A stretch of 64,000 nucleotides of DNA from contig NW_025964223.1 of NCBI RefSeq assembly GCF_023055435.1, positions 47,120,001 to 47,184,000 on the forward strand, read 5' to 3'. How positions within the stretch are numbered: position 1 is the first letter of the stretch; each line of letters begins with the position of its first letter. Shown here piece after piece: positions 1 through 64,000 of the stretch. The position numbers and the translations under genes are program-made. Source of the DNA: Haliotis rufescens (lineage: Eukaryota). Below the pieces are notes generated by a model. The model did not search any database, was not told the DNA's origin, and was given only the letters and a program-made list of their open reading frames with translations.

Positions 1-128
1 ATTGCGTAGATCGATGCTCATGGTGTAAATCGCTGGATTGTATGGTCAAGACTTTATTATATACAGAACGCCGTCATATAGCTGGAATAATGCTGAGTGC
101 GGCGTTAAACAACAAACAAACAACAAAC
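1..128 (+). mobile_element. SINE family C, 3' part (AAAC-repeat tail), cut by window edge
   Basis: Aligns by eye with 29122-29364 and 41224-41490; ends GGAATAATGCTGAGTGCGGCGTTAAAC(AAAC)n. Confidence 0.8.
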
Positions 129-1457
129 CCGTGTGCTTCATTACCTGTTTGCTATTAGTTATTCTTACTGTACCTTTGGCTTCATCCAGTTATCTGTATG
201 CTACTTGTTATCTATCATCTGTTGTTGTGAAACTTAATATTCTGCTTATCACGACATATCATACATATACGTCTAATCTCTTGGTTGTTGTCACTCCAGC
301 TGGATAACGGTGAATGAATCTACATCAAAACATCGCTATATGTAATAAACCAGAAGTTCAAATCCCTAAAGTTGCACGTTTTCTTACTAACTCACCAACT
401 TCTAGAATGCCAATCAAACAATTAGTAGTCGTCATTATCGCGCATTGGATGACTTAAACATTCACTACAGTAAGCGTGCGTTGACCTTCGATAGCCTACC
501 CCAATGGCCACCGGCAATGCATTGTGGGTAATCTGGTATTACGTGGAGTCCCTTCCGTATATCCTTACTAAAACAAATTTACAGTTACTTGACACATCAT
601 TTGTCATCTCCAAACCCTAGCAAAATCGATGACCCTCAAAATATCAATATCTCTGAAATATATCACCTGGCTGCATATGTAGACCAGATTTGGTTTTAAT
701 ACAGACTACATCGTACTTGATGTTGATACCCCTGACTTCTCATGTCTGCCATCAAGATTAAACAATTGTTGCGTGCGGTAAATAGGCCACAAGGTGTTGC
801 GTTTGTGCTGTCACAACCGGGTATTAAATCTAAAGTGGTTCATACCATGTAATCGGAAATATTATGCAATGCTATGCCCCGTTTTCACGAAAACGTGTAT
901 ATTATTTTATGTTCATCTTCTTAATGAGACATTTTATAAAACGCCACAGTTGAATATGAATATGCGTGGGAAGGAGAGTTTTTTTTATTATATTAGTTCA
1001 TTTGACGTATTTGTCACAAAATGCAGCCGAAATGTTTGTTTTAAGACCCTGTGACGTCAGCAAAATGTATTGACTTCAGGAAGAGACTAGAGTAGCCCAT
1101 TAGTATAACACATCAACATTTGAATTTAAGGGTAGCGTCCCTTTGGTCGCATCTAAATAAGCTCGTCGCATTTTCAAAACCAAGGTTTTCTTAGCATCTT
1201 GGGTTTCACCAAATATCGGTAACGCTGGAGTATAAGTTGGCAGGCCGTGATATATCTGAGATATTGTTCAAAGCGGCATCATACCCATTCACTCACTCAT
1301 ATCAGTAAAACGCGTTTCCAAACTGATACGCGTGTCTCCAGAACACACCATTGTTAACTGAGAGCCGGTCGAAGTGCATTAAACAAAACGCAGGCGTGAG
1401 ACAACAATGTCATTGCAACAGCTGTAAGGCGAACATGCATGGACTGTGTGAGTGAAT

Positions 1458-2378
1458 ATGGGAAATACTTCCACGAGGATAACAGGATATCGTGTCTCCA
1501 CGAGACTTGGAGGTGGGTGTTTTGGTGTTGTTTATAAAATAAAAAGCAAGACCGACGCCAAAGCATATGCACTTAAAGAAATCTACCGAGGAAAAAGTCC
1601 CAACGGCTTGGACTCCTTACACAGGGAGGTTAACATCCACGAACAGCTGCCTTACCATAGAAATATCGTCAGATTCATTGAATGTTTCAAACGTGAGTTC
1701 AAACTCTATATCGTGTTGGAATTTTGTTCTCTTGGAACATTGAATGACTACATCATAAGGAACGACGTGTCTGACCAGGCACTCCTGTATTTTATGTTTG
1801 ACACAGCGAGAGGCCTGCAGCACATCCACCGATATAATATAGTTCACCGTGACATTAAACCAGATAACGTGTTGCTATCGCCTGGCAAGTTTGGAATTCC
1901 AACATGCAAGATTTGTGACTTCGGTTTGGCCAGGTATTGTGATAAGGGTGGTGTGGTTGGACAGCGATGTGATAACGATCCCCCAGCATCAGATGACGGA
2001 CCAATGATGTACATGGCACCAGAGGTCACGTCTGGATTATATACTTTAGCTTGTGACATATTTTCACTTGGCATGTTGTATTTCGTAATGTACTCGCGTC
2101 ACGTGACAGAGTTCAAAGGGCGGAAAGTCCTCGAACCCCACGCTCACGGATATCCTATGTTCACAGCCCCAGACAGCATTGTTGAAACTGAGATCAAGCG
2201 ATATATACGAGGTCAACTTAACCGAGATTTGGTTATCTCGATGTTGAAGAAGACGCCTAGCGATCGGTACACTATTTGCACTGTGTTGGAGAAGCTGTAT
2301 GAATTATTTGCATGTGCGATATCTTCCGACAAAGACGATAACACCACGTGCCGTATTTCAAATGGACATATTCAGTAG
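1458..2378 (+). CDS. Intronless Ser/Thr protein kinase, PDIK1L/STK35-like, 306 aa from ATG 1458
   Basis: Kinase motifs in order: GGGCFGVV, ALK, HREV, HRDIKPDN, DFG, YMAPE, DIFSLG, DRYT. The first ATG is at 1458 (the ORF track starts at an upstream GTG). Family assignment rests on recalled similarity of HRDxKPDN and YMAPEV..G.YT...DIF.LG. Confidence 0.88.
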   Translation: MGNTSTRITGYRVSTRLGGGCFGVVYKIKSKTDAKAYALKEIYRGKSPNGLDSLHREVNIHEQLPYHRNIVRFIECFKREFKLYIVLEFCSLGTLNDYIIRNDVSDQALLYFMFDTARGLQHIHRYNIVHRDIKPDNVLLSPGKFGIPTCKICDFGLARYCDKGGVVGQRCDNDPPASDDGPMMYMAPEVTSGLYTLACDIFSLGMLYFVMYSRHVTEFKGRKVLEPHAHGYPMFTAPDSIVETEIKRYIRGQLNRDLVISMLKKTPSDRYTICTVLEKLYELFACAISSDKDDNTTCRISNGHIQ

Positions 2379-3019
2379 AGTAACATCCCAGCAGCTGTGA
2401 CACGGTTTATTTGTATATCATGTGAAATACAAACACAGCATGACACACTCAAAGATTGATTAGCGGGTTTCAATTTAGCGTGAGTGATCGATCGTATACC
2501 TGTATGCATGTATTCTCTCCGGGCCTTCCCATATTTAACTTAAATGGGAATTGTGTTTGAGCACATGAATCCATACATATTACATAACCGGTCGTGTATT
2601 TAATTTGTCATGTTTGTGAGCATATTTCATGTGGACAGTATGAAGCATATGGTAGCATATGTATGGGCATATGGCTAAAAACTTTTCTCATATGTACTAA
2701 TGTCAGTAAGACCCGATACCGGATACAATATCTTCCTGAATGTAAGTGTTTGTTTTTGTAATTGGTGTCTCCGTGTGTATTTCCTTAATGGACGAACATC
2801 CCCCTTGGTTTTAGAATAACATACATCGTGTGTAGTTAATTTGGTACTACGGCAAGGGAAGTTTGTTGAGATCGGCAAATGAATCAGATGTGAGAGCGCC
2901 ATGTCTGGATGTGTACACGTGGAGGAAGAGTTAGACATAAACAGTTGTAGTAGACATAACCATGTCGGCAGTCAGGGTACGTCAGTGTGTTGATATAACG
3001 GTACACACATACTGCCTGG

Positions 3020-3366
3020 AACCGCCTCCGTGGTGTATATGTATAATATGTGGAGCGTCTGCTCGGACCGCGGAATGTCGGTGATTCGATTCCCTGGCTG
3101 CGTCATACCAAAATACGCTAAAAGATTAATATACTTGTTGTTACCCTACGCGGTGCTCGGCATTAAGGAGATTGAACAGGGACTGGCGACTCGGAGTCAG
3201 TATAATTAGTGTCTGAGTGCTGTATCCATCTTAAACTGCAGCATGGTATCTCAGTGGGCTGGCACTATAAAATCAATGCGGATCAATACGAGCAGTCACG
3301 CATACACTATAACCTAAAGTAAAATAATCTTAAACGCAACATTAAACAACATGTCACCTCACCTCT
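3020..3366 (+). mobile_element. tRNA-derived SINE family B (~345 bp; central GTCATACCAAA domain resembling the Meta-SINE core)
   Basis: Colinear with 37631-37984; degenerate TSD CATACTG(C/A)CTGG at 3008-3019 and 3367-3378. Confidence 0.8.
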
Positions 3367-3949
3367 CATACTGACTGGTTTGTCAAACACAAAGATACTG
3401 TTTCAATACCTCACTTGACTACGAATACTCCCGTGCCAAATATAGGGGTACTGTCAATTAATTATGACGAAATTTTACATCAGTAGTCCTATAGGTATGT
3501 CCATTAAGAACAAAATGTCAGCCTCCTCAAAATCCAAGATGCCTACATGTGTGAAAAGCATTTATCTATTTGTGTCAGACATTCATAGCATAATTCGCAC
3601 TCACTCACTCCATGCCTGCACACATGAGACATGTTTTCATACTTTGTAACATGACGACAAATTACACAAATACGGATGGTATAATGTCTAAAACAATCTC
3701 TGCAGCACTTGAAACAGTTATAAACGATGTAACATATTACCATGGCCCGTTGGGCTTTGTCTTCATTGTTAAAGAAATTACAGTGGCAAGTTATATCATT
3801 TGACCGTAGATAATCGAAAGCTAATGCAAAGTAGAAACATGAACATATTTGACCACTTATTATTGACCTGCAGCTAGACCCCGTCTCATTTGACGTGTTC
3901 CATGTAATCATACATGGCTCAAGGGTTCAAATGTCCTTGTACACAGAGG

Positions 3950-4160
3950 TTTTGTTTTTAGTTTAAAGCTGTAACTACATCACGGCGGCCTGAAAAAATG
4001 ATCTGATGTGGACCAGTGACTGATATTATGAGCAACGTCTCGGGTCGTCGGGGTACGATGCCACCCAATCTACCAAATGACTCAGCCTATCCACCCGATC
4101 TATACAGTGACCTTTTGCGACAAGCATGGGATGTTTGGAACCACCTGTTCTAACCCTGAC
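3950..4160 (-). mobile_element. Degenerate SINE family C copy
   Basis: Reverse complement shows patchy similarity to 41224-41490 (GGGTTAGAACAGGT, CATGCTTGTCGCAAAAGG, CACTGGTCCA). Confidence 0.55.
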
Positions 4161-4614
4161 TACCCAAGGGCTCTTTGTGTATCCATAGTACACATACCGA
4201 CGAGTTTGGTTTCAAATGAACTTACAGATATCGAGACGACAATCGATTGTTTTTCAATGACTGTCCTGAGTTGTGCCCCTTAACCATGCCAGGATCCGAT
4301 GAATTCCCGATGATGATCATAGGTTCCATTTGGTAGCACCATATACATTCTCATGCATGACGATCTGTGATGATTTTGGCTTTCCTCTCGCATGAAGCTG
4401 TCACGCCGTAATGTTAACTGAAATTCTGTACAGCATGGTGCTCAACCCAATTCACTCACTTAAACTCGCACTGAACACGTATTCCTGACAATCTCCAGTA
4501 GGCCCTTTATATACAGTGAAGGACAACATAACAACAATCTACTTTAAAATAAATTATAAACACTGTCCATATACATGTAGTTAGTGAACTAGTTAAACAC
4601 ACATCATTATTTAC

Positions 4615-4923
4615 GGGTATCAAATCAGTCGCAGTTTACCTCAGGGACATGTTACACATAAGTATGAACACACGTGTACACGGACATGGGAATCTTGTCA
4701 GCGTGTTAACGTGTGAATAAGGGTATCACATGTACATCAGTCGCAGTTTACCTCAGGGACATGTTACACATAAATGTGTACACGGACGTGGGAATCTTGT
4801 CAGTGTGTTAACGTGTGAATAAGGGTATCAAATCAGTCGCAGTTTACCTCAGGGACATGTCACACATAAGTATGAACACATGTGTACACGGACATGGGAA
4901 TCTTGTCAGTGTGTTAACGTGTG
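4615..4923. repeat. Tandem repeat, ~101-106 bp unit, 3 copies
   Basis: GGGTATCA...ATCAGTCGCAGTTTACCTCAGGGACATG...GGGAATCTTGTCAG..TGTTAACGTGTG recurs at ~4615, 4721 and 4822. Confidence 0.92.
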
Positions 4924-4963
4924 CAACATAGAATGCATGCCGCTGATGGAGAAGCTTATCTTT

Positions 4964-5150
4964 GAAAGGCATTTAGGAGTGATACACATAAGGATGAGAA
5001 TTTATGGATGTCAGCGTCTTTATCATAAGGAACACAACGTTTCGGAGTATATACTTATTCATTCATCATGTGAATGATGAAGGAGTAAGTATATACTCCG
5101 AAGCGTTGTGTTCCTTACAATTAAAAAGTTGACATCCATAAATATCTTCC
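4964..5150. mobile_element. Head-to-head inverted pair of Penelope-like pLTR fragments with decayed hammerhead motifs
   Basis: Arms are mutual reverse complements around ~5070, and both match 42845-42956. Confidence 0.7.
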
Positions 5151-6676
5151 TAAAAATATGTATCTTCTCTCGCTTTTAAAACATATCTTATCTGATACTG
5201 ACTATACACCTACACAATATACAATGCGTTGACGTTTACAACATGGAAATAAGGTAATGAGGAGTACATTTAAAGACGTAGCATATCTATTGGGTACAAT
5301 AATGCTTAACTTATCTTATCTTGTTTATTAAACTTATCTTCATCATACAGTATATACACCACAAGACTTCATTAATACCTTGGAATGTGTTTCTGCACTC
5401 ACTTTATTTATTTTCAAAGAACATTTCTATTATCGGAATATTGAGATGGAGTGAGTGAATCTGCTAGTGTGCCGCAGTCAGTTGTACTAGTATTCAAGAT
5501 GGTATCCAGTCTGTCAATACACACTCAGAACTGACACAGGCCAACCAGGGATGATATAGGTATTTACAGCATGAGCTGTCTGGGTTCTTTGACACACATT
5601 CAGCCAGGTCACACATTCTTCATTCCTGTTATTGGTATTCACTGATGGGATGGCTGGAATACTGCGGACATTGGCCCTCCTGACTCTCTCACGCAATGCA
5701 GTTTATAGCAGAAGTGTATCGTTGTGAAAGCTATAACATATTTTATGGGCGATTTGGGTGTAATTTAGATTGGCGTGTCGTGTATGGGTAGCCTCCCTTT
5801 CAACGTCACCAGTACATATACTACACTAACCTGTTATAAAATCTCTAAATCTCAAAATATCAACTCTAATAATTTTAACATATTTCACTTGTTTACAGTT
5901 TAGACAATGCCGAGCTAGGAACACATAATCTGGTCAATACTGCCTGCAGATCATAGCGATAACAGTTCTGGACCAAACCGGCTCAATACAGTACATAATG
6001 GTAATGTGTCTTTACCGGTTTATTTGTACCGGCACAGAATTATCATGTTTTATTGCGTTAATACTACATGCTATTTAACCGTTACCGACCCAAGGCTTGT
6101 TTCGCTCAGGTACCGATGTACTGATACTGTTTACTGGCAATGTGAATAGAAAGTTAATCGAGGCGTTATTGATTCTCTGCAAATGAGATACTACTGGTTT
6201 GTTTATACAGGCCATGCAATGGCTCCTATGCCGGGATTGTATTGCTTCAGTACCAAAGGCAGTACAGTTTCAATGTATCGGGCGAAAATTTGATCAGAGG
6301 ATCCTGTAAAGATACTTAAGTAAATATGCCTGACATTAATCACCATTTTTGTTTCTTGTAGACTGCCACACGAGGGTTGAGTGATAAATTCTGGGCCTCA
6401 CATAGACGGAATTGCGTAATAGTGATATATTTAGTTGTGAACATTACATGATTTCATACAGGCAAATCCACAAAAACTTTAGTCTATTGAGCAAATTGTT
6501 TCGCTGTGACAAGTCAGTAAAATAAACAGGGGTCTGTGACCTTTTGAAAATGAATAAACTTTAGGAACGTAGAATGATCGAGGTCTTGTCGAAAAAGGGC
6601 CCAAAACCATAAGCCAACCATGAACATATATGAGTACAAGACTAGGGAAGAATGCCCCTACCTATGCCACCGAAAA

Positions 6677-6840
6677 GTGAGTGAGTATGGTTTTACGCAG
6701 CTTGTAGAAATATTCCAGAAATATCACGGCGGGGGAAACCATAAATGGGCTTTACACATTGTACTAATGTCGGGAATCGAACCCGGGTCTTCGGCGTGAC
6801 GAGCGAACGCTTTAACCACTAGGCTACCCGACCGCGCCCC
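6677..6840 (-). mobile_element. tRNA-derived SINE family A (~165 bp, CACT-repeat tail)
   Basis: Minus strand has an A box (TAGCCTAGTGG), a B box (GGTTCGATTCC) and a tail CATACTCACTCAC; further copies at 7762-7908 and 36671-36760. Confidence 0.85.
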
Positions 6841-7004
6841 CACCGTAATGAGGTAGTCAGCAGAGTGTAAGCCTGGTAGGGAGAGCATTGAAAACAACCC
6901 CGTTCAGGGAGTCCTGACCAACACCAGAAATGATCAAGAGAATCCACAAAATGATAATGACCGCCCGGCGAATGAGTTCAAACAACAATCAAAACTGAGA
7001 CAAT

Positions 7005-7190
7005 TAAGGGGTGAAATTAAGACTAAGAGACGTGGGAAGCTGCGAAAAGGTGCGCTTTTCCTTCACAAAAATGCGCCAGTGCACAAATTAGTCTTTGTCA
7101 TGTCTACAATCCATGAGTGTAGCTTTGAACTCCTTGAACCATCCTTATTTTCCAGATCTGGCTCCGTCAGACTGCCATCTGTTGCCAGCT
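7005..7190 (+). mobile_element. Degenerate mariner transposase fragment
   Basis: Manual translation LRGEIKTKRRGKLRKGALFLHKNAPVHK...FELLE/PYFPDLAPSDCHL matches the mariner HDNAxxH and YSPDLAPSD motifs; frameshifted. Confidence 0.75.
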
Positions 7191-7319
7191 CTAGCTGGAG
7201 CCCATTTCGACTCGAATGATGATAACTGTAGGAGATCCTTTTAGGGATAACTATAAAGATAGTTTGACCCAATGACCGTTCATCCTTAATCGCGAAACTA
7301 TTTGTTTACGTATAACAGC

Positions 7320-7630
7320 ACGGTGTAGTGGATGGGGCGGCTGTGAGGAGAGCGGAAGGCTTGTGGTTCGATCCCCTGTCAACGATGTACCAAAAGATGA
7401 TACTTGTTGTTGCACGGCTGGGCTAAATCAAGGACTGGTCAGTTCGGAGTCAGCATAATGAGTCAGAGCATGCTATCCGTGTTAATCTGCAATATGGTGT
7501 CTCGGTAGGCAAGCACTGTAAAACCGACCTAATACAGGTCTAGTACAAGCAACCGCACATATGCGTGCATGCACAGAGCTATATGAGAAATAATCTTCAA
7601 CGCGAAGTTGAAACCCTATTTCGCTTCGTC
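7320..7630 (+). mobile_element. Degenerate SINE family B copy
   Basis: B box GGTTCGATCCCC; body colinear with 37631-37984. Confidence 0.7.
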
Positions 7631-7761
7631 ACATCTGTATTTCCGGGGGAAATATTTTGTTGGTCTTGGTTGTAGAACGTTTTAGAGGTGATGGTACTGA
7701 GACTATTTTTCCGAAGATGAAACACCTGGTATTTCACAATGACTCTTAGGCTGAGCCTTAC

Positions 7762-7908
7762 GAGTGACTGAGTATGGTTTCACCCAGCTTTTCGCAATAG
7801 TCCAGTTGCAATACGGCAGGGAATTGGACTTTCGATATTTTACCCATGTGGAGAATAGAAGTCATTGCTCCGGCTGGACGAGCGAACACTTTAACCACTA
7901 GGTTACCG
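7762..7908 (-). mobile_element. Degenerate SINE family A copy
   Basis: Colinear with 6677-6840. Confidence 0.7.
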
Positions 7909-10189
7909 AGCTTGTTTGGGTTTAGGATTACGACAGGATCGAGTACGACAAACCTTAGGATTTAACGTTATAATCTTTAAAATACGTTGAAAACATATAT
8001 TTACTCTAAAGTTGATATCTTAGGTCAGGCTGGATAGCATATATCGGTGTCCAGGATAGCCGATGTAGGTATTAATGGCTGACGGAGTAGTCTATTTGGG
8101 TGTTTATAGCAGGCGGTGGTGGTGTTCGGGGTAGGCGGGGTAGGCTATGGAAGCATTTTGGTTAGGTTGGTAGAAGGACATGGCGGTGTTGAGAATAAAG
8201 TTGAAGCCTATGGTAGTGTTTAGGGTAGGCAGGGCAGCCTATCGCGATGTTTAGGGCAGGCGGGTTAGCATTTGGTAGTGTTTGTGGCAGGCATGCTCCT
8301 TAGTTTCACCATAGTGGTAAACGTAGATTCGGGCTTTCTCCCACACCAAGCTGGCACGGACTGATATTGCTGAAACTCGTTCACTATATTATTTTCAAAC
8401 GCACAGCCAGTCAGCATGTTTAATAAAAGCGAATATATAAACTAATACATGTATAAAGAACACCTGCTGTCTTGAAAACAGTTATGCCTTTTTGAAAATA
8501 TGTGCTTACGTATTTTATATATTCCTGAGAGTACAGGGAGTACAGGGTCGGGGCCCTGAAAATGCCCAATGTAGATCATTCTCTTTCGAAATCTTGTGTA
8601 AGATCTTGTTAGCCTAGAACGAGTCACAGCACGTAAGGACATGTCCCTGGACATTCTTCCTGAAGTGATTCTGTGCTCTCACTGCTTGGTTCAATGATAA
8701 CACACGGATCAGCCCATGCCTTGCACCGCACTACAAACAACCAAGTCAGTTCCTGGAACTGCGACAGTTTTCTTCACAAAAACTTTAATTCACCAAATAT
8801 GACAACAAATTTGAATGCAAATCAACAAAATGAAAAGGTGCACAAACAATCCACCAATATCCTCAAATATAATATCTGAGTTAGCAGAAGACACTTCTGT
8901 AAACGTAAAACAAGACGCCTTCTAACAATAAAGACTGCCCCTCTAGTCTCAATGGTAATGGCTCGTAATCAGGATTCATTTAAGAGGCACATAAATATAA
9001 CGTTTTGGAATAGAAGGTAAATACTCCTCCCTAACAACAGCAGACTTTGGTAGCTGAACACCACAAACATACTCACCCTCGGTGATTAATGACATTAGAA
9101 ATACGCTGGGACGATATGTTAGATAGCAACATATAGAATACTATACGAGTGGATTGTTTTGGTATCTGACGTGCGAACTATTCAGTAGTTTCATGAAATT
9201 AGTATTTTTTATTTATTACTTGTTCAAATGTGAGTGTCTTGTGTGAAAAGGCAGACATATACGCGACCCAGTATAATCCAATTGAGATTAACAGAACAAT
9301 ACCTCAAACGCGTCCTTGCTCAGCTCCTACATGGAGGATATATTTTGTCCTCCTCCTTCATTACTCACTGGTGCTAAATGGCTTCAAGTGTAGAATCAGA
9401 GATGCCGTTTTCCCTTGAGCAGATTTGAGAAGTACATAACCCATCTCTTCATTTGCTTGCCTCTGTCACGGATCTTTTGCCCTTGCGGATGTCAGGGGCA
9501 CCGTCTCGTTTTGAATTTGACCGATTCTCTCTTGTTGTTGCCGTACACACCTTGGATGATCCCATCATTAGTGGATAATTGAATGCCCTGACAGACATGC
9601 AACAAGCTTCCGACGCTTTTGGGGGATCAGGCTTGTTTCATGTAATTCGACTGTGAACCTTTGTGATTGGCCTCACGTGAATTCTTGGGCTGTTACTTAT
9701 TGCTGCTGCTTATTTTACCTATCGTATTGCTTTTACGAGTATTTACTTAAAACAGTGTGTTTCAATACAAAGTTATTGATTATTCATTGATCTTGTGTGG
9801 TTATCTTCTCATTTCACAATTTAGTTCTGTTGGTACCGATATCTGGGTTAAGCTTTGTGTTTCAATTTGGACATCACGTCGCACCACTTGGACCTTGTTT
9901 CCATCATATAATCACAGCCGTGTGGTTGTATATAGTTCAACCAGTTAAGAAGTCTGACAAATGCTGCATTCAACACCCACTGTTCTTAATACTGTATTTA
10001 TCAGTATCATAGTATTACTAATATCTCTTAAGCGCGAACCCATGACTGCGTCTCTTCTATATATTATTAAGCATTATTCCTCTGAATATATGTTATTAAA
10101 TGTATTTATAAATCTGTCAGCATTATTTATTAATCCGCATGTTTATTTAGCGCGCGTGTGTGTGCGTGCGTACGTGTGTGTTTGTTTCG

Positions 10190-11160
10190 TGTTTCATATT
10201 GCGAATTAAACCATGTAATCCCGAAGACCTCGGTGTTTCCTGCATAATTGGAAGGATGTGTGCCCGAAGAATTTCATCCGTGTATTTATAACATTGTGCA
10301 GTTACATTCCACAGAACGTGCACCAAATTTGTTCTACCAGTGTCGGAGATGGATGCCCACATCATCACACAACCACCACCAAATCTGTCCACGTCCTGTA
10401 TACAGTTTCGGGCACAACGTTCCTCGCGACGACTGTAGGCACGATCATCCGCACGGCCAAGCATAAAACATGACTCGTCACTAAACCAAACGCAGTTTGA
10501 TCGCAGTCGTTGCCATACTCTGTGACCATGATACCATTGCCGTCGCAGCCGACGATGCAGGTCCGTCAAACTGACACCTGGAACTGGTCGTCCAGCGAGA
10601 ATACCTTCAGCGCGTAAACGGTAACTCACAGCCAGGGCTGATATCAAACGCAATCCTGGTATTGCCGTAGTTGTTGAGGTGGCCGGGGTGATTCTTCCAC
10701 GAACGTGACGTAGCCGTGTGAACCTGTCCTTAGCTCTAGGAGTGATACGTGGTCGTCTGGATCTGGGAATATCACGTTTTGTCCACAGTCTTGTAATGGT
10801 GCTTGGTGCTACGTAATGAAACCTGACTATAGCTGCAGCCGATTATCCTGTTTGCAGTTAGCCGATGGCGTTGTTGCCTTGGGCATCTTTTTGCTGTTCA
10901 CTATGATGGCATGCAAATATAACCCCAACGTTTTTATCTCCCAACGTAAACAATCGATGTTGCACTTCGCTAGGCAGAGTAGTGTTGCCTGGATCCTAGC
11001 ATGAGCTGGTCGTTCTTTCGAAACTTTGGTCTTTTACCATACATTTGCCTGGAGTTTTATAAAAGATATACAAAAGAAGTACATGGTACCAAAGTCGTCC
11101 ATGTCATTTTTTCCCCACACATTAAGTTAACATATGATGCTTTAGCTTTTTTCGTACCGT
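10190..11160 (-). mobile_element. Degenerate Tc1-type transposon (boundaries approximate)
   Basis: ORF 10147-10653 contains WFSDES, RFGGGCVMMWASIS and NVTAQCY; upstream frames give HTH-region remnants (RSRRPRITPRAKDRF). Confidence 0.8.
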
Positions 11161-12610
11161 TGCACGTGAAGTTTGAACCCAGCCATTCTTCAAATGTAGT
11201 CGGTATCATTTAAGCTCGACATGGCTATCAGACTAGTATTTGTATAAATTATTTCAAGATGACAATTCATACATTGTAACTGATAAGGTAGATTTGAGCT
11301 GGCTATTATTTGTATAGTGGGAATATTTGAAATATGTCTACATAGTCGTCACATCAAGTAATAACGTCATATTGTTGATAGTCATTGTGGAGACATAAAT
11401 GGAATTAATATAATTAATGCGAACGACAACTCGCATTTTTCGCATCACGCTTGCGTTAATTTCAAGATTTACAGTATATGGTTCGCATACATATTTAATA
11501 AGTTATAAATTCATGGTACGTGTTAGATAATTCATTGTTCTGTATTCCGTTGATATTTGCGATATAATGAACGATGAATAAGGTAGACTAGTCGTGATTT
11601 CGCCCCTTAGCTCAGAATTGTAGTTTTATCACAGTATGTTAATCTGTCCAAGGTAAGCCCAAAATAATACAAGCCTTAGATTTTGTGAAACCCTCGGGCA
11701 CGGGTGTGGTACTGACAAACGAAGGAGCATAATGAGGGTGAATCATTAATGCATGATCATTGATTTGTCGAATGCATAGGCATCCCAACATATTGTGTTC
11801 ACGGCACCTTAGGTAGCTGGTTCACCCTTGCCCAATATCTTGAGGAAAAGCTGAGTCACAGCCTATTCTGTATTGTGTAATAAATCACCTTCATTATGCG
11901 CCCGGCATAATTTCGCTGAAAGGCTTGTACCATTCGTCTACTTCTGCTTACTCGGCTAGGACTTACTATTGAGGGTCGTGTTGTTTGACAAACCACATAC
12001 CATTACTTTCCAATAAATACCGACTGTACAGCTGCATGACTACTATACGTTCCACATAATGCGACTACGCCGATCACGTTGCGCATAAACCTTCGCACAA
12101 ACTTCGAGAAAAAAGTTTTTATTTTATCCCAAATAGTTTTACTGTTAGGAATCAATTGCATAATGTTGACATTGAAGGCTTACTGTGACGAAAAATCAAT
12201 GACGTTAACAAGTGACAAGTTGTAGTCAATATCCAGTAATTGTCTGTACCTTTTTAAATCAACAGATAATTGATGACTCCGCCCATTGCGAATGTCTGTC
12301 ATTGATCTAAGTGTGTGAGAAGAGAGAATGAGCTGCGAATGTGTGCATTGTGGTATATAACGATGTCACGCATTATGCCCCTTTAATGCACTAGGCGTGT
12401 ACAGTAACTGATGGATAATGGTTAATTAATGGATACCAGTATACTGCCATAGTAGTTTTACTGCGCGATATACTCGTGTCTGCGTTCACTGTTATGCAAT
12501 ACACTGTGGCTGGATCGCACTGACTGCTGGCATTGAAAAAATGAATAATTGTTCTGAACACCCAGATAATAACTTCCTGAAAGGAACACATTAGGTCTTA
12601 CTTCTCAAAG

Positions 12611-15600
12611 ATGGGCATCAGGATCGTCACCAGTGTCCGGACAGTTATCGTGTTTATTTTGCCGTGTTTATATTTCACACATGGTAAGAGATTGTTTGAT
12701 ATTGTGTTCAGTTGCAATCGTCTATGTTGTCGTGTTTACAATATCCATAAGAATATATTTTTTTCAACATAAAATTAATGCTCAGCCATTAGATCGCTTC
12801 TCTGATTTTCGTTAAAATGTGAAAGTAGGGAGTTATATCGGAAATCATTTTTGTCACTGATGCATCAATCTTGTGTCCAGCATTTCACATAGTGTTTTAT
12901 CGGTAAACTTCAGATAGTATTTGCTTTCCCTTTTAACAAATAGCGGTGAACCCTCTGAAGATGTATCTATATTTATGGTCACCACGTGTTGTAACAAAAT
13001 CCAAAGGTTCAAGAAATCAAATTTGTGGGATAGTGGTGTTGAAAAACATATGTGTCAAAATGGTGGGGGGGGGGGGGGGGGGGCAGAAGCAACATGGTAT
13101 TGGTTCCTCTTGTCTCAAATATTTCCTGTAAATATAAAGAATGTTCTTCCTTGGTAGTATGATAATTACGGTTCATCTTCGAGACAGGCAATCAGCTCTT
13201 GTGATCACTGTCCAAAATATAAATGTTTATATAAAGTGAGGTCCTTTATTTGTTCCCATCTCTGCTATGAATATCATGATCAGTGCCTGGTAATTTCTAA
13301 TTACGATAGTTTATGTTCACGTTTAAGGGTGTCTGCTTGTATCATTTAATTTTCATTGCGCAACTTGGCAATATAAGTGTCTAAGCCGATAGGTTTTGAC
13401 TAAAAATCAAATCAAACAGATAAGGCGTTACATTTTGCTTATGACAAACACAACTGGGGGTTCTTTAAACTATAAAGTCTCTTAACTATTGTAACCTCGC
13501 CGTGTGACGTCATATCACTGTCAGTCGTCATCAGGGAATGTCGTCATCGATTTACGCAAAACAATAGCTCAATAACATATAGATGGTGGGGATTTTTTTG
13601 CAAATAAACCTCTTTCCATTAATGGTTAAAAGAGTAACTATTATTAATTATTCTTTTTATTTCGAATCGCGGTGAATATCCGCTACATGTATAAAAGTGT
13701 GAGTATTTCTTGAAGGTTTAGTGACAATAGCGCAATAGAATTCACACTGACATCCTTCTGTTTCGATTTGAACATTTATGTATTTCTATAAACATTATCA
13801 CATTCACATCTATCTTTGAAAAAAGTTTCGGTACAAACCAGAGGAGACCATTTCACTTATTCAGATTTTACTCATGACTAACACCACAACACAAGTACAG
13901 TTGTATCCACAATATCCTCCTGACAACTTTTAAATGTATTATTCGCGTTTCGCTACTTATATAATGGTAGATTATGGGAAGTTTGGATAAAAAGTGAGAA
14001 ACGTAGACATTGTCTAATTTGGTATTCCGTGTTACAGGCAACATATGTCCAACGGCATCTGGAGAAAAGGGTATGTACTTATTCACATTAAGTCATTATG
14101 AATTTCATTTACGTCATCCATATAGTGGACGAATACAGATTAAAACAAGTCTTGTGATCAAGGAAATAGTCTCACATACGTATGTCATTATAAAGTCAAT
14201 ATGACTACACACACATGGTAATACGTGTAATAATATACACATTTGGAAAGGCTGTAGTGACTAAGTAATGGTATTTATAATGTCAACAATGTTAACATGA
14301 CGTCAAAAAAAGTAGGCTGTGATGTCACTACACGTCATGCGTCAACAGTATCTTTAATAGCGCTGTAATATGCTTCCATATGTATCTGTAATATGCTTCC
14401 TATATGTTTACATTTACCGTCTATCATATTGATAATAAAAGGAAATATATACAAGTGTTCTAAGTGAAAAGGGTAAAATAATAAAATCACTATGTCATAA
14501 GGTGTCATTAATTCATTTTAACAATCAGATAACAACAATAAACGTTGAAAATGAAGCAACAGTCTGTATATGTAACTGCAAAGACAATGTACTACTTCTT
14601 TTAGGTGCTTATGTATTAATCATCAGTTTATATTGTACTTCATGATCAGTTGTACACGTGTGTGAGGACAACTTTGCCAGTGGAGCATCCATCTATCTGG
14701 ACACCTTTAAGGCTGTCAACTATGAAGGCAACTGTCTATGTGACCTCAGGGCACAAGGTGGCGCTGTTGATCTCCAGTTGTCAGTACAAGGAGTCCACAA
14801 AGACTGTGACGCTATCCTGTATTTCCCTCCGCCTATTGATTACACATATAAATGTGCAGACAAGGCATCCTCAAATACTACAGGCCGGATCGGGCCAGGA
14901 CAAGTGGTTTTCCTTACTCTCGTCAAAAGATCTGAGGTCACCGATTTCTGTGTCCATTTAGTGCAGATATCATCAGCAGGTAAGCTCACATATTCTAACT
15001 CAATCTTGAACACAGTCTGAGTCTAGATAATTAAGTTGAAGCAAGATGGGTTATGCTAGATTAGATTAGAACCAGACGGATATCAATACTACATACAAGA
15101 CGAAACAGTTCATTATGTCAAAACAGGTTTTCGTTGTAATCGTTTTGTTGTCTGCACCGACGCATGCATAAATATCCATACAGTTACAGTTTATTTAAGC
15201 CTCAAACTATGAACAACAGACCAAGGTATCATGACGTTTTATTTCAGGATGACGTAGCTAATTGGCACACTTCTCATTGGAATGATACGGGTAATGTCAA
15301 TGGAAATAAGTTACATACTTACAGAAAATATGAATGTACACCTTCTGTTGATTACAATGTTAAAAGTATTATGTACAGAGACCACCGCCGTATCTTAGCC
15401 AAGTTTAGAGGTGGAATTTTACCTTTGTTTGTTGACAGGTAGATATTCCAACGAGCCTTCTATAGCACTATCGGAGAGGTTATGTAAATATTGCGATTGT
15501 GATTTGGTGGAAGATGAATTTCACTTTTTACTACAATGAAATTTTAATGCCATATACGAAGAAGAGAACTTTATTATACTTAATGGATTCAAACATTTTA

Positions 15601-18600
15601 CAAAAAATGCTTGCCGATTGTTATTGTCTCCTGTAGGTCTTCTTAAAGCGTAGCTAAATTTCCTAGCTCTCACATATGTATGTATATGTTTTGTTTATAT
15701 TGTATATAGTGTCTCTTAAGCCAATGTCTGGCTGGACGCACTCCATACATCTTTTGTCTTGTGTGTATCAATTTTATATTGTACATGTTGTGCGTGTGGC
15801 ACTTTAATAACCATTTTACTGCTACTAATACTACTGATACTACTAATACTACTAATACTACTAATACTACTAATACTACTAACACTTATACTAATACTAA
15901 TGAATACAAGATACCAGATACCGAGTGAGCCAAGTTGAGTGACTTTCTATGATTGCCAATCTGCCCGTACGTTCAGTTCCTCTGGTGAGATTTTTGCAGT
16001 CAGTGTAATCTCTGCATTCACAAAGACTTTGGTCATTTGGCTCACTGGAACATTTTTGTGGTTCATCTGGAGAAACCCGCACTGAATCGACAATTGGGGA
16101 TCACCTGAACCTGAAGTGTTTTCTTGTTGAAGTGTTTATAGTATTGACAACCTTTCTTTCTTGTTTATATTATGATTTCCCCATCCTATAATTATTTCCA
16201 CTTACATTTACCACTACACTTGGTTCCTGCAACAAGAGGATATCAGTATGTATTCATTCCTACTGACCTATACTGCTTTGACAGTCCATCCAAATGGATT
16301 TTCTGTTTGAGAATGTTCATGAAGCATATAGATGTTTTCCGTGTAACATGATCCTCAGGTCTGCATGGTTTATTGGTATCACAAAGGAGGTGTCCTTGAG
16401 ATACATGTAGCACATCCTATTCGAACAGATCCAGTACCTGGTCCCCCCATTACAAAATGTTCAAGATTTGATATGGATGACCGAACAAAACTTCTTTATC
16501 CTTTTAGACTGGGAATGTATAGACTAACAATGGAGAGCGGTATTCGTGTGTCTGAACAGTAGTCTCCGTCTGACAAAATTCGGTACTTCTTGGTACATAA
16601 ACGCCCCTCTCTTGTTCTACGAGCTGTGAATGGCAAAGGGATTGTTTGGTTGGATTATGGACACCCACTTTAACCATACCCCTTCTACTGATCCCATCAC
16701 AGCTGGGTCTCGATTATAATGTTGTCAATACAATGATAACCTTTGCCTTGCTTACCAACTGAGCACTTTTCTTAAATTAATGTAATGGGTAAGAACTGGC
16801 CAAATACAAGTTTGTCACGTCACATGATCATTATGAAAGTCTTCTTGTGTTATGGTTAGATATTTCTTCGGCGTGGTCTCCTAAACGCGTCTGTGATAAC
16901 TTTTCCCAGCCTTTGTGGGAAACATTGCTGTCATACCTTATGCAGTCCATGAAGTGAAAGTTTGAGGAGGTTATGAGATGCACGTCTTGCCTTCCGAGAT
17001 TGTCACCAACGATAATGATAAGAACCACGGGGATTGATGAGAAAATGGTGCTGCCTCGTTAAAGGCTTCTGTTAAACCATATGTCACAGAGCTGTGCTCC
17101 AATGATCAGCGGTGTCATTTAACAAGAATAAAGTAATAAAGAAAACGTGGTAATAGGTTCACAAGTTTATTACTATCAACTGCTTGTAGCAATAGAAGAC
17201 AATAAAAGGATCAAATAAACCCAATCTGCGCGGATAAAGATCACTGATTAATTAAATCCGCATAAATACACAAGCATCTTAGCTAAGCAACCGTATTACA
17301 GTTAATAGTATGAGTGCTAAAACAACACTTTGACAAGATACCGACCATGGCCAGATGCGAAGACAGCCAATTAAGTCGGCTGCGACCAATTAACACCCGA
17401 GTTAATTAACTCAGCACTCTAATGAGTGAATTATCTCGGCTGGGTTAAATAACGGGAAATAGACACAGAGGGCCTATTCCTAAATAACTCACTTGGACTA
17501 TAAAACAGACACGTACGTCTGAATATCAAACTTGTCTAATCGACTAAAGATTGAATCACATTGAATGAGCAAGGGAATACTAGAATTCCACAAAAGCTAG
17601 ACAATCACGGAAAGTTTGGTTTTCTGCGGATTACTTGAAAAACTGAGTATAACAAACCCCAGCTACTAAGTTTAGCTCAATACAACCAGAGTAAGTCTGT
17701 AAGAATTGGAACGTGTCCCGAAACCACTAACGAAACCTGAGTTTCGAACGTGACCTCCCGTACCATACCGACCCGTACAAGCGGCCTAATGAATCCTGGG
17801 GGGTAAAGACACAAGATTTGACAGAAGTCTACATTTACTGCGCGCGAACCTCAGAGAGGCCAATCTCTCCTGGACAGCCGGGGAAAACAACAGTCTGAGG
17901 GCTTGGCCAAACTGTGTTTCTAAACATTGGAAAAACACGAATAGCAAACTAAATACTATATCTATACTGAAGATGTAAGTATCAAAATAATGCGCTGAAC
18001 ATATATAAGCTATTCTATGGTATCATCATTACAGATTTACAACAAGCTCTGTCCAATTATTGATGAGGCAAAATACATGAGAAACATATGAGTGTACATA
18101 TAAATACACTTATTGTTTGAAAATCATAGTTACAAAAACATTTGCAATACACGAATAAGGTAGCGAATATATCAGAGATAACTTACATCAAGTCATTACA
18201 TGGTTTCAGAGTGCCATTTAATCACAAGAGAATGAAATAATCGGGCCACTAATTCCCTAACAGAATGTAATGACCCCTTACAACGACGACCGCCGGCCTT
18301 TGCCGAGAGGTGTCAGAAATAAAAGCGGGGAGCAGGGAGATCGACCGTGACACGAGCAAAATAACGACCAGGTGACATCATATTAGGACATGTTGTTTGA
18401 AGAGAATTCAAATGTTGATAACAGTGTAATGAGGCCAACGGAATATCTTGCAATGTACCAGAGGCAGAATACTATGGTTTGTTTATATGGTTTACATGAT
18501 TAGTTTGCTTTTTATAAGAGTCATTTGTTATAAAAATTAACCAGTGGCATTGCCCAATTATAATTTTACAAGGTGGTATACGTATTGTGTTCTGTTTAGT

Positions 18601-19520
18601 TTAAGTGCTGAGTGCGAGACAGTGCTTGCATATTGTTCCTTGTTTTCATATATGTGTATAATTTTCAGCTGGATCACTTAATCTGGCCTGCTTTAGAGGC
18701 ACATTGAAATCAGCCAACACCTCAACAACAACATCCCCGCCAATCAACGTCACAAGTAGCGTCACCACTTCGGATACTTCTGTTACTGAAGGCAAAGATT
18801 CATCCGGGGACAATACAACCACTACAGCAACAGAGAGCAAAGATTCATCCGGGGACAATACGACTACTACAGCAACAGAGAGCAAAGATTCACCCGGGGA
18901 CAATACTACTACGACAGTAACAGAGAGCAAAGATTCAACCGAGGAAAACCCACATATAACACCTTCTGGAATCACAGGTCATAATAACACAGCGACCCCT
19001 CAGTCAGTTATTGGAGGTAAGAATCAGCATTGTATATACTAACAGCTTTTGTTTGAGTCATCATTTATCTAAATCCAATTTAGAAAACAATCCTCACACA
19101 AATTCAAAGTACTGGAAATATACGTCTTCGAACATGTTATTTTCTATTTCAACTGTTTATATTTATTGGTTGTACTCCCATATGTCGGAAATTCAATAGT
19201 TTAATGTATATGTCTAACTATTCTGACCAGCATTTTGTACATGAATAACATGATACCTACGTTTAGGAGTTTAAGTCAAGTATAGTTATAGTATCTTGAA
19301 TTGCCTGCCTGTGGTAGTAGATAATACTATTTAACATTTTTATAATTAGAAACTAATAAAAGTAGACACATGTTACGGGTAATTTCCATTGTTGATACTG
19401 TTTTAGAGTCTAAAGTTACATGAAAATTAATGTTTTCTTGCGTTGTCTTATTAATGTGTTCCATTTTCCATTCTAGTCAGCTTTGTCGTTGTTGGGGTCG
19501 TTGCTGCAATCGTGCCGTAA
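12611..19520 (+). CDS. Gene A: spliced cell-surface protein, join(12611..12683,14650..14979,18669..19016,19477..19520), 264 aa: signal peptide, Cys-rich CUB-like domain, mucin-like stalk, C-terminal hydrophobic end; possibly a pseudogene
   Basis: Exon 1 MGIRIVTSVRTVIVFILPCLYFTH-G|GTAAGA. All three introns are GT-AG, phase 1, and join in frame (795 nt). The last exon stops at VSFVVVGVVAAIVP*. Confidence 0.72.
15200..15901 (+). mobile_element. Decayed 3' end of a LINE ORF2 with C-terminal zinc knuckle and (ACTAAT)n-type tail, in gene A intron 2
   Basis: GNKLHTYRKY...HRRILAKFRGGILPL, then ERLCKYCDCDLVEDEFHFLL in another frame; microsatellite at 15817-15901. Confidence 0.75.
17082..18377. mobile_element. 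Possible LTR-like element or solo LTR
   Basis: Termini TGTCAC...GTGACA flanked by CCATA/TCATA (4 of 5 match); no coding evidence. Confidence 0.35.
18787..18937 (+). repeat. Coding 45-nt tandem repeat (ESKDSSGDNTTTTAT), ~3.3 copies
   Basis: GCAAAGATTCA at 18792, 18837, 18882 and 18927. Confidence 0.95.
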
Positions 19521-19649
19521 TGAAACTACGTGTATAACGGATATGGAGTTTATGCAGGTAAGAGTTTAAAAAATTCGAACAATCCAGATCTTCAAGCAGA
19601 TCTCCAAGGGGTATTCATGTTTGTGTTTCTGTCACAATGAGACAAATGT

Positions 19650-19867
19650 GTGAGTAACGCCGCTTTTAACATTATTCCCTAATGTGGGAGAAAAGCCCGA
19701 AGTGAGACAGGTCTCAGACGTTTACCTCTTCAGTGAAACCCACGAGAACGGGTATGGTGTTGACAAACCTAGAAACATAATCGGGGCGAACCGGGATTCG
19801 AACCCACAATCACCAACTCTGCACAGTGAATCGCGGCGCCTTAGACGACTGGGCCACCCGTGCCCCC
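19650..19867 (-). mobile_element. tRNA(Leu/Ser-like)-derived SINE family D
   Basis: Minus strand TGGCCCAGTCGTCTAAGGCG...GGTTCGAATCC followed by a tail resembling families A and C; a decayed relative lies at ~41620-41810. Confidence 0.65.
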
Positions 19868-20166
19868 AGGAGTCAAATGAAGATTGAATCGTAAAATGCA
19901 GGACCTACATTAGTTCCACAAATGACAATGACACCAGGAGGTCACGTTTAAGCTCTTCTTATCACACATTTCTTGATTCATGTTTCAATTCCACTTTCAA
20001 ATTTATTGAAGGAATATTTGATGAATAGAAATGTCCTCGATGTAATGCATGCAGTCATCTTTACGATCATGTAGTGAGTGTATGTACACATAATATGTAT
20101 CGTCAACAATGAGCAACATTTTAATATCTACTTACTATCTTACACAAAAACATTTTTTGTTTTCAG

Positions 20167-20389
20167 GGCCAGATCCAGAATAGTCAAATGCAGGGATGAA
20201 CAGAGTTTTCGCAGTGGACATGATAAATTATATCTACAACACTTCAAGAACACAATGGCCATACTCCTTAATGCAACAATATGTATCAATAGTTGCCCCC
20301 AAATCGAAATATATCCGATAACGTCTGTTAAACGCTGCAATATGCTAAATTCGGTTCGGGAATGCCAACAATTCATATTTGACATTTAG
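20167..20389 (+). pseudogene. Probable decayed cytoplasmic-tail exon of gene A
   Basis: Strong acceptor TTTTTTGTTTTCAG|G; phase 2 gives a basic juxtamembrane R-ARSRIVK and matches the unused donor ATGCAG|GTAAGA at 19557. Confidence 0.45.
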
Positions 20390-20967
20390 TTGTTATGATT
20401 GATGAAACACATTGTTACTATTTACGGCGACAAAACGGCTGACATGCATGGTCAGTACTATTGAGAGAGATGTCTCAGCTGGGATTTCTGAGGACAATTA
20501 AGTACACGGACAATACATGTATAACCTCAATCCAACCAGGATAGCTCGTCAACAGACAACTACGTTTATCCACGAGACAAGTATATGAATGGCGAAGTAA
20601 CGCAACAATAGTGTACATGTACATGTGGCTTAGTAGAACTTATACAATGTTTATTTGATTGATGATATGACTTTTTCCCTCATGAATAAATCATGTTAAT
20701 TTAATTTTGATTTCATACTTACACTGGCCTTACCTAATGAGTGTCGTCATGATGCTGAAGTAGATAACCTGCGGAATTCAATTTCTTTACTTTGTGTTGC
20801 TTTTTTGTATAAGACATGTACTTAGCTTGAACAAACACATGTCTAACTACACACTGCAATATTCATTTGGCATTGCAATCAACCTACAGATCAATAGCAA
20901 CTACTCTTTTGGCATCAAGCGCCTTACTTTTGACTTGTATTGATAGCACTTGTGACGCGAAAGTACA

Positions 20968-21022
20968 TTTTAACCGTACATTTTCTTTTAACCGTATATT
21001 TTCTTTTAACCGTATATTTTCT
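20968..21022. repeat. 19-bp tandem repeat, 3 copies
   Basis: TTTTAACCGTA(C/T)ATTTTCT repeated. Confidence 0.85.
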
Positions 21023-22179
21023 TAATCTATTCTGCCAAATCGTTTCCCTCTCTCGTCAGTCTAAACAGTTTTACAATACCCAATATACTTTTAATTCATG
21101 TTAAGGGTATTCCAAAAGTATACAATGAATACATATATTTCATTTCCAAGTGTGGAAATACTTCTATTTGAAATCGATTTGCTTCAATTCAAACCTATTC
21201 ATGATTGTGAAAGACCTAAATAAATAAAATGTTAAAGCAAGTGTCAGGAAAAATCAATTCATTTACGCGACAAGTTGACGCCAATACCCAGCTATTGTTA
21301 GGGGCGTTTTATGATACACATAGAAAGACTGTGTGGTCCTGTGTTGCACATATGTCATTGATCCGTGTAAATATCTGAAGATACATGTATCTTGACTCTG
21401 GAAATTATCCAATACAACGATAATACGTGCACGCCTCTTGTATGCTACTGGCATTTAGGTTTTATTGCTATAGGCATGTCAGTGTAACTTTAACTGCGAG
21501 AAGAAGGCCTTAGGTTAATATTGAGTTCGATGTTATGCTGGTGCCATCTTCACTTTAGACATAATCAGTGACACAGATCATCTAACAGTTTCGGAATCAT
21601 TTTGTTTTTAATTTTACCACGTTCTTGTAAATTCATGGAAACAGGGTCAAATTCCAAATTTCAAAACACAACCTCATTAACCCGAACCAGAATGGCTTCG
21701 CTCCAACCGGCAAACTTTTGACAACATTTTACATTAAGAACAAGATGTTAAAACAGCACAGGTGCACAAACAATACACAATACATATATTTATTGATTTC
21801 AGTAAAAGTTTTCACATGGTTTGGCTTAAGGGCCGTATCAAACAGATTCAATACAAAACCTTTAAGGGACGTATTCTTAATTTCCATTACTAACAGACAC
21901 CAATATTCCAGTAAAATTAAAACACCTGCGAGTTCGGTTGCAAAAGCGCGGTGACATCTACAGGTAACCTATCTTCCTATTGAAACATAGTATGTTTATC
22001 TTCTAATTATAAAATTATATGCCGTAAATAGAACACTATTTTGAAACTGCATGGTTATTGTATACTATCGACTATCGTATGTACACTGAACAAGAAGATA
22101 AAGTCATCAATATCCCCGCCCTTTTCAATATGTAAAATCATTTAAATCAAACAATCTGTCATATTTCTTATTATACTAA

Positions 22180-22262
22180 AGCCGCCTCCGTTCTCTAGCG
22201 GTAGAGCGTCCGCCCGGAAAGCGGAAGGTCCGGGGTTTGATCCCCGGACGCGTCATACCAAA
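22180..22262 (+). mobile_element. SINE family B, 5' tRNA-like head only
   Basis: Near-identical to 37637-37717. Confidence 0.8.
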
Positions 22263-25094
22263 GGAGGAAATGAATATAGATTGCCATGTTGTCTGACTGT
22301 AGATATGATTTGTGATCATGCTTAGTATTCGTGCTTCAGGGTAATTATTATGGTCTTCAATCATTCCTTCTCTGGAGATCTGTAGGTGATGCTTTCACAC
22401 TGATGGAAGGAAGTCATTAAACCCAAAAAATTCAACTCAACTTATATCATATATTTTCTGCTTTGCTTTTTCATACTGCTTTAAATATTTCAGGTTCATA
22501 ACATCTCTGGCGTTTTGACTGGACAATAACCTCTTAAATGTATACAAATTAGGCCATTCATTCTTGTAAGCAATTGCTAGTATTCAAGTCTATGTTTTAA
22601 CAAATAATGAAATTCGCCTGCAACTAAAGGAGAGTTTCAACTCAGGCGTAGCATCGATCGCAATGTCGCGCGCCGTCACAGTTGGAAGTTGGAAGTTATG
22701 CGAGTGTGAATGTGAGGACCTAATTGGGTTTTTTAACTGTTCGAGCATTTAGGGGTTTTGTATGCTTAATATGGATACTTGGGACTCCCAAATGAGTTCG
22801 AGACAACCAGGATTTCGACACATCCAATTCGACAGATCCGAGGATAAATGATGTTGAATATAATAGGAATCGCATGAAACGGTTGGTGCATTCGCGACAA
22901 CCATGAATTCTACACATCTAAGTTCCACAGAAAGAGGTTCGACTATGTCAGGAGAAATATTTTTCGTGTCAAAATCTTTATGAGCCAGATGTACATTTAC
23001 ATCACACCCTGTATAAGTTGTGTATCCCTTATGCGATGCTTGTTTTATCTTACACGCCTATTGTGTGTACAATAAAATGTTGACTAAAACACTCCTATCT
23101 GTTGTCATTGTTGTATTTTATTGCCTTTTTTTCATCTCTCAACAAATCACAGTATTACTGAGAACTTGCTTTTATTACGTAAACACATGTAATTTGCTGT
23201 TTAAGAACATGAATGAGCTGATCAGAATTGCTCCTGCTTTACATGAACCAGTGAAACAAAACGGCCGCTGGTGATGATCGTTTTGTTGTTTTCCATGTAC
23301 TTGCATTTCGTTCCAGTTCTTGAAAGTAATTCTCACGATGACCACGTGTCAACCTCACGTGTCAAACTCACATTTCGGTGTGAATCTTTTCATCACTCCT
23401 GTATACAACCGGAATGACAACACAGAACCAAAACTAAATGAACCTATTCATAACAGTGCAGAAGTAAAACATATCTGACCACAGTGTGTAAAGATAATGG
23501 CAATCTAGCCTTAATGTCTGTATATTTATTGTTTTGCCTTTGCATGGTAAGGTGGAACAAGTGACACGTGTACCTTCTATTAAGTATGCAGTCTTTAACA
23601 TGCTACTCAGTTAGCCTTAGAAAAGTGATGAAGTATATACACACACACGTTGTGGAAAATAATAACTTTTGTTTTATTGTTGATGTATTACTACAATTGT
23701 CCTTGTTGCAATGGTAATGGAATCACCTGTTTTTGCTGCCATGACAACAGATCATAGAACACAAATGTGTAGTTATTAATCATTACCCTCCAGCCGGTAG
23801 GGGGCTCAGGGAATAGCCCCATTAAGAGGCTGAGATCCTCGTGGTCCAGTCCTGACATGGTAGACAAGACATTGTTGAAGCTTTCGTCAGGTGTTTTGGT
23901 TTTGGGTTTAGGGCAACTAGATTCCACACGTGCCTTACTTGAAATGAATGTTATTGGTCATGTTAAGAAAATCTGCAGCAACGAACTGTGGGCATTGAAA
24001 GTCATTTAAGGGAAACGATCTCACCTGGCTGTGCTTCCTTTTCACAAGGTTAAACGTATTCGCCTTCCACGGTCCTGCGGTTTTCAAACCTGGTAGTGAG
24101 ATAAATATTCGTCTGCAAGAACTTGGAACACTGTTTTAATCCCACTTCCTATTTTGCTGCAATTCTTTGAGTGTGCAACTCTAGGTCTGTCAGCAATGTC
24201 TAGTTTGAATTATATGGCGTAATAAGTGGCATGGATCAGTGCCATTTATTCATATTTAATCTTTCTTGATATCAATATCTATGATTGTTATTTGAGAAAA
24301 GGGAAACTATTTCTAAGCTAATTGGTAATCCCATTTAAAAACAAATACGATGCACGGTATGCAGATTTTATATATACATTCCAGCGACCTAAAGGTGTAA
24401 GTTATGTTTTAGGTATATGTACACTATTACGTGTGTAACCTTTATGTTTTGGAAATGAATCAACAGATAATGTACTCGTGTGAGCAGTGACGTGTCATAA
24501 CAAGAGACATGTATCAGAGTCCTTTATTTATCTTATGTTTCGTTCATTTTTTGTCACCAACGAAAATATGGTTTCTGATAAGAATTTGTGGATATTGATA
24601 TATGGTTTTTTTTGGTTGGTGTATCCTGTTTGTTGAGTGGTTAAACTTGTTATGTTACCACATCACTTAATTTCTTTTTGTAGTCTCTCAACATGACATC
24701 AAAGCTGATTTTCTTTGATGGAACTGAAAAGAAACAATGGTTATGTGTCAACTCTTATCAAACCCAATTCATTTCCAGTTCTTTCTCGTTAATGAAATGT
24801 GTCCATCTATTCTATTTATGTACATATAACACTTCATGCTCATACCAAACAAACTTATGCATAATAAATGAAACGGCGTCACAACACGATAGCTGGTTCA
24901 TTCATTGGTTATTCTGCCATTAAGTCTTTAACAGGGTCAGTAATTGCTCAACATTTTGCAGTAATTATGAAGAAGAAGAAAATTGTTTTATTAAAGTGTC
25001 ACATGCTGCAGTACTAAATATATGGACATATAAACATTTCATTAAAAAACAGCACCCGGCCAGTTGGCCTACGAGACACTAATTACATAATGGT

Positions 25095-25233
25095 NNNNNN
25101 NNNNNNNNNNNNNNNNNNNNNNNNNNNNNNNNNNNNNNNNNNNNNNNNNNNNNNNNNNNNNNNNNNNNNNNNNNNNNNNNNNNNNNNNNNNNNNNNNNNN
25201 NNNNNNNNNNNNNNNNNNNNNNNNNNNNNNNNN
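25095..25233. other. Assembly gap (N run)
   Basis: 139 N. Confidence 1.
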
Positions 25234-25329
25234 GTATATTACTACACCCACACTCACACCGATACACCCACACACACATCCGCATTAAAATCCCGCTCAA
25301 AGCATTCAAACAGGTAAGCATACAAACAG

Positions 25330-25510
25330 GTAAGCATACAGGACGCTCACAGCAATCTCATACAGGACACTCACAGCAGTTTCATACAGAACACTCACAG
25401 CAATCTCATTCAGAGCACTCACAACAATTTCATACAGAACACTCACAACAATCTCATTCAGAACACTCGCAGCAATCTCATACAAAACACTCACGGCATT
25501 CTCATACATG
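25330..25510. repeat. 24-bp minisatellite
   Basis: CATACAG(G/A)ACACTCACAGCAATCT variants, about 7 copies. Confidence 0.85.
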
Positions 25511-28500
25511 TCATACATTTATACACATATGCGTCCATATACACACAACTTTATACATCAATCGTGTATACTAACCTACATGTATAACTAGCATACATAC
25601 TAACATACCAACCTATATACATACCTATATTCATCAAACATAAATCAATCCTTATTATACATACACAGGTCCATCCATACCTATGTCCGTTTAAACACAC
25701 CTCAATCCAAATATACTAACACACATACGACCATACATCCATACCTATATTCATCCATACACATATCGATCCATATGTACATACACACATACAACCATAC
25801 CTATATCCATCCATTCACACCTCAGTCCATATATACATATACATATACACATACAACCATACCTATATCCATCCATTCACACCTCAGTCCATATATACAT
25901 ATACATATACACATACAACCATACAAGTGTCGTACTGAATACAGTATGAACATACATTAAATACAACAGATGATATAAATGAGAGGCACTGTGTACTAAC
26001 GTACATAAACACACCCGCCTACACACCTACGTGCATATATAAGACAATGCATAACATTATGGATGGGATAAAAAGTAATTAAAAATAAAAGCTAACAGTT
26101 TATATAAAGTTTACGGCGCCTGTACATTCTGTAGACAAGGGAGGCTAGGGATTTACTTATACATGTATACAATTATGTATACAGTAGTTTGAATCTTTCA
26201 CGCTGCATCGTGACAACTCATTAGATTAGTAGCAAATAATAATAATAATTATATTTCAACCAATTTATTTCATTAAGAATATATTATATCTTTCTGAAAC
26301 ATCCTTCTTAGATCAGAATTTCGAAAGGTTCAAATGATACGGAATACACAATGTTTAAACAAATCAATGCACCATGCTGTGCATACCGAGAGTATTTGTT
26401 CTGTCAGAGGATGCGTAAATGGATTCAACAACAAAAGTAACCCAGGCATCGACTTCCCCTCCATCTGTAACAGGTGAACATGTAAAACATAATTATAAAA
26501 AAGATCAAAACCACACGAAGAATCATTTTTAAAAAAGTTTATTCGTGTGTGTTGTGAGCGACCATCTAAACCAGTACCTTGTGATTTCAAGGTTATAACA
26601 TATGCATATTAAGGACGGGCCAATTTAGATTTGGGGGTGGGGTAGGGGTGAGATTTGTGATAGGGACCGCATATTTTCTTCTGCTGCTTTATGACAGGGG
26701 TCACAGAAGCTATGAATATCCACATCCTTGATGTTAAACATGTTGGTTTTACAGGCCTCCGTCGGATGAAAGGAATACTGTCTGTCAATAACTACTTAAT
26801 ACAGATACAAATTGTGTGAATGGCGGGTGCTACCGGTAGGGCAGGACATGCTGACTCTTTTCGCAATCACCTGGTGTCATCCCTGATGTTTAGTGGTCCA
26901 TTCATGTAATTTCCACAGCTATGTGCCCTCAATGCGAAGTGGAATCTGTTTCAGTGGATAATCAAGACTGGTTATTCTCTGGGATTGACGGTTTACATTT
27001 ACAAAGCTGAAATATACAAATCATGAGAACTGATTGTTCCATTCCATTCATCCTGCAAAGACATCCAATTGGAAGTTGCAACTGATTAAAAAATCAACGT
27101 TTATACAACATTTATCTGTCAACATGATATGTTAAAAGTTGAACCCCAGGACCAACTGCATCATGTTGTCATCACGAATCGTATTCTGGTGGGAGCCATA
27201 TTTGATAGTGAGTCAGTTAATATTTTACGTCACCTCGGCAATATTTTAGCCTTATCGTGACGACCATATTTAATAAAATCAGAGTAAAGTGCAACAACGA
27301 ATCTAGCACATTTGGATCATGTGTGAGGTAACCAAAACCCCAAAACCCTTTTCCATAATGATGACAAAATCTCTGCTAAAGGCAATCTGTCGTACGATTC
27401 CGACTTTAAATAGTGAGGATACCAGGTTTTCCCGAAAATGTGACGGGATCCGAACAACAAAAGGTTGCTCCCAACGCCGAGGGTTTACATTGTTTTAACC
27501 AAACCCGAGGCACAGTGTTTTTACTGAAACGATAATTTAATTTTCCAGAATACATTTCATGAACCTTAGGAAACGGGAGTAAAATATATCTTGCTAGCGT
27601 ACATGTATTTGAAAGAGACATTCCTAAAAGCAAAAGTGGATCACTCACTGCGCTACTGATACGAAGCTTGTAGGTTCGATGCCACTGAAATATAAGTTAC
27701 ATTTGTCTTTTGATTTAACATTAATCCGCACATTTCCTGAAGTTATCATTATATTATGTGCTCTATGAATTCTGTTTAACAGCTAAATATATCTATTGGA
27801 GTGTGGGATTTTCTATGGAATATCCCTGGGATAGAAGGATACTCTGGAGATAGAAAACAAGGCACCGTAAAATAATAGGATGACATCAATATAGGTTGTT
27901 TGAAGATATAAAAAGATCAAATGACAATGCGATGAAGTCAATGGAGGTTTATGAATCACATATAAAACATGATACGCGGTTTCAGGGGTCTCTCTTATTT
28001 TCTGTTTCTATGTTGGTAAATCAGTGGAACGGGGTTAGCCATTTTACAATTATTGAAGGCTATCAGATCATCGATATACATGACGATTATAATTTCTGTT
28101 AATCTCTTGGCCAAATTCCCTTGTTTTGACTTTGCCAATCAAGACAGTACTTCTGCATTACGAAACAGATGAGCAAGGAGGGGAATACAACCGGTACCCA
28201 TGGGGATGCCAACTTCTGTAATATCTAAATGTCCTACTCCCACAGTTCAGAAAAATGTTAACTCCGTGGAAGTCAAACATTTCACATATTATTTTCTTCG
28301 TATATTCCAGATGAAATTTTCTTTAATTTTGACACATTATCCTTAACTTGAGATGTAACTATATCTATGGTCACATTAACTGACAAATGCTCAATGGAAC
28401 TATACATGAATGATAATATTAGTGGACGGTGACTCCTAATCCGGTAACCCTACTGAAGACTTAGTCTGTACAGTTTTCAGATCATGTTGAACTTCCGTTT

Positions 28501-29121
28501 GTATTGTTTTTAAGTTCCATTTGTCATACCCAACATTTACAAGTTTCACGCTTTTCTCAACCCATTAACAGGAGGTTAATCAATCTCTCACTTTCATTTC
28601 AAGTGTTGCCACTTTCATTTTAATTTTAGAAATAACGTTATCAGTCAGGTCAGGTTTAGAAGGTTTTAATCAATGCTTGCCTGACTTTCCTTTATACATT
28701 TTGTCCAATCTGCACCTGTGGGTAGTAGGTCGATCTACGTCATGACAGTCCACGGGTTAATAGTAGTAGTTTATTCAAAAGCTGAATAAGGCTATCAGCA
28801 AAGGCCATTATACAAAATAATAACAAAAATACTCGAAACGCATGTTCGATTATGGACACATTGTCACGGTATAGGGGTTAATATCTGCTAGGCCCATCGA
28901 TACTAGCTGGTGTAATGAGCTGTGTAAGTAGTCGTCAGCTATTAGTCTAGTCAAGACTCGATCATGTGCTTGTGGCCGTGATAATGCTGGATTGCTGCTG
29001 ACATCAATGTTCACTGTTACTCACTTGCTCACTAGTTGTTCATGAAGACATGCAGTATGTTCATTTTACAGAGTTTTTCCTGTGTTCCTGTTCTAGGTGC
29101 ATCCGTTTTCATATTTGCGCC

Positions 29122-29364
29122 ACTCGTGACGATCCGGGTTAGAATTGGTCTCCAGGAACTCATGCTTCTCATGAGGCGACTGACGGGATCGAGTGGTCAG
29201 GCTCGCAAACTTGATTGATGCATGTCATTTTATCCCAATTGCGTATTTCGATGTTCATGATGTCAATCTCTGGATTGTCTTATCCAGAATCGATAATTTA
29301 CAGACCGCCATCATATAACTGGAATATTGCGAGTGAGGCGTTAAACAACAAACAAACAAACAAA
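29122..29364 (+). mobile_element. SINE family C (central CATGCTT..GAGGCGACT motif resembling the Nin domain; AAAC tail)
   Basis: Colinear with 41224-41490 and 1-128. Confidence 0.8.
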
Positions 29365-32181
29365 TCATATTTGCAAGGTTGCCTTTCACAGGTTTTCTTA
29401 TCTGTCAAAGTTTTGAATGTCAACGTTTGTCTGTACTTGCAGTACTGACTGAATCGTATGACAGAAACGTCTATTTGTGCATGAGAGTGTTGGACGTTGA
29501 GACATCCAGGTGGTTAATACTTTGGTTGTCCACACTGAAACTGCGTCCTATTGCCAACATGGCCATAGTGTGTGCAGCGCAGTGTCCTCCCCAGAAATAT
29601 AGCTGGAATTTCGCCGACTCACTCTTTTAATTTGAACTATACGGTATATTAAAGGAGCAAACGCCTAAACTGCATAAACTATTTTATTGTGAAAAATAAT
29701 AGAAACAATATCCCCCTTCCTAACGATGTATGACTATAAGGAGAAATGTGGCTGGTGTGTGCATCACTGCAAGACATCAATGTTATAATTGAAACAGTCG
29801 GCACGATTGCCAAAATAGCGACAATAACATGTACATTATCATAAGAAATCAGTTAGCAAATAAAGTGAATAAAACTACACGCTTCATGTCTAACCCTATC
29901 ATATAGTGTGCAGAACAACTTACGGATAGCATATTTACATCGTGTACTTCCATTATCAACTGTGTTTTATTATATGTGCAAAAATAGAGAATCAAACTTC
30001 AAATGAACTTATATATAGCGTATGACCTTTCATAAACCCTCACAGAGCATGAGCCCAATGCTTAACGTTTGTGATTGAAAAACGAAATCAATGCAAAATA
30101 CAGTATATGACACATTATCAAAAATAATCCAGCTTTAATATTTGTCAATGTGCGTGAAGACACGGTCGATCAAACAGGGCTCTATAACATCGCGTATAAC
30201 AATATTGTATTAGTTAGTGTAATTTGTTCATACTTTCCTTTGTATGCATTGTTCGTAGACAATACTAAAGACGAGGAAACTCGTGCCTTGGAACCTGATA
30301 AAGCTTATTAACCTGATATTTGAAAGTTCGAACAAATCGAAACACATCTTGACAGGAAAATTCTGTTAGTCTCATGTTCCGTGTCAGTTCAATCATATCT
30401 TGAGCATATACACTGAAGTTCCGTTTGATTAAAACTGTCAATTCTATTAATAGCCTGTTGAACAAATGAAACAGTAATACAGCATTGTTAATAATAATAA
30501 TAATAATAATGATAATAATATTATTAATATATGTACATTTGTACAGCGTTAAGTCAACGCGTTCTCACAGCCCGTGCAATCATTTCCTCGTGCACGTGAT
30601 CGCGTGCTACAATACCTCCTTCGTGTTAGTATAATCTTGAGATTACATACGAATCCGACCATTCTTTGAAATACACCTAGGTAAGATAGGTCCCGATTTT
30701 CCCAAGCTTGTCACAAATGGCCAATAAATTTTCTTTAGTTCCCGATGTTTACAGTGGGTGACTTGCTCATGTTTTCAATAACTGTTGTGCCCAGACAGAA
30801 ATCATTTACAAGCCACAATGATACAGCTGTTATATTTCTGACTGTGGTGTTAAACAACACCCACTCGTTCACTCACTTTGAACAGCTTGGGAGTAAGTTC
30901 TCATCCTACTTTGTAACAGAGCTACAAAATGACGATCATAATGTAGACATATAAACAGTTCATAGTTTGAGGGACGTGGCCAGGGTATTCAATTCCGATA
31001 TCTTCATGACAGAAAGGATCATTGTTCAGGTTGTAACATGCATTTAAGCTTAGGCCATCCATATTAAAATGTATGTTGCTTATCTCCATTCTCAGTTTCA
31101 GAGGGGTTGGACGATGCGAAGGCAAAAGGAAAAGATAGGAAAATGACGCCTTTGGTTCAGAATAAACTTGCATGTCTTGTTATTTCCTATTGCGGATATC
31201 CTTCCGATGAAATTCAGTTAGATTCTTTGTCAAACGGGAAATTCGTAATTTTATTCTTAGAGTAATGATATCCCATGCAGGCGAAACGATTTTATTATAT
31301 TTTGGACGGGGCGGTAATTTTGGATCCGCGGTGGAAACAAACAACACAATAAATTAGACAGCCATATTCGGTCTACATTAAAATATACAACTGCGTGAGA
31401 TATTCATGCAGGCTGGTTTCAGATATTCAGTTTTTCATGACACATGTGTTATCAAATTATGTGTAGTTAATACAGAGTGTAACATTGCATACATATCATT
31501 CTATATTGAATAATACTAGAAATATCTGACACATAGTCAAGTCCTATGGTAAACGAATTGCACAACGGTGTTAGTGAATAAAATAGACATTTGAGAATAA
31601 AACATGCAACAAAAAACATTTATACATCAACATACCATTATATGTTACAATTGCACAACAAATATCAAATCAAAATAAATCAATATACTACTTCCAATGA
31701 CAGCCCACTGACAAGCCTCACAGTTATTATCAAATTAAAAACACTTTTTTGACCGGAGATGAGGATTCGTCTAATTCATAAACCGACGGGCAAAAGTAGC
31801 TATGATAAATTATAAGTTCTACAAAAAGAATTCAAATAAATATCGTGTGATTGCTTTCGAAACTGAGTGTAGTTAGGAAATAGGTAATAGGGACATCACG
31901 CTTTGCTCCTGTTGAACGAAGCACGTGATTAATGACTCGAGTTTTCTCTTGGGTTGGTGCGTTCACTATAAGTAATTATAATATCCGAGGATGTATCTGC
32001 CTTGATAATCGAAAACACAATGTCAAAATATATTATGAAAATCTGTCCAATATCGAAAAAGCTAAATCATTACAGAAACAGACGAAGTCAGAGACATGTT
32101 CAATTGTGCACATGTCACATGCCCATCCCCTGCATCTGACACTGTAAAAGTACAGTGGATATGACCAGCACTGTTTGTCAG

Positions 32182-35100
32182 TCACGAAACGTAGATGTCA
32201 TTTTCTACCATGCAACATTTTTCTTTGGGCATATCTCCGCATTCTAAGCTCCCGTTGGCAGGAGTTTCATGGGTTGCGGGTCCGCTACAGTAGATATCGT
32301 TTTCTGTCATGTCACAAGCAGCAGCCTCAACTTTTCCACAATCGACGAAGCATGTATCCGTATTTTCATTACTAGCATCATCAGTTCTTTCATCAATAAG
32401 TTCCTTCTTTGATGGACTGTTTAAACACGTATCCATCATTTCGGTATTCTTCTCACATTCCTTGTTGTCGCCTCGTTTGAATCGAGAACTCCTTGGTAAC
32501 CCTTTAGAGTATAGGTCGTGTTCTGGTCTGGTGTCTGCCTGCTTGGATGTAGTTCCTGTATCTTGTACTTTTTCGGTACTTCCGGTTGTACTTGTTAAAA
32601 ATTGGCCAAAGTAAGTGTTAGTCGGTGCAGTTGACTCAGAAGCATTGAGTTGAAAGTGTATATGAGCGGAACTGTTGTCGGGAAGGGCATGCCGCCTTTG
32701 TTTACGTCTATAATGGAATAATAATGCATGATTAGTTGTAGTGACGCTCCGTGGTACATGTATGACTTTCACAAACTCTCATTAAAACTCTGAACAACCA
32801 TGTCGACTCATGAAGTACACGGTGTAATCAGGCATTTAGTATAATAGAAATTGATGTATTTCATCAGTATCATACAACTCTTATTTAAATGATGGAAGAG
32901 TGATCGTACACACGTCTCAAAGATGCCGTCCCATCTGTGGAATCGTTTATACAAATACAAAGGTTTGCCTAAGGCCGAACTTTGATAGTTTAGTCACGCT
33001 GATAGAGTTCATTTGTATCGCCTCATGAATAATGTTAAATACGAAGAGCTCGACGAAACGTTTTCGTAAGTTGTAAAACTGTGAGTGTTGGAAAGCAAAA
33101 ATGCTAATTCATAGCCATTCGAACACGCTTAGTAATTCAAGTAACAATATTTTTTAATAAAAAGTTTCATATTTTTTAGACTTTAAAGTTTTAAATGACC
33201 ATAAAAAAACTTCTCTATTATATTTTGTTCTGTATAAGCCATGCATTTGTGGCAAAATATATATTTATTCAAACATTTGTATTAGTATATAATAATTATT
33301 TCAAACATATTTACCTGCAAAGAACAATTGTGATAACCACAACAGTAAGTACACCACCACTCGCTGCACAAGCTGCCACAATTAAATCCACCGATGCTGA
33401 AACTGTAAGATCAGTAATGTTCACAAATCATTCGATGGTTTAAAAAAACAAACGCAATCCTACTCTTTGTCAAATATTTTAAAACGACGCCTATTATGGA
33501 TAGCGAAACCCCAAATATAGTAGAATCATACTGAAGTGGGAAAATGTCATAAGCGTTCATAATAATGATAATTAAATGCACTGAAACTCTTCTACCTTAA
33601 GGAACAGTTGTACCTATGTGCATAGTTGATATTGTGGACGTTAAACCTTTAGAGTGTTGCTTGACTGAAAAAGGAACCAACCCGCCAGCCGGTCAATCAA
33701 TCAATCAATTATAGAGGCCTGCATAAACAGTATGATATATTTTATGCAGGGCTTTATTGGGCCGATGTGACACTAACAAACGTGTATATACAGATAAATT
33801 ATGCATGTGGTTTTAAATTATTTTGGTGCGTAGTTGTTATTTTGGAGATTGCGCCTTCGAGCTGCTGATTGACATACCACTAGATACCACTCGTACTACA
33901 CCACACAGCGACCGTATGTATTCACAGGTGATGAAATAATGTAGTGTATACAAACACATGAAGTCCTGGCGATAATTATATTAAAATAATTAAAATATAA
34001 TTACTCGTCGATGATTTCGAAGGCCACGGTGTTGATTTACTTGCAGATGCATCGGTCGGAAAAGATGCTGTAACTGGAGATGACTGCGCCCTCGACGTTT
34101 CATTCACGTGTCCTGTGAGAATAGCAACATTATTAACAATTAGGTCCTGATCATCCTGGATTCAGAAATCATTTACACCACGGGACTGATGTGCATGCAA
34201 AAATGTGGCCGCTGGCAGACATTCTACATGTATTGGCGATAATTATATTATATTGTTTGACATATCGTAGATACCCAGCTGCATATTTATATTAGTATAG
34301 TGTGTAATTAATGAAACCGATTCGCATCCATTTGATTGCAGGGGTCTCCTAAAATCGAGTGATGTTATAACTGATATTCGTATATCGGATTTGTTATCAT
34401 TACAAAAACGTTATAAAGATTATGTACTATGTCTACCAATCTTTATCTGGGATCACATATATAATCGGAAGGTGTGTGGAAACAGTATTATCAGTACTTA
34501 GCCTGCCTTCTTAAAATGGTGTGTGTATGACACTCAATGGTAACGCCCCCTATTACCTTTAATTGGTACCGGCATAATTTATGTAAAATCAAAATAATCC
34601 ACTTGTATCCTCTAGTGTCTTATCATAATTTGGTAATATAAATATAAACAGACGTCCAAAAGAAACTTTACCAACTGAAAATAAGAATTTCAGACAAAGT
34701 ACAATTTTTTTTTATGAAGTCTATCTAAAACACATAACCTAAATACAACAATAGTGTTTGCAGAAAATGTTAATCGTCTGTTACATGTTTGCGAGATAAC
34801 ACGCGAAAAAGTGAAAAACACGTGCACCACGGACAACTGCAAATGCACGTGCGGGTAAGGGTATAAAACGATTGCAACGGCAAATCAGACATCCACAGTG
34901 ATAAAAAACACAAAAGAAATGCCACGACTCACAGTCGAACAACGTGAACGAGCCTTGGGTATGGTACAGATGGGAGCCACCCACGCCCATATTGCACGAA
35001 CCTTCGGTTGCTCCCGTGTTGCCGTTACAAACTTGATGCAACATTACAGACAGACAGGGCGGCCAGGCCAAGAACAGGCAGACCCAGGGTGACCACGCCC

Positions 35101-38100
35101 CATGATGACCGGTACTTGCGTACCTTGCACCTCCGAAATCGCTTCCTGACAGTGACGTCATCGGCGACAAATGCCTTAGGTCACAGGGTTAGTCGACAGA
35201 CAGTGGCCAGGAGACTCAGGGGTCATGGAATCGGGGCTTTTAGACCATACAGAGGACAGCCATGGACGGCGAAACATCGTCGTCTGCGATTGAGCTGGGC
35301 CCGGACTTTACGACGTTGGCAACGACGTGACTGGCAGAGGGTTGTCTTTACTGACGAAAGTCGATTCTGTATGTTTAGGGATGATGGAAGACAACGTGTT
35401 TACCGCCGAAGGGGTGAACGAACGGCGGCGTGTTGCGTGCAGGAGGTCGTACCATATGGTGGAGGGAGTGTCATGGTGTGGGGAGGGATCTGTGGGAAGG
35501 AGAGGACACTGCTGGTCATCGTTGACGGAAACTTGACAGCTCAGCGGTACATGGATAACATTCTTCGTCCAGTTGTCCTACCATTTCTCCAACAGCATCC
35601 ACGTGGTGTCATTTATCAGCATGATAACACTAAAGCCCATGCAGCCAGAATTGTCACTAACTTCCTCGCAGCCAACAACGTCAACGTCCTGCCGTGGCCT
35701 GCACGCTCACCCGACATGTCCCCCATAGAAAACCTCTGGGACTTGATGGATCGTCGTGTTCAACAACGACCACACTCTCCAGCCAACCGGCAAGAACTGA
35801 TCTTGGCCCTCCAAGAAGAATGACGTCAAATCCCACGTGACCTCATCAGACGACTGACTTTTTCTGTGCGTCGAAGAGTATTTGCGTGTATTGAGGCGTT
35901 TGATGGTCACACACGCTACCAATGACTTGTTATTGAACGTGAGCGATTGTTTATGTACTCTGCCTATTTTGTACCACACCCATCTCGGTCGCGGTATGAT
36001 TGTCATTTTCAGTGTTGATTATGTTGATATATTGAGCTTGTCAATACACTTTACTTCATGCATGTATGTTTTGTTGTTTTTGAGCAAGAGTGATTTCAAA
36101 CTCTGGTAAAGTTTCTTTTGGACGTCAGTTTAGTTTGTATTCTTCCCTCTTAAATCATTACATGATGTAAGTTATGTAAACATGATCAAGGTAAGTATGG
36201 CTTTAGAAAATAGCGCTCCAACTGGCTTGCAGTGTCTCTTCCAAATTAATTAGTGGCGGCTTAATACATCAATTCTATTTTTAACAATGAGGATATTAAA
36301 TATGTTTTCAAATACTATGGGACCGGATGAATGGAATGACTCACAACTCACACAAGTGAACTTTGTTATAATCACTCTTCGTGAGGTTTTTAATCTTTTA
36401 TATAATTATGTTTTACATGTTCACCTGTTGCAGACGGAGGAGAAGTCGATGCCGATGTTTCGTTTGTTGTTGAATCCACTGTAGCTTCCTCTGTTGTTGT
36501 TGATTCATCTTATTGGGAGAAAGAGACAATAGAACAGTAACTGTCGGTATGCACAGCACAGGGCTTTGATTTGTTTAAGCTTGTGTATTCCGTTTAGATG
36601 ATTTGTATGAACCTTTTGCAATTCTGTTCAAAGAAGGATGTTTCAGAAAGATATAAAATATACTTAATGAGTGAGTGAGTATGGTTTTACGCCGTTTTTA
36701 GCAGTATTCCAGCAATATCACGGTGGGGGTCACCAGAAATGGGCTTCACACATTGTACCCATATACTTAATGAAAGAAATTGGTTGCAATATATTATTAT
36801 TTGCTACTAATCCAATGAGTTGTTACGATGCAGCGTGAAAGATTCAAACCCCTGCATACATATCAAATGCAAAATATTAAGTTGAAGAGTTGTTAATAGA
36901 CAAATTACTACAGATCTGTTGAACGTTACAGATGTAACATATATATGTAAAATTAATGTTGTCAGTCTAGTATTATATTACCATTGATAAGACCATTTGA
37001 TTATGTTGTTTTGAAGATAGTATTGGAAAGTTCCGGGCTTTATTTGACAGAGTGGCGGGAGGATAGAGATCGTACAAATGAGTTAAACGTTCGGGAAGCT
37101 AAGCCTGTATGTATCGGGTATATGTATGGGCATATACAACTGAATGTTATAGCATCTATGTCGTGCTGATGTCATACAGTACAGGCGTATAAAGGCAATA
37201 CATGAGAACAAAGGGAAACACACAGCCGAAAGCTGACTATCATTGCTTCTGTGTGTTTAGGAAATCGGTATGGATACATTTTCGTGAAAATGTGTCCTGT
37301 GTATGCCGAATCTGCTTTTGAAAGGAAAAGGTTTGATGCATTCAAGTTTTCGATTACCGCCTGTGTAACTATTATGACACAAAAGTAATTTAGCTCACTC
37401 ACCAAACTTAGTGATTTTATAAGTTGTTTCTATTTACATGCATATGTGGCCGTTATTTACCTTTCCGCACATGTTGTGATCATGCCGAGTGAATGTATTA
37501 CAACTAAACATTATTTCGATACGGATGGGGAAGAGCTAGTTGTAGTGACAATGATAGGACATTCCCGACATGGAGAGCCGTAGGTCATGTTATTCATATA
37601 CATGTACTGAGGAATTGGTTTCAGTACAGATCGAGACCGCCTCCGTGGTCTAGTGGTAGAGCGTCCGCCCGGAGAGCAGAAGGTCCGGGGTTCGATCCCC
37701 GACCGCGTCATACCAAAAGACGTTAAAAGATGGTACTTGTTGTTACCCTGTCTGGCGCTCGACACTAAGGGGCAATAACAAGGACTGGTCGGCTCGGAGG
37801 GTATACTGTGTCTGAGTGGGGTATTCATGTTAAACTGCGGCATGCTACCTCAGTGAGCTAGCACTATCAATCGGCATCAGTCCGGACTAGTACAAGCAGC
37901 CACACAAACACACACACGTTCATGCACGTCGCTATATAAGTGCAATAATCTTGAACGCGACGTTAAACCTCATTTCACCTCACCTTCAGTACAGAACATC
38001 ACTATATATGTGACCAACCGTGAGGTAAGGGACCTCATTGGTGCAAAAATTACAGCATCTTCGGAACTCAAAATTAAGATTCACAAGCTTCAATTCATAT

Positions 38101-41100
38101 TTATTACATACATGACACCACGCATGGCTATTTTCCTTGATAGCAGAAGCGTATCCTAGCACCTATAAGGTCCCTTTTCTCCTGGTGGGTCACATATGTT
38201 ATATAACTCATATATTATAAGAAATAAAGTTTGCTCTACCCCTTTGTGTAGTGTAATAGAATGTAGTTTGCCCTGAACTGTTATAGTTAAAGCATGTGGT
38301 CGCTTATGACAGCTCAAAACAAAACTATATTTAAACTTTATTTCACTACACATATAGGGAAAGCAAACTTTATTACTTTGATTACTTTTCTCTGATGCCA
38401 AAATTTAAGACCACCCTCTTGTTTTATTAGAACTGGGTTTAAAATCAAAACTGTAATGACTTGTGGCGTGAATTGAAAAGCCTCGAACATAGCTAACTGA
38501 CGGGCTCTACCACCTCATTTCCTGCACCTTTAAGTTAAGAGAGCAATTTACGCTTTAAGCATTATAAAACACCACTAATATGTTTAGGTTATTAGTTACA
38601 TATGTCGAATTTCATTATCCATTTGTCCATTGGTTATTCATAATCTCTTGTAGGACATAAGTATAATAAGTGGGATTTAAAATAAAAGTTTTTACATTAA
38701 TTTCCTTCAAATTCATCACATGACTCGAAACATGTCACTGGTGTATTGTTGAGCCGAGCTACCTAGTGTAAACCTCGCCGAAGTTGTCGCTTGTTATTGT
38801 GAGTTGATGTGTTTTCTGACGTAAAACTTTGTTTCCACCACTAATGTTAGCAGACTGCAGCAACTGCAAGCCATGAAATTGTGTGCATACCGAGTTTGTT
38901 GCGCCAATCATGATACCGAAACCGACGTGAATCGACCTGGTCTGGGGCGTGATATGGCGTCGACGTCGGACGAAACATGGCGGAGGAAGAGCAACAGCGG
39001 CCGTTTAGTTTTACTGCTGTATATTGCCCAATGGCCGTACGCTGAGAAACAGGTGTACATGCATGTGGTTATGAAACTTATAAAGGATTGTTCATTCCTT
39101 CGTAAAAAGACAAATATAATTCCTAGGGCACCACCATGCGTATCGGACATGTTTTTATATAATTCTGTTGACACAGTGGTTTGAATATGTGTGGGATAAG
39201 CCTGCGGCATGGGAAATGGTTGACGTCATCATAGTCCAAATCACTATTGGCATCAGGTTTTGTTAACTGTGTATTCATTGATAAATTGATAGTTAACATA
39301 TCAGGAGATAAGACAAGAGATAAATATAATTGATACACTGATACATACCATCAACACGTATCCATACATTAGATCCATTCTGATCATGGTTAGTATAGAC
39401 TATTTCTACTTCGGCAGCTGTTTCCGGCAACACCCTGTTGTATTGGTCCACGTCCACGCTTGTCCAGAGTTGTTTCCCGTCACCTGAGATATTAAGTAAC
39501 CCTATCGTCATCCGCTCTTCTACCAATGTTACTCGTATATTCTGCCCTGTGATCCTAACAACACAGCTGCTGTTCACACCGACACTGCCAGGGAATCCCG
39601 GGGAATGGAGGTACACCGACCCGTTCACTGCTGTTCTGTCAGTGCCCGAACTACACATATCCAAACTGCCTGAAACACAATGCATATGACACGTAGAACA
39701 ACTTATACGTTGAATTTAGTGACTTATGTTGATATGGGTCACACCAAACAAATTCCCCACACGCACGCTTGATTTGGTATTAGCGTCTGGTTTATCAACG
39801 TTGAAATGAAGGGAACTTGAAGCTCATATAATGAAGAATACGAAAGTATTTGTCGACCGATCGGCACTGGATGTATAAGTGTTCAAATGTTCTACGAATT
39901 AGTACCAGGAGAATATCAATCTGAACACAAAACTGTTCACTATTAATCAAGTAGAGGTGTAGGAAGATAGTTTATGAATGTCAGCAGTAGCATATTCGTG
40001 ACAAGTGACGTCAGCGTTCATCTTATGATGTCACCCTTCGATGTTGTTTGTCCTGTGGCCGTCGTTGGCAGGGTGGTTCCATGTCTATCTGTCCCAGGGA
40101 CCTCTTACCCAAGTAGTTGGGATGTAGTCAATGTATTTGAGAACTTGTTCTCCCTCTGAGCTCTCTACGTTGGTGTCAACCCAAACTCTCGATACCATTC
40201 TTTATAAGCATGTAGGGCAGGTGACAACAAACATAGGGAAACGTGGTCTGGCGGTCAATTTCTTAGTTTATACGAACCCTCTAGCATAGCTAATTTCGGG
40301 GTCGGGGACGTTCCATAAAAAAGATAAGGAGAATTTGAAAAATAAGGTCTCCCCAGTTGACCTGCGTGTTCGTTTCCTTTGATCCCAAATTGTGAGGGTA
40401 CCTATATTATATTGATTTCTTTATTTTGATTGGTTAGTGTTCTGTTGAGTGTCGTGTTTGCGGTTTAGAAGATGTTGTATAATTTCTCTTTTTAATGGAT
40501 TGTATTGTGATAAGTAAGTCTACAAGGATTAGAATTGTGTTGTGTTTGGTTGTCTCTGCCTATTTCAAGGCCATATAAATTGCTGAGTTTTCTGCGGTAA
40601 ATATGGATAAGTTGTTTGGGTTTTGTGCTGATGTGATGGCTACATTTGTTTGGGTTGTGTTATTGCGAAGGCTGTTGTGTGGTTTGCCGGGTTATGTGAT
40701 CCGTCTGAGTAGATGTGTGTCAAGTGTGACCAGTGTAAGAACAGTGCCTGTATGAGGAGGTGGGAGGTGATATGAGTAGTTATGTATGACTAGTGTTTTA
40801 CGTTTTTAAGTTTGTGCACTTTACGAAGTTGTTGAGCCGAATGGTGTATGGCAGTCTTCGTCTTTCTACGAAATGAAATTTTACCCACTGATGCTACTGG
40901 CCACAATCTCAATTGGTGTCTTAAAATATATTTTTTAGAGAGCTATGGCCCTTGCTCCGTGCTTTACAACTTAGTGCATACAACGTGAAATGGGTACACG
41001 TTTTCTCTGAAACCACTGAAGTTACAGAATGAAGTTACTCAGAGGCTTTTCTAAGAGATACTCTCATCTCACCTATAAACATCACATATTTAAACTGCAT

Positions 41101-43142
41101 TAAGCTGATTCTCAAAATAACAAAAACAATAAATTGTCATATTCCCCTTTGATAATATGCCTGCAAAAGATATGAAGAGAACCTAGGCTCACTTAATCCG
41201 CAAACCACTCACTATTGTATTACGACCCGTGAAGATGCAGGGTACACAGGTCTTCAGCAACCCATGCTTGCCGTAAAAGGCGAGTATTCTTGTTGCAAGA
41301 GGTGACTAACGGGGATGGGTGGTCAGGCTCGCTGACTTGGTTGATACATGTCATCGTTCCAAATTGCGTGGATCGATGTTCATGATGTCAATCACTGGGT
41401 TGTCTGGTCCAGACTCGATTATTTTATAGACCGCCGTCATAAAGCTGGAATATTGCTGAGTGCGGCGTTAAACAACAAACAAACAAACAAATACACCCCT
41501 ACCAAAATAAATAAGTACATCTTATGAGGTTACCATGCATGTCTGGCTACATCGATTCGACGTAAAGGGAAGAAATGCACGATAGCGTTCTTCGATCTCT
41601 TTTTAACAATAGTTAAGTTATATCACATTCCGCTGCCTGATACAGATAATGTGCGTGCAGACCGTTGGTTAAACCAACGAGCACGTGTTTGGCGCAGACT
41701 GTTTTCAGAAACAGTCATGCAAACCAGGAGTCAAACCCAAGAACACAGAATCATAGGCTTCTCATGACATGCGATTTTCGTCCCAGACTACTGGATTACC
41801 CGCGCCCCCGTTATATAAAATATATTCGAACACTTCAGGCTAGAGGGCTGCAACACCAGAATGCACTTCATCATCCTTACTCCAGGAATCCACATGAAGT
41901 AAAATGTGAATGAATGAATGTATTATTGAATCGGCGACTGACATCATTAAAAGCAATCGATGTTTAATTTACGTCTCACCTTTGATGCAGGTATAATTTA
42001 TTTCAGCAGCAGCATCTGTGACGTTACAGGTAAGGGTGGATGCGGACACGACTTCACGGCATGACTGTTTCCCATTACAGTTGGCGATCAGGCCATTCTG
42101 GCTGCTGTTGTGAACCTTACTGCACGACGCATCATATTTCAGGCGACATGTCGCGGCGTCTCCATCCCCATACGCCTCTTGCTCGACATGTATCCATTCA
42201 CCGGCAGAACACTGAAGCTGTACTGTAAAGGTTCGCGACAACAACTCTATACATCTGTTCCTAGTTCTGGTGTCACCTTTGAATATAATGTAACTCGTTC
42301 AGTGTCAAATATATTTAGCTAAATATGACACAGTCGTAGGTAAATACTACATACATTTGCAATAATCGAGTTGTAAGTAAATAGTTTCTATAAGCGACTT
42401 GAGCAGTAATGTATTTGTGGCATACATAACCGTAATTCTATCTCAAATAAGGCATTACTGTTGAAATCATGAGGTGTTACTATATACCATATTACTGTTA
42501 GTTCGTTTGTGAGCANNNNNNNNNNNNNNNNNNNNNNNNNNNNNNNNNNNNNNNNNNNNNNNNNNNNNNNNNNNNNNNNNNNNNNNNNNNNNNNNNNNNN
42601 NNNNNNNNNNNNNNNNNNNNNNNNNNNNNNNNNNNNNNNNNNNNNCAATCTCGCTGCACTTTACATCAGTGATTTATCGCTAACATTTCTACGTCTAAGA
42701 TTGATTTAGCCTATTGCATCAATGATTCTGAAATGTTTATTGATGTCTGGAATGCGCCTTTGCTATTTTCCACCTTTTGCTATCTTGATAATTTTGTTGT
42801 CCTTACGTGTACATATAAATGCTCTCTGCCTCATGGCATTCATTCACCTGATGAAGGAGTAGGCATATACTCCGAAACGTTGTGTTTCTCATCAAAAAGA
42901 AATTGACATCCATATATTCTCTTCCTTATGTGTACCACTTCTAAATGCCTTTCATAGACCTGATTCTCAGACGATTGTTATTAAATTAATACCTGATTCA
43001 GAGCATTAGATCTAATTCGAAACTAATTATTTTTTTCTCAAAACATGACATGGCTTCAACAAAAATACTCACAGTTAGAAACCGAAACACAATACACACA
43101 TATCACAATGTGTGTCACCCAAAATATATTGTCAGCAAACAT
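32182..43142 (-). CDS. Gene B: type I membrane protein, complement(join(32182..32707,33315..33402,34005..34112,39349..39669,41980..42276,43073..43142)), 469 aa: signal peptide, SUEL/rhamnose-binding-lectin-like, CUB, S/T stalk, TM, Tyr-motif tail
   Basis: GCGCCATG start; exon 1 MFADNIFWVTHIVICVYCVSVSN|GTGAGT. All introns GT-AG with phases 1,1,1,1,2; 1410 nt open. LQCSAGEWIHVEQEAYG...CNGKQSC...INYTC is the SUEL pattern; C...GSVYLHSPGFP...SSCVVRI is the CUB pattern; TM LIVAACAASGGVLTVVVITIVLC followed by RRKQRR. Confidence 0.88.
34647..36130 (+). mobile_element. Full-length Tc1 (DD34E-type) transposon, 1484 bp, disrupted transposase 34919-~35920
   Basis: 27-bp TIR AAC(A/T)GACGTCCAAAAGAAACTTTACCA with TA on both sides. 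MPRLTVEQRERALG start; FTDES, QHDN and SPDMSPIENLWD motifs; frameshift near 35055 and premature TGA at 35821. Confidence 0.95.
36340..36860 (-). repeat. Dispersed repeat, inverted homologue of 26178-26530 and 57320-57520
   Basis: TATTTGCTACTAATCCAATGAGTTGTTACGATGCAGCGTGAAAGATTCAAAC is the reverse complement of ~26187-26240; other blocks also match. Confidence 0.85.
36671..36760 (-). mobile_element. 5'-truncated SINE family A with perfect 13-bp TSD
   Basis: ATATACTTAATGA at 36658-36670 and 36761-36773; the empty site is seen in the homologue near 57405-57420. Confidence 0.92.
37631..37984 (+). mobile_element. Full-length SINE family B with 11-bp TSD
   Basis: A box TGGTCTAGTGG, B box GGTTCGATCCC; TTCAGTACAGA at 37620-37630 and 37985-37995. 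Confidence 0.92.
38007..38196. mobile_element. 190-bp MITE with ~35-bp imperfect TIRs
   Basis: TATGTGACCAACCGTGAGGTAAGGGACCTCATTGGTGC versus the reverse complement of the right end, TATGTGACCCACCAGGAGAAAAGGGACCTTATAGGTGC. Confidence 0.75.
40016..40165 (-). mobile_element. Decayed MULE/Mutator transposase fragment
   Basis: Manual translation KYIDYIPTTWVRGPWDR*TWNHPANDGHRTNNIEG*HHKMN matches the W..WN...RTNNxxEGWH motif. Confidence 0.7.
40350..40760 (-). mobile_element. Decayed RNase H domain of an I/Nimb-type LINE
   Basis: Motifs in order: HIYSDGS, LSIFTAENSAIYMAL, *VPSQFGIKGNEHA. Confidence 0.7.
41224..41490 (+). mobile_element. SINE family C, near-complete copy
   Basis: GACCCGTGAAGAT...GGAATATTGCTGAGTGCGGCGTTAAAC(AAAC)n. 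Confidence 0.85.
42516..42645. other. Assembly gap (N run)
   Basis: 130 N. Confidence 1.
42845..42884 (+). ncRNA. Minimal type I hammerhead ribozyme in a Penelope-like pLTR fragment (to ~42956)
   Basis: CAC-CTGATGA-A-GGAGTA(GGCATA)TACTCC-GAAACGTT-GTG: stem I CAC/GTG, conserved core, 6-bp stem II, palindromic helix III. Confidence 0.75.
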
Positions 43143-43373
43143 GGCGCTCGTGATATTTTTCTTCAGCCCAACACATATGTCACTGCAAGACTTCTTTTCA
43201 ACATAATTCTTCTTTCGTACTGTAATAGGTTGTAATAGATCACGTTAAAGTATGTATGCAAACAAAGAATGAACACCCACCCACAAACCCGTCACCGATA
43301 CGTTTAACAAGAAATTACAACCTATACACAATCCACATGATCCGAAAAGAGACATCGCCCACAATACAACCAA

Positions 43374-43512
43374 NNNNNNNNNNNNNNNNNNNNNNNNNNN
43401 NNNNNNNNNNNNNNNNNNNNNNNNNNNNNNNNNNNNNNNNNNNNNNNNNNNNNNNNNNNNNNNNNNNNNNNNNNNNNNNNNNNNNNNNNNNNNNNNNNNN
43501 NNNNNNNNNNNN
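43374..43512. other. Assembly gap (N run)
   Basis: 139 N. Confidence 1.
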
Positions 43513-43738
43513 CCGAAACCACGGAAATAAGTTCAATTGATTGGGTGTTAGTCATACCCTATCACAATACTATCATCTCTGATCACAACAATGTCAGCAG
43601 GAGATTCGTATCGTAACTATGATTTCGCTTTCATCGCCAATAATCGTACAAAACACATCTTCATGAAATTGTTCACACATGTTAATAACATTGCGACGTT
43701 TTCTTTCAAATACTACAATAAAAAGGATTGGGCATATA

Positions 43739-45213
43739 TACTGAACTGCAAACTAAACGTCACCATGGATAGATATATGAGAAACCTTATTTGTCCAAAC
43801 ACTGTAAACATACTTGAGACATATTAAAAGGATGAAACTTGGCAAAACTGATCATCAAGGTTAAAATTAAAGTGTCAAATGTTATTAAAGTGAAACACAA
43901 CACTATTTTCTGAGAAAATGGCATCACAAGTCGTGTGTCCGCCATGTGCATTGATGACTGCCGTGCAACGTCGATACATTGAATGGATGAGGCTGTTGAT
44001 GTAGGCCATAGTTCAGCTGCAGTTGTCGGCCTTGGTCGGACGTCATGGATCATTCAGCCGTCTTTGAATCTCGTCCAACAGGTGCTCATTGGCATTTAAT
44101 TCGGGATTGAGGTCAGACTACTGCATGGTTCTGATGCCATGGTTCTGCTGAAGGAAGACTCTTGTTGCTCTCGCAGTGTTGGTACGGGCGTTATCATGCT
44201 GAAACTCGTGGTTGCGGCGACGTGCCAAGGTATGGCGTGTGGTCTCAAGACTTGATCAATGTACCGAGCTGCTGTGGCACCATTGCCTCTCCCTGGTTCG
44301 ATGTTCTGGGAGACCACAGGGCCGACCCTCTGTGCAAGACCAATTTCACCCCACACCATGATTCTCGGACCACCCCACGAGTTTCTCTCAACAACACAAG
44401 CATCCGAATAACGTTTCCCACTCTGCCATCTGCTGTTGAGATACAGTAACGGCTCTCGTCTGAGAAGAGGACCACTGCTGTTGGCACCAATGCTGGTGTT
44501 GTGTTGCCCACTAAAGACTGCCCCGGCGATGACGGGTTGTCAGAATGGGTCCTCGGTGTGGCCTGTGACAGTGGAGGTGTTTGCTCGTCAATCGTCGACG
44601 CACGATGTCCGCACTGATGTGTCGTTGATGTGTCCCCATAGTCTGTCGAGCAGTTTCCGCAGCAGTAACAAAGCCATCTTGAAGATGCTGTCGCACAATC
44701 TGACGATCCTGACGTCGGGTGGTGACCCTTGGTCTTCCACTACGTGGTCGGTCATCTGTAGTGTTGGTGGTCTGGTACCGTTGCTGGAGCCTGTATTAGG
44801 TCCTTGCGTGGACTTGAAATGCATTGGCTACTTGCCGGGCGGTTTGTCCACCTTGCAATCGTCCAAGGGCTTGGTGTCGCTGATTTCTTGTCAATCTTGG
44901 CATGTGGTAGCAATTCAATGACGAATGAATGTTATCCGATCTGGGTGGATTTTTAAAGGGCAAGAAATGGGGGAACGAATGTGCATTTCAATTTGCACGG
45001 AACTCACGTGCATCGAGTTACAATGGCCGTTGCCGTAATGCGTTTGGGCGATCGGTTTTATTGTCATCAGCTTTGTTTTTTTATCATCAAATTTCATTTT
45101 GCCGGACAAGGTAATGTTAAATTTTAGAAACTTTGACAAACATTACCCAGATATTTAAATGACAACTTTTCATGCAATGTTACTTGAGGTGACGTTTCGT
45201 TTGCCGTTCATTA
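43739..45213 (-). mobile_element. Degenerate full-length Tc1-type transposon
   Basis: Imperfect TIRs (CTGAACTGCAAACTAAACGTCACC / ATGAACGGCAAACGAAACGTCACC); fragments LFSDESRY, MVWGEIG and TAARYIDQVLRPH in shifting frames. Confidence 0.85.
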
Positions 45214-45297
45214 CATATTCTGTTTCAAATACAAGGCTTCCCCGAATTTCATGAATGCACTTAAAGTCGTGGTTAATTATGCAGGGAACGTTGCATA

Positions 45298-45715
45298 TCT
45301 TTGTTTATTACCTACGAGGGCAACCATATCGAAGTTTATAAAAATCATATGTGCCTAGGGTCATATCACGTCACGAGACAACAGCGTATTGTTTCCGTCA
45401 TCCGGACGGCATTGTTTACGTCATTCGAATCTTATTGTGACGTGAGGTCGGAATAACGTCACACTAGAAACGGCGTCATAGCTTAAGATTGACGGTAATG
45501 TTGACGTCATTCGACAAATTGTGGTTCAGCTGCTGTTGCGACTTGCTGTCCCTGTAGGACCTGAATTCGTTTATGTATGTAGACATCTTTTTCGGTAATA
45601 AATAGAACTGTTTTCATTATATGAGTGTTCGTGATCGTGTCATACTATGTTTACGACACACGCAGTGTAATTAGACACTCGTGTCATAAACATAGCATAC
45701 ATGAACACTCATAAA
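45298..45715. mobile_element. Non-autonomous element with terminal palindrome (45620-45713)
   Basis: TATGAGTGTTC...CTATGTTTACGACAC / GTGTCATAAACATAG...GAACACTCATA hairpin; additional inverted repeat TTGTTTATTACC / GGTAATAAATAG. Confidence 0.5.
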
Positions 45716-48700
45716 ATATCCTCCATTTTGTATATGATCTTTGTTTCCGTGAATCACTTATTTGCATTAATGTGGATGCATTTCAACTGTGGTATTATCA
45801 ACGACACACGTGGCGAAGTGTATGCTGATTTGAGTGGCGACCGTGTTGCCGTACAGTTTCAGGATGCTGGGGAGTTGCCTCCCTTGGATACTATTTTTAA
45901 TGGGTCCACAGCGGGTTTTTTAGGCAAGCTTGCTCAAAACTTTTGCAACGAAGTCACACGCAAGGTAATTATTGTGTCAGTCAGTCTTACCACTTTTCTT
46001 ACTTTGTAAGGCAGATATAAGATGTATTATTGTTCACTTTGTATTGTATTCCCAGCCCACGTGGTTGTTCACTGAGGCTGTCAATACTCGTGACTTGTTA
46101 ATCGTTATCGTAATACGTTTGATAAATACGTGCAGCCTTGTGGCTCATTGTTATCGGGTGTGCCTGTGTGCACCCGACACCGGCGAGAGAAATTGCCTGT
46201 ATGTGTCGTATTCATGTCGTGCTCTCGGCATTTTTGTTTCTTACACGTGGTTGGCGTGAATTGTGAATTGTCCAATGTCTGTATGGGACATTGCGGTATG
46301 TGAATAAACCTCTGTGTACTGAGATTCTTCTTGTGTATTGTATTTAGCAATTTGTTATTTAAGTTTATTATTTGAAACAGAAGCACCGCCACGCACCTGT
46401 CTGGTCACAATACTGGGACTGTAAGCTCTGCCATATTCCAATGATAGGAAGGCTTACACCTTTCACATTCACTGGAAACTTCTAGCTGATTTAAAAATAT
46501 TTTGTAAAGTGCTTATTTCGTTATCCTCATCGGGGATTAATAATGTCAGTCTGGAACAAAAGATGTCAAGGACACCTGCTGACATTGGGACAAACCATGC
46601 GTCCGATCACAGGCACCCACGATAATAAAAGTCTCCCTGGTCTAACGCTACTTGTGTCATCGTCGATCCAATTCATAGAACTGCTGACAATCCTGAAGGA
46701 GATTTTCAGTTCGCTGACGAAGGTCTGTTTGACGTTTCGCGGTGGTTGATGTGATTGGTACACTTCATCCCAAACATATATACGGTTGTTACTAGAATAT
46801 AATATACTTCCAAAACCTTAGCGATTGGCGTCCTCCTCTTTCGCTTTGTTTCGTATTTAATTTGATTTTAATTTGATTTGATTTGATTTGTAAGTGAACG
46901 AGAAACCTATGGCTTATTTATAGTGAGTTTAACCCCTGGACGAGGGTCATCAAACCATGGCTAAGGACCTAAGCATGTAGACAATGTAGTTTAACATTGT
47001 TTTGATGTCTATATTGAAAACGATACACCCAAACACGCTGTTCATAACTACCTACGTTCGAGCAATAAAACACTTAATGAAACACAAATACCCCGATTTA
47101 TAAACAAATGCACCGTTTCTTGTGATGTTAGTATATATTACTTCTACAGACCTTTTTGACGATGTTAGCATCATGGGCGACGACCTGTAGTTTCTTGAGT
47201 TTAATTAGTAACTGCGCATGATGGACAAAGACGGTTCTTTGGAATATGAATAAGTTATTTCGAAGGGAATGTAAAACAACATAACCACATATGTTCAAAG
47301 CTTTGAGAAATAATTCATAACGAAGCAGATAAACCAAATATATCAAGCAGGCGGACTGATCAGGTGATTAAAGAAAGGATTTATTGGAATGTGGATACTA
47401 TGGAACATAACATGGAATATGGAACATATTTTAAACATTTTAGAGAAATAATTAACAAAATAAAGATTATGTATTATACTTTACATGCACATGTACGCTT
47501 TTATTAAGAATACTGGTTGACTGGTGAATATACAGGCGAATAATGGAATAACTACAGGGGTCTGAACTTCCAGCGTGTGTGCTGTCTGTGTGTGTTAATA
47601 AATAGACGGAAAGAGTTAACAAAGGAATGCCCTTCACTGCTAGTTATTGGATCGTAGCTATGTTCGTCACCATGCTCACTTGTATTATGTTGTATTTCAT
47701 CATTATGCCGACTGAGGCCAGAGTACGTTCGTGTTAGTGGTGTCATTAGGATTCATCTTTCCCTAGGAGTTCATAACTAATCTGAAGTTTCAGAATCAGA
47801 TGATCAATTACCATGCAAAATCCTCCTGTATGGCTAGATTACTATGCTGCAGCACATATCACTTGTTGTCAACGTATGATTTCGAATGGTTAACTGTGCA
47901 TGCTAAGTGTCAGTTACACAATGCCTCGCCATTACAAACCATAATTATCGTTACCCTGATAATCGTATTATTTCTTCAATTGCGTTTATTTTTCGCGTTT
48001 CGGTACTTTCATTTACTTTGCAGTGAGGCTATTCTGTGTTTAAGATATTCGCTGATCTGTGTCTATTATGATGAAACAACGATCGTGCTTACTCAAGTTT
48101 TTTTTATGATAATTCACGATAAACCAAGTTGAATAGCATATGCCATATTCTTAATGTCTCTCTTCAGGTTTGGGAAGGGACAGGAATACGGTGATGAAAG
48201 GTTTCCACATATACGTGTTCTGTGTTGTATTATCAGGGACAGTTTGATCCGAATAGAGAATCAGAACAAACGATCTACACCTAATCGAAACAAGCTCGTA
48301 CAAATGAGTTAAACCAAACGATTGACATGTTCTGTTTAAAATACCCACGTCGTTTTACAAATATTTAATTTAATGATTCAAAATGTTATTTTTATCGGAA
48401 AGGTTTACAGTACCATACTTAACATCGCCTTTCATACCCGTTTGACTGAATATTGCAAGTGTGAGACATAAATTCGACTATGTACAACATGAGCATGTAT
48501 CCGCGGAACGTGATGGTGGGGACATGTCTGTTAAGTCCATTATGAGCAATCCTTAACATTCCTAAGTTTAATTGCCAAGATTTCATATTTGTGTCACTGG
48601 CAAAATGTCGCGTCAGTTCACAGAACAAGTAGAAACAGATAATACTGATTTGCTGACAAAGGGTTTATGAATTTATGATATTTAATGAACACTCACCATT

Positions 48701-49602
48701 AAGATAGTTGTGATGTTTACAGGAAAAGTTGCTTCAAAGTATGACACTACATAAATATAAACTTGGCAATAGATTACATCGTGCCACACGTCACAGTGTT
48801 ATCATATCAGGAAAATATTGGATATGCATTTACATATCAATGTAGACGTGCATGTAAATCCAGGAGAAGTATTTGTAAGTATCACAAATAATTGTTCACA
48901 CATTTGCTCGTGTACACCAGGTCTGAACAGTGACTAGCGTCACCTATACATTTAGCATTCTTTAGTTGGCAAATCACAAGTTACAAATCCGGTCTCGCAT
49001 TACTGACAATACTGACGCTGTGTGAATTATATAGTTTCCCTGATCAGTATTAATAGGCAGGTCCACACTTGCAAGGACCCAGTGTCTAATCGTTGACATG
49101 ATTATTTAGATCCCAAAATGTGGGGTCAAAGAGGCTCTCCCATGGCAAAAAAAAGCCAAGCATTTAACAATGTCGTTTTAACATTGTTTTGATTATCGTA
49201 TTTAAAACGATATATAGTTGCTTTAGTAATTGAAATTAAGGATTATGGATAAAGATGCTTCATTGGAATATGGAGACTCGGTTAGGCAAACCAGTGCTTA
49301 CATAGTTCCACGCTGTCGAGTACGATGTCGGACAGAATACACATTATATAAGTATGTGTGTGTGTGCGTGCGTGCGTGCGTGCATGCGTGCGGATTCTGC
49401 GATTGCTGAGAATAACGTTAGATGTTACGCATGTTGTGATCGAATGTCTAAGAATGACCAACAACCAGAAGATACCAGGCGTTTCAAACCCAATCAATCA
49501 TCTTCGGTCATTGAGGTACGCTGTTTCAACTCGACATGGATCCATTTTCCGTTCTCAACACCGAAGCTCTGCTGTAAAGGCTTTTAACTAATCCTTTATA
49601 TG

Positions 49603-50681
49603 TACTCTTCAAAAAAAGAAACTTGACACTGACTTTCAAAATGTAATATAATGCGATTGTTTCAAAATAGGACACAGAAACCATAATTGAAACACTGTTT
49701 GAAGATCAATGTACACAATGTTCAAAACATTAATCATGTCACCTAGACAGACACACGTACACGATACAGTTAATGTCACAGGGGTACAGTACAGTACAAA
49801 TGTCAGTATCGGTTGTGCCCACCACGTGCATCAATCACCGCTTGACACCGACGACCCACAGATGCAACCAAGTTGTCAATAACACGCTGTTGGATGTGCT
49901 GCCATTCATGCTGAAGTGCATCAAGAAGCGCCGGAAGTGTTTGGGGCTGTGGATTCCTTCTGCGAACGCTTCGATCCAACTCGTCCAAAAGATGCTCAAT
50001 CGGGGACAAATCTGGTGACCGGGCTGGCCAAGGTAATGTCTGGATGGTGCTGTAAGAAGTCCTGACAAACACGTGTAATATGCGGTCGAGCGTTGTCCTG
50101 CTGGAACTGTCCGCCATGAACGTTGACGTGAGGAAGAACGTAAGGCTGTAGGATCAAGTCTCTGTAACGCACACCTGTCAATGCACCTGCCACATGCACG
50201 AGAGGCGTCCTACCACCGTGATGAATTCCGGCCCATACCAAGCCACTCCCGCCGCCAAATGGGACAACCTGCTGCACACAGTTGGGGGCGTAACGTTCAC
50301 CCCGACGTCTGTAGACACGTGCGCGCCCTCAGCACGTGTGAGTAGGAAACGGGACTCGTCAGTAAACAGTACATTTCTCCACCTTGCACGTGCCCATCTA
50401 ACCCTCTGTTGGCACCAAAGCAGACGGTCCGCCAGATGACGTGGGGTTAATACATGACGTCAAACAGGTCTTCGTGCAAAAAGTCCAGCCTCCCTCAGTC
50501 CGTTTGATCTCATATTATGCGTACCCAAACGCTACGTTTATGTGCTTTGCATGTGTTTTCGCGAATTATAGACACATCATCTTTCTGTTTGACTTATTTG
50601 GTTCTCATTTAATGTAATTAGTTTAGATATTTGGCAAAAAGTGGTTTTACATCTATGTCAAGTTTCTTTTTTTGAAGAGTA
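49603..50681 (-). mobile_element. Internally deleted Tc1-type transposon (~1.08 kb)
   Basis: Perfect 26-bp TIR TACTCTTCAAAAAAAGAAACTTGACA; motifs FTDES, FQQDNARPH, WPARSPDLSPIEHL and GGHNRY; the N-terminal DNA-binding region is missing. Confidence 0.93.
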
Positions 50682-50695
50682 TAAATTATGTTACC

Positions 50696-50845
50696 AGTTC
50701 TGGTGTTACCTTTGAATATAATGTAAGAGGTTCACTATCAAATATACTTGGCTATAAATACGAAAATGATGCAAAGAGATTACTACATTTTCAGGTAAAT
50801 ACCACATACAATGTGCAATAATCGAGTTGTCATCAAATAGTTTCA
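50696..50845 (-). pseudogene. Relic of a gene B paralogue: intron 1 3' end plus first ~14 nt of the lectin exon
   Basis: Aligns with 42263-42388 (AGTTCTGGTGT.ACCTTTGAATATAATGTAA...GGTAAATAC.ACATACA.T.GCAATAATCGAGTTGT...AAATAGTTTC). Confidence 0.8.
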
Positions 50846-50866
50846 GAAGTCGCAGGCGCATTACCA

Positions 50867-51204
50867 GTGAGGTGAAATGGGATTTAACGTCGCGTCCAAG
50901 ATTATTGCACTTATACAGCGACATGCATGCACGTGTGTGTGTGCTGCTTTTTGTACTAGTCTGGACTGATGCCGATCATATAGTGCTCGCCCACTGAGAT
51001 ACCATGCCGCAGTTTAACATGAATACCCCAATCAGACATAATGTACTGACTCCGAGCCGACCACTCCTTGTTTTAGCCCCTTAAGCCAGAGAGAGCAACA
51101 ACAAGTACCATCTTTTAACGTCTTTTGGTATGACGCGGCCGTGGATCGACACAGGACATTCCGCTCTCCGGGCGGATGCTCTACCACTACACCACGGAGG
51201 CGGT
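50867..51204 (-). mobile_element. Full-length SINE family B
   Basis: Reverse complement of 37635-37984; degenerate TSD CAGG(C/T)GCATTAC(T)CAGT. Confidence 0.88.
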
Positions 51205-53390
51205 CAGGTGCATTACTCAGTCTGTATTTAAGACGTACATAAGTGTAATTCGGTCTCTCTGTCTGTCTGTAAATGCAAAGGTGATCGTTAATTTCCGTGC
51301 TAATATGTTTCTAGGTGTGTTCACAAACCTTGAGGTCACCTTGGATGGAAATGTATATGGCTGTGCGAGCCTGTAACAAAGATATTCTAAATGTTGTTTT
51401 ACGCAGTGTATCATAATAGTATTAATTACTGGTATTTTATCACACGAAAAAATGGAAGTTGGAATTTTAACTGGAAGTTGAAAATTAATGTAATTTGACT
51501 GTAATAGAAAAAAGAAAATACGTGTATGATCGTTTACACTCAAGTGAACAATGATGAACACAGGTCACAAATTGGCGGTTTACTCACTCAGTCATTGAGT
51601 AATGGAGATGTTCCCAGTAGAGGCGGACTTACATAGGTTTACCCTGCATACATGCCACCATCCTCATACACACATTGTGACAACATGGCTGTAAGACAAT
51701 ATGCATGATGATGTGATGATTCATGCGTAGTAAAGATAGTACTCCCGGTCGCACTGTGGTCAAAAACTGAGTCACCATTGCTGAAGAGACCAATTATCAT
51801 CGGAAGCTTGAATTACATCTACACACATGTAGAATTGTTCTTTGTGTTTTTTACTTTTAGGCTTTAAATCGTTTGGGTTTTGCTGGGTTTATTTAAAATA
51901 TAATTATGCATCAGCTGCCAGGAAATACAAAACATGTTTCAAATGTTCTGATATGTGGTATTCTCGTAACAAACAGTCTACACATATCGTATTTCTTTCT
52001 TAAAACTATCTAACATACAAGGAGAGAAAATACATGTTTATTTCTCTTTGTACTTACATAGTATAAAAGACAGCAACATCTGTACAAGCCATCTGAACAC
52101 AGATTTAGTTATGCAATCTTTGGTGAGACAATGCAAAACATATTTTGTCAGATACAATTGTGTATGTCGGTTTGAGTCAACGAATATATACAAATAACGT
52201 GCGTAATATTCATCCTGCATCTGCGTCCCATGTATGTGTAACCTCGTACCAAATCAATTGGTTCGGGTGTGATAATTCACATTGATTTATCACTTATAAT
52301 AAACTGAAAAGCTGACGTTCATTCCCTTGCTATGTATTACAAACCATCATTAAAGGACAGTTGTTGTATAGCCAGTAATGTATGAACGTTATAAAAACCG
52401 TTCATTTCAAGACGAAGCCATTCACTCTCACGAGTTTCCTTGGTAACATCCCATGTTCTCGTACCATCAATCTCCTTCACTCGGTGAATTACGACTAAAC
52501 GAAATAATCCTTCATATATTTATATTGACCTGTATACCGAGGTACGAATAGCATTGAAACATACTATGCTGTGAGCTGTTCTATGTGTACAGAACTATAC
52601 GACACACCTGCCAAAGGGGGTACTTGGGTAAGGTACTCTTCAACTCAGTACTGGCTTGCGAGGAGCGGCTAGAATCCACTGATCGTAGATTACAGCAGAA
52701 TATAACCCCACCGCCCCACCCCACAAAATACGCTTCTGTATGAGTCTTCACAATACACGTACTTATGGGTTTCACTACTAAAGATCTACGATTCACTTAT
52801 TCTCCGCCACAGTAACCGGACGCGCTGTGATATAACTAAAATACTGTTTAACCCACTTCATTCACGTACCTCGCTCAGTGAAACCCACGCTCGCATGACA
52901 GATATCTTTAACGTAGAATGTCCTTGCATACTCCAGTTAGTGTGCTTCATTAGGATTGGTTTCAAAGATAACGCGATTGTCTTCATCCTGAATAAAATGT
53001 CGATTTAAACAAATGTCAAAATTAGACGTGAATATTGTGTTTGGTGGCATGAAAATAATAATACGCACATTTAAGACCATTTGTAAACATATGACAACCA
53101 TCATCTTCACAGTTTTCAAGTATAATAATTTACCAGTACCATATATCCTTTGGTATTGCTATTTATCGATTGCGAAAATTGTATTCATAATGTTGATGTC
53201 TTAATGTACATCCCTCATTATCCGAATACGACTCTGAAACACAGAGATGATACCCTTACATGTAAGGCGTGACAAGTCGTGATGATAGTTGTAATGGTAA
53301 TAAACATCAAAAGATGTTACCATCGATGGCTGGATCGTCATCAACACAAGACGTAAGCTTCATCACCAATACTAGTAGACGTGTCAAGGT

Positions 53391-54150
53391 TTACACAAAG
53401 CTGTGGTAGAGGTCATTGGTAACCATGTCAACCTCCTCTTCTGCTTCACCCTGTGTAGTGATATCTAGGGTAGCCGAAGCAGACACTTCCTCACACTCAC
53501 CACTCTGCTCTGCAACTGTATTGTCATATCCAGAACTCTCATACATATCATTGTCAACCATTCCTTCAACTGTATCGCCCCTGATTGCCTCTTCTCTTTG
53601 ATACAGGTCTTCGGGCATGCTATCTTCATCCTGATTACCGCCATCTGTACTTACATCAAGGTTCTCAGCAGTAGGAGGTCCTCCATTGTATACATCGTTT
53701 TCGGTCATATGACATGTGGAACCTGTACTGTTTCCTGCATCAGAGAGACACCTGTCCATCGATTCAAGGTGATCATTGATCGTTTCGATATCTTTGTCTT
53801 CATTTGAGCCTATCGAATTATCTGTTGATGTAATACTGCCTGGCTGTTTGGTCGTAAATGTGTTGTTGTCTTTCATGTTTAATCTATAGCTGTGTGGCAA
53901 TACTGTAGAGTAGCTGTCTTGTACTCGGAGCGGGCTGGTTCCTTCTTCTGTTTTTGATTCTGTATGCAATGCCACATCCCCATTTCCAGCTACGAATTCT
54001 GGATCTATGATGAAATAATGTTGACTGTCGTCATTCTTTCGTAAACCATTGTGATGTTTTCCATTGTCGACAGAGTTGAGCTCAAGATGTCTTCCAAAGC
54101 TACAGTTGCGGGGAGAAGTTACAGAACGGCGGGTTTTACTATTTTTACAC
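53391..54150 (-). CDS. Gene C terminal exon: acidic cytoplasmic tail paralogous to gene B (upstream exons not found in window)
   Basis: Phase-2 acceptor GTATTGTAG|G gives R-CKNSKTRR; open for ~250 codons. Shares MDRCL/MDTCL, CHMTENDVY/CDMTENDIY and MVDNDMY, MVTNDLY/MVENDIY with gene B. Confidence 0.82.
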
Positions 54151-54167
54151 CTACAATACACAAGAAG

Positions 54168-55001
54168 TAAGACGAGTTCTATGGATGAACAACTTCTTTA
54201 TTACAATTGGTGCGACGTTTCGGTGTAGATCCTAACACCTTTATCAAGCAAGTGATGGATAGGGCTAAACAACATAGGTATATATACACTTATTGACATC
54301 TAAGTTGTTACAGTGACTAGTGATGGGCACAGAGAGGTGATTAAGCTAATTGGAAGCCAGTGGATGACTGATGAACACAGAGTATACTAGCAGAGTAAAC
54401 AAGCTAACTGATGGAGATGATGGAAGCCACTGTATTAATTGGATGGACAAAGGGATTGAGCAATTAGGTGATGGTAAGCAGGCGGGATGTAATAGCCTTG
54501 GTCTCTGTTCATTGCTGGCTGGATCCTTTTGATGTGGATGGCTTCTAGGAGTTTCCTGATTTTGTAGTCTGATTGGTTGTTGGCCAGGATCTTGATGTTG
54601 TTCCACTGGATGTTGTGATCGGGGTGGGTTTGGGTGTGGTCGGAGATGGCTGATTTTGAGTCATTTTTTTGTACTGAGGTCTTGTGTTCTTTTATTCTAA
54701 TGGGTAGGAGCCTGGATGTTTCTCCTACATAGGAGTCGTCGCAGTCACATTGTATGTGATATACGGCTCCAGCTGGGTCTTCTTTCTTAGATGTAGGGGG
54801 CTTGCCATTGGCGCTGAGGGTGTTCTGGATTGTCCTGCCTCTCTGGAATACTGAATCAATGTTGGCGTGGTCTTTGAGCAGTCTGCGGATCTGGTGGCTG
54901 GCTGTTCCTATGTAGGGAAGACTGATGACGAACGGGGCTATCTGTTTTCGTGGAGGCCGCTCTCTTTATCACTCGAACTTCTAAATGCCACTCAAAGAAG
55001 T
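54168..55001 (-). mobile_element. 5'-truncated Penelope-like element (GIY-YIG endonuclease end, ORF ~54960-54435) with 13-bp TSD
   Basis: Manual translation SLPYIG...GAVYHIQCDCDDSYVGETSRLLPIRIKEH...SAISDH...RKLLEAIHI...MNRDQG; AATACACAAGAAG at 54155-54167 and 55002-55014. Confidence 0.92.
54211..54250 (-). ncRNA. Minimal hammerhead ribozyme, U3-A8 covariant
   Basis: Minus strand TGC-TTGATAA-A-GGTGT(TAGGATCT)ACACC-GAAAC-GTC-GCA. Confidence 0.75.
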
Positions 55002-56443
55002 AATACACAAGAAGGGGAAATGAATTGTTTGTATTAACAATTTAAACAAATGTTCATGATCATGTCTATATAGATTGATAGAGTACATGAGAATGCATAC
55101 ACACGAGTTAAGTTGACATCACAAATAATCAGTTAGATCTCCTGAGCAATGCAGCTTACTAAACGAGTCTTAGTAAGATACCGCTTATGTTATGTGCATT
55201 TGAAAATGTAAGATACGTTTGGGCAATTTCGTATCACGAAACATCCTTTTCTCGATTGACATGAGGACGACATTACTAACGACTGTCCACTTCGCCCTAG
55301 AAGGGTTTATTCTCCTTTGCAAGACAAAGTTAAACTTCGTAAATAGACGCGGAAATGAATGTTGCGAAGATGCTTCGACACAACGTTTTGTGTATTAGTA
55401 ATGCCCTGAACATTTGTAATGCCACGATACTTGCGCTGTTACAATGCAAGAGTTAGGTATACGCTCTATATCAAACGTATTTGTTCGAGAGTCTTGAGTC
55501 AAGTAAAATACTAGTATATCAATAATACACCGACTGTTAAGATGTATGCATAGTGTTTATGCGTCTGGAACTGGTATTTCGTGCAAATAGTAGCTTAGAT
55601 ATACGGCTTTTCCATTGGACGAGAGAGCGGTCACATGACCGCGAAATTGACGTTCATAAGTGTATGAACGATACAATTTGACGTTCATACGTTTTTCACG
55701 AGACCGTGTTCTTGAAATGACGTAAACAATGACGGACTACTTCCACATTCCTGGGGAAACCCCTGGGAATTCCCTAGCACGAAAACACACATAAGCGTTC
55801 TTTCTGATCATTTAGAACCTTTATTCTTGGTCTCAGCGTTTCAGTATACATTGAGAAATGTCAGAGAGCGTGACTGCATGATTGTTCACGAATATCCTCG
55901 CTGCGGCCTATCCTAATGAACAAACGATGAAATGCACATCTAAACTATCGAAGTGTCGACTCGATCCGTGCCTAGGCTATGAATTTACCTTAGTGTCTGT
56001 TTGACGCATCTTTATTCACCTTTCAATGATCGGCCAGTTGATCAATGATGACTAACACATGTAACCGCCACACGTTGATTAAGAACTTCGGAAATCTCTC
56101 CCGTCACGTTTATCGTGTCGGCCATTTTGACGTCTTGTACTTGATGTAAATGTATTACGACGCGCTGTCATTGTGACTGACTGACTGAGGTAGTTCTTTA
56201 CAGACCTTTCTCATCTAATGAGGATATGATTTGAACACACGTGCTGCTTAAGATGTTTCTGAAGAGCAAGTTGTACATCCATACGCCCATGTCACCTCTC
56301 TTTTTGAGGAACTATTTTGCTCCGCGATATAGCTGGTTGTTGTATGGCTGTCAGTGTAAACATAAAGTCACACGTACTAAATAAAATTGTGTTTAGATCT
56401 TGGCCTACATCCTTTGAGGTAAGAAATTGTGATAAAAAATTTA

Positions 56444-56613
56444 TAAGAATTGACTTTCACTTTGTGTGAGTTCATTGGAGTATGAACCTTCATAGAGTGA
56501 GGGCCAAACATTGTATGAACGTCGTCGCAAGCTCCGACGTTCATACAGTTTGGCCTTCACTCTATGAAGGTTCATACTCCAATGAACTCACACAAAGTGA
56601 AGGTCAATTCTTA
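56444..56613. repeat. Near-perfect 170-bp palindrome (about 80-bp arms, ~10-nt loop)
   Basis: TAAGAATTGACTTTCACTTTGTGTGAGTTCATTGGAGTATGAACCTTCATAGAGTGA... is mirrored with few mismatches; the GACGTTCATA motif also recurs at 55649-55690. Confidence 0.95.
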
Positions 56614-57995
56614 ATTGAATTTTTCTTGATATCAATTATTGTTATTTGAGAAAAGGGAAACTATTTCTAAGCTAATTGGTAATCCAATTTAAAAACAAAT
56701 ACGCTGCACTGTATGCCTGTTTTACATATACATATAAGCAACCTAAAGGTGTAAGTTATGTTGTAGGTATATGTAAACTATTACGTGTGTAACCTTTATG
56801 TTTCGGAAATGAATCAACAGATAATGTACTCGTGTGAGGAGTGACGTGTCATAACAAGAGACATGGATCAGTGTTCTTTATTTATCTTATGTTTCGTTCA
56901 TTTTTTGTCATCAGCAAAAATATAGTTTCTGATAAGAATTTGCGGATATTAATATGGGTTTTTGGTTCTTGTATCTTGGTTGTTGAATGGTTAAACTTGT
57001 TATGTTACCACACCACTTAATTTCTTTTTGGAGTCTCTCAACATGACATAAAAGCTGATTCTCTTTGATGGAACTGAAAAGAAACAATGGTTATGTGTCA
57101 ACACTTATCAAACCCAATTCATTTCCAGTTTTTTCTCGTTAATGAAATGTGTACATCTATTCTAATTATGTACATATAACACTTCATTCTTATAACCATC
57201 AAACTTATGCATAATAAATGAAACGGTGTCACAACACGATAGCTGGTTTATTCATTGGTCATTCTGCTGTTAAGTCTACAACAGGGTCAGTAATTGCTCA
57301 ACATTTTACAGTTATTATGTATACAGTAGTTTGAATCTTTCACACTGCATCGTTACAACTCAGTAGATTAGTAGCAAATAATAATATATTTCAACCAATT
57401 TATTTCATTAAGTATATATTATATCTTTCTGAAACATCCTTCTTAGATCAGATTTTCAAAAGGTTCAAAAGATACACAATTCATCAGAACGGAATACACA
57501 TGTTTAAACAAATCAATGTCCTTAATATTTTACGTCACCTCGGCAATATTTCAGCCATATCGTGACGACCATATTTAATAAAAACCAGAGGAAAGTACAA
57601 CAACGAATCTAGCACATTCGGATCATGTGTGAGGTAACCAAAACCCCAAAACCCTTTTCCATAATGATGACAAAATATCTGCTAAAGTCAATCTGTCGTA
57701 CGATTCCGACTTTATAGTGAGGATACAAGGTTTTCCCGAAATGACGGGATCCGAACAACAAAAGGTTGCTCCAAACGCCGAGGGTTTACATTGTTTTAAC
57801 CAATCCCGAGGCACAGTGTTTTATCTGAAGTGCCTTAGCAGCCGAAAGAAAAATCTGAAACGATATTTTAAACAATTTAATTGTCCAGAATAGAAGAAGA
57901 AGAAGTCTTTATTTGTACCAAGGCCACTGGCCCATATACAATACATACATTTGAAATAGTGTGGTACATGAAAAAAGGTAATGTCAGGTACAAAT

Positions 57996-60900
57996 TTACA
58001 GGTTTACAGGCTTTTCATAATTACGTCTTCTTTCATAGCTGTAATACAGGTATTTACATAGTTTTCCAAGTAATTGTTTACACGAAGATGACAGTAGCGT
58101 TTTAAATTTATGCATATTTGGATTATTGCAAAATGTTGTTGGTAAATACAGATGTCTAATATCGTTGTAATATTCACATTCTAAAGTAAAATGATATTCA
58201 TTCTCTATACTTGTTTCACATATGGGGGCAGAGTCGTAAACGTAAGTCAATATCAGCCCATCTACCTTCGTTTACCTTAAGTCTTAGTAGCCCGGCTCTA
58301 AGCCTTATCAAAACATTTCGATATTTTATTTCAGTAATAATGGAAAGGTATTTTTCTGGTTCCAGGAGACTTTTAAATTCTTTATACAGAATGTACCTAG
58401 AACTAGCCTTGATAGTACTATTCCATGATTGGTAGAACATATTTATCAAAACGTTTTTAAAACTATTCATGAATGATGGTTTGTCGCCAACAGCTTGACT
58501 GAGCCAAACTACTCCGAATCCGTGAGAAAATAATATGGAACGAATAGAAGAAGCATAGTTATGTCGACCACACTTGTCGTTATATACAAGCATATTATAA
58601 GATTTTCTTGGTATCCTATCTTCGTCCATTTCAATCAGTTTTAGCCAATACTTTACAGAACGACACATAGCATTTACATGTAGTGGGTACCGACCGCATT
58701 CCCCATACACAATAGCATTTGGGGTTTGCAAACCAACGTTAAGAAACTTCTTACAAGCCATAATATGCACTTGTTCTATTTTTTCAAATCTGTCTACACC
58801 CCATATTTCCGCACCATATAAAAGAATAGGTTGAATCTGAGTATCAAATATTTTAAAGAAAACTGAAGTGTCAACAAAACCAATCTTCCGTAGATTGCGA
58901 AATATTTGCATTAAAGCTCGTTTACCCCTTGACGCTAGATCTGAAACACATTGGTTCATCTTTGATGTATATGAGAATACAAACCCAAGATATCTATAGG
59001 AGTTGGCGGTTGAAATACGTTTGCCTTTATAGAACCATTTCTCATAAACAGATAACCGCCCTCCTCGTCTAAATACAACAACACTCGTTTTATCTAAATT
59101 AACCGTTAATCCATGTGAATCTGCAAAGTTATCAAGAATATTAAGTTGGTTCTGTAAACCAGTTACTGTGTCAGAGACAAGAATAACATCGTCGGCAAAC
59201 AATAATAATAATATTTCAAACAAGTCAGGAAATAATTGTACGCCGTGTTTCCCATGTGATGAAACATCATTTGACAGTTCATTGATGAAAAAGGAAAATA
59301 ATAGAGGGCTTAATATACAGCCTTGTTTAACTCCGTTAGGACAATCAAAATATTCTGTATAAATGTTATCATTACATCTCACACACGCTTTCACGGAGGC
59401 ATAGATCCCCTTAAGTGCTCTCATCATCTTTCCACCCAAGCCTACATCGTGCAGACACTCCCATAGTTTAAGATGATTTACTGAATCAAAGGCTTTTTTA
59501 AAATCCACAAAAGCAACGTATAATTTCCCTTTTCTTTTCGATAAACATTTGTTAACAATTGCATTCAACGTGAATATGTGGTCAGCAGGAGAATATCCCT
59601 GTCTAAAGCCTGCTTGTGTCTCGGGTAATTTATTTCTTATATTAGCCCAGTTGGTAAGTCTAGAGTTTAAGACACTTGTGTAAACCTTACTAATTGTACA
59701 CAATAGAGATATCCCTCTAAAGTTATCTGGATTATTTTTGTTACCTTTCTTATGTAGTGGAAGGATAATAGCTTTCGTCCAGTTCTGAGGGAATAATCCA
59801 GAATCAAATAACTTATTGAACAAATTTCGTAGGAAAGGAGTTATTACATTTTCACAACATTTTAACATTTCAATGACCACGTCATCAACACCAGGGGATT
59901 TGCCATTCTTTAAACGATTTATAGTCTTGTGGATTTCTGAGTCGGTAATCGGCGACTCCATAATACACTGGTCAATCTCATCAAGTATAAAATCTTCATC
60001 ACATTGACATTCGACTTCAGCATGTAATACATCTGTACACTGAAAAACGTTTGTAAAATGATCAAACCAGCACTCTTTACTTATGTTATTCTTTGTTTCC
60101 CTACGACCTGATATACTCCGTAACTCCTTCCAAAATGTGGTTGAATCAGATAGAGATAGCTTTAGTTTTGTTCGTGTCATAAATTGATAGTTTGATTTTG
60201 CTGTTCTGCAAACATGTTTATACTTGTTTCTCATTTTACAAAAGATTAACTTATTTTCGTTAGATTTCTTCTCTTTGAATTTCCTCATGTATCGCCTCGC
60301 TTCCCGTTTTGCTCGTCTGCATTCACTATTACAAAACCCCGTATTTCGGGGTGAACTTTTAACACAAGTTACCTTCATACAGTCAGCGGCACAAAGAACA
60401 ACATTAACAAATTTTTCGAGGGCAAGATTGAAATCAAAAGTTAAAAGATCGATGAGCTCATTGAAGGATGGACATAGATTTGTTATTCTTCCTATAAACA
60501 CATCACGCTTACGAGGGTTCCATTTATATTTGTGTGTTTTGGTGGAAAGATAATCATCACTTGTAGATGCTTTAGGGAGAAATATGTCCAAATGTAGACA
60601 TACAGGCATATGTTTTGACTCAACTCTTGTATCCACAAACATGGATTGACAACAATTGTGAACATTAACTGAACCTATAAAATAATCGATTACGCTACAT
60701 CCTTGATCTGCTATGTAAGTGAAACTACCCTCTTTGTCTCCAGTTGTCCTGCCGTTGAAGATATATAAATCATGAGTGAAACACAGTTCCAGTAGTTTAC
60801 GACCAAAAGCGTTTACAAAACTATCACATGACTGTCTCTTTTCTACTGGAACGGGTGGTTCATCGGGGAATGCTGCATTGTTGAGGCCACGTTGAGTTAG

Positions 60901-61467
60901 TGTCTCAGGTGGGTTGTTTCCCCCGCCTAGACGGGCATTCAGGTCCCCACAGATGATGACCTCACAGTCTAAGTCACTATGCTCAATCAACCACTGGTCA
61001 ACCAATTCAATGGCGGTTGCCTTTTCAGCTGCAACGTAGAATGTTGAGCCGATGGGTGGAACATACATTCCAAATAATAACAGGTTTTTGCCAAGAGTTG
61101 AGAAATTATCAAATTTAATGCATACGACATTGTGTATATCTAATTCAATCTGTTGGCAGTGCAGGTCTATACGAGTCTTAACCAACAACGTTACACCGCC
61201 TGACAGTCTACCAGCCTTAGCTAGCCTATGAGCCTTTGCAATATATGTGGCATAAGCTGACAGCTGAGGTATGGATAATGCATAGTCAATAAATGTTTCA
61301 ACTAGACATATAATTTCGAAGCCTTTTATGTAATCTAAAAAGTCTAGATCGTCTATTTTGGAAAGAAAACCTTCAATATTCCATGTAACTATTTTGAGGT
61401 TTGATATGGAAATGGAATGTTCTGCACCTGATAATTCAGAAGTGATGGTAGGGGCCGGGCCGTATCC
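57996..61467 (-). CDS. LINE ORF2: AP endonuclease, reverse transcriptase, C-terminal CCHC knuckle; open from 61467; one-base frameshift at 58224-58228
   Basis: TWNIEG, CLVET, SGGV, GDLNAR, IDYF, SKHMPV (APE); FVDFKKAFDSV, GVKQGCILSPLLF, LFADD, YRYLG (RT); RLCP/ICETSIENEYHFTLEC across the shift. Confidence 0.93.
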
Positions 61468-62709
61468 CTAGCTACTGTCCGCGGTAGCACTGTGCTCGGA
61501 ATTGCTGTTGGGGGCGGAGTGGACAGCTCTTAGAGGTTGGGCATTCCGGGAAACAGGAACAGTAGTGGTTGGTTTAGCATGTACATATCTCCGTGTCGAT
61601 TCGTGTCTGGATGTGTTGTCATGGGTACCAGGTTTTGTGACCAGTCTACCATTTTTGTAGTACGCATCTAGGCCTTTGTCCCTCAGATCAGCTAGAGTCT
61701 GTCTCTGGTGCTTGGTTAGGTCGTTAGCAACGCCTATAGCAACACTCCTCAAGGTATGTCTGTGCTTCAGTACTATAATCTTCTCCTCCGTCAGAGAAAA
61801 CTTAGCAATGAGAGGGCGGGGTTTATTGGGTTGCGGCTGTTTGACCCCTATCCGATGCGCCCGTATAATATCTGGGCGTTGCCAATCCTTTGTCTTCACA
61901 TGCTCATTGAGCATAGTAATAACTTTATCCTTGCACATTTCGAAGGTCTCATCAGCTTCTTCAGGCACGCCATAAAATACTACGTTATCCCGACGACTGA
62001 AGGCCTCTAACCTGTCGATATCAGAGTCTTGACTAGATACCTTGTCTTCAAGTTGTTCAACTTTCTGATAGAGTGCATCTATATCACTGTAGATAGTCTC
62101 CTGTCCAAGTCCAACCCATTCTACCTCTGAGCGCACTTCTGAAAGTGAGTTCTCAAGTGATGAACACTTGCTGCTAAGGTCGGTTAGTTGTGATTTAATT
62201 ACACTCATCTCGGTGAACAGAGACTGTCGGAAATCCCGTAGTTCTGCGAGGATATCTGATTTGATCTCAGTCTTTACATTGTTCAAATCTTCCATAGTAA
62301 CAGGCCCTGGGTTGGTCTCAACATCACCAGAGAGTAGTATATGGAGTCTCGTTACATATCCTGCGATGCGGAGACCGTCACAGTTGAGTAATGAAGTCGC
62401 AAAACATGGCCGACATGCATGACTTGTCACAGGGATAAACATAGTGACGTCACATACACTTTCGTGTTCATGTGGTAAATAACGATGAAGATCCTCAACG
62501 GCGTTAGAGAGAACTTGTTTGTTAGCTAGCAGAATTGCCGACAGCATGAGTTGGAGTGTAAGCAAGACCATGCAGACTGATACACGCAGCGGTGTATCAG
62601 AGCACGACATGTGAGGTGTGTACTCAGCGTCCATTGCGATATGTCTCACCTGTCGGGTCCCTGGAGGGTGGGTAAACTGCCCGATCCTGGCTCTATAAGT
62701 CTCAAGATC
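61468..62709 (-). CDS. LINE ORF1: hydrophobic leader, 2A-like peptide, coiled coil, L1-ORF1p-like RNA-binding region
   Basis: LLSGDVETNPGP; heptad-rich segment; RRDNVVFYGVPE, IIRAHRIG, PRPLIAKF and ANDLT motifs. First ATG inside the element is at 62634; the track start at 62775 lies in host flank. Confidence 0.9.
   Translation of the reverse strand, partial: DLETYRARIGQFTHPPGTRQVRHIAMDAEYTPHMSCSDTPLRVSVCMVLLTLQLMLSAILLANKQVLSNAVEDLHRYLPHEHESVCDVTMFIPVTSHACRPCFATSLLNCDGLRIAGYVTRLHILLSGDVETNPGPVTMEDLNNVKTEIKSDILAELRDFRQSLFTEMSVIKSQLTDLSSKCSSLENSLSEVRSEVEWVGLGQETIYSDIDALYQKVEQLEDKVSSQDSDIDRLEAFSRRDNVVFYGVPEEADETFEMCKDKVITMLNEHVKTKDWQRPDIIRAHRIGVKQPQPNKPRPLIAKFSLTEEKIIVLKHRHTLRSVAIGVANDLTKHQRQTLADLRDKGLDAYYKNGRLVTKPGTHDNTSRHESTRRYVHAKPTTTVPVSRNAQPLRAVHSAPNSNSEHSATADSS
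62302..62349 (-). other. 2A-like StopGo ribosome-skipping motif RLHILLSGDVETNPG/P
   Basis: Exact match to the consensus GD(V/I)ExNPG-P with the upstream LL(S)G tract. Confidence 0.92.
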
Positions 62710-64000
62710 TTCATGAACCTTAGGAAACGGGAGTAAAATATATCTTGCTAGCGTACATGTACTTGTAAGAGACATTCATAAAAGCAAAAGTGGATCACTC
62801 ACTGCGCTACTGATACGAAGCTTGTAGGTTCGATGCCAATGAAATATAAGTTACATCTGTCTTTTGATTTAACATTATTCCGCACATTTCTTTAAGTTAT
62901 CATTATATTATGTGCTCTATGAATTCTGTTTAACAGCAAAATATACCAATTGGACTGTGGGACTTTCTATGGATTATCCCTGGGATAGAAGGATACTCTG
63001 GAGACAGAAAACAAGGCACCGTAAAATAGTAGGATGACATCAACATAGGTTGTTTGAAGATATAAAAAGATCAAACGACAATACGATGAAGTCAATCGAG
63101 GTTTATGAATAACATATAAAATACGATACGCGGTTTCAGGGGTCTCTTTTTTCTGTTTCTATGTTGGTAAATCAGTGGAACGGGAATAGCCATTTTACAA
63201 TTATTGAAGGCTATCAGATCATCGATATACATGACGATTATAATTTCTGTTGGCCAAATTCCCTTGTTTTGACTTTGCTAATCAAGACAGTAATTCTGCA
63301 TAATGAAACCGGTAAATACAACCAACTTCTGTAATATCTAAATGTCCTACTCCCACAGTTTAGAAAAATGTTAACTTCGTGGAAGTCAAACATTTGACAT
63401 ATTATTTTCTTCGTATATTCCAGATGAAATTTTCTTTAATTTTGACACATTATCCTCAACTTGAAATGTAACTATATCTATGGTCACCACGTTTACTGAC
63501 AAATGCCCAATGGAACTATATATGATTGATGCTATTAGTGGACGGTGGCGCCTAACCCGGTAACCCTACTGAATTCTAGACTTAGTCTGTACAGTTTTCA
63601 GATCATGTTGCACTTCCGTTTGTATTGTATTTACGTTCCAATCGTCATACACAACATTTACAAGTTTCACGCTTTTCTAAACCCATTAACAGGAGGTTAA
63701 TCAATCTCTCACTTTCATTTCAAGTGTTGCCACTTCCATTTTATTTTTAGAAATAACGTTATCAGTCTGGTCATGTTAGAAGGATTTAATCAATGCTTGC
63801 CTGCTTTTCCTTTATACATTTTGTCCAATCTGCACCTGTGGGTAGTAGGACATGAATGCCCACGGGGTTAATAGTAGTAGTTTATTCAAAAGTATGGTGG
63901 CTGAATAGGGCCATCAGCAAGGGCCATGATACAAAATAATAACAGAAATACACGAGACGCATGTTCGAAGTATGGACACATTGTCCCGGTATAGGGGATA

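Follow-up and report, generated by a model that had tools for sequence, protein, structure and literature searches.

A SUEL–CUB membrane receptor gene of Haliotis rufescens with a predicted PTB-type tyrosine tail, from a tandem abalone family with alternative tail cassettes

Does the minus strand of this 64,000-nucleotide Haliotis rufescens window (contig NW_025964223.1) encode an intact receptor, and, if so, what would it recognize and how would it signal? The original prediction was of a six-exon gene for a glycan-binding, tyrosine-signaling receptor. The gene is real and runs from an ATG at 43142 to a stop at 32182, with seven coding exons instead of six. The model encodes 485 residues in a single open frame, with GT-AG boundaries at 6/6 introns and matching exon phases. 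Its product comprises, in order, a signal peptide, an eight-cysteine SUEL/RBL fold, a CUB fold, a Ser/Thr-rich stalk, one transmembrane (TM) helix, and a tail of ~175 residues. The multiexon organization with these parts, both folds of which are supported, was thus foreseen correctly, as was the noncatalytic single-pass architecture: there is one TM helix and the tail lacks a catalytic domain.

Exon 1 (43073..43142, minus strand, as are all exons) encodes the signal peptide (residues 1–23) and ends in a phase-1 donor. It most resembles the N terminus of H. rufescens LOC124137134 (P0040), with 9/24 identities in an ungapped alignment, the top score among 197 compared and one attained by 8 of 100,000 shuffles, and differs from the signal peptide carried by the relatives nearest in the ectodomain. 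Exon 1 sits on a 728-base piece flanked by N gaps (42516-42645 and 43374-43512), and it is joined to exon 2 by scaffolding and homology. Exon 2 (41980..42276) encodes the degenerate, eight-cysteine SUEL/RBL domain, 73–82% identical to its best Haliotis relatives; the acceptor at 42276 agrees with these relatives and brings in the first SUEL cysteine, which is lost with the acceptor tried first and dropped, 42222. Exon 3 (39349..39669) encodes the CUB fold, with two cysteines, and has 39 Haliotis matches at 67–81% identity (143 candidates). Exons 4 (36425..36508) and 5 (34041..34112), both GT-AG and phase 1-1, encode the Ser/Thr-rich stalk and match stalk segments of P0031/P0035 and P0036/P0065, respectively. 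Intron 4 harbors a plus-strand Tc1/mariner transposon (34650..36130, ends approximate; DDE_3, E 1.8e-15; HTH_Tnp_Tc3_2, E 1.3e-9), which lies outside the protein and shows very high DNA depth. Exon 6 (33315..33402) provides the sole TM helix (hydropathy 2.5 over 21 residues), which ends in Cys-Arg and is 48–60% identical to the type-A TM segments of relatives. An alternative acceptor, 33396, fits equally and is also in frame; a third, 33392, breaks the frame. Exon 7 (32182..32707) encodes a type-A cytoplasmic tail, 41–45% identical to those of H. rubra P0036/P0065. A 183-nt contig from read run X1, taken to be RNA by guess, lies on 32324-32505 within exon 7 with 0 differences over 182 nt. No exon junction occurs among the 15 joints listed (2,378 others fall outside the list) for four of 18 read runs, in which SINE and transposon contigs dominate, and this result neither supports nor opposes the junctions; likewise, intron bins without coverage in the runs guessed to be RNA carry no evidential weight.

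Exon 2 falls just below the gathering cut-off for the SUEL family in Pfam (PF02140; E 4.5e-7, 30.6 versus 31.4 bits), and its eight cysteines, at positions 8, 22, 43, 51, 66, 72, 83, and 96 of the exon product, follow RBL spacing. The SUEL part of the full-length model of the relative P0004 was unusable (pLDDT <50; Foldseek on this part returned none at E <0.001), and the window domain was refolded alone. The resulting AlphaFold model (pLDDT 91.7) has SUEL/RBL-fold chains as its top eight structural matches (Z 8.1–5.8; next 4.9), the best with an rmsd of 2.9 over 85 aligned residues, and Foldseek ranks first the LAT-1 lectin domain from a structure in complex with the protein TOL-1. The SUEL/RBL-like domain of the original prediction is therefore confirmed. 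The domain resembles the rhamnose-binding lectins CSL3, SUL-I, and SUEL in its eight-cysteine fold (Z 7.6–7.7) and conserved Tyr-Gly. Unlike them, it is a single domain on a membrane receptor and lacks YGR, DPC, and the pocket Glu, Gly, and Lys. The equivalents of latrophilin-1 Glu42, Gly117, and Lys120, which bind rhamnose in latrophilin-1/CSL3, are Ile, Val, and Ala, such that one of four pocket residues (Glu at Cys1+1, Tyr, Gly, and Lys; here Ile, Tyr, Val, and Ala) is kept. The Arg65 equivalent is also replaced (YGR becomes YGD), and the DPC motif and KY are absent from the exon-2 domain; YGR and DPC..KY are hallmarks of rhamnose-binding lectins (PMC3269628). The lysine at Cys7+5 is found in 0/41 Haliotis family domains, and an N-glycan sequon stands in the binding loop, directly after Cys7, as it does at Cys7+1 in 38/41 of these domains. 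In latrophilin-1, the K120A, K120R, E42A, and E42R substitutions made binding undetectable, and receptor-borne RBL domains with such changes have been argued to bind noncarbohydrate ligands (PMC2430599). By sequence, the window domain lacks the residues needed for sugar binding.

The CUB fold is supported in a different manner. Pfam CUB (PF00431) has no match in exon 3, nor in 20/20 relatives, and a PDB sequence search with the exon gave 0 matches; a call from Atlas features (0.88) is a lead only. The window exon is assigned by homology to P0004 (80% identity over exon 3), for which the top 21 structural matches of the model all contain CUB domains, and the predicted CUB domain stands on this basis. 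The best match is spermadhesin 1spp (Z 10.2, rmsd 2.3, 98 aligned). The fold is shared with Kremen, neuropilin, Neto, and spermadhesins (Z 8–10), and the co-receptor tails are noncatalytic, as here; unlike these proteins, to which identity is 7–17%, the window domain has two cysteines only and no Pfam CUB match, and the abalone family has an additional C-terminal strand and other partner domains. An exon encoding this strand follows the CUB core in 47/47 related modules (46 identified by pattern and 1 by eye). No such exon was found in the window, and neither an HMM, a degenerate codon pattern, nor a relaxed tblastn search recovered one from intron 3. In eight distant relatives the strand ends in a cysteine, which co-occurs with an additional CUB cysteine. 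Prediction of an ectodomain homodimer gave no answer (score 0.00), which weighs neither way.

The tail contains two motifs, MTENDIY (32290..32310) and MVENDIY (32191..32211), which fit the family consensus M-[VTI]-[ED]-N-[DG]-[LVI]-Y. The tyrosine of the first is present in 12/12 aligned type-A tails and that of the second in 10/12, a count that omits the aligned tyrosine of the two H. rubra tails, which run in a shifted frame at this point. EHDLY (32509..32523), proposed as a third repeat, instead aligns with a different site, Y-[SA]-x-[VA]-[LV]-P, and lacks the Met at −6; its tyrosine is found in 12/12 aligned type-A tails, with Val or Ala at Y+3 in all of these and Gly in the window. Conservation of the NxxY-type tail tyrosines is supported. 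The originally proposed length agrees with the tail, which is only mildly acidic: D+E amounts to 17% and K+R to 12%, compared with 20–23% D+E in 10/11 same-type relatives. By sequence, the consensus is a PTB-type NxxY without the proline. Among 60 motif instances in family tails, which carry as many as nine repeats each, Met is at −6 in 57 and Pro at −2 in 0, so the motif is not canonical NPxY. Both window motifs have Asn at −3 and Met at −6, and one has Val at −5; PMC3355962 and PMC8007030 give Asn at −3 plus upstream hydrophobic residues as the criteria for PTB-type NxxY. The resemblance to PTB-binding motifs that was noted originally extends across type-A tails, and binding itself is predicted. 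In shuffled tails, two copies of [MY]xxNx[LIV]Y, a pattern picked post hoc with the sequence already seen, occurred in 0/100,000 and one copy in 120/100,000. The motif also fits the Dok consensus, (Y/M)xxNxLpY. That consensus was not found in the literature searched. The motif is not family-specific, as it occurs in 7/144 representatives of unrelated TM proteins, and NxxY is missing in 11/16 distant relatives checked. By pattern, the window tail contains no ITAM or ITIM. Word-based tail searches gave no match in 245 longer candidates or in 13 of similar length; as relatives at 41–45% identity exist, this reflects the sensitivity of such searches.

The gene belongs to a tandem Haliotis family annotated as "uncharacterized" in RefSeq, on which the titles and abstract openings searched revealed no paper. 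The proposal of a lineage-specific family holds for the tandem abalone expansion but not for the architecture, as distant SUEL-CUB-TM relatives occur in other gastropods and bivalves (Pomacea, Batillaria, Elysia, Physella, Patella, Gigantopelta, Pinctada, Saccostrea, and Solemya). The most interesting feature of the family, and one not visible in the original prediction, is its alternative TM+tail cassettes. There are three: type A, the window type, and types B and C, with ITAM-like and YxN motifs. An ITAM-like pattern (6–12 spacing) is present in 0/12 distinct type-A tails, 3/3 type-B tails, and 12/12 type-C tails; because tails of one type share ancestry, and type A is itself defined by its motif, these counts represent about three events. 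Two H. rufescens genes have isoforms whose first 320 and 310 residues are identical and whose tails are A or B, and an H. cracherodii gene has the same pairing, with consecutive isoform accessions. Hence, three RefSeq genes in two species place either cassette behind one ectodomain, although these are automatic models in a tandem cluster, where misjoining is possible. Tails A and C each occur in both well-supported ectodomain clades, and the ectodomains group by species.

Collectively, these data are best explained by a noncatalytic, protein-binding type I membrane receptor that docks PTB adaptors and belongs to a tandem, fast-evolving abalone cluster, a reading to which we assign a probability of about 0.55. 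The SUEL-like and CUB domains, raised on a glycosylated stalk, would have a protein as their ligand, be it on another cell, in the matrix, or on a microbe. Upon receptor clustering, the M-x-[ED]-N-x-[LIV]-Y repeats would become substrates of a cytoplasmic tyrosine kinase and, once phosphorylated, would dock PTB adaptors of the IRS/Dok or Shc type. Elsewhere in the family the same ectodomain can instead be joined to an ITAM-like/YxN tail, and tail choice would set the output; such a receptor may form one arm of a paired system switched by splicing. Paired-type design, that is, like ectodomains with two tail kinds, is seen at the family level in RefSeq models; the window gene has the PTB-type tail only. 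More speculatively, the cluster would be a de-lectinized SUEL-CUB system for self/non-self proteins, reshuffled by duplication, in which alternative last-exon splicing selects damping PTB/Dok or activating ITAM/Grb2 tails, an independent molluscan paired system in which the window gene is PTB-only; this fuller picture we offer as a reading of low probability.

That the SUEL domain instead acts as a lectin in a glycan-binding pattern-recognition receptor, as first proposed, is highly improbable. The RBL fold is confirmed, the Tyr63 equivalent is present in 21/25 aligned domains, and exon 2 has a Glu at Cys1+2. The best CUB match is to spermadhesin, a carbohydrate-binding protein, so a noncanonical sugar site is possible. 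Against these points stand the replaced pocket residues and Arg65 equivalent, the lost YGR and DPC, and the loop sequon, changes comparable to those that abolish binding in latrophilin-1 (PMC2430599). A quite different alternative is an adhesion or developmental co-receptor without an immune role, similar to EVA-1, Kremen, or neuropilin, with unphosphorylated tail motifs serving as sorting or cytoskeletal signals (Dab/Numb/SNX17/FERM). We regard it as unlikely, though the SUEL folds of latrophilin and EVA-1 mediate protein contacts in neurons and in development (PMC2430599), PTB domains of the Dab-like kind recognize motifs without phosphorylation (PMC3938774), and bivalves include SUEL-CUB-TM relatives that are single, more conserved, and short-tailed. 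That NxxY motifs have a role in trafficking as well (PMC8007030) counts against the PTB-docking reading. The nine-repeat tails speak against it, as do the tandem expansion, the species-wise ectodomain grouping, decayed copies, and ITAM-like alternative tails. The latter four features are more typical of recognition clusters.

The window copy itself may be impaired, as a mosaic lacking the post-CUB exon and with a shortened tail. Other family pieces adjoin it on the minus strand, two of them broken. A decayed type-C (ITAM-like) tail exon (47576..47734; E 5.7e-10 to P0004) has a broken upstream frame and two lost motif tyrosines, and no matching TM exon was found in the window. A duplicated exon-2 acceptor stub (50689..50844; 72% over 156 nt to 42256-42388) has ~20 coding bases, the remainder being unrelated. 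The last exon of an upstream paralogue (53391..54150, acceptor 54150) encodes a 253-residue type-A tail with MTENDVY, MVDNDMY, and MVTNDLY, 92% identical over 263 residues to LOC124137134; its upstream exons were not found within the window. For a plus-strand domain at 14.6 kb, homology was not demonstrable (probability 0.5%). It is doubtful, however, that the window gene is a defective mosaic, or one in decay, within a functional family, or else an assembly mosaic. In favor are the broken pieces nearby, the absent strand exon, the stop two residues past the last motif, where 10/12 relatives extend further, the one eroded motif, and the different nearest relatives of the signal exon, ectodomain, and tail; moreover, the CUB exon reaches 81% identity at best, yet the neighboring tail has its 92% match in H. 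rufescens. In opposition, the seven GT-AG exons keep 485 codons open in matching phases, 8/8 SUEL and 2/2 CUB cysteines are retained, the P0004 match to known CUB domains stops at about residue 226, ahead of the absent strand, and the RNA-by-guess contig is identical to exon 7.

The preferred reading, a protein-binding receptor with PTB-type docking, has partial parallels elsewhere. Latrophilin/LAT-1, EVA-1/EVA1C, and PKD1L2, the top structural matches, are membrane-borne RBL folds with substituted sugar residues (PMC2430599). Latrophilins are seven-TM adhesion GPCRs, unlike this single-pass receptor. EVA-1 is not known to contain a CUB domain. It has two RBL domains (PMC2430599), in contrast to the one RBL (a single SUEL exon in the window) plus one CUB of this tandem multigene cluster. 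The clustered, divergent single-pass gastropod genes of Biomphalaria GRC and PTC2, with gene-sized gains and losses, are similar in organization (PMC7494358); these show allelic polymorphism and disease association, whereas the abalone cluster is known by paralogue divergence alone. Vertebrate paired receptors couple similar ectodomains to different signaling tails. In the abalone family, by contrast, ITAM-like motifs lie within the alternative tails, which are annotated as splice forms of a single gene. CD200R, which signals through Dok2 by an NxxY with a nonconserved proline (PMC8007030), would be a functional analogue, with a noncatalytic tail that docks a PTB adaptor; its ectodomain is Ig rather than SUEL-CUB, and no homology is expected.

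The single window gene is not exceptional in itself. Pfam-based surveys miss such genes, and immune gene lists that apply a "SUEL lectin" label credit sugar binding too readily. Few molluscan recognition receptors have defined signaling tails, and an ectodomain that can be coupled to either of two tyrosine tail types would allow a direct test of an activating/damping balance in molluscs, as in vertebrate paired receptors. In this farmed animal, the cluster is also a source of candidate loci for self-recognition or resistance to disease.

The gene lies on the minus strand and, as rebuilt, has seven coding exons (43142-43073, 42276-41980, 39669-39349, 36508-36425, 34112-34041, 33402-33315 and 32707-32182) rather than the six of the original prediction, with 485 open codons, GT-AG boundaries at 6/6 introns and phases 1, 1, 1, 1, 1 and 2. 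The exon-2 acceptor was set at 42276 because the first SUEL cysteine and the N-terminal segment of the relatives are regained there. There are two weak hints of expression: a contig from one putative RNA run is identical to exon 7 across 182 nt, and the alignment of a more divergent contig, from another putative RNA run, reaches 42277, at the revised acceptor; no exon junction was recovered from these runs. N gaps flank the 728-base piece that carries exon 1; the strongest evidence for this exon is an ungapped alignment with the H. rufescens LOC124137134 signal peptide, identical at 9 of 24 positions, a score that 8 of 100,000 shuffles reached. Exon 4 and its flanks also occur as an inverted, degenerate copy with a stop at 26270-26558 (plus) and 57297-57522, inside a duplication joining 24254-28880 with 56614-64000.

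The predicted model of the SUEL domain (pLDDT 91.7) bears out the proposed RBL fold: all of the top eight structural matches are RBL-fold, and in Foldseek the TOL-1-bound LAT-1 lectin domain ranks first (E 1.1e-3). The expectation that this domain binds glycans fared worse, as the lectin site is replaced. According to passages of PMC2430599, latrophilin-1 contacts rhamnose through Glu42, Tyr63, Gly117 and Lys120, and the K120A, K120R, E42A and E42R mutants show undetectable binding; the same four residues are described for CSL3 in a section of PMC3269628. The window domain carries Ile, Tyr, Val and Ala at the corresponding sites, YGD stands in place of YGR, and the DPC motif is gone. In 41 Haliotis SUEL domains collected by pattern match, the pocket Lys is absent throughout and an N-glycosylation sequon directly follows Cys7 in 38. 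Judged by sequence, the window domain is thus an RBL fold without the canonical lectin site; the protein shares its fold with rhamnose-binding lectins but is not one of them, and it combines RBL and CUB folds yet is not EVA-1.

The predicted CUB domain holds as a fold match on a relative, but the CUB-like exon has no Pfam match. The fold was assigned from the model of protein P0004, a relative, in place of the window exon itself; in its CUB part (block pLDDT ~50-80), CUB-containing proteins fill the top 21 rows of the structural search (best Z 10.2) and a GOLD domain comes next at Z 7.3, so that the margin is small at the bottom of the CUB list. All 47 related modules gain an extra strand from the exon after the CUB, and in eight distant relatives this strand terminates in a Cys, which is accompanied by an additional CUB Cys. 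This exon was not found in the window; the CUB core may still fold without it, because the match to known CUB domains stops before the extra strand.

Of 143 candidates, 39 matched the CUB-like exon at 67-81% identity, all from Haliotis (rubra, rufescens, cracherodii and asinina) and all named 'uncharacterized' or given low-complexity labels. Searching 1.84 billion representatives with a profile gave 246 matches, of which 150 were listed and 20 identified by name. Many weak matches cover the stalk and TM only; the named ones include SUEL-CUB relatives from Pomacea, Batillaria, Elysia, Physella, Patella, Gigantopelta, Pinctada, Saccostrea and Solemya. The supposed lineage specificity therefore applies to the tight-knit expansion, which is the abalone's, whereas the SUEL-CUB architecture, with nine other mollusc genera named, is mollusc-wide. 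The last exon of a paralogue at 54150-53391 (minus) is 92% identical to LOC124137134, and the two genes next to LOC124137134 (LOC124137133 and LOC124137135) are also SUEL-CUB family members; by homology, the window gene is therefore most likely part of a tandem cluster. Such a cluster would resemble, by analogy, the Biomphalaria GRC and PTC2 clusters as presented in parts of PMC7494358. Passages of an Aplysia immune survey count three SUEL genes by domain and do not mention receptors of the SUEL-CUB kind (PMC9334734), and a published description of the family was not found in open literature at the level of titles and abstracts, though genome-paper supplements could list such genes.

Directly upstream of the paralogous tail exon, a 176-aa ORF (54435-54965, minus) without a Pfam match resembles by eye the GIY-YIG end of a Penelope element. 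A near-intact LINE (58216-62775, minus) encodes a 435-aa ORF1-like protein and a 1083-aa ORF2 with endonuclease and reverse transcriptase, and further Tc1/mariner-like transposase fragments were recognized by eye at 10147-10842, 44096-45000 and 49803-50460. An intronless 308-aa protein kinase ORF (1452-2378, plus; Pkinase E 5.3e-48) is perhaps a retrocopy. A second type-I-membrane-like gene (14650-20389, plus) comprises a Cys-rich domain exon (14650-14980), a Ser/Thr stalk exon (about 18670-19017) containing a tandem repeat of 45 nt, a TM-like exon around 19478-19558, its hydrophobic frame interrupted by two stops, and perhaps a tail exon (20168-20389); it has no Pfam match, and comparison with the SUEL-CUB family established no homology.

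The three tail motifs EHDLY, MTENDIY and MVENDIY are all where they were predicted to be; the latter two fit the family consensus M-[VTI]-[ED]-N-[DG]-[LVI]-Y, whereas EHDLY aligns with a separate conserved Tyr site. No one-to-one orthologue of the window gene was found, and conservation of the tail tyrosines was confirmed in paralogues: the EHDLY and MTENDIY Tyr are kept in 12/12 aligned tails and the MVENDIY Tyr in 10/12, with two H. rubra tails frame-shifted at the MVENDIY position. Relatives carry up to nine copies per tail, and 60 motif instances, selected for Asn or His at -3 together with a hydrophobic -1 residue, have Met at -6 in 57 cases and Pro at -2 in none. On paper the window-type motif fits the Dok consensus (Y/M)xxNxLpY exactly, although the literature searched did not turn up that consensus. 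PTB domains can recognize NxxY motifs that lack the proline, as in CD200R: its Asn and Tyr, but not its Pro, are conserved among vertebrates, and its signaling runs through Dok2 (parts of PMC8007030). Excerpts of other studies indicate that Shc favors hydrophobic side chains at -5 (PMC3355962) and that PTB-motif flanks set specificity (PMC4985636); PTB classes were taken from a portion of PMC3938774.

We favor, at a probability of roughly 0.55, a non-catalytic receptor whose ectodomain would bind a protein ligand and whose MxxNxxY repeats, once phosphorylated, would dock PTB adaptors; we observe the architecture, the folds, the loss of the pocket and the conservation, and infer the ligand, kinase, adaptor and tissue. 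The protein is not an ITAM/ITIM receptor, and its working may be likened, by analogy, to that of CD200R and paired receptors. An adhesion or developmental co-receptor that uses the tail motifs for sorting appears unlikely. Somewhat less credible again is that the gene is an impaired mosaic copy, in favor of which stand the missing post-CUB exon, an early stop in the tail, eroded motifs and nearest relatives that differ between its parts. Most improbable is a true lectin receptor with a sugar-binding SUEL domain: the pocket Tyr is retained, Cys1+2 is a Glu, and sugar could bind at a non-canonical site, but the Glu, Gly and Lys positions are replaced, YGR and DPC are lost and 0/41 Haliotis domains have the Lys.

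The PTB-docking tail of the favored reading is one of several in the family, whose 28 distinct tails comprise 12 of type A (the window gene's kind), 3 of type B, 12 of type C and 1 truncated. Type-A tails carry MxxNxxY without an ITAM-like pattern; all 15 type B and C tails combine YxxL/I-x6-12-YxxL/I (spacing 6-8 in 8/15) with Y[AVI]N, and none has the type-A motif. Shuffling each tail yields the ITAM pattern at rates of 0-4%, although tails within a type are related, so that about three events are represented. The H. rufescens models P0017 and P0020 have their first 320 residues in common, and P0018 and P0019 their first 310, before diverging into A versus B from the TM exon onward; the H. 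cracherodii pair P0028 and P0038 shows the same change behind a common ectodomain. In H. rufescens the annotated A and B last exons belong to LOC124137133 and LOC124137135. Within each set the RefSeq isoform accessions are consecutive; these isoforms are automatic models, and such models may be wrongly joined where genes lie in tandem. H. asinina P0016 and P0039 share their last 460 residues behind two different ectodomains. In a tree of the 28 ectodomains, rubra and asinina sequences cluster (support 100/99) and a second ectodomain type stands apart (100/100), with A and C tails in both groups. The H. rubra model P0001 places two SUEL-CUB modules, one of each ectodomain type, in tandem before a single type-A tail, by fusion, read-through or annotation merge. 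In the window, a decayed type-C tail (47734-47576, minus) lies downstream of the neighbor's type-A tail, as expected for a two-cassette gene.

MxxNxxY also ends the unrelated single-pass proteins P0171, P0082 and P0144 (CUB-CUB; mucin-like, from Lingula; and another) in up to three copies. Because it is present in unrelated TM proteins, it is, by its sequence distribution, a general, widespread invertebrate tail motif, and its occurrence among invertebrate tails deserves a survey of its own. For the abalone family, the apparent tail switch is of more interest than the window copy.

Follow-up and report, generated by a model that had tools for sequence, protein, structure and literature searches.

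An APE-type non-LTR retrotransposon (LINE) in the window, the whole 64-kb stretch of DNA that was analysed, has its ORF1 and ORF2 in one frame, separated by a single UAG. The junctions compared show that this stop belongs to the family and not to one copy alone: an in-frame stop and no methionine for ORF2 are seen in 10 of 11 readable junctions, that of the window element included, and TAG-G is present in 8 of 11, the in-frame cases coming from the window and three assemblies only and sharing ancestry. The comparison suggests that intact members probably use programmed readthrough of the stop to produce a rare ORF1p-ORF2p fusion, while the 2A peptide upstream of ORF1p would be a separate device. 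The leaky stop proposed by an earlier sequence-only reading is strongly supported by this comparison, including a GGCC motif at +7, while the fusion remains a predicted product. The architecture, the conservation of frame, stop, +4 G and GGCC, the lack of a methionine and the complementarity to the 3' end described below were established directly.

The element and its single frame

The LINE copy lies on the minus strand. Both ends (62709 and 57893) were fixed by an empty paralogous site at 27556/27552, relative to which 3 nt are absent, and the insertion has no target-site duplication. Such duplications are common, not universal, in APE-type non-LTR retrotransposons. The class is identified by an APE endonuclease (EN) followed by a reverse transcriptase (RT) in ORF2, both found with Pfam. 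The copy also shows other traits of the class: no LTRs, 5' truncation and a simple-repeat 3' tail, here AATAAA plus (CTT)n at 57893-57913. No second copy was found in the 64-kb window.

The order leader, 2A, ORF1p, UAG and EN/RT in one frame had been noticed in the sequence, and the minus-strand frame 62775-58216 confirms it, with the TAG at 61470-61468 as its only internal stop. The ATG at 62775 was rejected as leader start because it belongs to flanking DNA that the empty site shares. As preserved, the leader has 135 codons (62709-62305) and starts with DLETYRARIGQF (62709-62674). Compared with the family leader pattern M-x-x-[DE]-x3-[WY]R-x2-IG-x-F, this remnant is the conserved N-terminus minus about three residues; the copy is therefore 5'-truncated and lacks the leader ATG. 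The [WY]RxxIG element occurs near the N-terminus of 62/118 NPGP-bearing relatives, and P0047 closely resembles the window leader across the first 25 residues. The leader contains a hydrophobic stretch at 62583-62527 (19-residue Kyte-Doolittle mean 2.4); comparison with the Atlas gave no usable match.

The predicted Pro-initiated ORF1p of 278 aa agrees with the Pro codon at 62304 and the 278 codons from 62304 to 61471. According to the family profile it is of the L1 type, with coiled coil, RRM, CTD and a low-complexity tail, and so fits the RNA-binding ORF1 expected of an APE-type non-LTR retrotransposon. The profile matches the human L1 ORF1p structures 2ykp and 2yko at E 5e-10, and 4556 relatives were found at E<=1e-3.

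After the TAG the frame stays open for 1083 codons, which encode the endonuclease (PF03372, aa 27-267; 61389-60667) and the reverse transcriptase (PF00078, RVT_1, E 4.5e-37, aa 575-830; 59745-58978). The best PDB match of the RT is human L1 ORF2p (E 1.5e-33), and in the Atlas it matched generic RT clusters only. The first catalytic EN motif, WNIEG, is at codon 29 after the stop. The first methionine downstream of the stop is codon 134, inside EN, with none before WNIEG and no ORF2-frame ATG within 61300-61600. Within 30 nt of the stop the window element has no ATG, and it lacks an overlapping stop-start.

The ORF2 frame breaks at a C5 run (58228-58224), and the C-terminal CX2CX8HX4C zinc-finger tail, located from aligned relatives, continues in a second frame to a TAA (58223-57996). 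Since the zinc finger is in frame in relatives (P0151-P0154), a programmed frameshift at this run was rejected; in the window copy the break is either a lesion or an assembly error. Four relatives (L001, L007, L010 and L012) have an ORF2 of 1144-1209 open codons, and length arithmetic reproduces the predicted 1156 codons for the window element once the shift is corrected. With its leader ATG gone and its zinc finger out of frame, the window copy is defective and most likely dead. The three products drawn for it by the sequence-only reading are thus impossible from this copy, which has lost the leader ATG and changes frame before the zinc finger.

The ORF1-ORF2 junction and its candidate stimulator

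Relatives for junction comparison were gathered by their endonuclease motif and not by junction type, which gave 14 loci, 10 of them with a readable junction and ORF2 identities of 23-44%. In 7/10, a TAG-G stop in the ORF2 frame closes an open frame of 337-691 codons; the stop is at the same place in all seven (23-39% ORF2 identity). TAGG makes up 4% of the stop triplets in the same DNA. The +4 position is G in 8/8 TAG junctions, and four of the eight exactly match a type III readthrough hexamer, i.e., UAGGGV, UAGGUA or UAGGAU (PMC13517186). The window context is AGC UAG GGA, of the UAGGGV form.

Two further relatives have other stops in frame. L004 has a TGA after 26 codons that resemble the ORF1 C-terminus, and L005 has a TAA, the least leaky stop in the MoMLV data, which counts against readthrough. 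The distant L014 (24% identical) has ORF1 in a different frame and an ORF2 with its own ATG. In all 10 in-frame junctions the first methionine lies past EN motif 1. On the other hand, P0151-P0153, three of five predicted ORF2 relatives, begin with a methionine at or before this motif and may thus have a true ATG there, which also counts against readthrough.

One predicted protein, P0010, is an ORF1-EN fusion with Q-D-N-G-R 47 residues before the EN motif. The junction pattern is recognisable there, with Gln in place of the stop, and P0010 is sister to the window element in the EN tree (88/88). Searches for other fusions gave weak negatives: a single-sequence search found no fused ORF1-ORF2 protein among 1565 candidates, and a profile search gave four matches among 7262. 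P0157 is the one LINE protein of the four, and it shares the leader-2A alone. A locus scan with close ORF1 alignment gave 14 pattern matches, with no relative among them. The trees are poorly resolved and built from unlabelled relatives only, and give no clade name for the element. It may resemble the RTEX / RTE-X clade; the supplement of the gastropod paper holds no RTEX label.

GGCC occupies +7 to +10 in 7/10 in-frame junctions; elsewhere it was found at the equivalent place for 8 of 8819 codon positions. GGC is codon +3 in every case and has C after it, across three different amino acids, so the constraint acts on the RNA. In the window element the GGCC-led tract (61461-61451), a candidate proximal readthrough element, begins at +7. 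The candidate distal element is a terminal 3'UTR hairpin (57940-57914) about 3.5 kb from the tract, to which its core GGGCCAGTGGCC (57933-57922) is complementary. It is the only good partner found for the tract in the window element, and the six best 16-mer partners (of 4716) of the terminal 45 nt all lie at the junction. Complementarity to the 3' end was found in 2/2 GGCC elements with a 3' end and in 0/2 without GGCC, which are small numbers. L007 and L010, which have TAG-G and a 3' end, showed no end pairing; a long-range match of L007 about 370 nt past its apparent 3' end was set aside as chance.

The chance that readthrough is real but stimulated locally, by UAG-G together with GGCC or by a short stem from +7, comes close to even, falling slightly below it. 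The 3'-end match would then be a by-product of self-complementary GGCC tracts in an AT-rich element. GGCC is palindromic, long-range pairing could be assessed in two elements only, and a shuffled probe of the window element equalled the observed energy in 97/1000 runs. The L012 end even pairs better with the L004 junction than with its own (-11.7 against -9.5). L002, L003, L005 and L012 have predicted local stems that begin at +7 to +9, yet local folds are mostly no better than shuffles. In the window element, structure after the stop was not significant (z +1.39; z +1.1 to +1.3), a local hairpin was rejected as folding not beyond shuffles, and no large local stem-loop with the proximal element in a bulge was found. 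The position of all six best partners at the junction also argues against a by-product. Furthermore, L012 and the window element have different inner bases, and each nevertheless fits its own 3' end (L012, -20.4 own vs -11.6 other; window, -19.8 own vs -17.0 other).

The 2A peptide and other conceivable routes to ORF2

The leader ends in a class A 2A/StopGo peptide (62361-62302) with the sequence LLSGDVETNPG/P, which contains the motif GD(V/I)ExNPG/P. Three NPGP matches occur in the six frames of the 64 kb, and only this one is D[VI]ExNPGP; the other two were discarded as out-of-frame SINE sequence. The exact peptide is in neither of two published 2A supplements. Its last 12 residues are those of the DCV (activity 0.38) and ABPV (0.94) 2A peptides, and a published screen classed eukaryotic peptides that share these 12 residues as skipping (5/10), non-skipping (4/10) or fall-off only (1/10). 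Judged by these peptides, skipping at NPG/P is likely, not certain.

It is unlikely that the 2A does not usefully skip and instead lowers output or is vestigial, with ORF1p still joined to the leader or started at the ATG at 62295. The non-skipping and fall-off peptides fit this explanation, 70% of the tested ORF1p-linked 2As cut protein level according to the part of PMC13405545 available, and the 2A in ORF1 of L2A-1_NVe is described as inactive. The ATG at 62295, three codons past NPG/P, would offer a strong alternative start (A at -3, G at +4). However, 12 ATGs precede it within the element, and only 23/118 relatives have a methionine within 10 residues after NPG/P. A vestigial 2A is further opposed by the strict motif, Glu included, which 103 of the 150 top-ranking ORF1 relatives keep intact.

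The 2A and the in-frame stop, earlier proposed to form one control, do co-occur in four elements (the window element, L001, L003 and L012) but are separable. The complete TAG-G ORF1 of L010 has no 2A; therefore the two are modular and not one unit, and the 2A is best read as a device separate from the readthrough stop.

An improbable route to ORF2 is the one proposed for mammalian L1, AUG-independent termination-reinitiation; occurring here after the UAG, it would give free ORF2p and no fusion. Reinitiation is a documented mechanism for L1 and SART1 (PMC5972666). A near-cognate codon that could serve it precedes EN in 9/10 junctions, which also counts against a fusion-only reading, and L004 and L005 have ATGs overlapping the stop. 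These ATG frames close after 15 and 6 codons, respectively, and L010 has just five codons between stop and EN motif, without a near-cognate start. Reinitiation requires neither a shared frame with one stop nor UAG-G, and the fused P0010 speaks against free ORF2p.

TAG/G conforms to the 3' splice acceptor consensus, and its presence in 8/11 junctions would be compatible with translation of ORF2 from an RNA in which splicing connects EN to a start further upstream. We consider this very improbable: the region upstream of TAG has no pyrimidine tract (7-12 of 22 nt), one to three rival AGs lie directly upstream, and the CAG/G form was not seen at the junctions. Splicing would not demand that ORF1 ends in frame here, and L004 (TGA) and L005 (TAA) carry the same GGCC motif. 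That the TAG arose by chance, as a nonsense mutation in an element with one ORF, has a negligible probability, since the damage elsewhere in the window copy and the one fused relative, P0010, are outweighed by the TAG at the same position in seven other elements and by the absence of an EN domain from 149/150 ORF1 relatives.

Proposed mechanism and known systems

For intact members we infer a scheme of skipping, readthrough, fusion and a regulatory helix. Ribosomes would start at the leader ATG that is lost in the window copy. At NPG/P, some would leave the Gly-Pro bond unformed, so that the leader is released and ORF1p begins with Pro; others may drop off or not skip, lowering ORF1p output. 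The UAG would halt most ribosomes, giving abundant RNA-packaging ORF1p, and a minority would insert an amino acid at UAG-G to produce a rare ORF1p-EN-RT fusion of about 1435 aa. Readthrough appears to be the sole evident route to an intact endonuclease. The fusion would anchor the enzyme in the ORF1p particle, a Gag/Gag-Pol logic in a LINE. A helix starting at +7 probably aids readthrough, and its partner in the window element would be the 3'-terminal hairpin.

More tentatively, and with a probability clearly short of even, a widespread animal LINE group may make its EN-RT only as a UAG-readthrough fusion gated by the +7/3'-hairpin helix. By analogy, the hairpin is probably also used in RT recognition, as 3'-terminal hairpins are in other LINEs. 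The hairpin and the long-range fold would be mutually exclusive, so that enzyme would be made solely from RNAs whose 3' end is intact. A passing ribosome would release the hairpin as RT emerges. This would give an RNA-level account of cis preference and of the switch from translation to reverse transcription, and the group would have converged with tombusviruses while carrying an additional 2A leader cassette in front.

It is a long-standing question how LINEs keep ORF2 translation low and retain the product on their own RNA. Reviews, as far as available, give reinitiation only (L1, SART1; PMC5972666) or leave ORF2 translation open. Readthrough would be a third, testable answer for animal LINEs, with a stop context, a motif and a predicted long-range pairing, and would add a candidate to the few natural readthrough signals known in animals. 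Annotation pipelines would call intact elements broken or begin ORF2 within the endonuclease. The combination had been put forward as possibly uncharacterised. Each half has a precedent, since 2A before ORF1p and an inferred LINE readthrough are both in print (PMC13405545, PMC3708506, PMC5405496); the animal family, the GGCC motif and the long-range pairing were not found in the literature searched.

Published 2A-bearing non-LTR elements have a class A 2A near the N-terminus, as here (PMC3708506, PMC13405545), and L2A-1_NVe likewise has it in ORF1. Nine clusters, from limpet and ticks, have 2A before the coiled coil of an L1-type ORF1p (PMC13405545), and Odon 2013 links 2A to ORF1 loss (PMC3708506). 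Unlike the window element, an in-frame ORF1/ORF2 stop or readthrough is not mentioned in the available parts of these two papers. Paramecium non-LTR Group 3 does have ORF1 and ORF2 in one frame, and readthrough of its ORF1 stop was inferred from consensus sequences; it is a separate ciliate clade, for which the portion available mentions no 2A, stimulator or test (PMC5405496). Mammalian L1 and SART1 are bicistronic with low ORF2 output, and the L1-type ORF1p is shared with the window element, which has neither the 63-nt spacer plus AUG of L1 nor the overlapping UAAUG of SART1.

Among viruses, gammaretroviral Gag/Gag-Pol (MoMLV) has the same UAG-GGA, structural protein upstream and enzyme downstream, and type III contexts require downstream structure (PMC13517186). 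The window element differs as a LINE without LTR or protease and with no local pseudoknot evidence; its candidate helix starts 6 nt after the stop, compared with 8 in MoMLV. The tombusvirus CIRV uses the same stop context to express its polymerase via readthrough. Its distal partner, some 3.5 kb away, is part of a replication structure at the 3' end, with mutually exclusive folds (PMC3234231), an arrangement that the candidate here would share. In CIRV a large stem-loop presents the proximal element as a 6-nt bulge, whereas in the window element the distal sequence would itself supply the base helix. At most, the window element would work like the tombusvirus system, without being a member of it.

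Frame, ends and state of the window element

The sequence-only reading had placed a 2A peptide, ORF1p and an endonuclease-reverse transcriptase region in a single frame interrupted by one stop, and this layout was confirmed. The frame runs from 62775 to 58216 (-), with TAG at 61470-61468 as the sole internal stop. Upstream of it lie GDVETNPG/P, with the proline at 62304, and an ORF1p of 278 codons; past it, 1083 open codons encode an APE endonuclease (EN) and a reverse transcriptase (RT). The first Met of the ORF2 frame is codon 134, and the first EN motif is found earlier, at codon 29. The proposed 1156 codons for the ORF2 part were reproduced by arithmetic across a C5 run (58228-58224, -), beyond which a CCHC finger lies in another frame. 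As a guess, the element may belong to the RTEX clade.

The flanks are duplicated around 24254-28880 (86-94% identity) in a copy without the element. Because that copy is an empty site, the element ends can be set at 62709 and 57893. The element has a (CTT)n tail, 3 nt of target are missing, and no target duplication was found against the empty duplicate site. The first codons, DLETYRARIGQF, correspond to the [WY]RxxIG leader motif minus its first residues. The copy thus starts inside this conserved motif, which marks it as truncated at the 5' end and without the leader ATG; as its frame is broken too, it is probably no longer active, and the mechanism proposed below refers to the family, not to the window copy. 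The segmental duplication as a whole relates 24254-28880, which holds the empty site, to 56614-64000. Assembly gaps (N runs) occur at 25095-25233, 42516-42645 and 43374-43512, none inside the element.

Elsewhere in the window, an uninterrupted 308-codon frame starting with MGNT (1452-2378, +; Pfam Pkinase, E 5e-48) is either an intronless gene or a retrocopy. A Tc1/mariner transposase remnant at 34948-35823 (+) has Pfam HTH and DDE_3 matches; two others, at 10147-10842 (-) and 44245-44739 (-), were judged by eye. The frame at 54435-54965 (-), for which a Pfam search gave no significant match, bears some likeness to the GIY-YIG terminus of Penelope-like elements. Two acidic frames (32182-32778, - and 53391-54197, -) have repeated M-x-[ED]-N-D-x-Y motifs in common and may represent tyrosine-motif tails of paralogous receptors. 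A dispersed repeat family (37635-37983, 50867-51205, 3021-3364, 22182-22265 and 7392-7622) is probably a tRNA-derived SINE, and two of its copies give a spurious NPGP in translation. An Rfam tRNA match at 6769-6827 was marginal and not confirmed by ARAGORN.

Leader, 2A peptide and stop in related elements

A search with ORF1 and its leader among 1.84 billion representatives gave 4556 relatives at E<=1e-3, and an ORF1 profile of 50 members matched human L1 ORF1p (E 5e-10). Relatives and literature together point to an animal host. In the best 150 of the 4556, strict D[VI]ExNPGP occurs in 103 and another NPGP in 15; the 32 without NPGP include many that begin downstream of the site. Among the 118 NPGP-bearing relatives of this set, 62 have [WY]RxxIG near the N-terminus, as part of the motif M-x-x-[DE]-x3-[WY]R-x2-IG-x-F, a remnant of which lies at window 62709-62674 (-). 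This motif is possibly a nascent-peptide or targeting signal. Leaders are 55-157 aa long with variable middles, and a hydrophobic 19-mer was present in 64 of 69 leaders with the full N-terminal motif (outside the 2A region in 41).

Related loci were obtained by scanning GTDB with the ORF2 alignment, using the endonuclease motif alone as criterion. Of 31 matching stretches, 14 were confirmed (L001-L014), which we infer to be eukaryote-type LINE contigs within five MAG records. Such contigs in bacterial MAG records, some near full length, are probable host contamination. In four loci the junction is missing: L006 and L008 begin within EN, and L009 and L011 have decayed or been truncated. In 7 of the 10 readable loci (L001, L002, L003, L007, L010, L012 and L013), an open frame of 337-691 codons is closed by one TAG-G lying in frame with ORF2, and five of these loci match the ORF1 profile. 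In L004 the contig edge leaves 26 ORF1-like codons ahead of a TGA, and L005 has TAA preceded only by a microsatellite, so its ORF1 is not visible. In L014 (24% identical) ORF1 is in a different frame and the ATG overlaps its stop. The first Met lies downstream of EN motif 1 in all 10 in-frame junctions, window included; a point against a programmed stop is that the predicted proteins P0151-P0153 start with Met at or before this motif.

Co-occurrence of 2A with the in-frame stop held for all four GGCC elements that retain the ORF1 N-terminal region (window, L001, L003 and L012, each with a TAG-G + GGCC junction), but not for L010, with a complete ORF1, or L007, in both of which no 2A was found. 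L002 and L013 lack the ORF1 N-terminal region through truncation. The distant protein P0157 carries the same N-terminal leader motif and a 2A set directly on its ORF2. With no 2A found in L010 and L007 and one present on this ORF2, the leader-2A is a movable cassette and the putative readthrough the broader trait.

Junction signals and alternative readings

The best explanation, which we consider probable from the sequence comparisons, is that skipping at the 2A would be partial and that the UAG would then be read through, yielding a rare ORF1p-EN-RT fusion. P0010, the sole EN-fused protein among the best 150 of 4556 ORF1 relatives and sister of the window element in the EN tree (88/88), reads Q-D-N-G-R 47 residues ahead of the EN motif, i.e., the junction pattern with Gln at the stop position; a mutation of the codon or the genetic code applied by the gene caller may account for the Gln. 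GGCC occupies +7 to +10 past the stop in 7 of 10 in-frame junctions (window, L001-L005 and L012); elsewhere in these ORF2s it occurs at 8 of 8819 codon positions. The junction Gly codon is always GGC (elsewhere 82 of 452 Gly codons), and the next codon begins with C whether it encodes Pro, Arg or Gln. UAGGGA, the hexamer of the window element, belongs to readthrough type III, and exact matches to the hexamers listed in the accessible part of PMC13517186 occur in 4 of 8 TAG junctions. According to the same part, type III contexts generally require downstream structure.

No local pairing of the GGCC-led +7 tract was found in the window element (z +1.39). L002, L003, L005 and L012 could form local stems that start at +7 to +9; at 60 nt, folding better than shuffles was limited to L005 (z -2.7) and L012 (z -1.8). 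That the stimulator is local and not long-range, a sub-question overlapping the readthrough explanation, has in our view slightly less than an even chance. The two GGCC elements that retain the 3' end, the window element and L012, both have a GGGCC-loop-GGCC hairpin directly ahead of the tail that is complementary to their own +7 tract. The L012 helix would consist of nine uninterrupted base pairs and two more, at -20.4 kcal/mol (1 and 0 of 1000 shuffles did as well); for the window element the value is -19.8 kcal/mol, which 29 and 97 of 1000 shuffles reached. When the last 45 nt of the window element were instead compared with all 4716 16-mers, the six top partners all lay at the junction, and in L012 the junction tied for second of 5217. 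End pairing was not found in L007 and L010, both without GGCC. Cross-pairing showed a clear preference for the own end in L012 and a slight one in the window element, but L004's junction pairs better with L012's end than L012's own does. Seen in two elements (n=2) and centred on a palindrome, the putative long-range pairing is a lead, not a result. A similar terminal hairpin precedes AATAAA at L011:9020-9057, in a locus whose junction is missing.

A 2A that does not skip, also overlapping the readthrough explanation, is less likely than not. The last 12 residues of the window 2A are identical to those of DCV and ABPV, with activities of 0.38 and 0.94 in the part of PMC12338488 consulted. Of ten eukaryotic peptides with this ending, five were classed as skipping, four as non-skipping and one as fall-off only (PMC13405545, in excerpt).

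AUG-independent reinitiation yielding ORF2 is unlikely. The non-TAG junctions have stop-start overlaps (TGATG at L004:79, TAATG at L005:65), but the frames that these ATGs open run for 15 and 6 codons, respectively, and EN remains in the frame of the stop. Splicing at TAG|G is very improbable, as a pyrimidine tract is absent and the identical motif also follows TGA and TAA. The in-frame junctions, from the window and three assemblies, are related by descent and not independent draws, with ORF2 identities of 23-44%. Frame, codon and +4 base would not be retained over this divergence if the stop were neutral, and chance nonsense has a negligible probability. The architecture, with recoding as its probable function, is real and family-wide and is seen here in a probably dead copy.

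Relation to known systems

In the sections available, 2A is described in non-LTR elements (PMC3708506, PMC3894237), ahead of L1-type ORF1p (PMC13405545) and across many retroelements (bioRxiv 10.64898/2026.09.24.754024), Group 3 LINEs of Paramecium are inferred to use readthrough (PMC5405496), and LINE ORF2 translation is reviewed (PMC5972666, PMC5009743). The portions consulted of PMC11203168, PMC5753468, PMC4120745, PMC2861651 and PMC10294476 contain nothing on this ORF1/ORF2 junction. The accessible animal-LINE literature gave no conserved UAG-G readthrough, GGCC motif or end pairing, and Repbase may note the in-frame stop; no report combining a readthrough junction with 2A in animal LINEs was found in this material, most subscription literature being outside its scope. 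The boldest reading would be a long-range switch, a candidate drawn from base complementarity. The putative pairing between tract and 3' hairpin resembles the situation in CIRV, in which readthrough depends on base pairing, over 3.5 kb, to a 3' replication element that is itself switchable (PMC3234231, part of text).

Follow-up and report, generated by a model that had tools for sequence, protein, structure and literature searches.

Readthrough of UAG followed by G is a described route to the enzyme of a retroelement or a virus. The gag-pol junction of MoMLV (gammaretroviral, type III of Beier and Grimm) has an in-frame structural ORF, UAG-G and an enzyme ORF; the stimulator of gammaretroviral readthrough begins 8 nt past the stop (PMC3159437, PMC13517186; here and below, statements on articles given by PMC number concern the accessible portions of these articles). 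In the tombusvirus CIRV (p33/p95), UAG-G readthrough makes the polymerase and depends on PRTE-DRTE pairing over ∼3.5 kb, proven by mutagenesis; a bulge within a large stem-loop serves as the proximal element, and the 3′-end element sits in mutually exclusive structures (PMC3234231).

Ribosome access to ORF2 of LINEs is regarded as an open question, for which re-initiation, IRESs and 2A have been weighed (PMC3894237). L1 has a 63-nt spacer and an AUG, while SART1 uses UAAUG (PMC5972666). Sequences of 2A type occur in non-LTR elements, although having the motif is not enough for 2A activity (PMC3708506); a 2026 preprint reported GDVExNPGP upstream of the coiled coil in an ORF1p of L1 type (PMC13405545). 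Elements of the RTEX clade, abundant in gastropods, carry APE and RT with an ORF1 and a tandem-repeat tail (PMC3905857, PMC3747384, PMC11203168), and 3′-end stem-loops of LINEs have been linked to stringent RT recognition (PMC3747384). A literature search, with most subscription journals, Repbase Reports and bioRxiv supplements outside its scope, found no report of programmed readthrough between LINE ORFs. None is described in the accessible portions of PMC5009743, PMC4176336, PMC13517186 and PMC3894237 (PMC4176336 reports leak-through of premature stops in L1 ORF2 only), and the literature consulted on RTEX yielded no description of an in-frame UAG junction in the parts available.

The LINE described here lies in a stretch of 64,000 nt of Haliotis rufescens DNA (the window). 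Like MoMLV, it has an in-frame structural ORF, UAG-G and the enzyme ORF of a retroelement. The first-pass annotation of the window had likened the stop to the gammaretroviral context, and UAG-GGA indeed fits the type III pattern UAG GGR; UAG-G in frame with the downstream ORF is present in the window copy and in 27 of 30 relatives. In contrast to MoMLV, the element is of non-LTR type with an L1-type ORF1p and APE-RT, no protease for the fusion was found and there is no local folding excess. The closest likeness is to CIRV, with an element past the stop predicted to pair with a 3′-end element ∼3.5 kb away; the differences are that the box is located 6–10 nt past the stop, that no large stem-loop was seen and that the support is computational and concerns about half of the families. 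As in L1 and SART1, the organization is bicistronic and APE-type, and the likeness to L1 extends to the type of ORF1p and to the fold of ORF2p, which is closest to L1 ORF2p; unlike in L1 and SART1, a single stop separates the ORFs, most families lack an AUG, and natural fusions exist. A difference from known 2A elements is that the putative 2A would share its RNA with a second recoding event.

A LINE with a single stop codon between ORF1 and ORF2

The 4.8-kb element is an APE-RT non-LTR retrotransposon located on the minus strand (62709-57892). As in other APE-type non-LTR retrotransposons, APE precedes RT in ORF2, and the element is a discrete insertion with a tandem-repeat tail; a search for LTRs found no self-match between its two ends. 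A target-site duplication is absent, and 4 bp are missing in comparison with the empty paralogous site. The match at 27.2-28.9 kb was considered as a second LINE copy in the window and rejected, as it is this empty site and not a sister element. The features are as follows.

57892..62709, minus strand: LINE insertion, both ends fixed by the empty-site paralogue at 27217-28880
61468..62634, minus strand: ORF1, 388 codons from the first ATG (62634), from frame reading and profile match
62302..62328, minus strand: putative 2A-like StopGo motif GDVETNPG/P upstream of the coiled coil, from sequence motif
61468..61470, minus strand: TAG followed by G, proposed readthrough codon, the only in-frame stop between ORF1 and ORF2
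61447..61461, minus strand: G/C-rich box (GGCC...) from 6 nt past the stop, proposed proximal arm of a long-range stimulator, from the GGCC-type box in relatives and the duplex coordinates
61384..61467, minus strand: stop-free linker of 28 codons up to the first APE motif, holding ATA 61407-61405, 8 codons before W
60667..61389, minus strand: APE endonuclease domain, with WN at 61383-61378, E of LVETF at 61299-61297 and the first in-frame ATG (61068) inside
58978..59745, minus strand: reverse transcriptase domain, with FADD at 59199
57996..58271, minus strand: C-terminal CCHC knuckle, out of frame in the window copy past the C5 run 58228-58224
57921..57940, minus strand: 3′-terminal hairpin GGGCC-AGT-GGCCT (57933-57921) with flank, lying ∼3.53 kb past the stop and proposed to pair with the box as its distal partner
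57892..57913, minus strand: AATAAA (57913-57908) and (CTT)n tail (57905-57892), the 3′ end of the LINE

ORF1 consists of a leader, the 2A-like motif, a coiled coil, an L1-type RRM and CTD, and a low-complexity tail. A profile of ORF1 relatives matched L1 ORF1p 2ykp in the RRM-CTD region (E 8e-11); Pfam searches with 25 relative ORF1s gave no meaningful match. The sequence GDVETNPGP at 62328-62302 agrees with the pattern D(V/I)ExNPG/P, so that a 2A may be assigned on sequence, and the motif is common to 29 of 44 ORF1 homologues. The RT motifs are presumably RTE-like. The element probably belongs to the RTEX clade (PMC11203168, PMC3905857, PMC5753468, PMC12477816); it has an ORF1 and a tandem-repeat tail, features that are not unique to RTEX; the accessible supplement of PMC11203168 contains similar sequences with no clade labels. 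A 2A in ORF1 has already been described in PMC13405545.

From 62775 down to 58216 of the minus strand, the frame holds two stops only, TAG 61470-61468 and TGA 58218-58216. ORF1 and ORF2 are therefore one frame split by a single UAG, as the first-pass annotation had stated. Past the TAG, the frame reads GYGPAPT...KIVTWNIEGF...LVETF...RLSGGVTLLVK, with the W of WNIEG at codon +29 and LVETF from +55. The first TTG, where the 990-aa track ORF begins, is codon +94, and the first ATG (61068) is codon +134; the lack of start codons past the stop, also noted previously, thus extends beyond both WN and ET. No AUG overlaps the ORF1 stop or shortly follows it ahead of the first APE motif in the window copy.

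In the 1083-codon stretch past the TAG, Pfam identified Exo_endo_phos (residues 27-267) and RVT_1 (575-830). In alignments with ExoA and L1 endonuclease, WN matches the first-strand N and ET matches the ET of these enzymes; the Asn of WN and the Glu of ET are catalytic residues of APE endonucleases. An AlphaFold model of ORF2 (58-sequence alignment; mean pLDDT 85.5; residues 1-19 disordered, with pLDDT <50) had L1 ORF2p as its best structural match and placed six strands ahead of Met134, the first AUG. Since these six strands and WN/ET precede Met134, an AUG-initiated ORF2p would lack the N-terminal ∼40% of the endonuclease and, as had been argued from the motifs, is predicted to be dead.

ORF2 of the window copy ends (TGA 58218-58216) just before the CPIC...EYHF knuckle, which resumes in another frame. 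The window copy is thus damaged near the ORF2 end, with at least one lesion; this 3′ frameshift had been missed in the first reading of the sequence. The CCHC knuckle is kept in frame in all 23 related junction loci with near-complete ORF2. An ATA is located 60 nt past the TAG, 8 codons before W, at a site where some relatives have Met. Because of the damage and of this ATA, a private mutation had to be excluded.

Conservation of the junction in related elements

The junction-spanning protein, with the stop given as X, was used as a query, and the best 150 matches were taken. Of the 44 ORF1 homologues collected, 43 stop short of APE, the two closest (62%) among them. The exception, P0007, is an ORF1-APE fusion that aligns across the junction with a similar linker length; it may be either a direct translation or a spliced gene model. 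Among named ORF1 relatives, the best match comes from Haliotis asinina (49%); the closest ORF2 relative among the matches listed is 51% identical, and the closest relative with junction DNA is ∼55% identical in RT. No fused ORF1-ORF2 was seen among longer proteins (0 of 3 matches), and none of the best 120 ORF2 matches exceeds 1326 aa. In 55 of 120 near-full-length ORF2 relatives the start had been called downstream of the WN motif; as far as gene callers can be relied on, this suggests a group-wide absence of start codons.

Related DNA was collected in a GTDB scan with the ORF2 alignment, in which the best 80 of 194 confirmed stretches were examined; 42 hold the APE N-terminus and 40 have upstream sequence. 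These LINE stretches are evidently host contamination within bacterial assemblies, and their contigs are probably collapsed multi-copy families. Thirty of the 40 show a TAG in the APE frame with at least 150 open codons before it. These 30 junctions come from six assemblies, 23 of them from a single one (JBEVXV) and the rest from five others.

Defining the junction as the last stop before WN makes some counts circular; the comparison of 989 stop-free linker codons with 96 expected was discarded on this ground. A test begun from the ORF1 HMM match avoids the circularity. Of 27 loci with both ORF1 and APE, 24 end ORF1 in TAG, in the APE frame and with no other stop, against 1.7 of 26 expected by chance (random phase and off-frame stop rate). 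The stop is TAG-G in 23 of these 24 loci and TAG-T in one, the linkers add up to 851 codons, and 20 loci have no ATG before WN. The conservation of stop, phase and 3′ context thus extends to related families, and the proposal that ORF2p would be made as an ORF1p-ORF2p fusion by amber readthrough gains support from it.

The nucleotide context is conserved as well. The junction stop is TAG in 30 of 30 cases, against 18 TAA, 4 TGA and 2 TAG among 24 terminal stops of long ORF2s (Fisher p 4e-13), G occupies position +4 in 27 of 30 (against a background of 0.32, p 5e-11) and A occupies position −1 in 21 of 30 (against a background of 0.26, p 6e-7), all p-values being optimistic because the junctions share descent. 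Position +5 is a purine in 25 of 30 junctions, positions +10 to +15 are G-rich, and a GGCC-type box at +10 is common to the window copy and its closest relatives.

An AUG before WNIEG, which the first-pass annotation had named as possible counter-evidence, is absent in the window copy and in 25 of 30 junctions, which agrees with its view that the element differs from the re-initiating L1 and SART1; the relatives compared are distant families, not sister copies. Common near-cognate starts are also absent in 5 of the 30. Linkers vary from 5 to 308 codons, all stop-free, with the stop 5 codons before W in L036, L046, L049 and L053; mis-estimated WN positions in L014, L023, L029, L036, L049 and L031 affect these gap lengths and leave phase and stop counts unaffected. 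RT identity among junctions is 28-81% (median 38%), and the junctions are scattered over an RT tree of 46 rows, built with no reference clades and leaving out 38 loci without APE start, L004 and L055. At such divergence an untranslated spacer would not keep both the phase of the TAG and the openness of the linker.

One locus, L050, is a natural ORF1-APE fusion: it has TTC in the column where its sister L048 has TAG, and the peptide is conserved on both sides. From the stop to W, the two differ by 3 synonymous and 4 replacement codons, with 8 codons identical. Permanent ORF1-APE fusion is rare (1 of 44 ORF1 homologues, 1 of 27 loci).

Several loci depart from the pattern. An in-frame ATG occurs in 5 of 30 junctions, and G is absent from +4 in 3 of 30. 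An own ATG before WN was seen in L025, L028, L040, L063 and L078; in L028, ORF1 is followed by a spacer with 8 more stops. In L031, ORF1 ends in TAG-C one base out of phase, and ORF2 has an early stop too. In L009 the codon is TGA, followed by the same box at an unchanged distance, with 26 codons to the contig edge. The frame is open to the contig edge in L062 and L063, and in L061 ORF1 was not seen and ATG is absent. Overall, stop, phase and coding continuity are evolutionarily conserved, as expected of programmed readthrough.

Local folding and possible long-range pairing

The GC-rich run past the stop had been suggested to pair with it (UAGGG/CCCUA) as part of a stimulator. This pairing is present in the MFE fold; a local stimulatory role is not supported. 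Shuffled sequences fold as well as 61380-61500 does (z +0.84; 164 of 200 were as good), no local folding excess was found at 31 junctions (mean z −0.16 and +0.05), and Rfam returned two sub-threshold chance matches and nothing credible. The UAGGG/CCCUA stem, or a compact stem of the gammaretrovirus subtype, was therefore rejected as stimulator, pseudoknots being outside the folding model. GGCC boxes are near-palindromic, and small local hairpins could form. The evidence points to a linear context, A-UAG-G-R, together with a possible long-range pairing with the 3′ end.

For long-range pairing, the box (+7..+24) was matched with a 3′ zone of 400 nt, from −100 to +300 around the ORF2 stop, in 21 elements with complete ORF2 and 3′ flank (10 were left out for want of one). 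The own zone was favoured: boxes scored −17.3 kcal/mol with their own 3′ zone and −14.2 kcal/mol with non-cognate zones (z −4.7). Ten control boxes gave z from −1.6 to +1.2 and two internal control targets gave +1.3 and −1.8; p fell to ∼0.04 for one control target and for one control box. The best downstream site of the box falls into the 3′ zone in 11 of 21 elements, where 1.9 would be expected; thinning leaves 8 of 15, and the controls gave 1-5 of 21. In one of the 11, L007, the match is a GT repeat. The signal persists after thinning or removal of the strongest cases (z −2.6 to −4.3).

Box and partner vary together, as GGCCGAGAT/ATCTCGGCC in L029, GGGAGAAGT/ACTTCTCCC in L045, GGGGAAG/CTTCCCC in L044 and a 15-16-pair duplex in L054; the box types of these four elements differ, and each is matched by its own partner. 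For the window copy, L008, L013, L023, L029, L015 and L054, the partner site forms a small hairpin close to the 3′ end. Within the available flank, no 3′ partner was seen for L048, L064, L032 and L041.

The window's own box (61461-61447) is predicted to pair with 57940-57921 at −20.0 kcal/mol. In this copy taken alone the signal is weak: box shuffles gave p 0.03, and a site in ORF1 (61850-61870) scores −21.5, better than the 3′ partner. Other measures gave smaller effects: the length of perfect Watson-Crick helices across elements was weakly significant (z 1.8, p 0.03), the gain from co-folding was modest (z −2.6), and an earlier test, with the final 90 nt of a guessed 3′ UTR as target, gave a weak signal (p 0.011). 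A duplex query widened to take in the stop was uninformative, some duplexes crossing the stop opportunistically. Judging by this complementarity, we lean slightly towards the box/3′-end duplex forming in cells and stimulating readthrough as a functional long-range helix.

Proposed mechanism and rival explanations

Most probably, ORF2p of this LINE group would be produced as an ORF1p-ORF2p fusion via programmed UAG-G readthrough. Most ribosomes would stop at the UAG and release ORF1p, an abundant RNA-binding protein; a minority would insert an amino acid there and continue into an ORF1p-linker-APE-RT fusion. Leakage at the UAG would set the high ORF1p:ORF2p ratio required by the LINE particle. 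The signal would be of type-III-like composition, A-UAG-G-purine and a G-rich box ∼6-10 nt downstream. We infer a peptide bond across the stop, with its inserted residue and its rate, as well as the duplex in cells and its stimulation of readthrough. Readthrough accounts for the observed stop identity, +4 G, −1 A, phase, open linkers, missing AUG and natural fusions.

A serious rival is termination at the UAG followed by an AUG-independent in-frame restart of the same ribosome, yielding a separate ORF2p (L1-like/stop-carry-on). The ATA 60 nt past the stop, 8 codons before W, is near the 63 nt of the L1 spacer, the AUG of L1 ORF2 is reportedly replaceable (Alisch 2006), and immediate in-frame restart would likewise preserve phase. 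L1 and SART1, besides, are described as working by termination-reinitiation, which in SART1 involves a downstream structure (PMC5972666, PMC3708506). Restart leaves unexplained, however, why UAG-G with −1 A is constant and why linkers of 5-308 codons are stop-free; moreover, the start position is not conserved, common near-cognate starts are missing from 5 of 30 junctions, and fused relatives exist. We therefore regard restart as improbable.

The other explanations are less likely still. Copy-specific damage, in the form of a nonsense mutation in a single ORF or of an ORF2 AUG lost (ATG to ATA, 61407) from a bicistronic element, might be suspected in a copy with at least one lesion (the 3′ frameshift) and an ATA one transition away from ATG, the more so as P0007 and L050 are stop-free; yet the same junction recurs in 24 of 27 related loci, 43 of 44 ORF1 homologues end without APE, and the GGCC box at +10 is common to the window and its closest relatives, which makes damage very unlikely. 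TAG-G could also be a 3′ splice acceptor (YAG-G is the acceptor consensus), with ORF2 made from spliced RNA. This is hard to credit: there is no pyrimidine tract (0.44 against a background of 0.44), CAG was never seen, in L009 a TGA precedes the same box at an equal distance, and under cis-preference a spliced, ORF1-less RNA would presumably be copied. A-to-I editing of the UAG to a Trp codon within a duplex has a precedent in the hepatitis delta amber/W site; UAG is a preferred ADAR triplet, and some predicted duplexes extend, opportunistically, across the stop. Edited RNA being the template, the TAG would be expected to disappear in one generation, yet it persists in 30 families; in addition, the fused relative known from DNA (L050) has TTC and not TGG, and conserved pairing begins past the stop, so that editing is just as hard to sustain. 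That the junction codon is always TAG would agree with hosts reading TAG as sense under a variant genetic code. However, TAG is used once among the 1,471 codons of the window LINE and the ORF1/ORF2 frames of relatives hold no further TAG, 2 of 24 loci use it to end ORF2, and the pattern recurs across six assemblies; we give this explanation almost no credence.

Returning to programmed readthrough, in half or more of the families the box is predicted to pair with the 3′ end of its own element, 3.4-4.4 kb away, often opening the terminal hairpin. Such pairing would make production of the enzyme depend on the RNA being complete and could let it alternate between translation and reverse transcription. 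The elements would then contain one RNA switch that checks transcript completeness, yields ORF2p in cis and passes the RNA from the ribosome to the RT; we consider a switch role possible but doubtful. Somewhat less speculative, if still tentative, is the broader picture of a large and ancient LINE branch in which fusion to ORF1p by amber readthrough is licensed by ∼3.5-kb pairing of box and 3′ hairpin, the latter probably the priming site of reverse transcription, convergent on the tombusvirus design.

As judged from its sequence conservation, the junction is a real conserved feature; it would represent a known recoding mechanism in a class of elements for which we found no report of it, along with a candidate long-range stimulator. 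For annotation, it is relevant that 55 of 120 related ORF2 proteins are called with starts past the first catalytic motif, and that in repeat curation the TAG would be taken for decay. The finding would add a readthrough cassette for animal cells, of a design so far known from plant viruses. To the question of ORF2 access it would give a third, precisely testable answer in a widespread group, with codon, context and candidate RNA partner defined. It would imply that ORF2p can work while tethered to ORF1p, and it would offer a mechanism for cis-preference and for the exclusion of 3′-truncated RNAs.

Stop codon and linker in related elements

Many near-intact eukaryotic LINE contigs lie inside GTDB species-representative assemblies (JBEVXV, JBHNNM, JAICBP and others; loci L001-L078); these contigs are evidently host contamination. 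At one such locus, L009, a sister of L015, TGA-T replaces TAG-G, and the GGCC box (the G-rich stretch following the ORF1 stop) is kept at equal distance (L009:79-100). The identity of the L009 stop is altered and its position retained. Natural ORF1-ORF2 fusions free of the stop are represented by L050 (~1130-1180) and by protein P0007. The linker between TAG and the APE endonuclease domain has 102 codons in L015 and 308, without a stop, in L044 (L044:1543-2470).

In L046 and L049 the complementary partner of the box falls within the coding part of ORF2, and the two families share its location, 51 nt ahead of the stop that ends ORF2. The GFW residues in the first APE strand are encoded by the box itself. 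No 3'-end partner of the box was found in the L048/L050/L064 group.

Duplication and other features of the window

A segmental duplication links 24254-28880 with 56614-64000 (86-94% identity). Since the duplicate copy at 27.5 kb is a LINE-empty site, the LINE was probably inserted after the duplication. Three further features were listed:

49803-50459, frameshifted fragments with motifs akin to Tc1/mariner transposase; Pfam scan of one fragment, no match
53391-54197, low-complexity frame of 268 codons, acidic in composition, that may be an exon of the host; Pfam scan, nothing significant
54435-54965, probably a Penelope-like fragment, whose 176-aa frame carries YVGET...RIKEH, a motif resembling GIY-YIG; Pfam scan, nothing significant

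ORF1 and ORF2 of the window copy

58228-58224, minus strand, one-base frame break upstream of the ORF2 C-terminal CCHC knuckle
62328-62302, minus strand, 2A-like StopGo motif in ORF1

The frame break reflects either decay of this copy or an assembly error. The StopGo motif is common to 29 of the 44 ORF1 homologues; if readthrough of the ORF1 stop does occur, two recoding events, 2A-like StopGo and readthrough, would take place on one LINE RNA.
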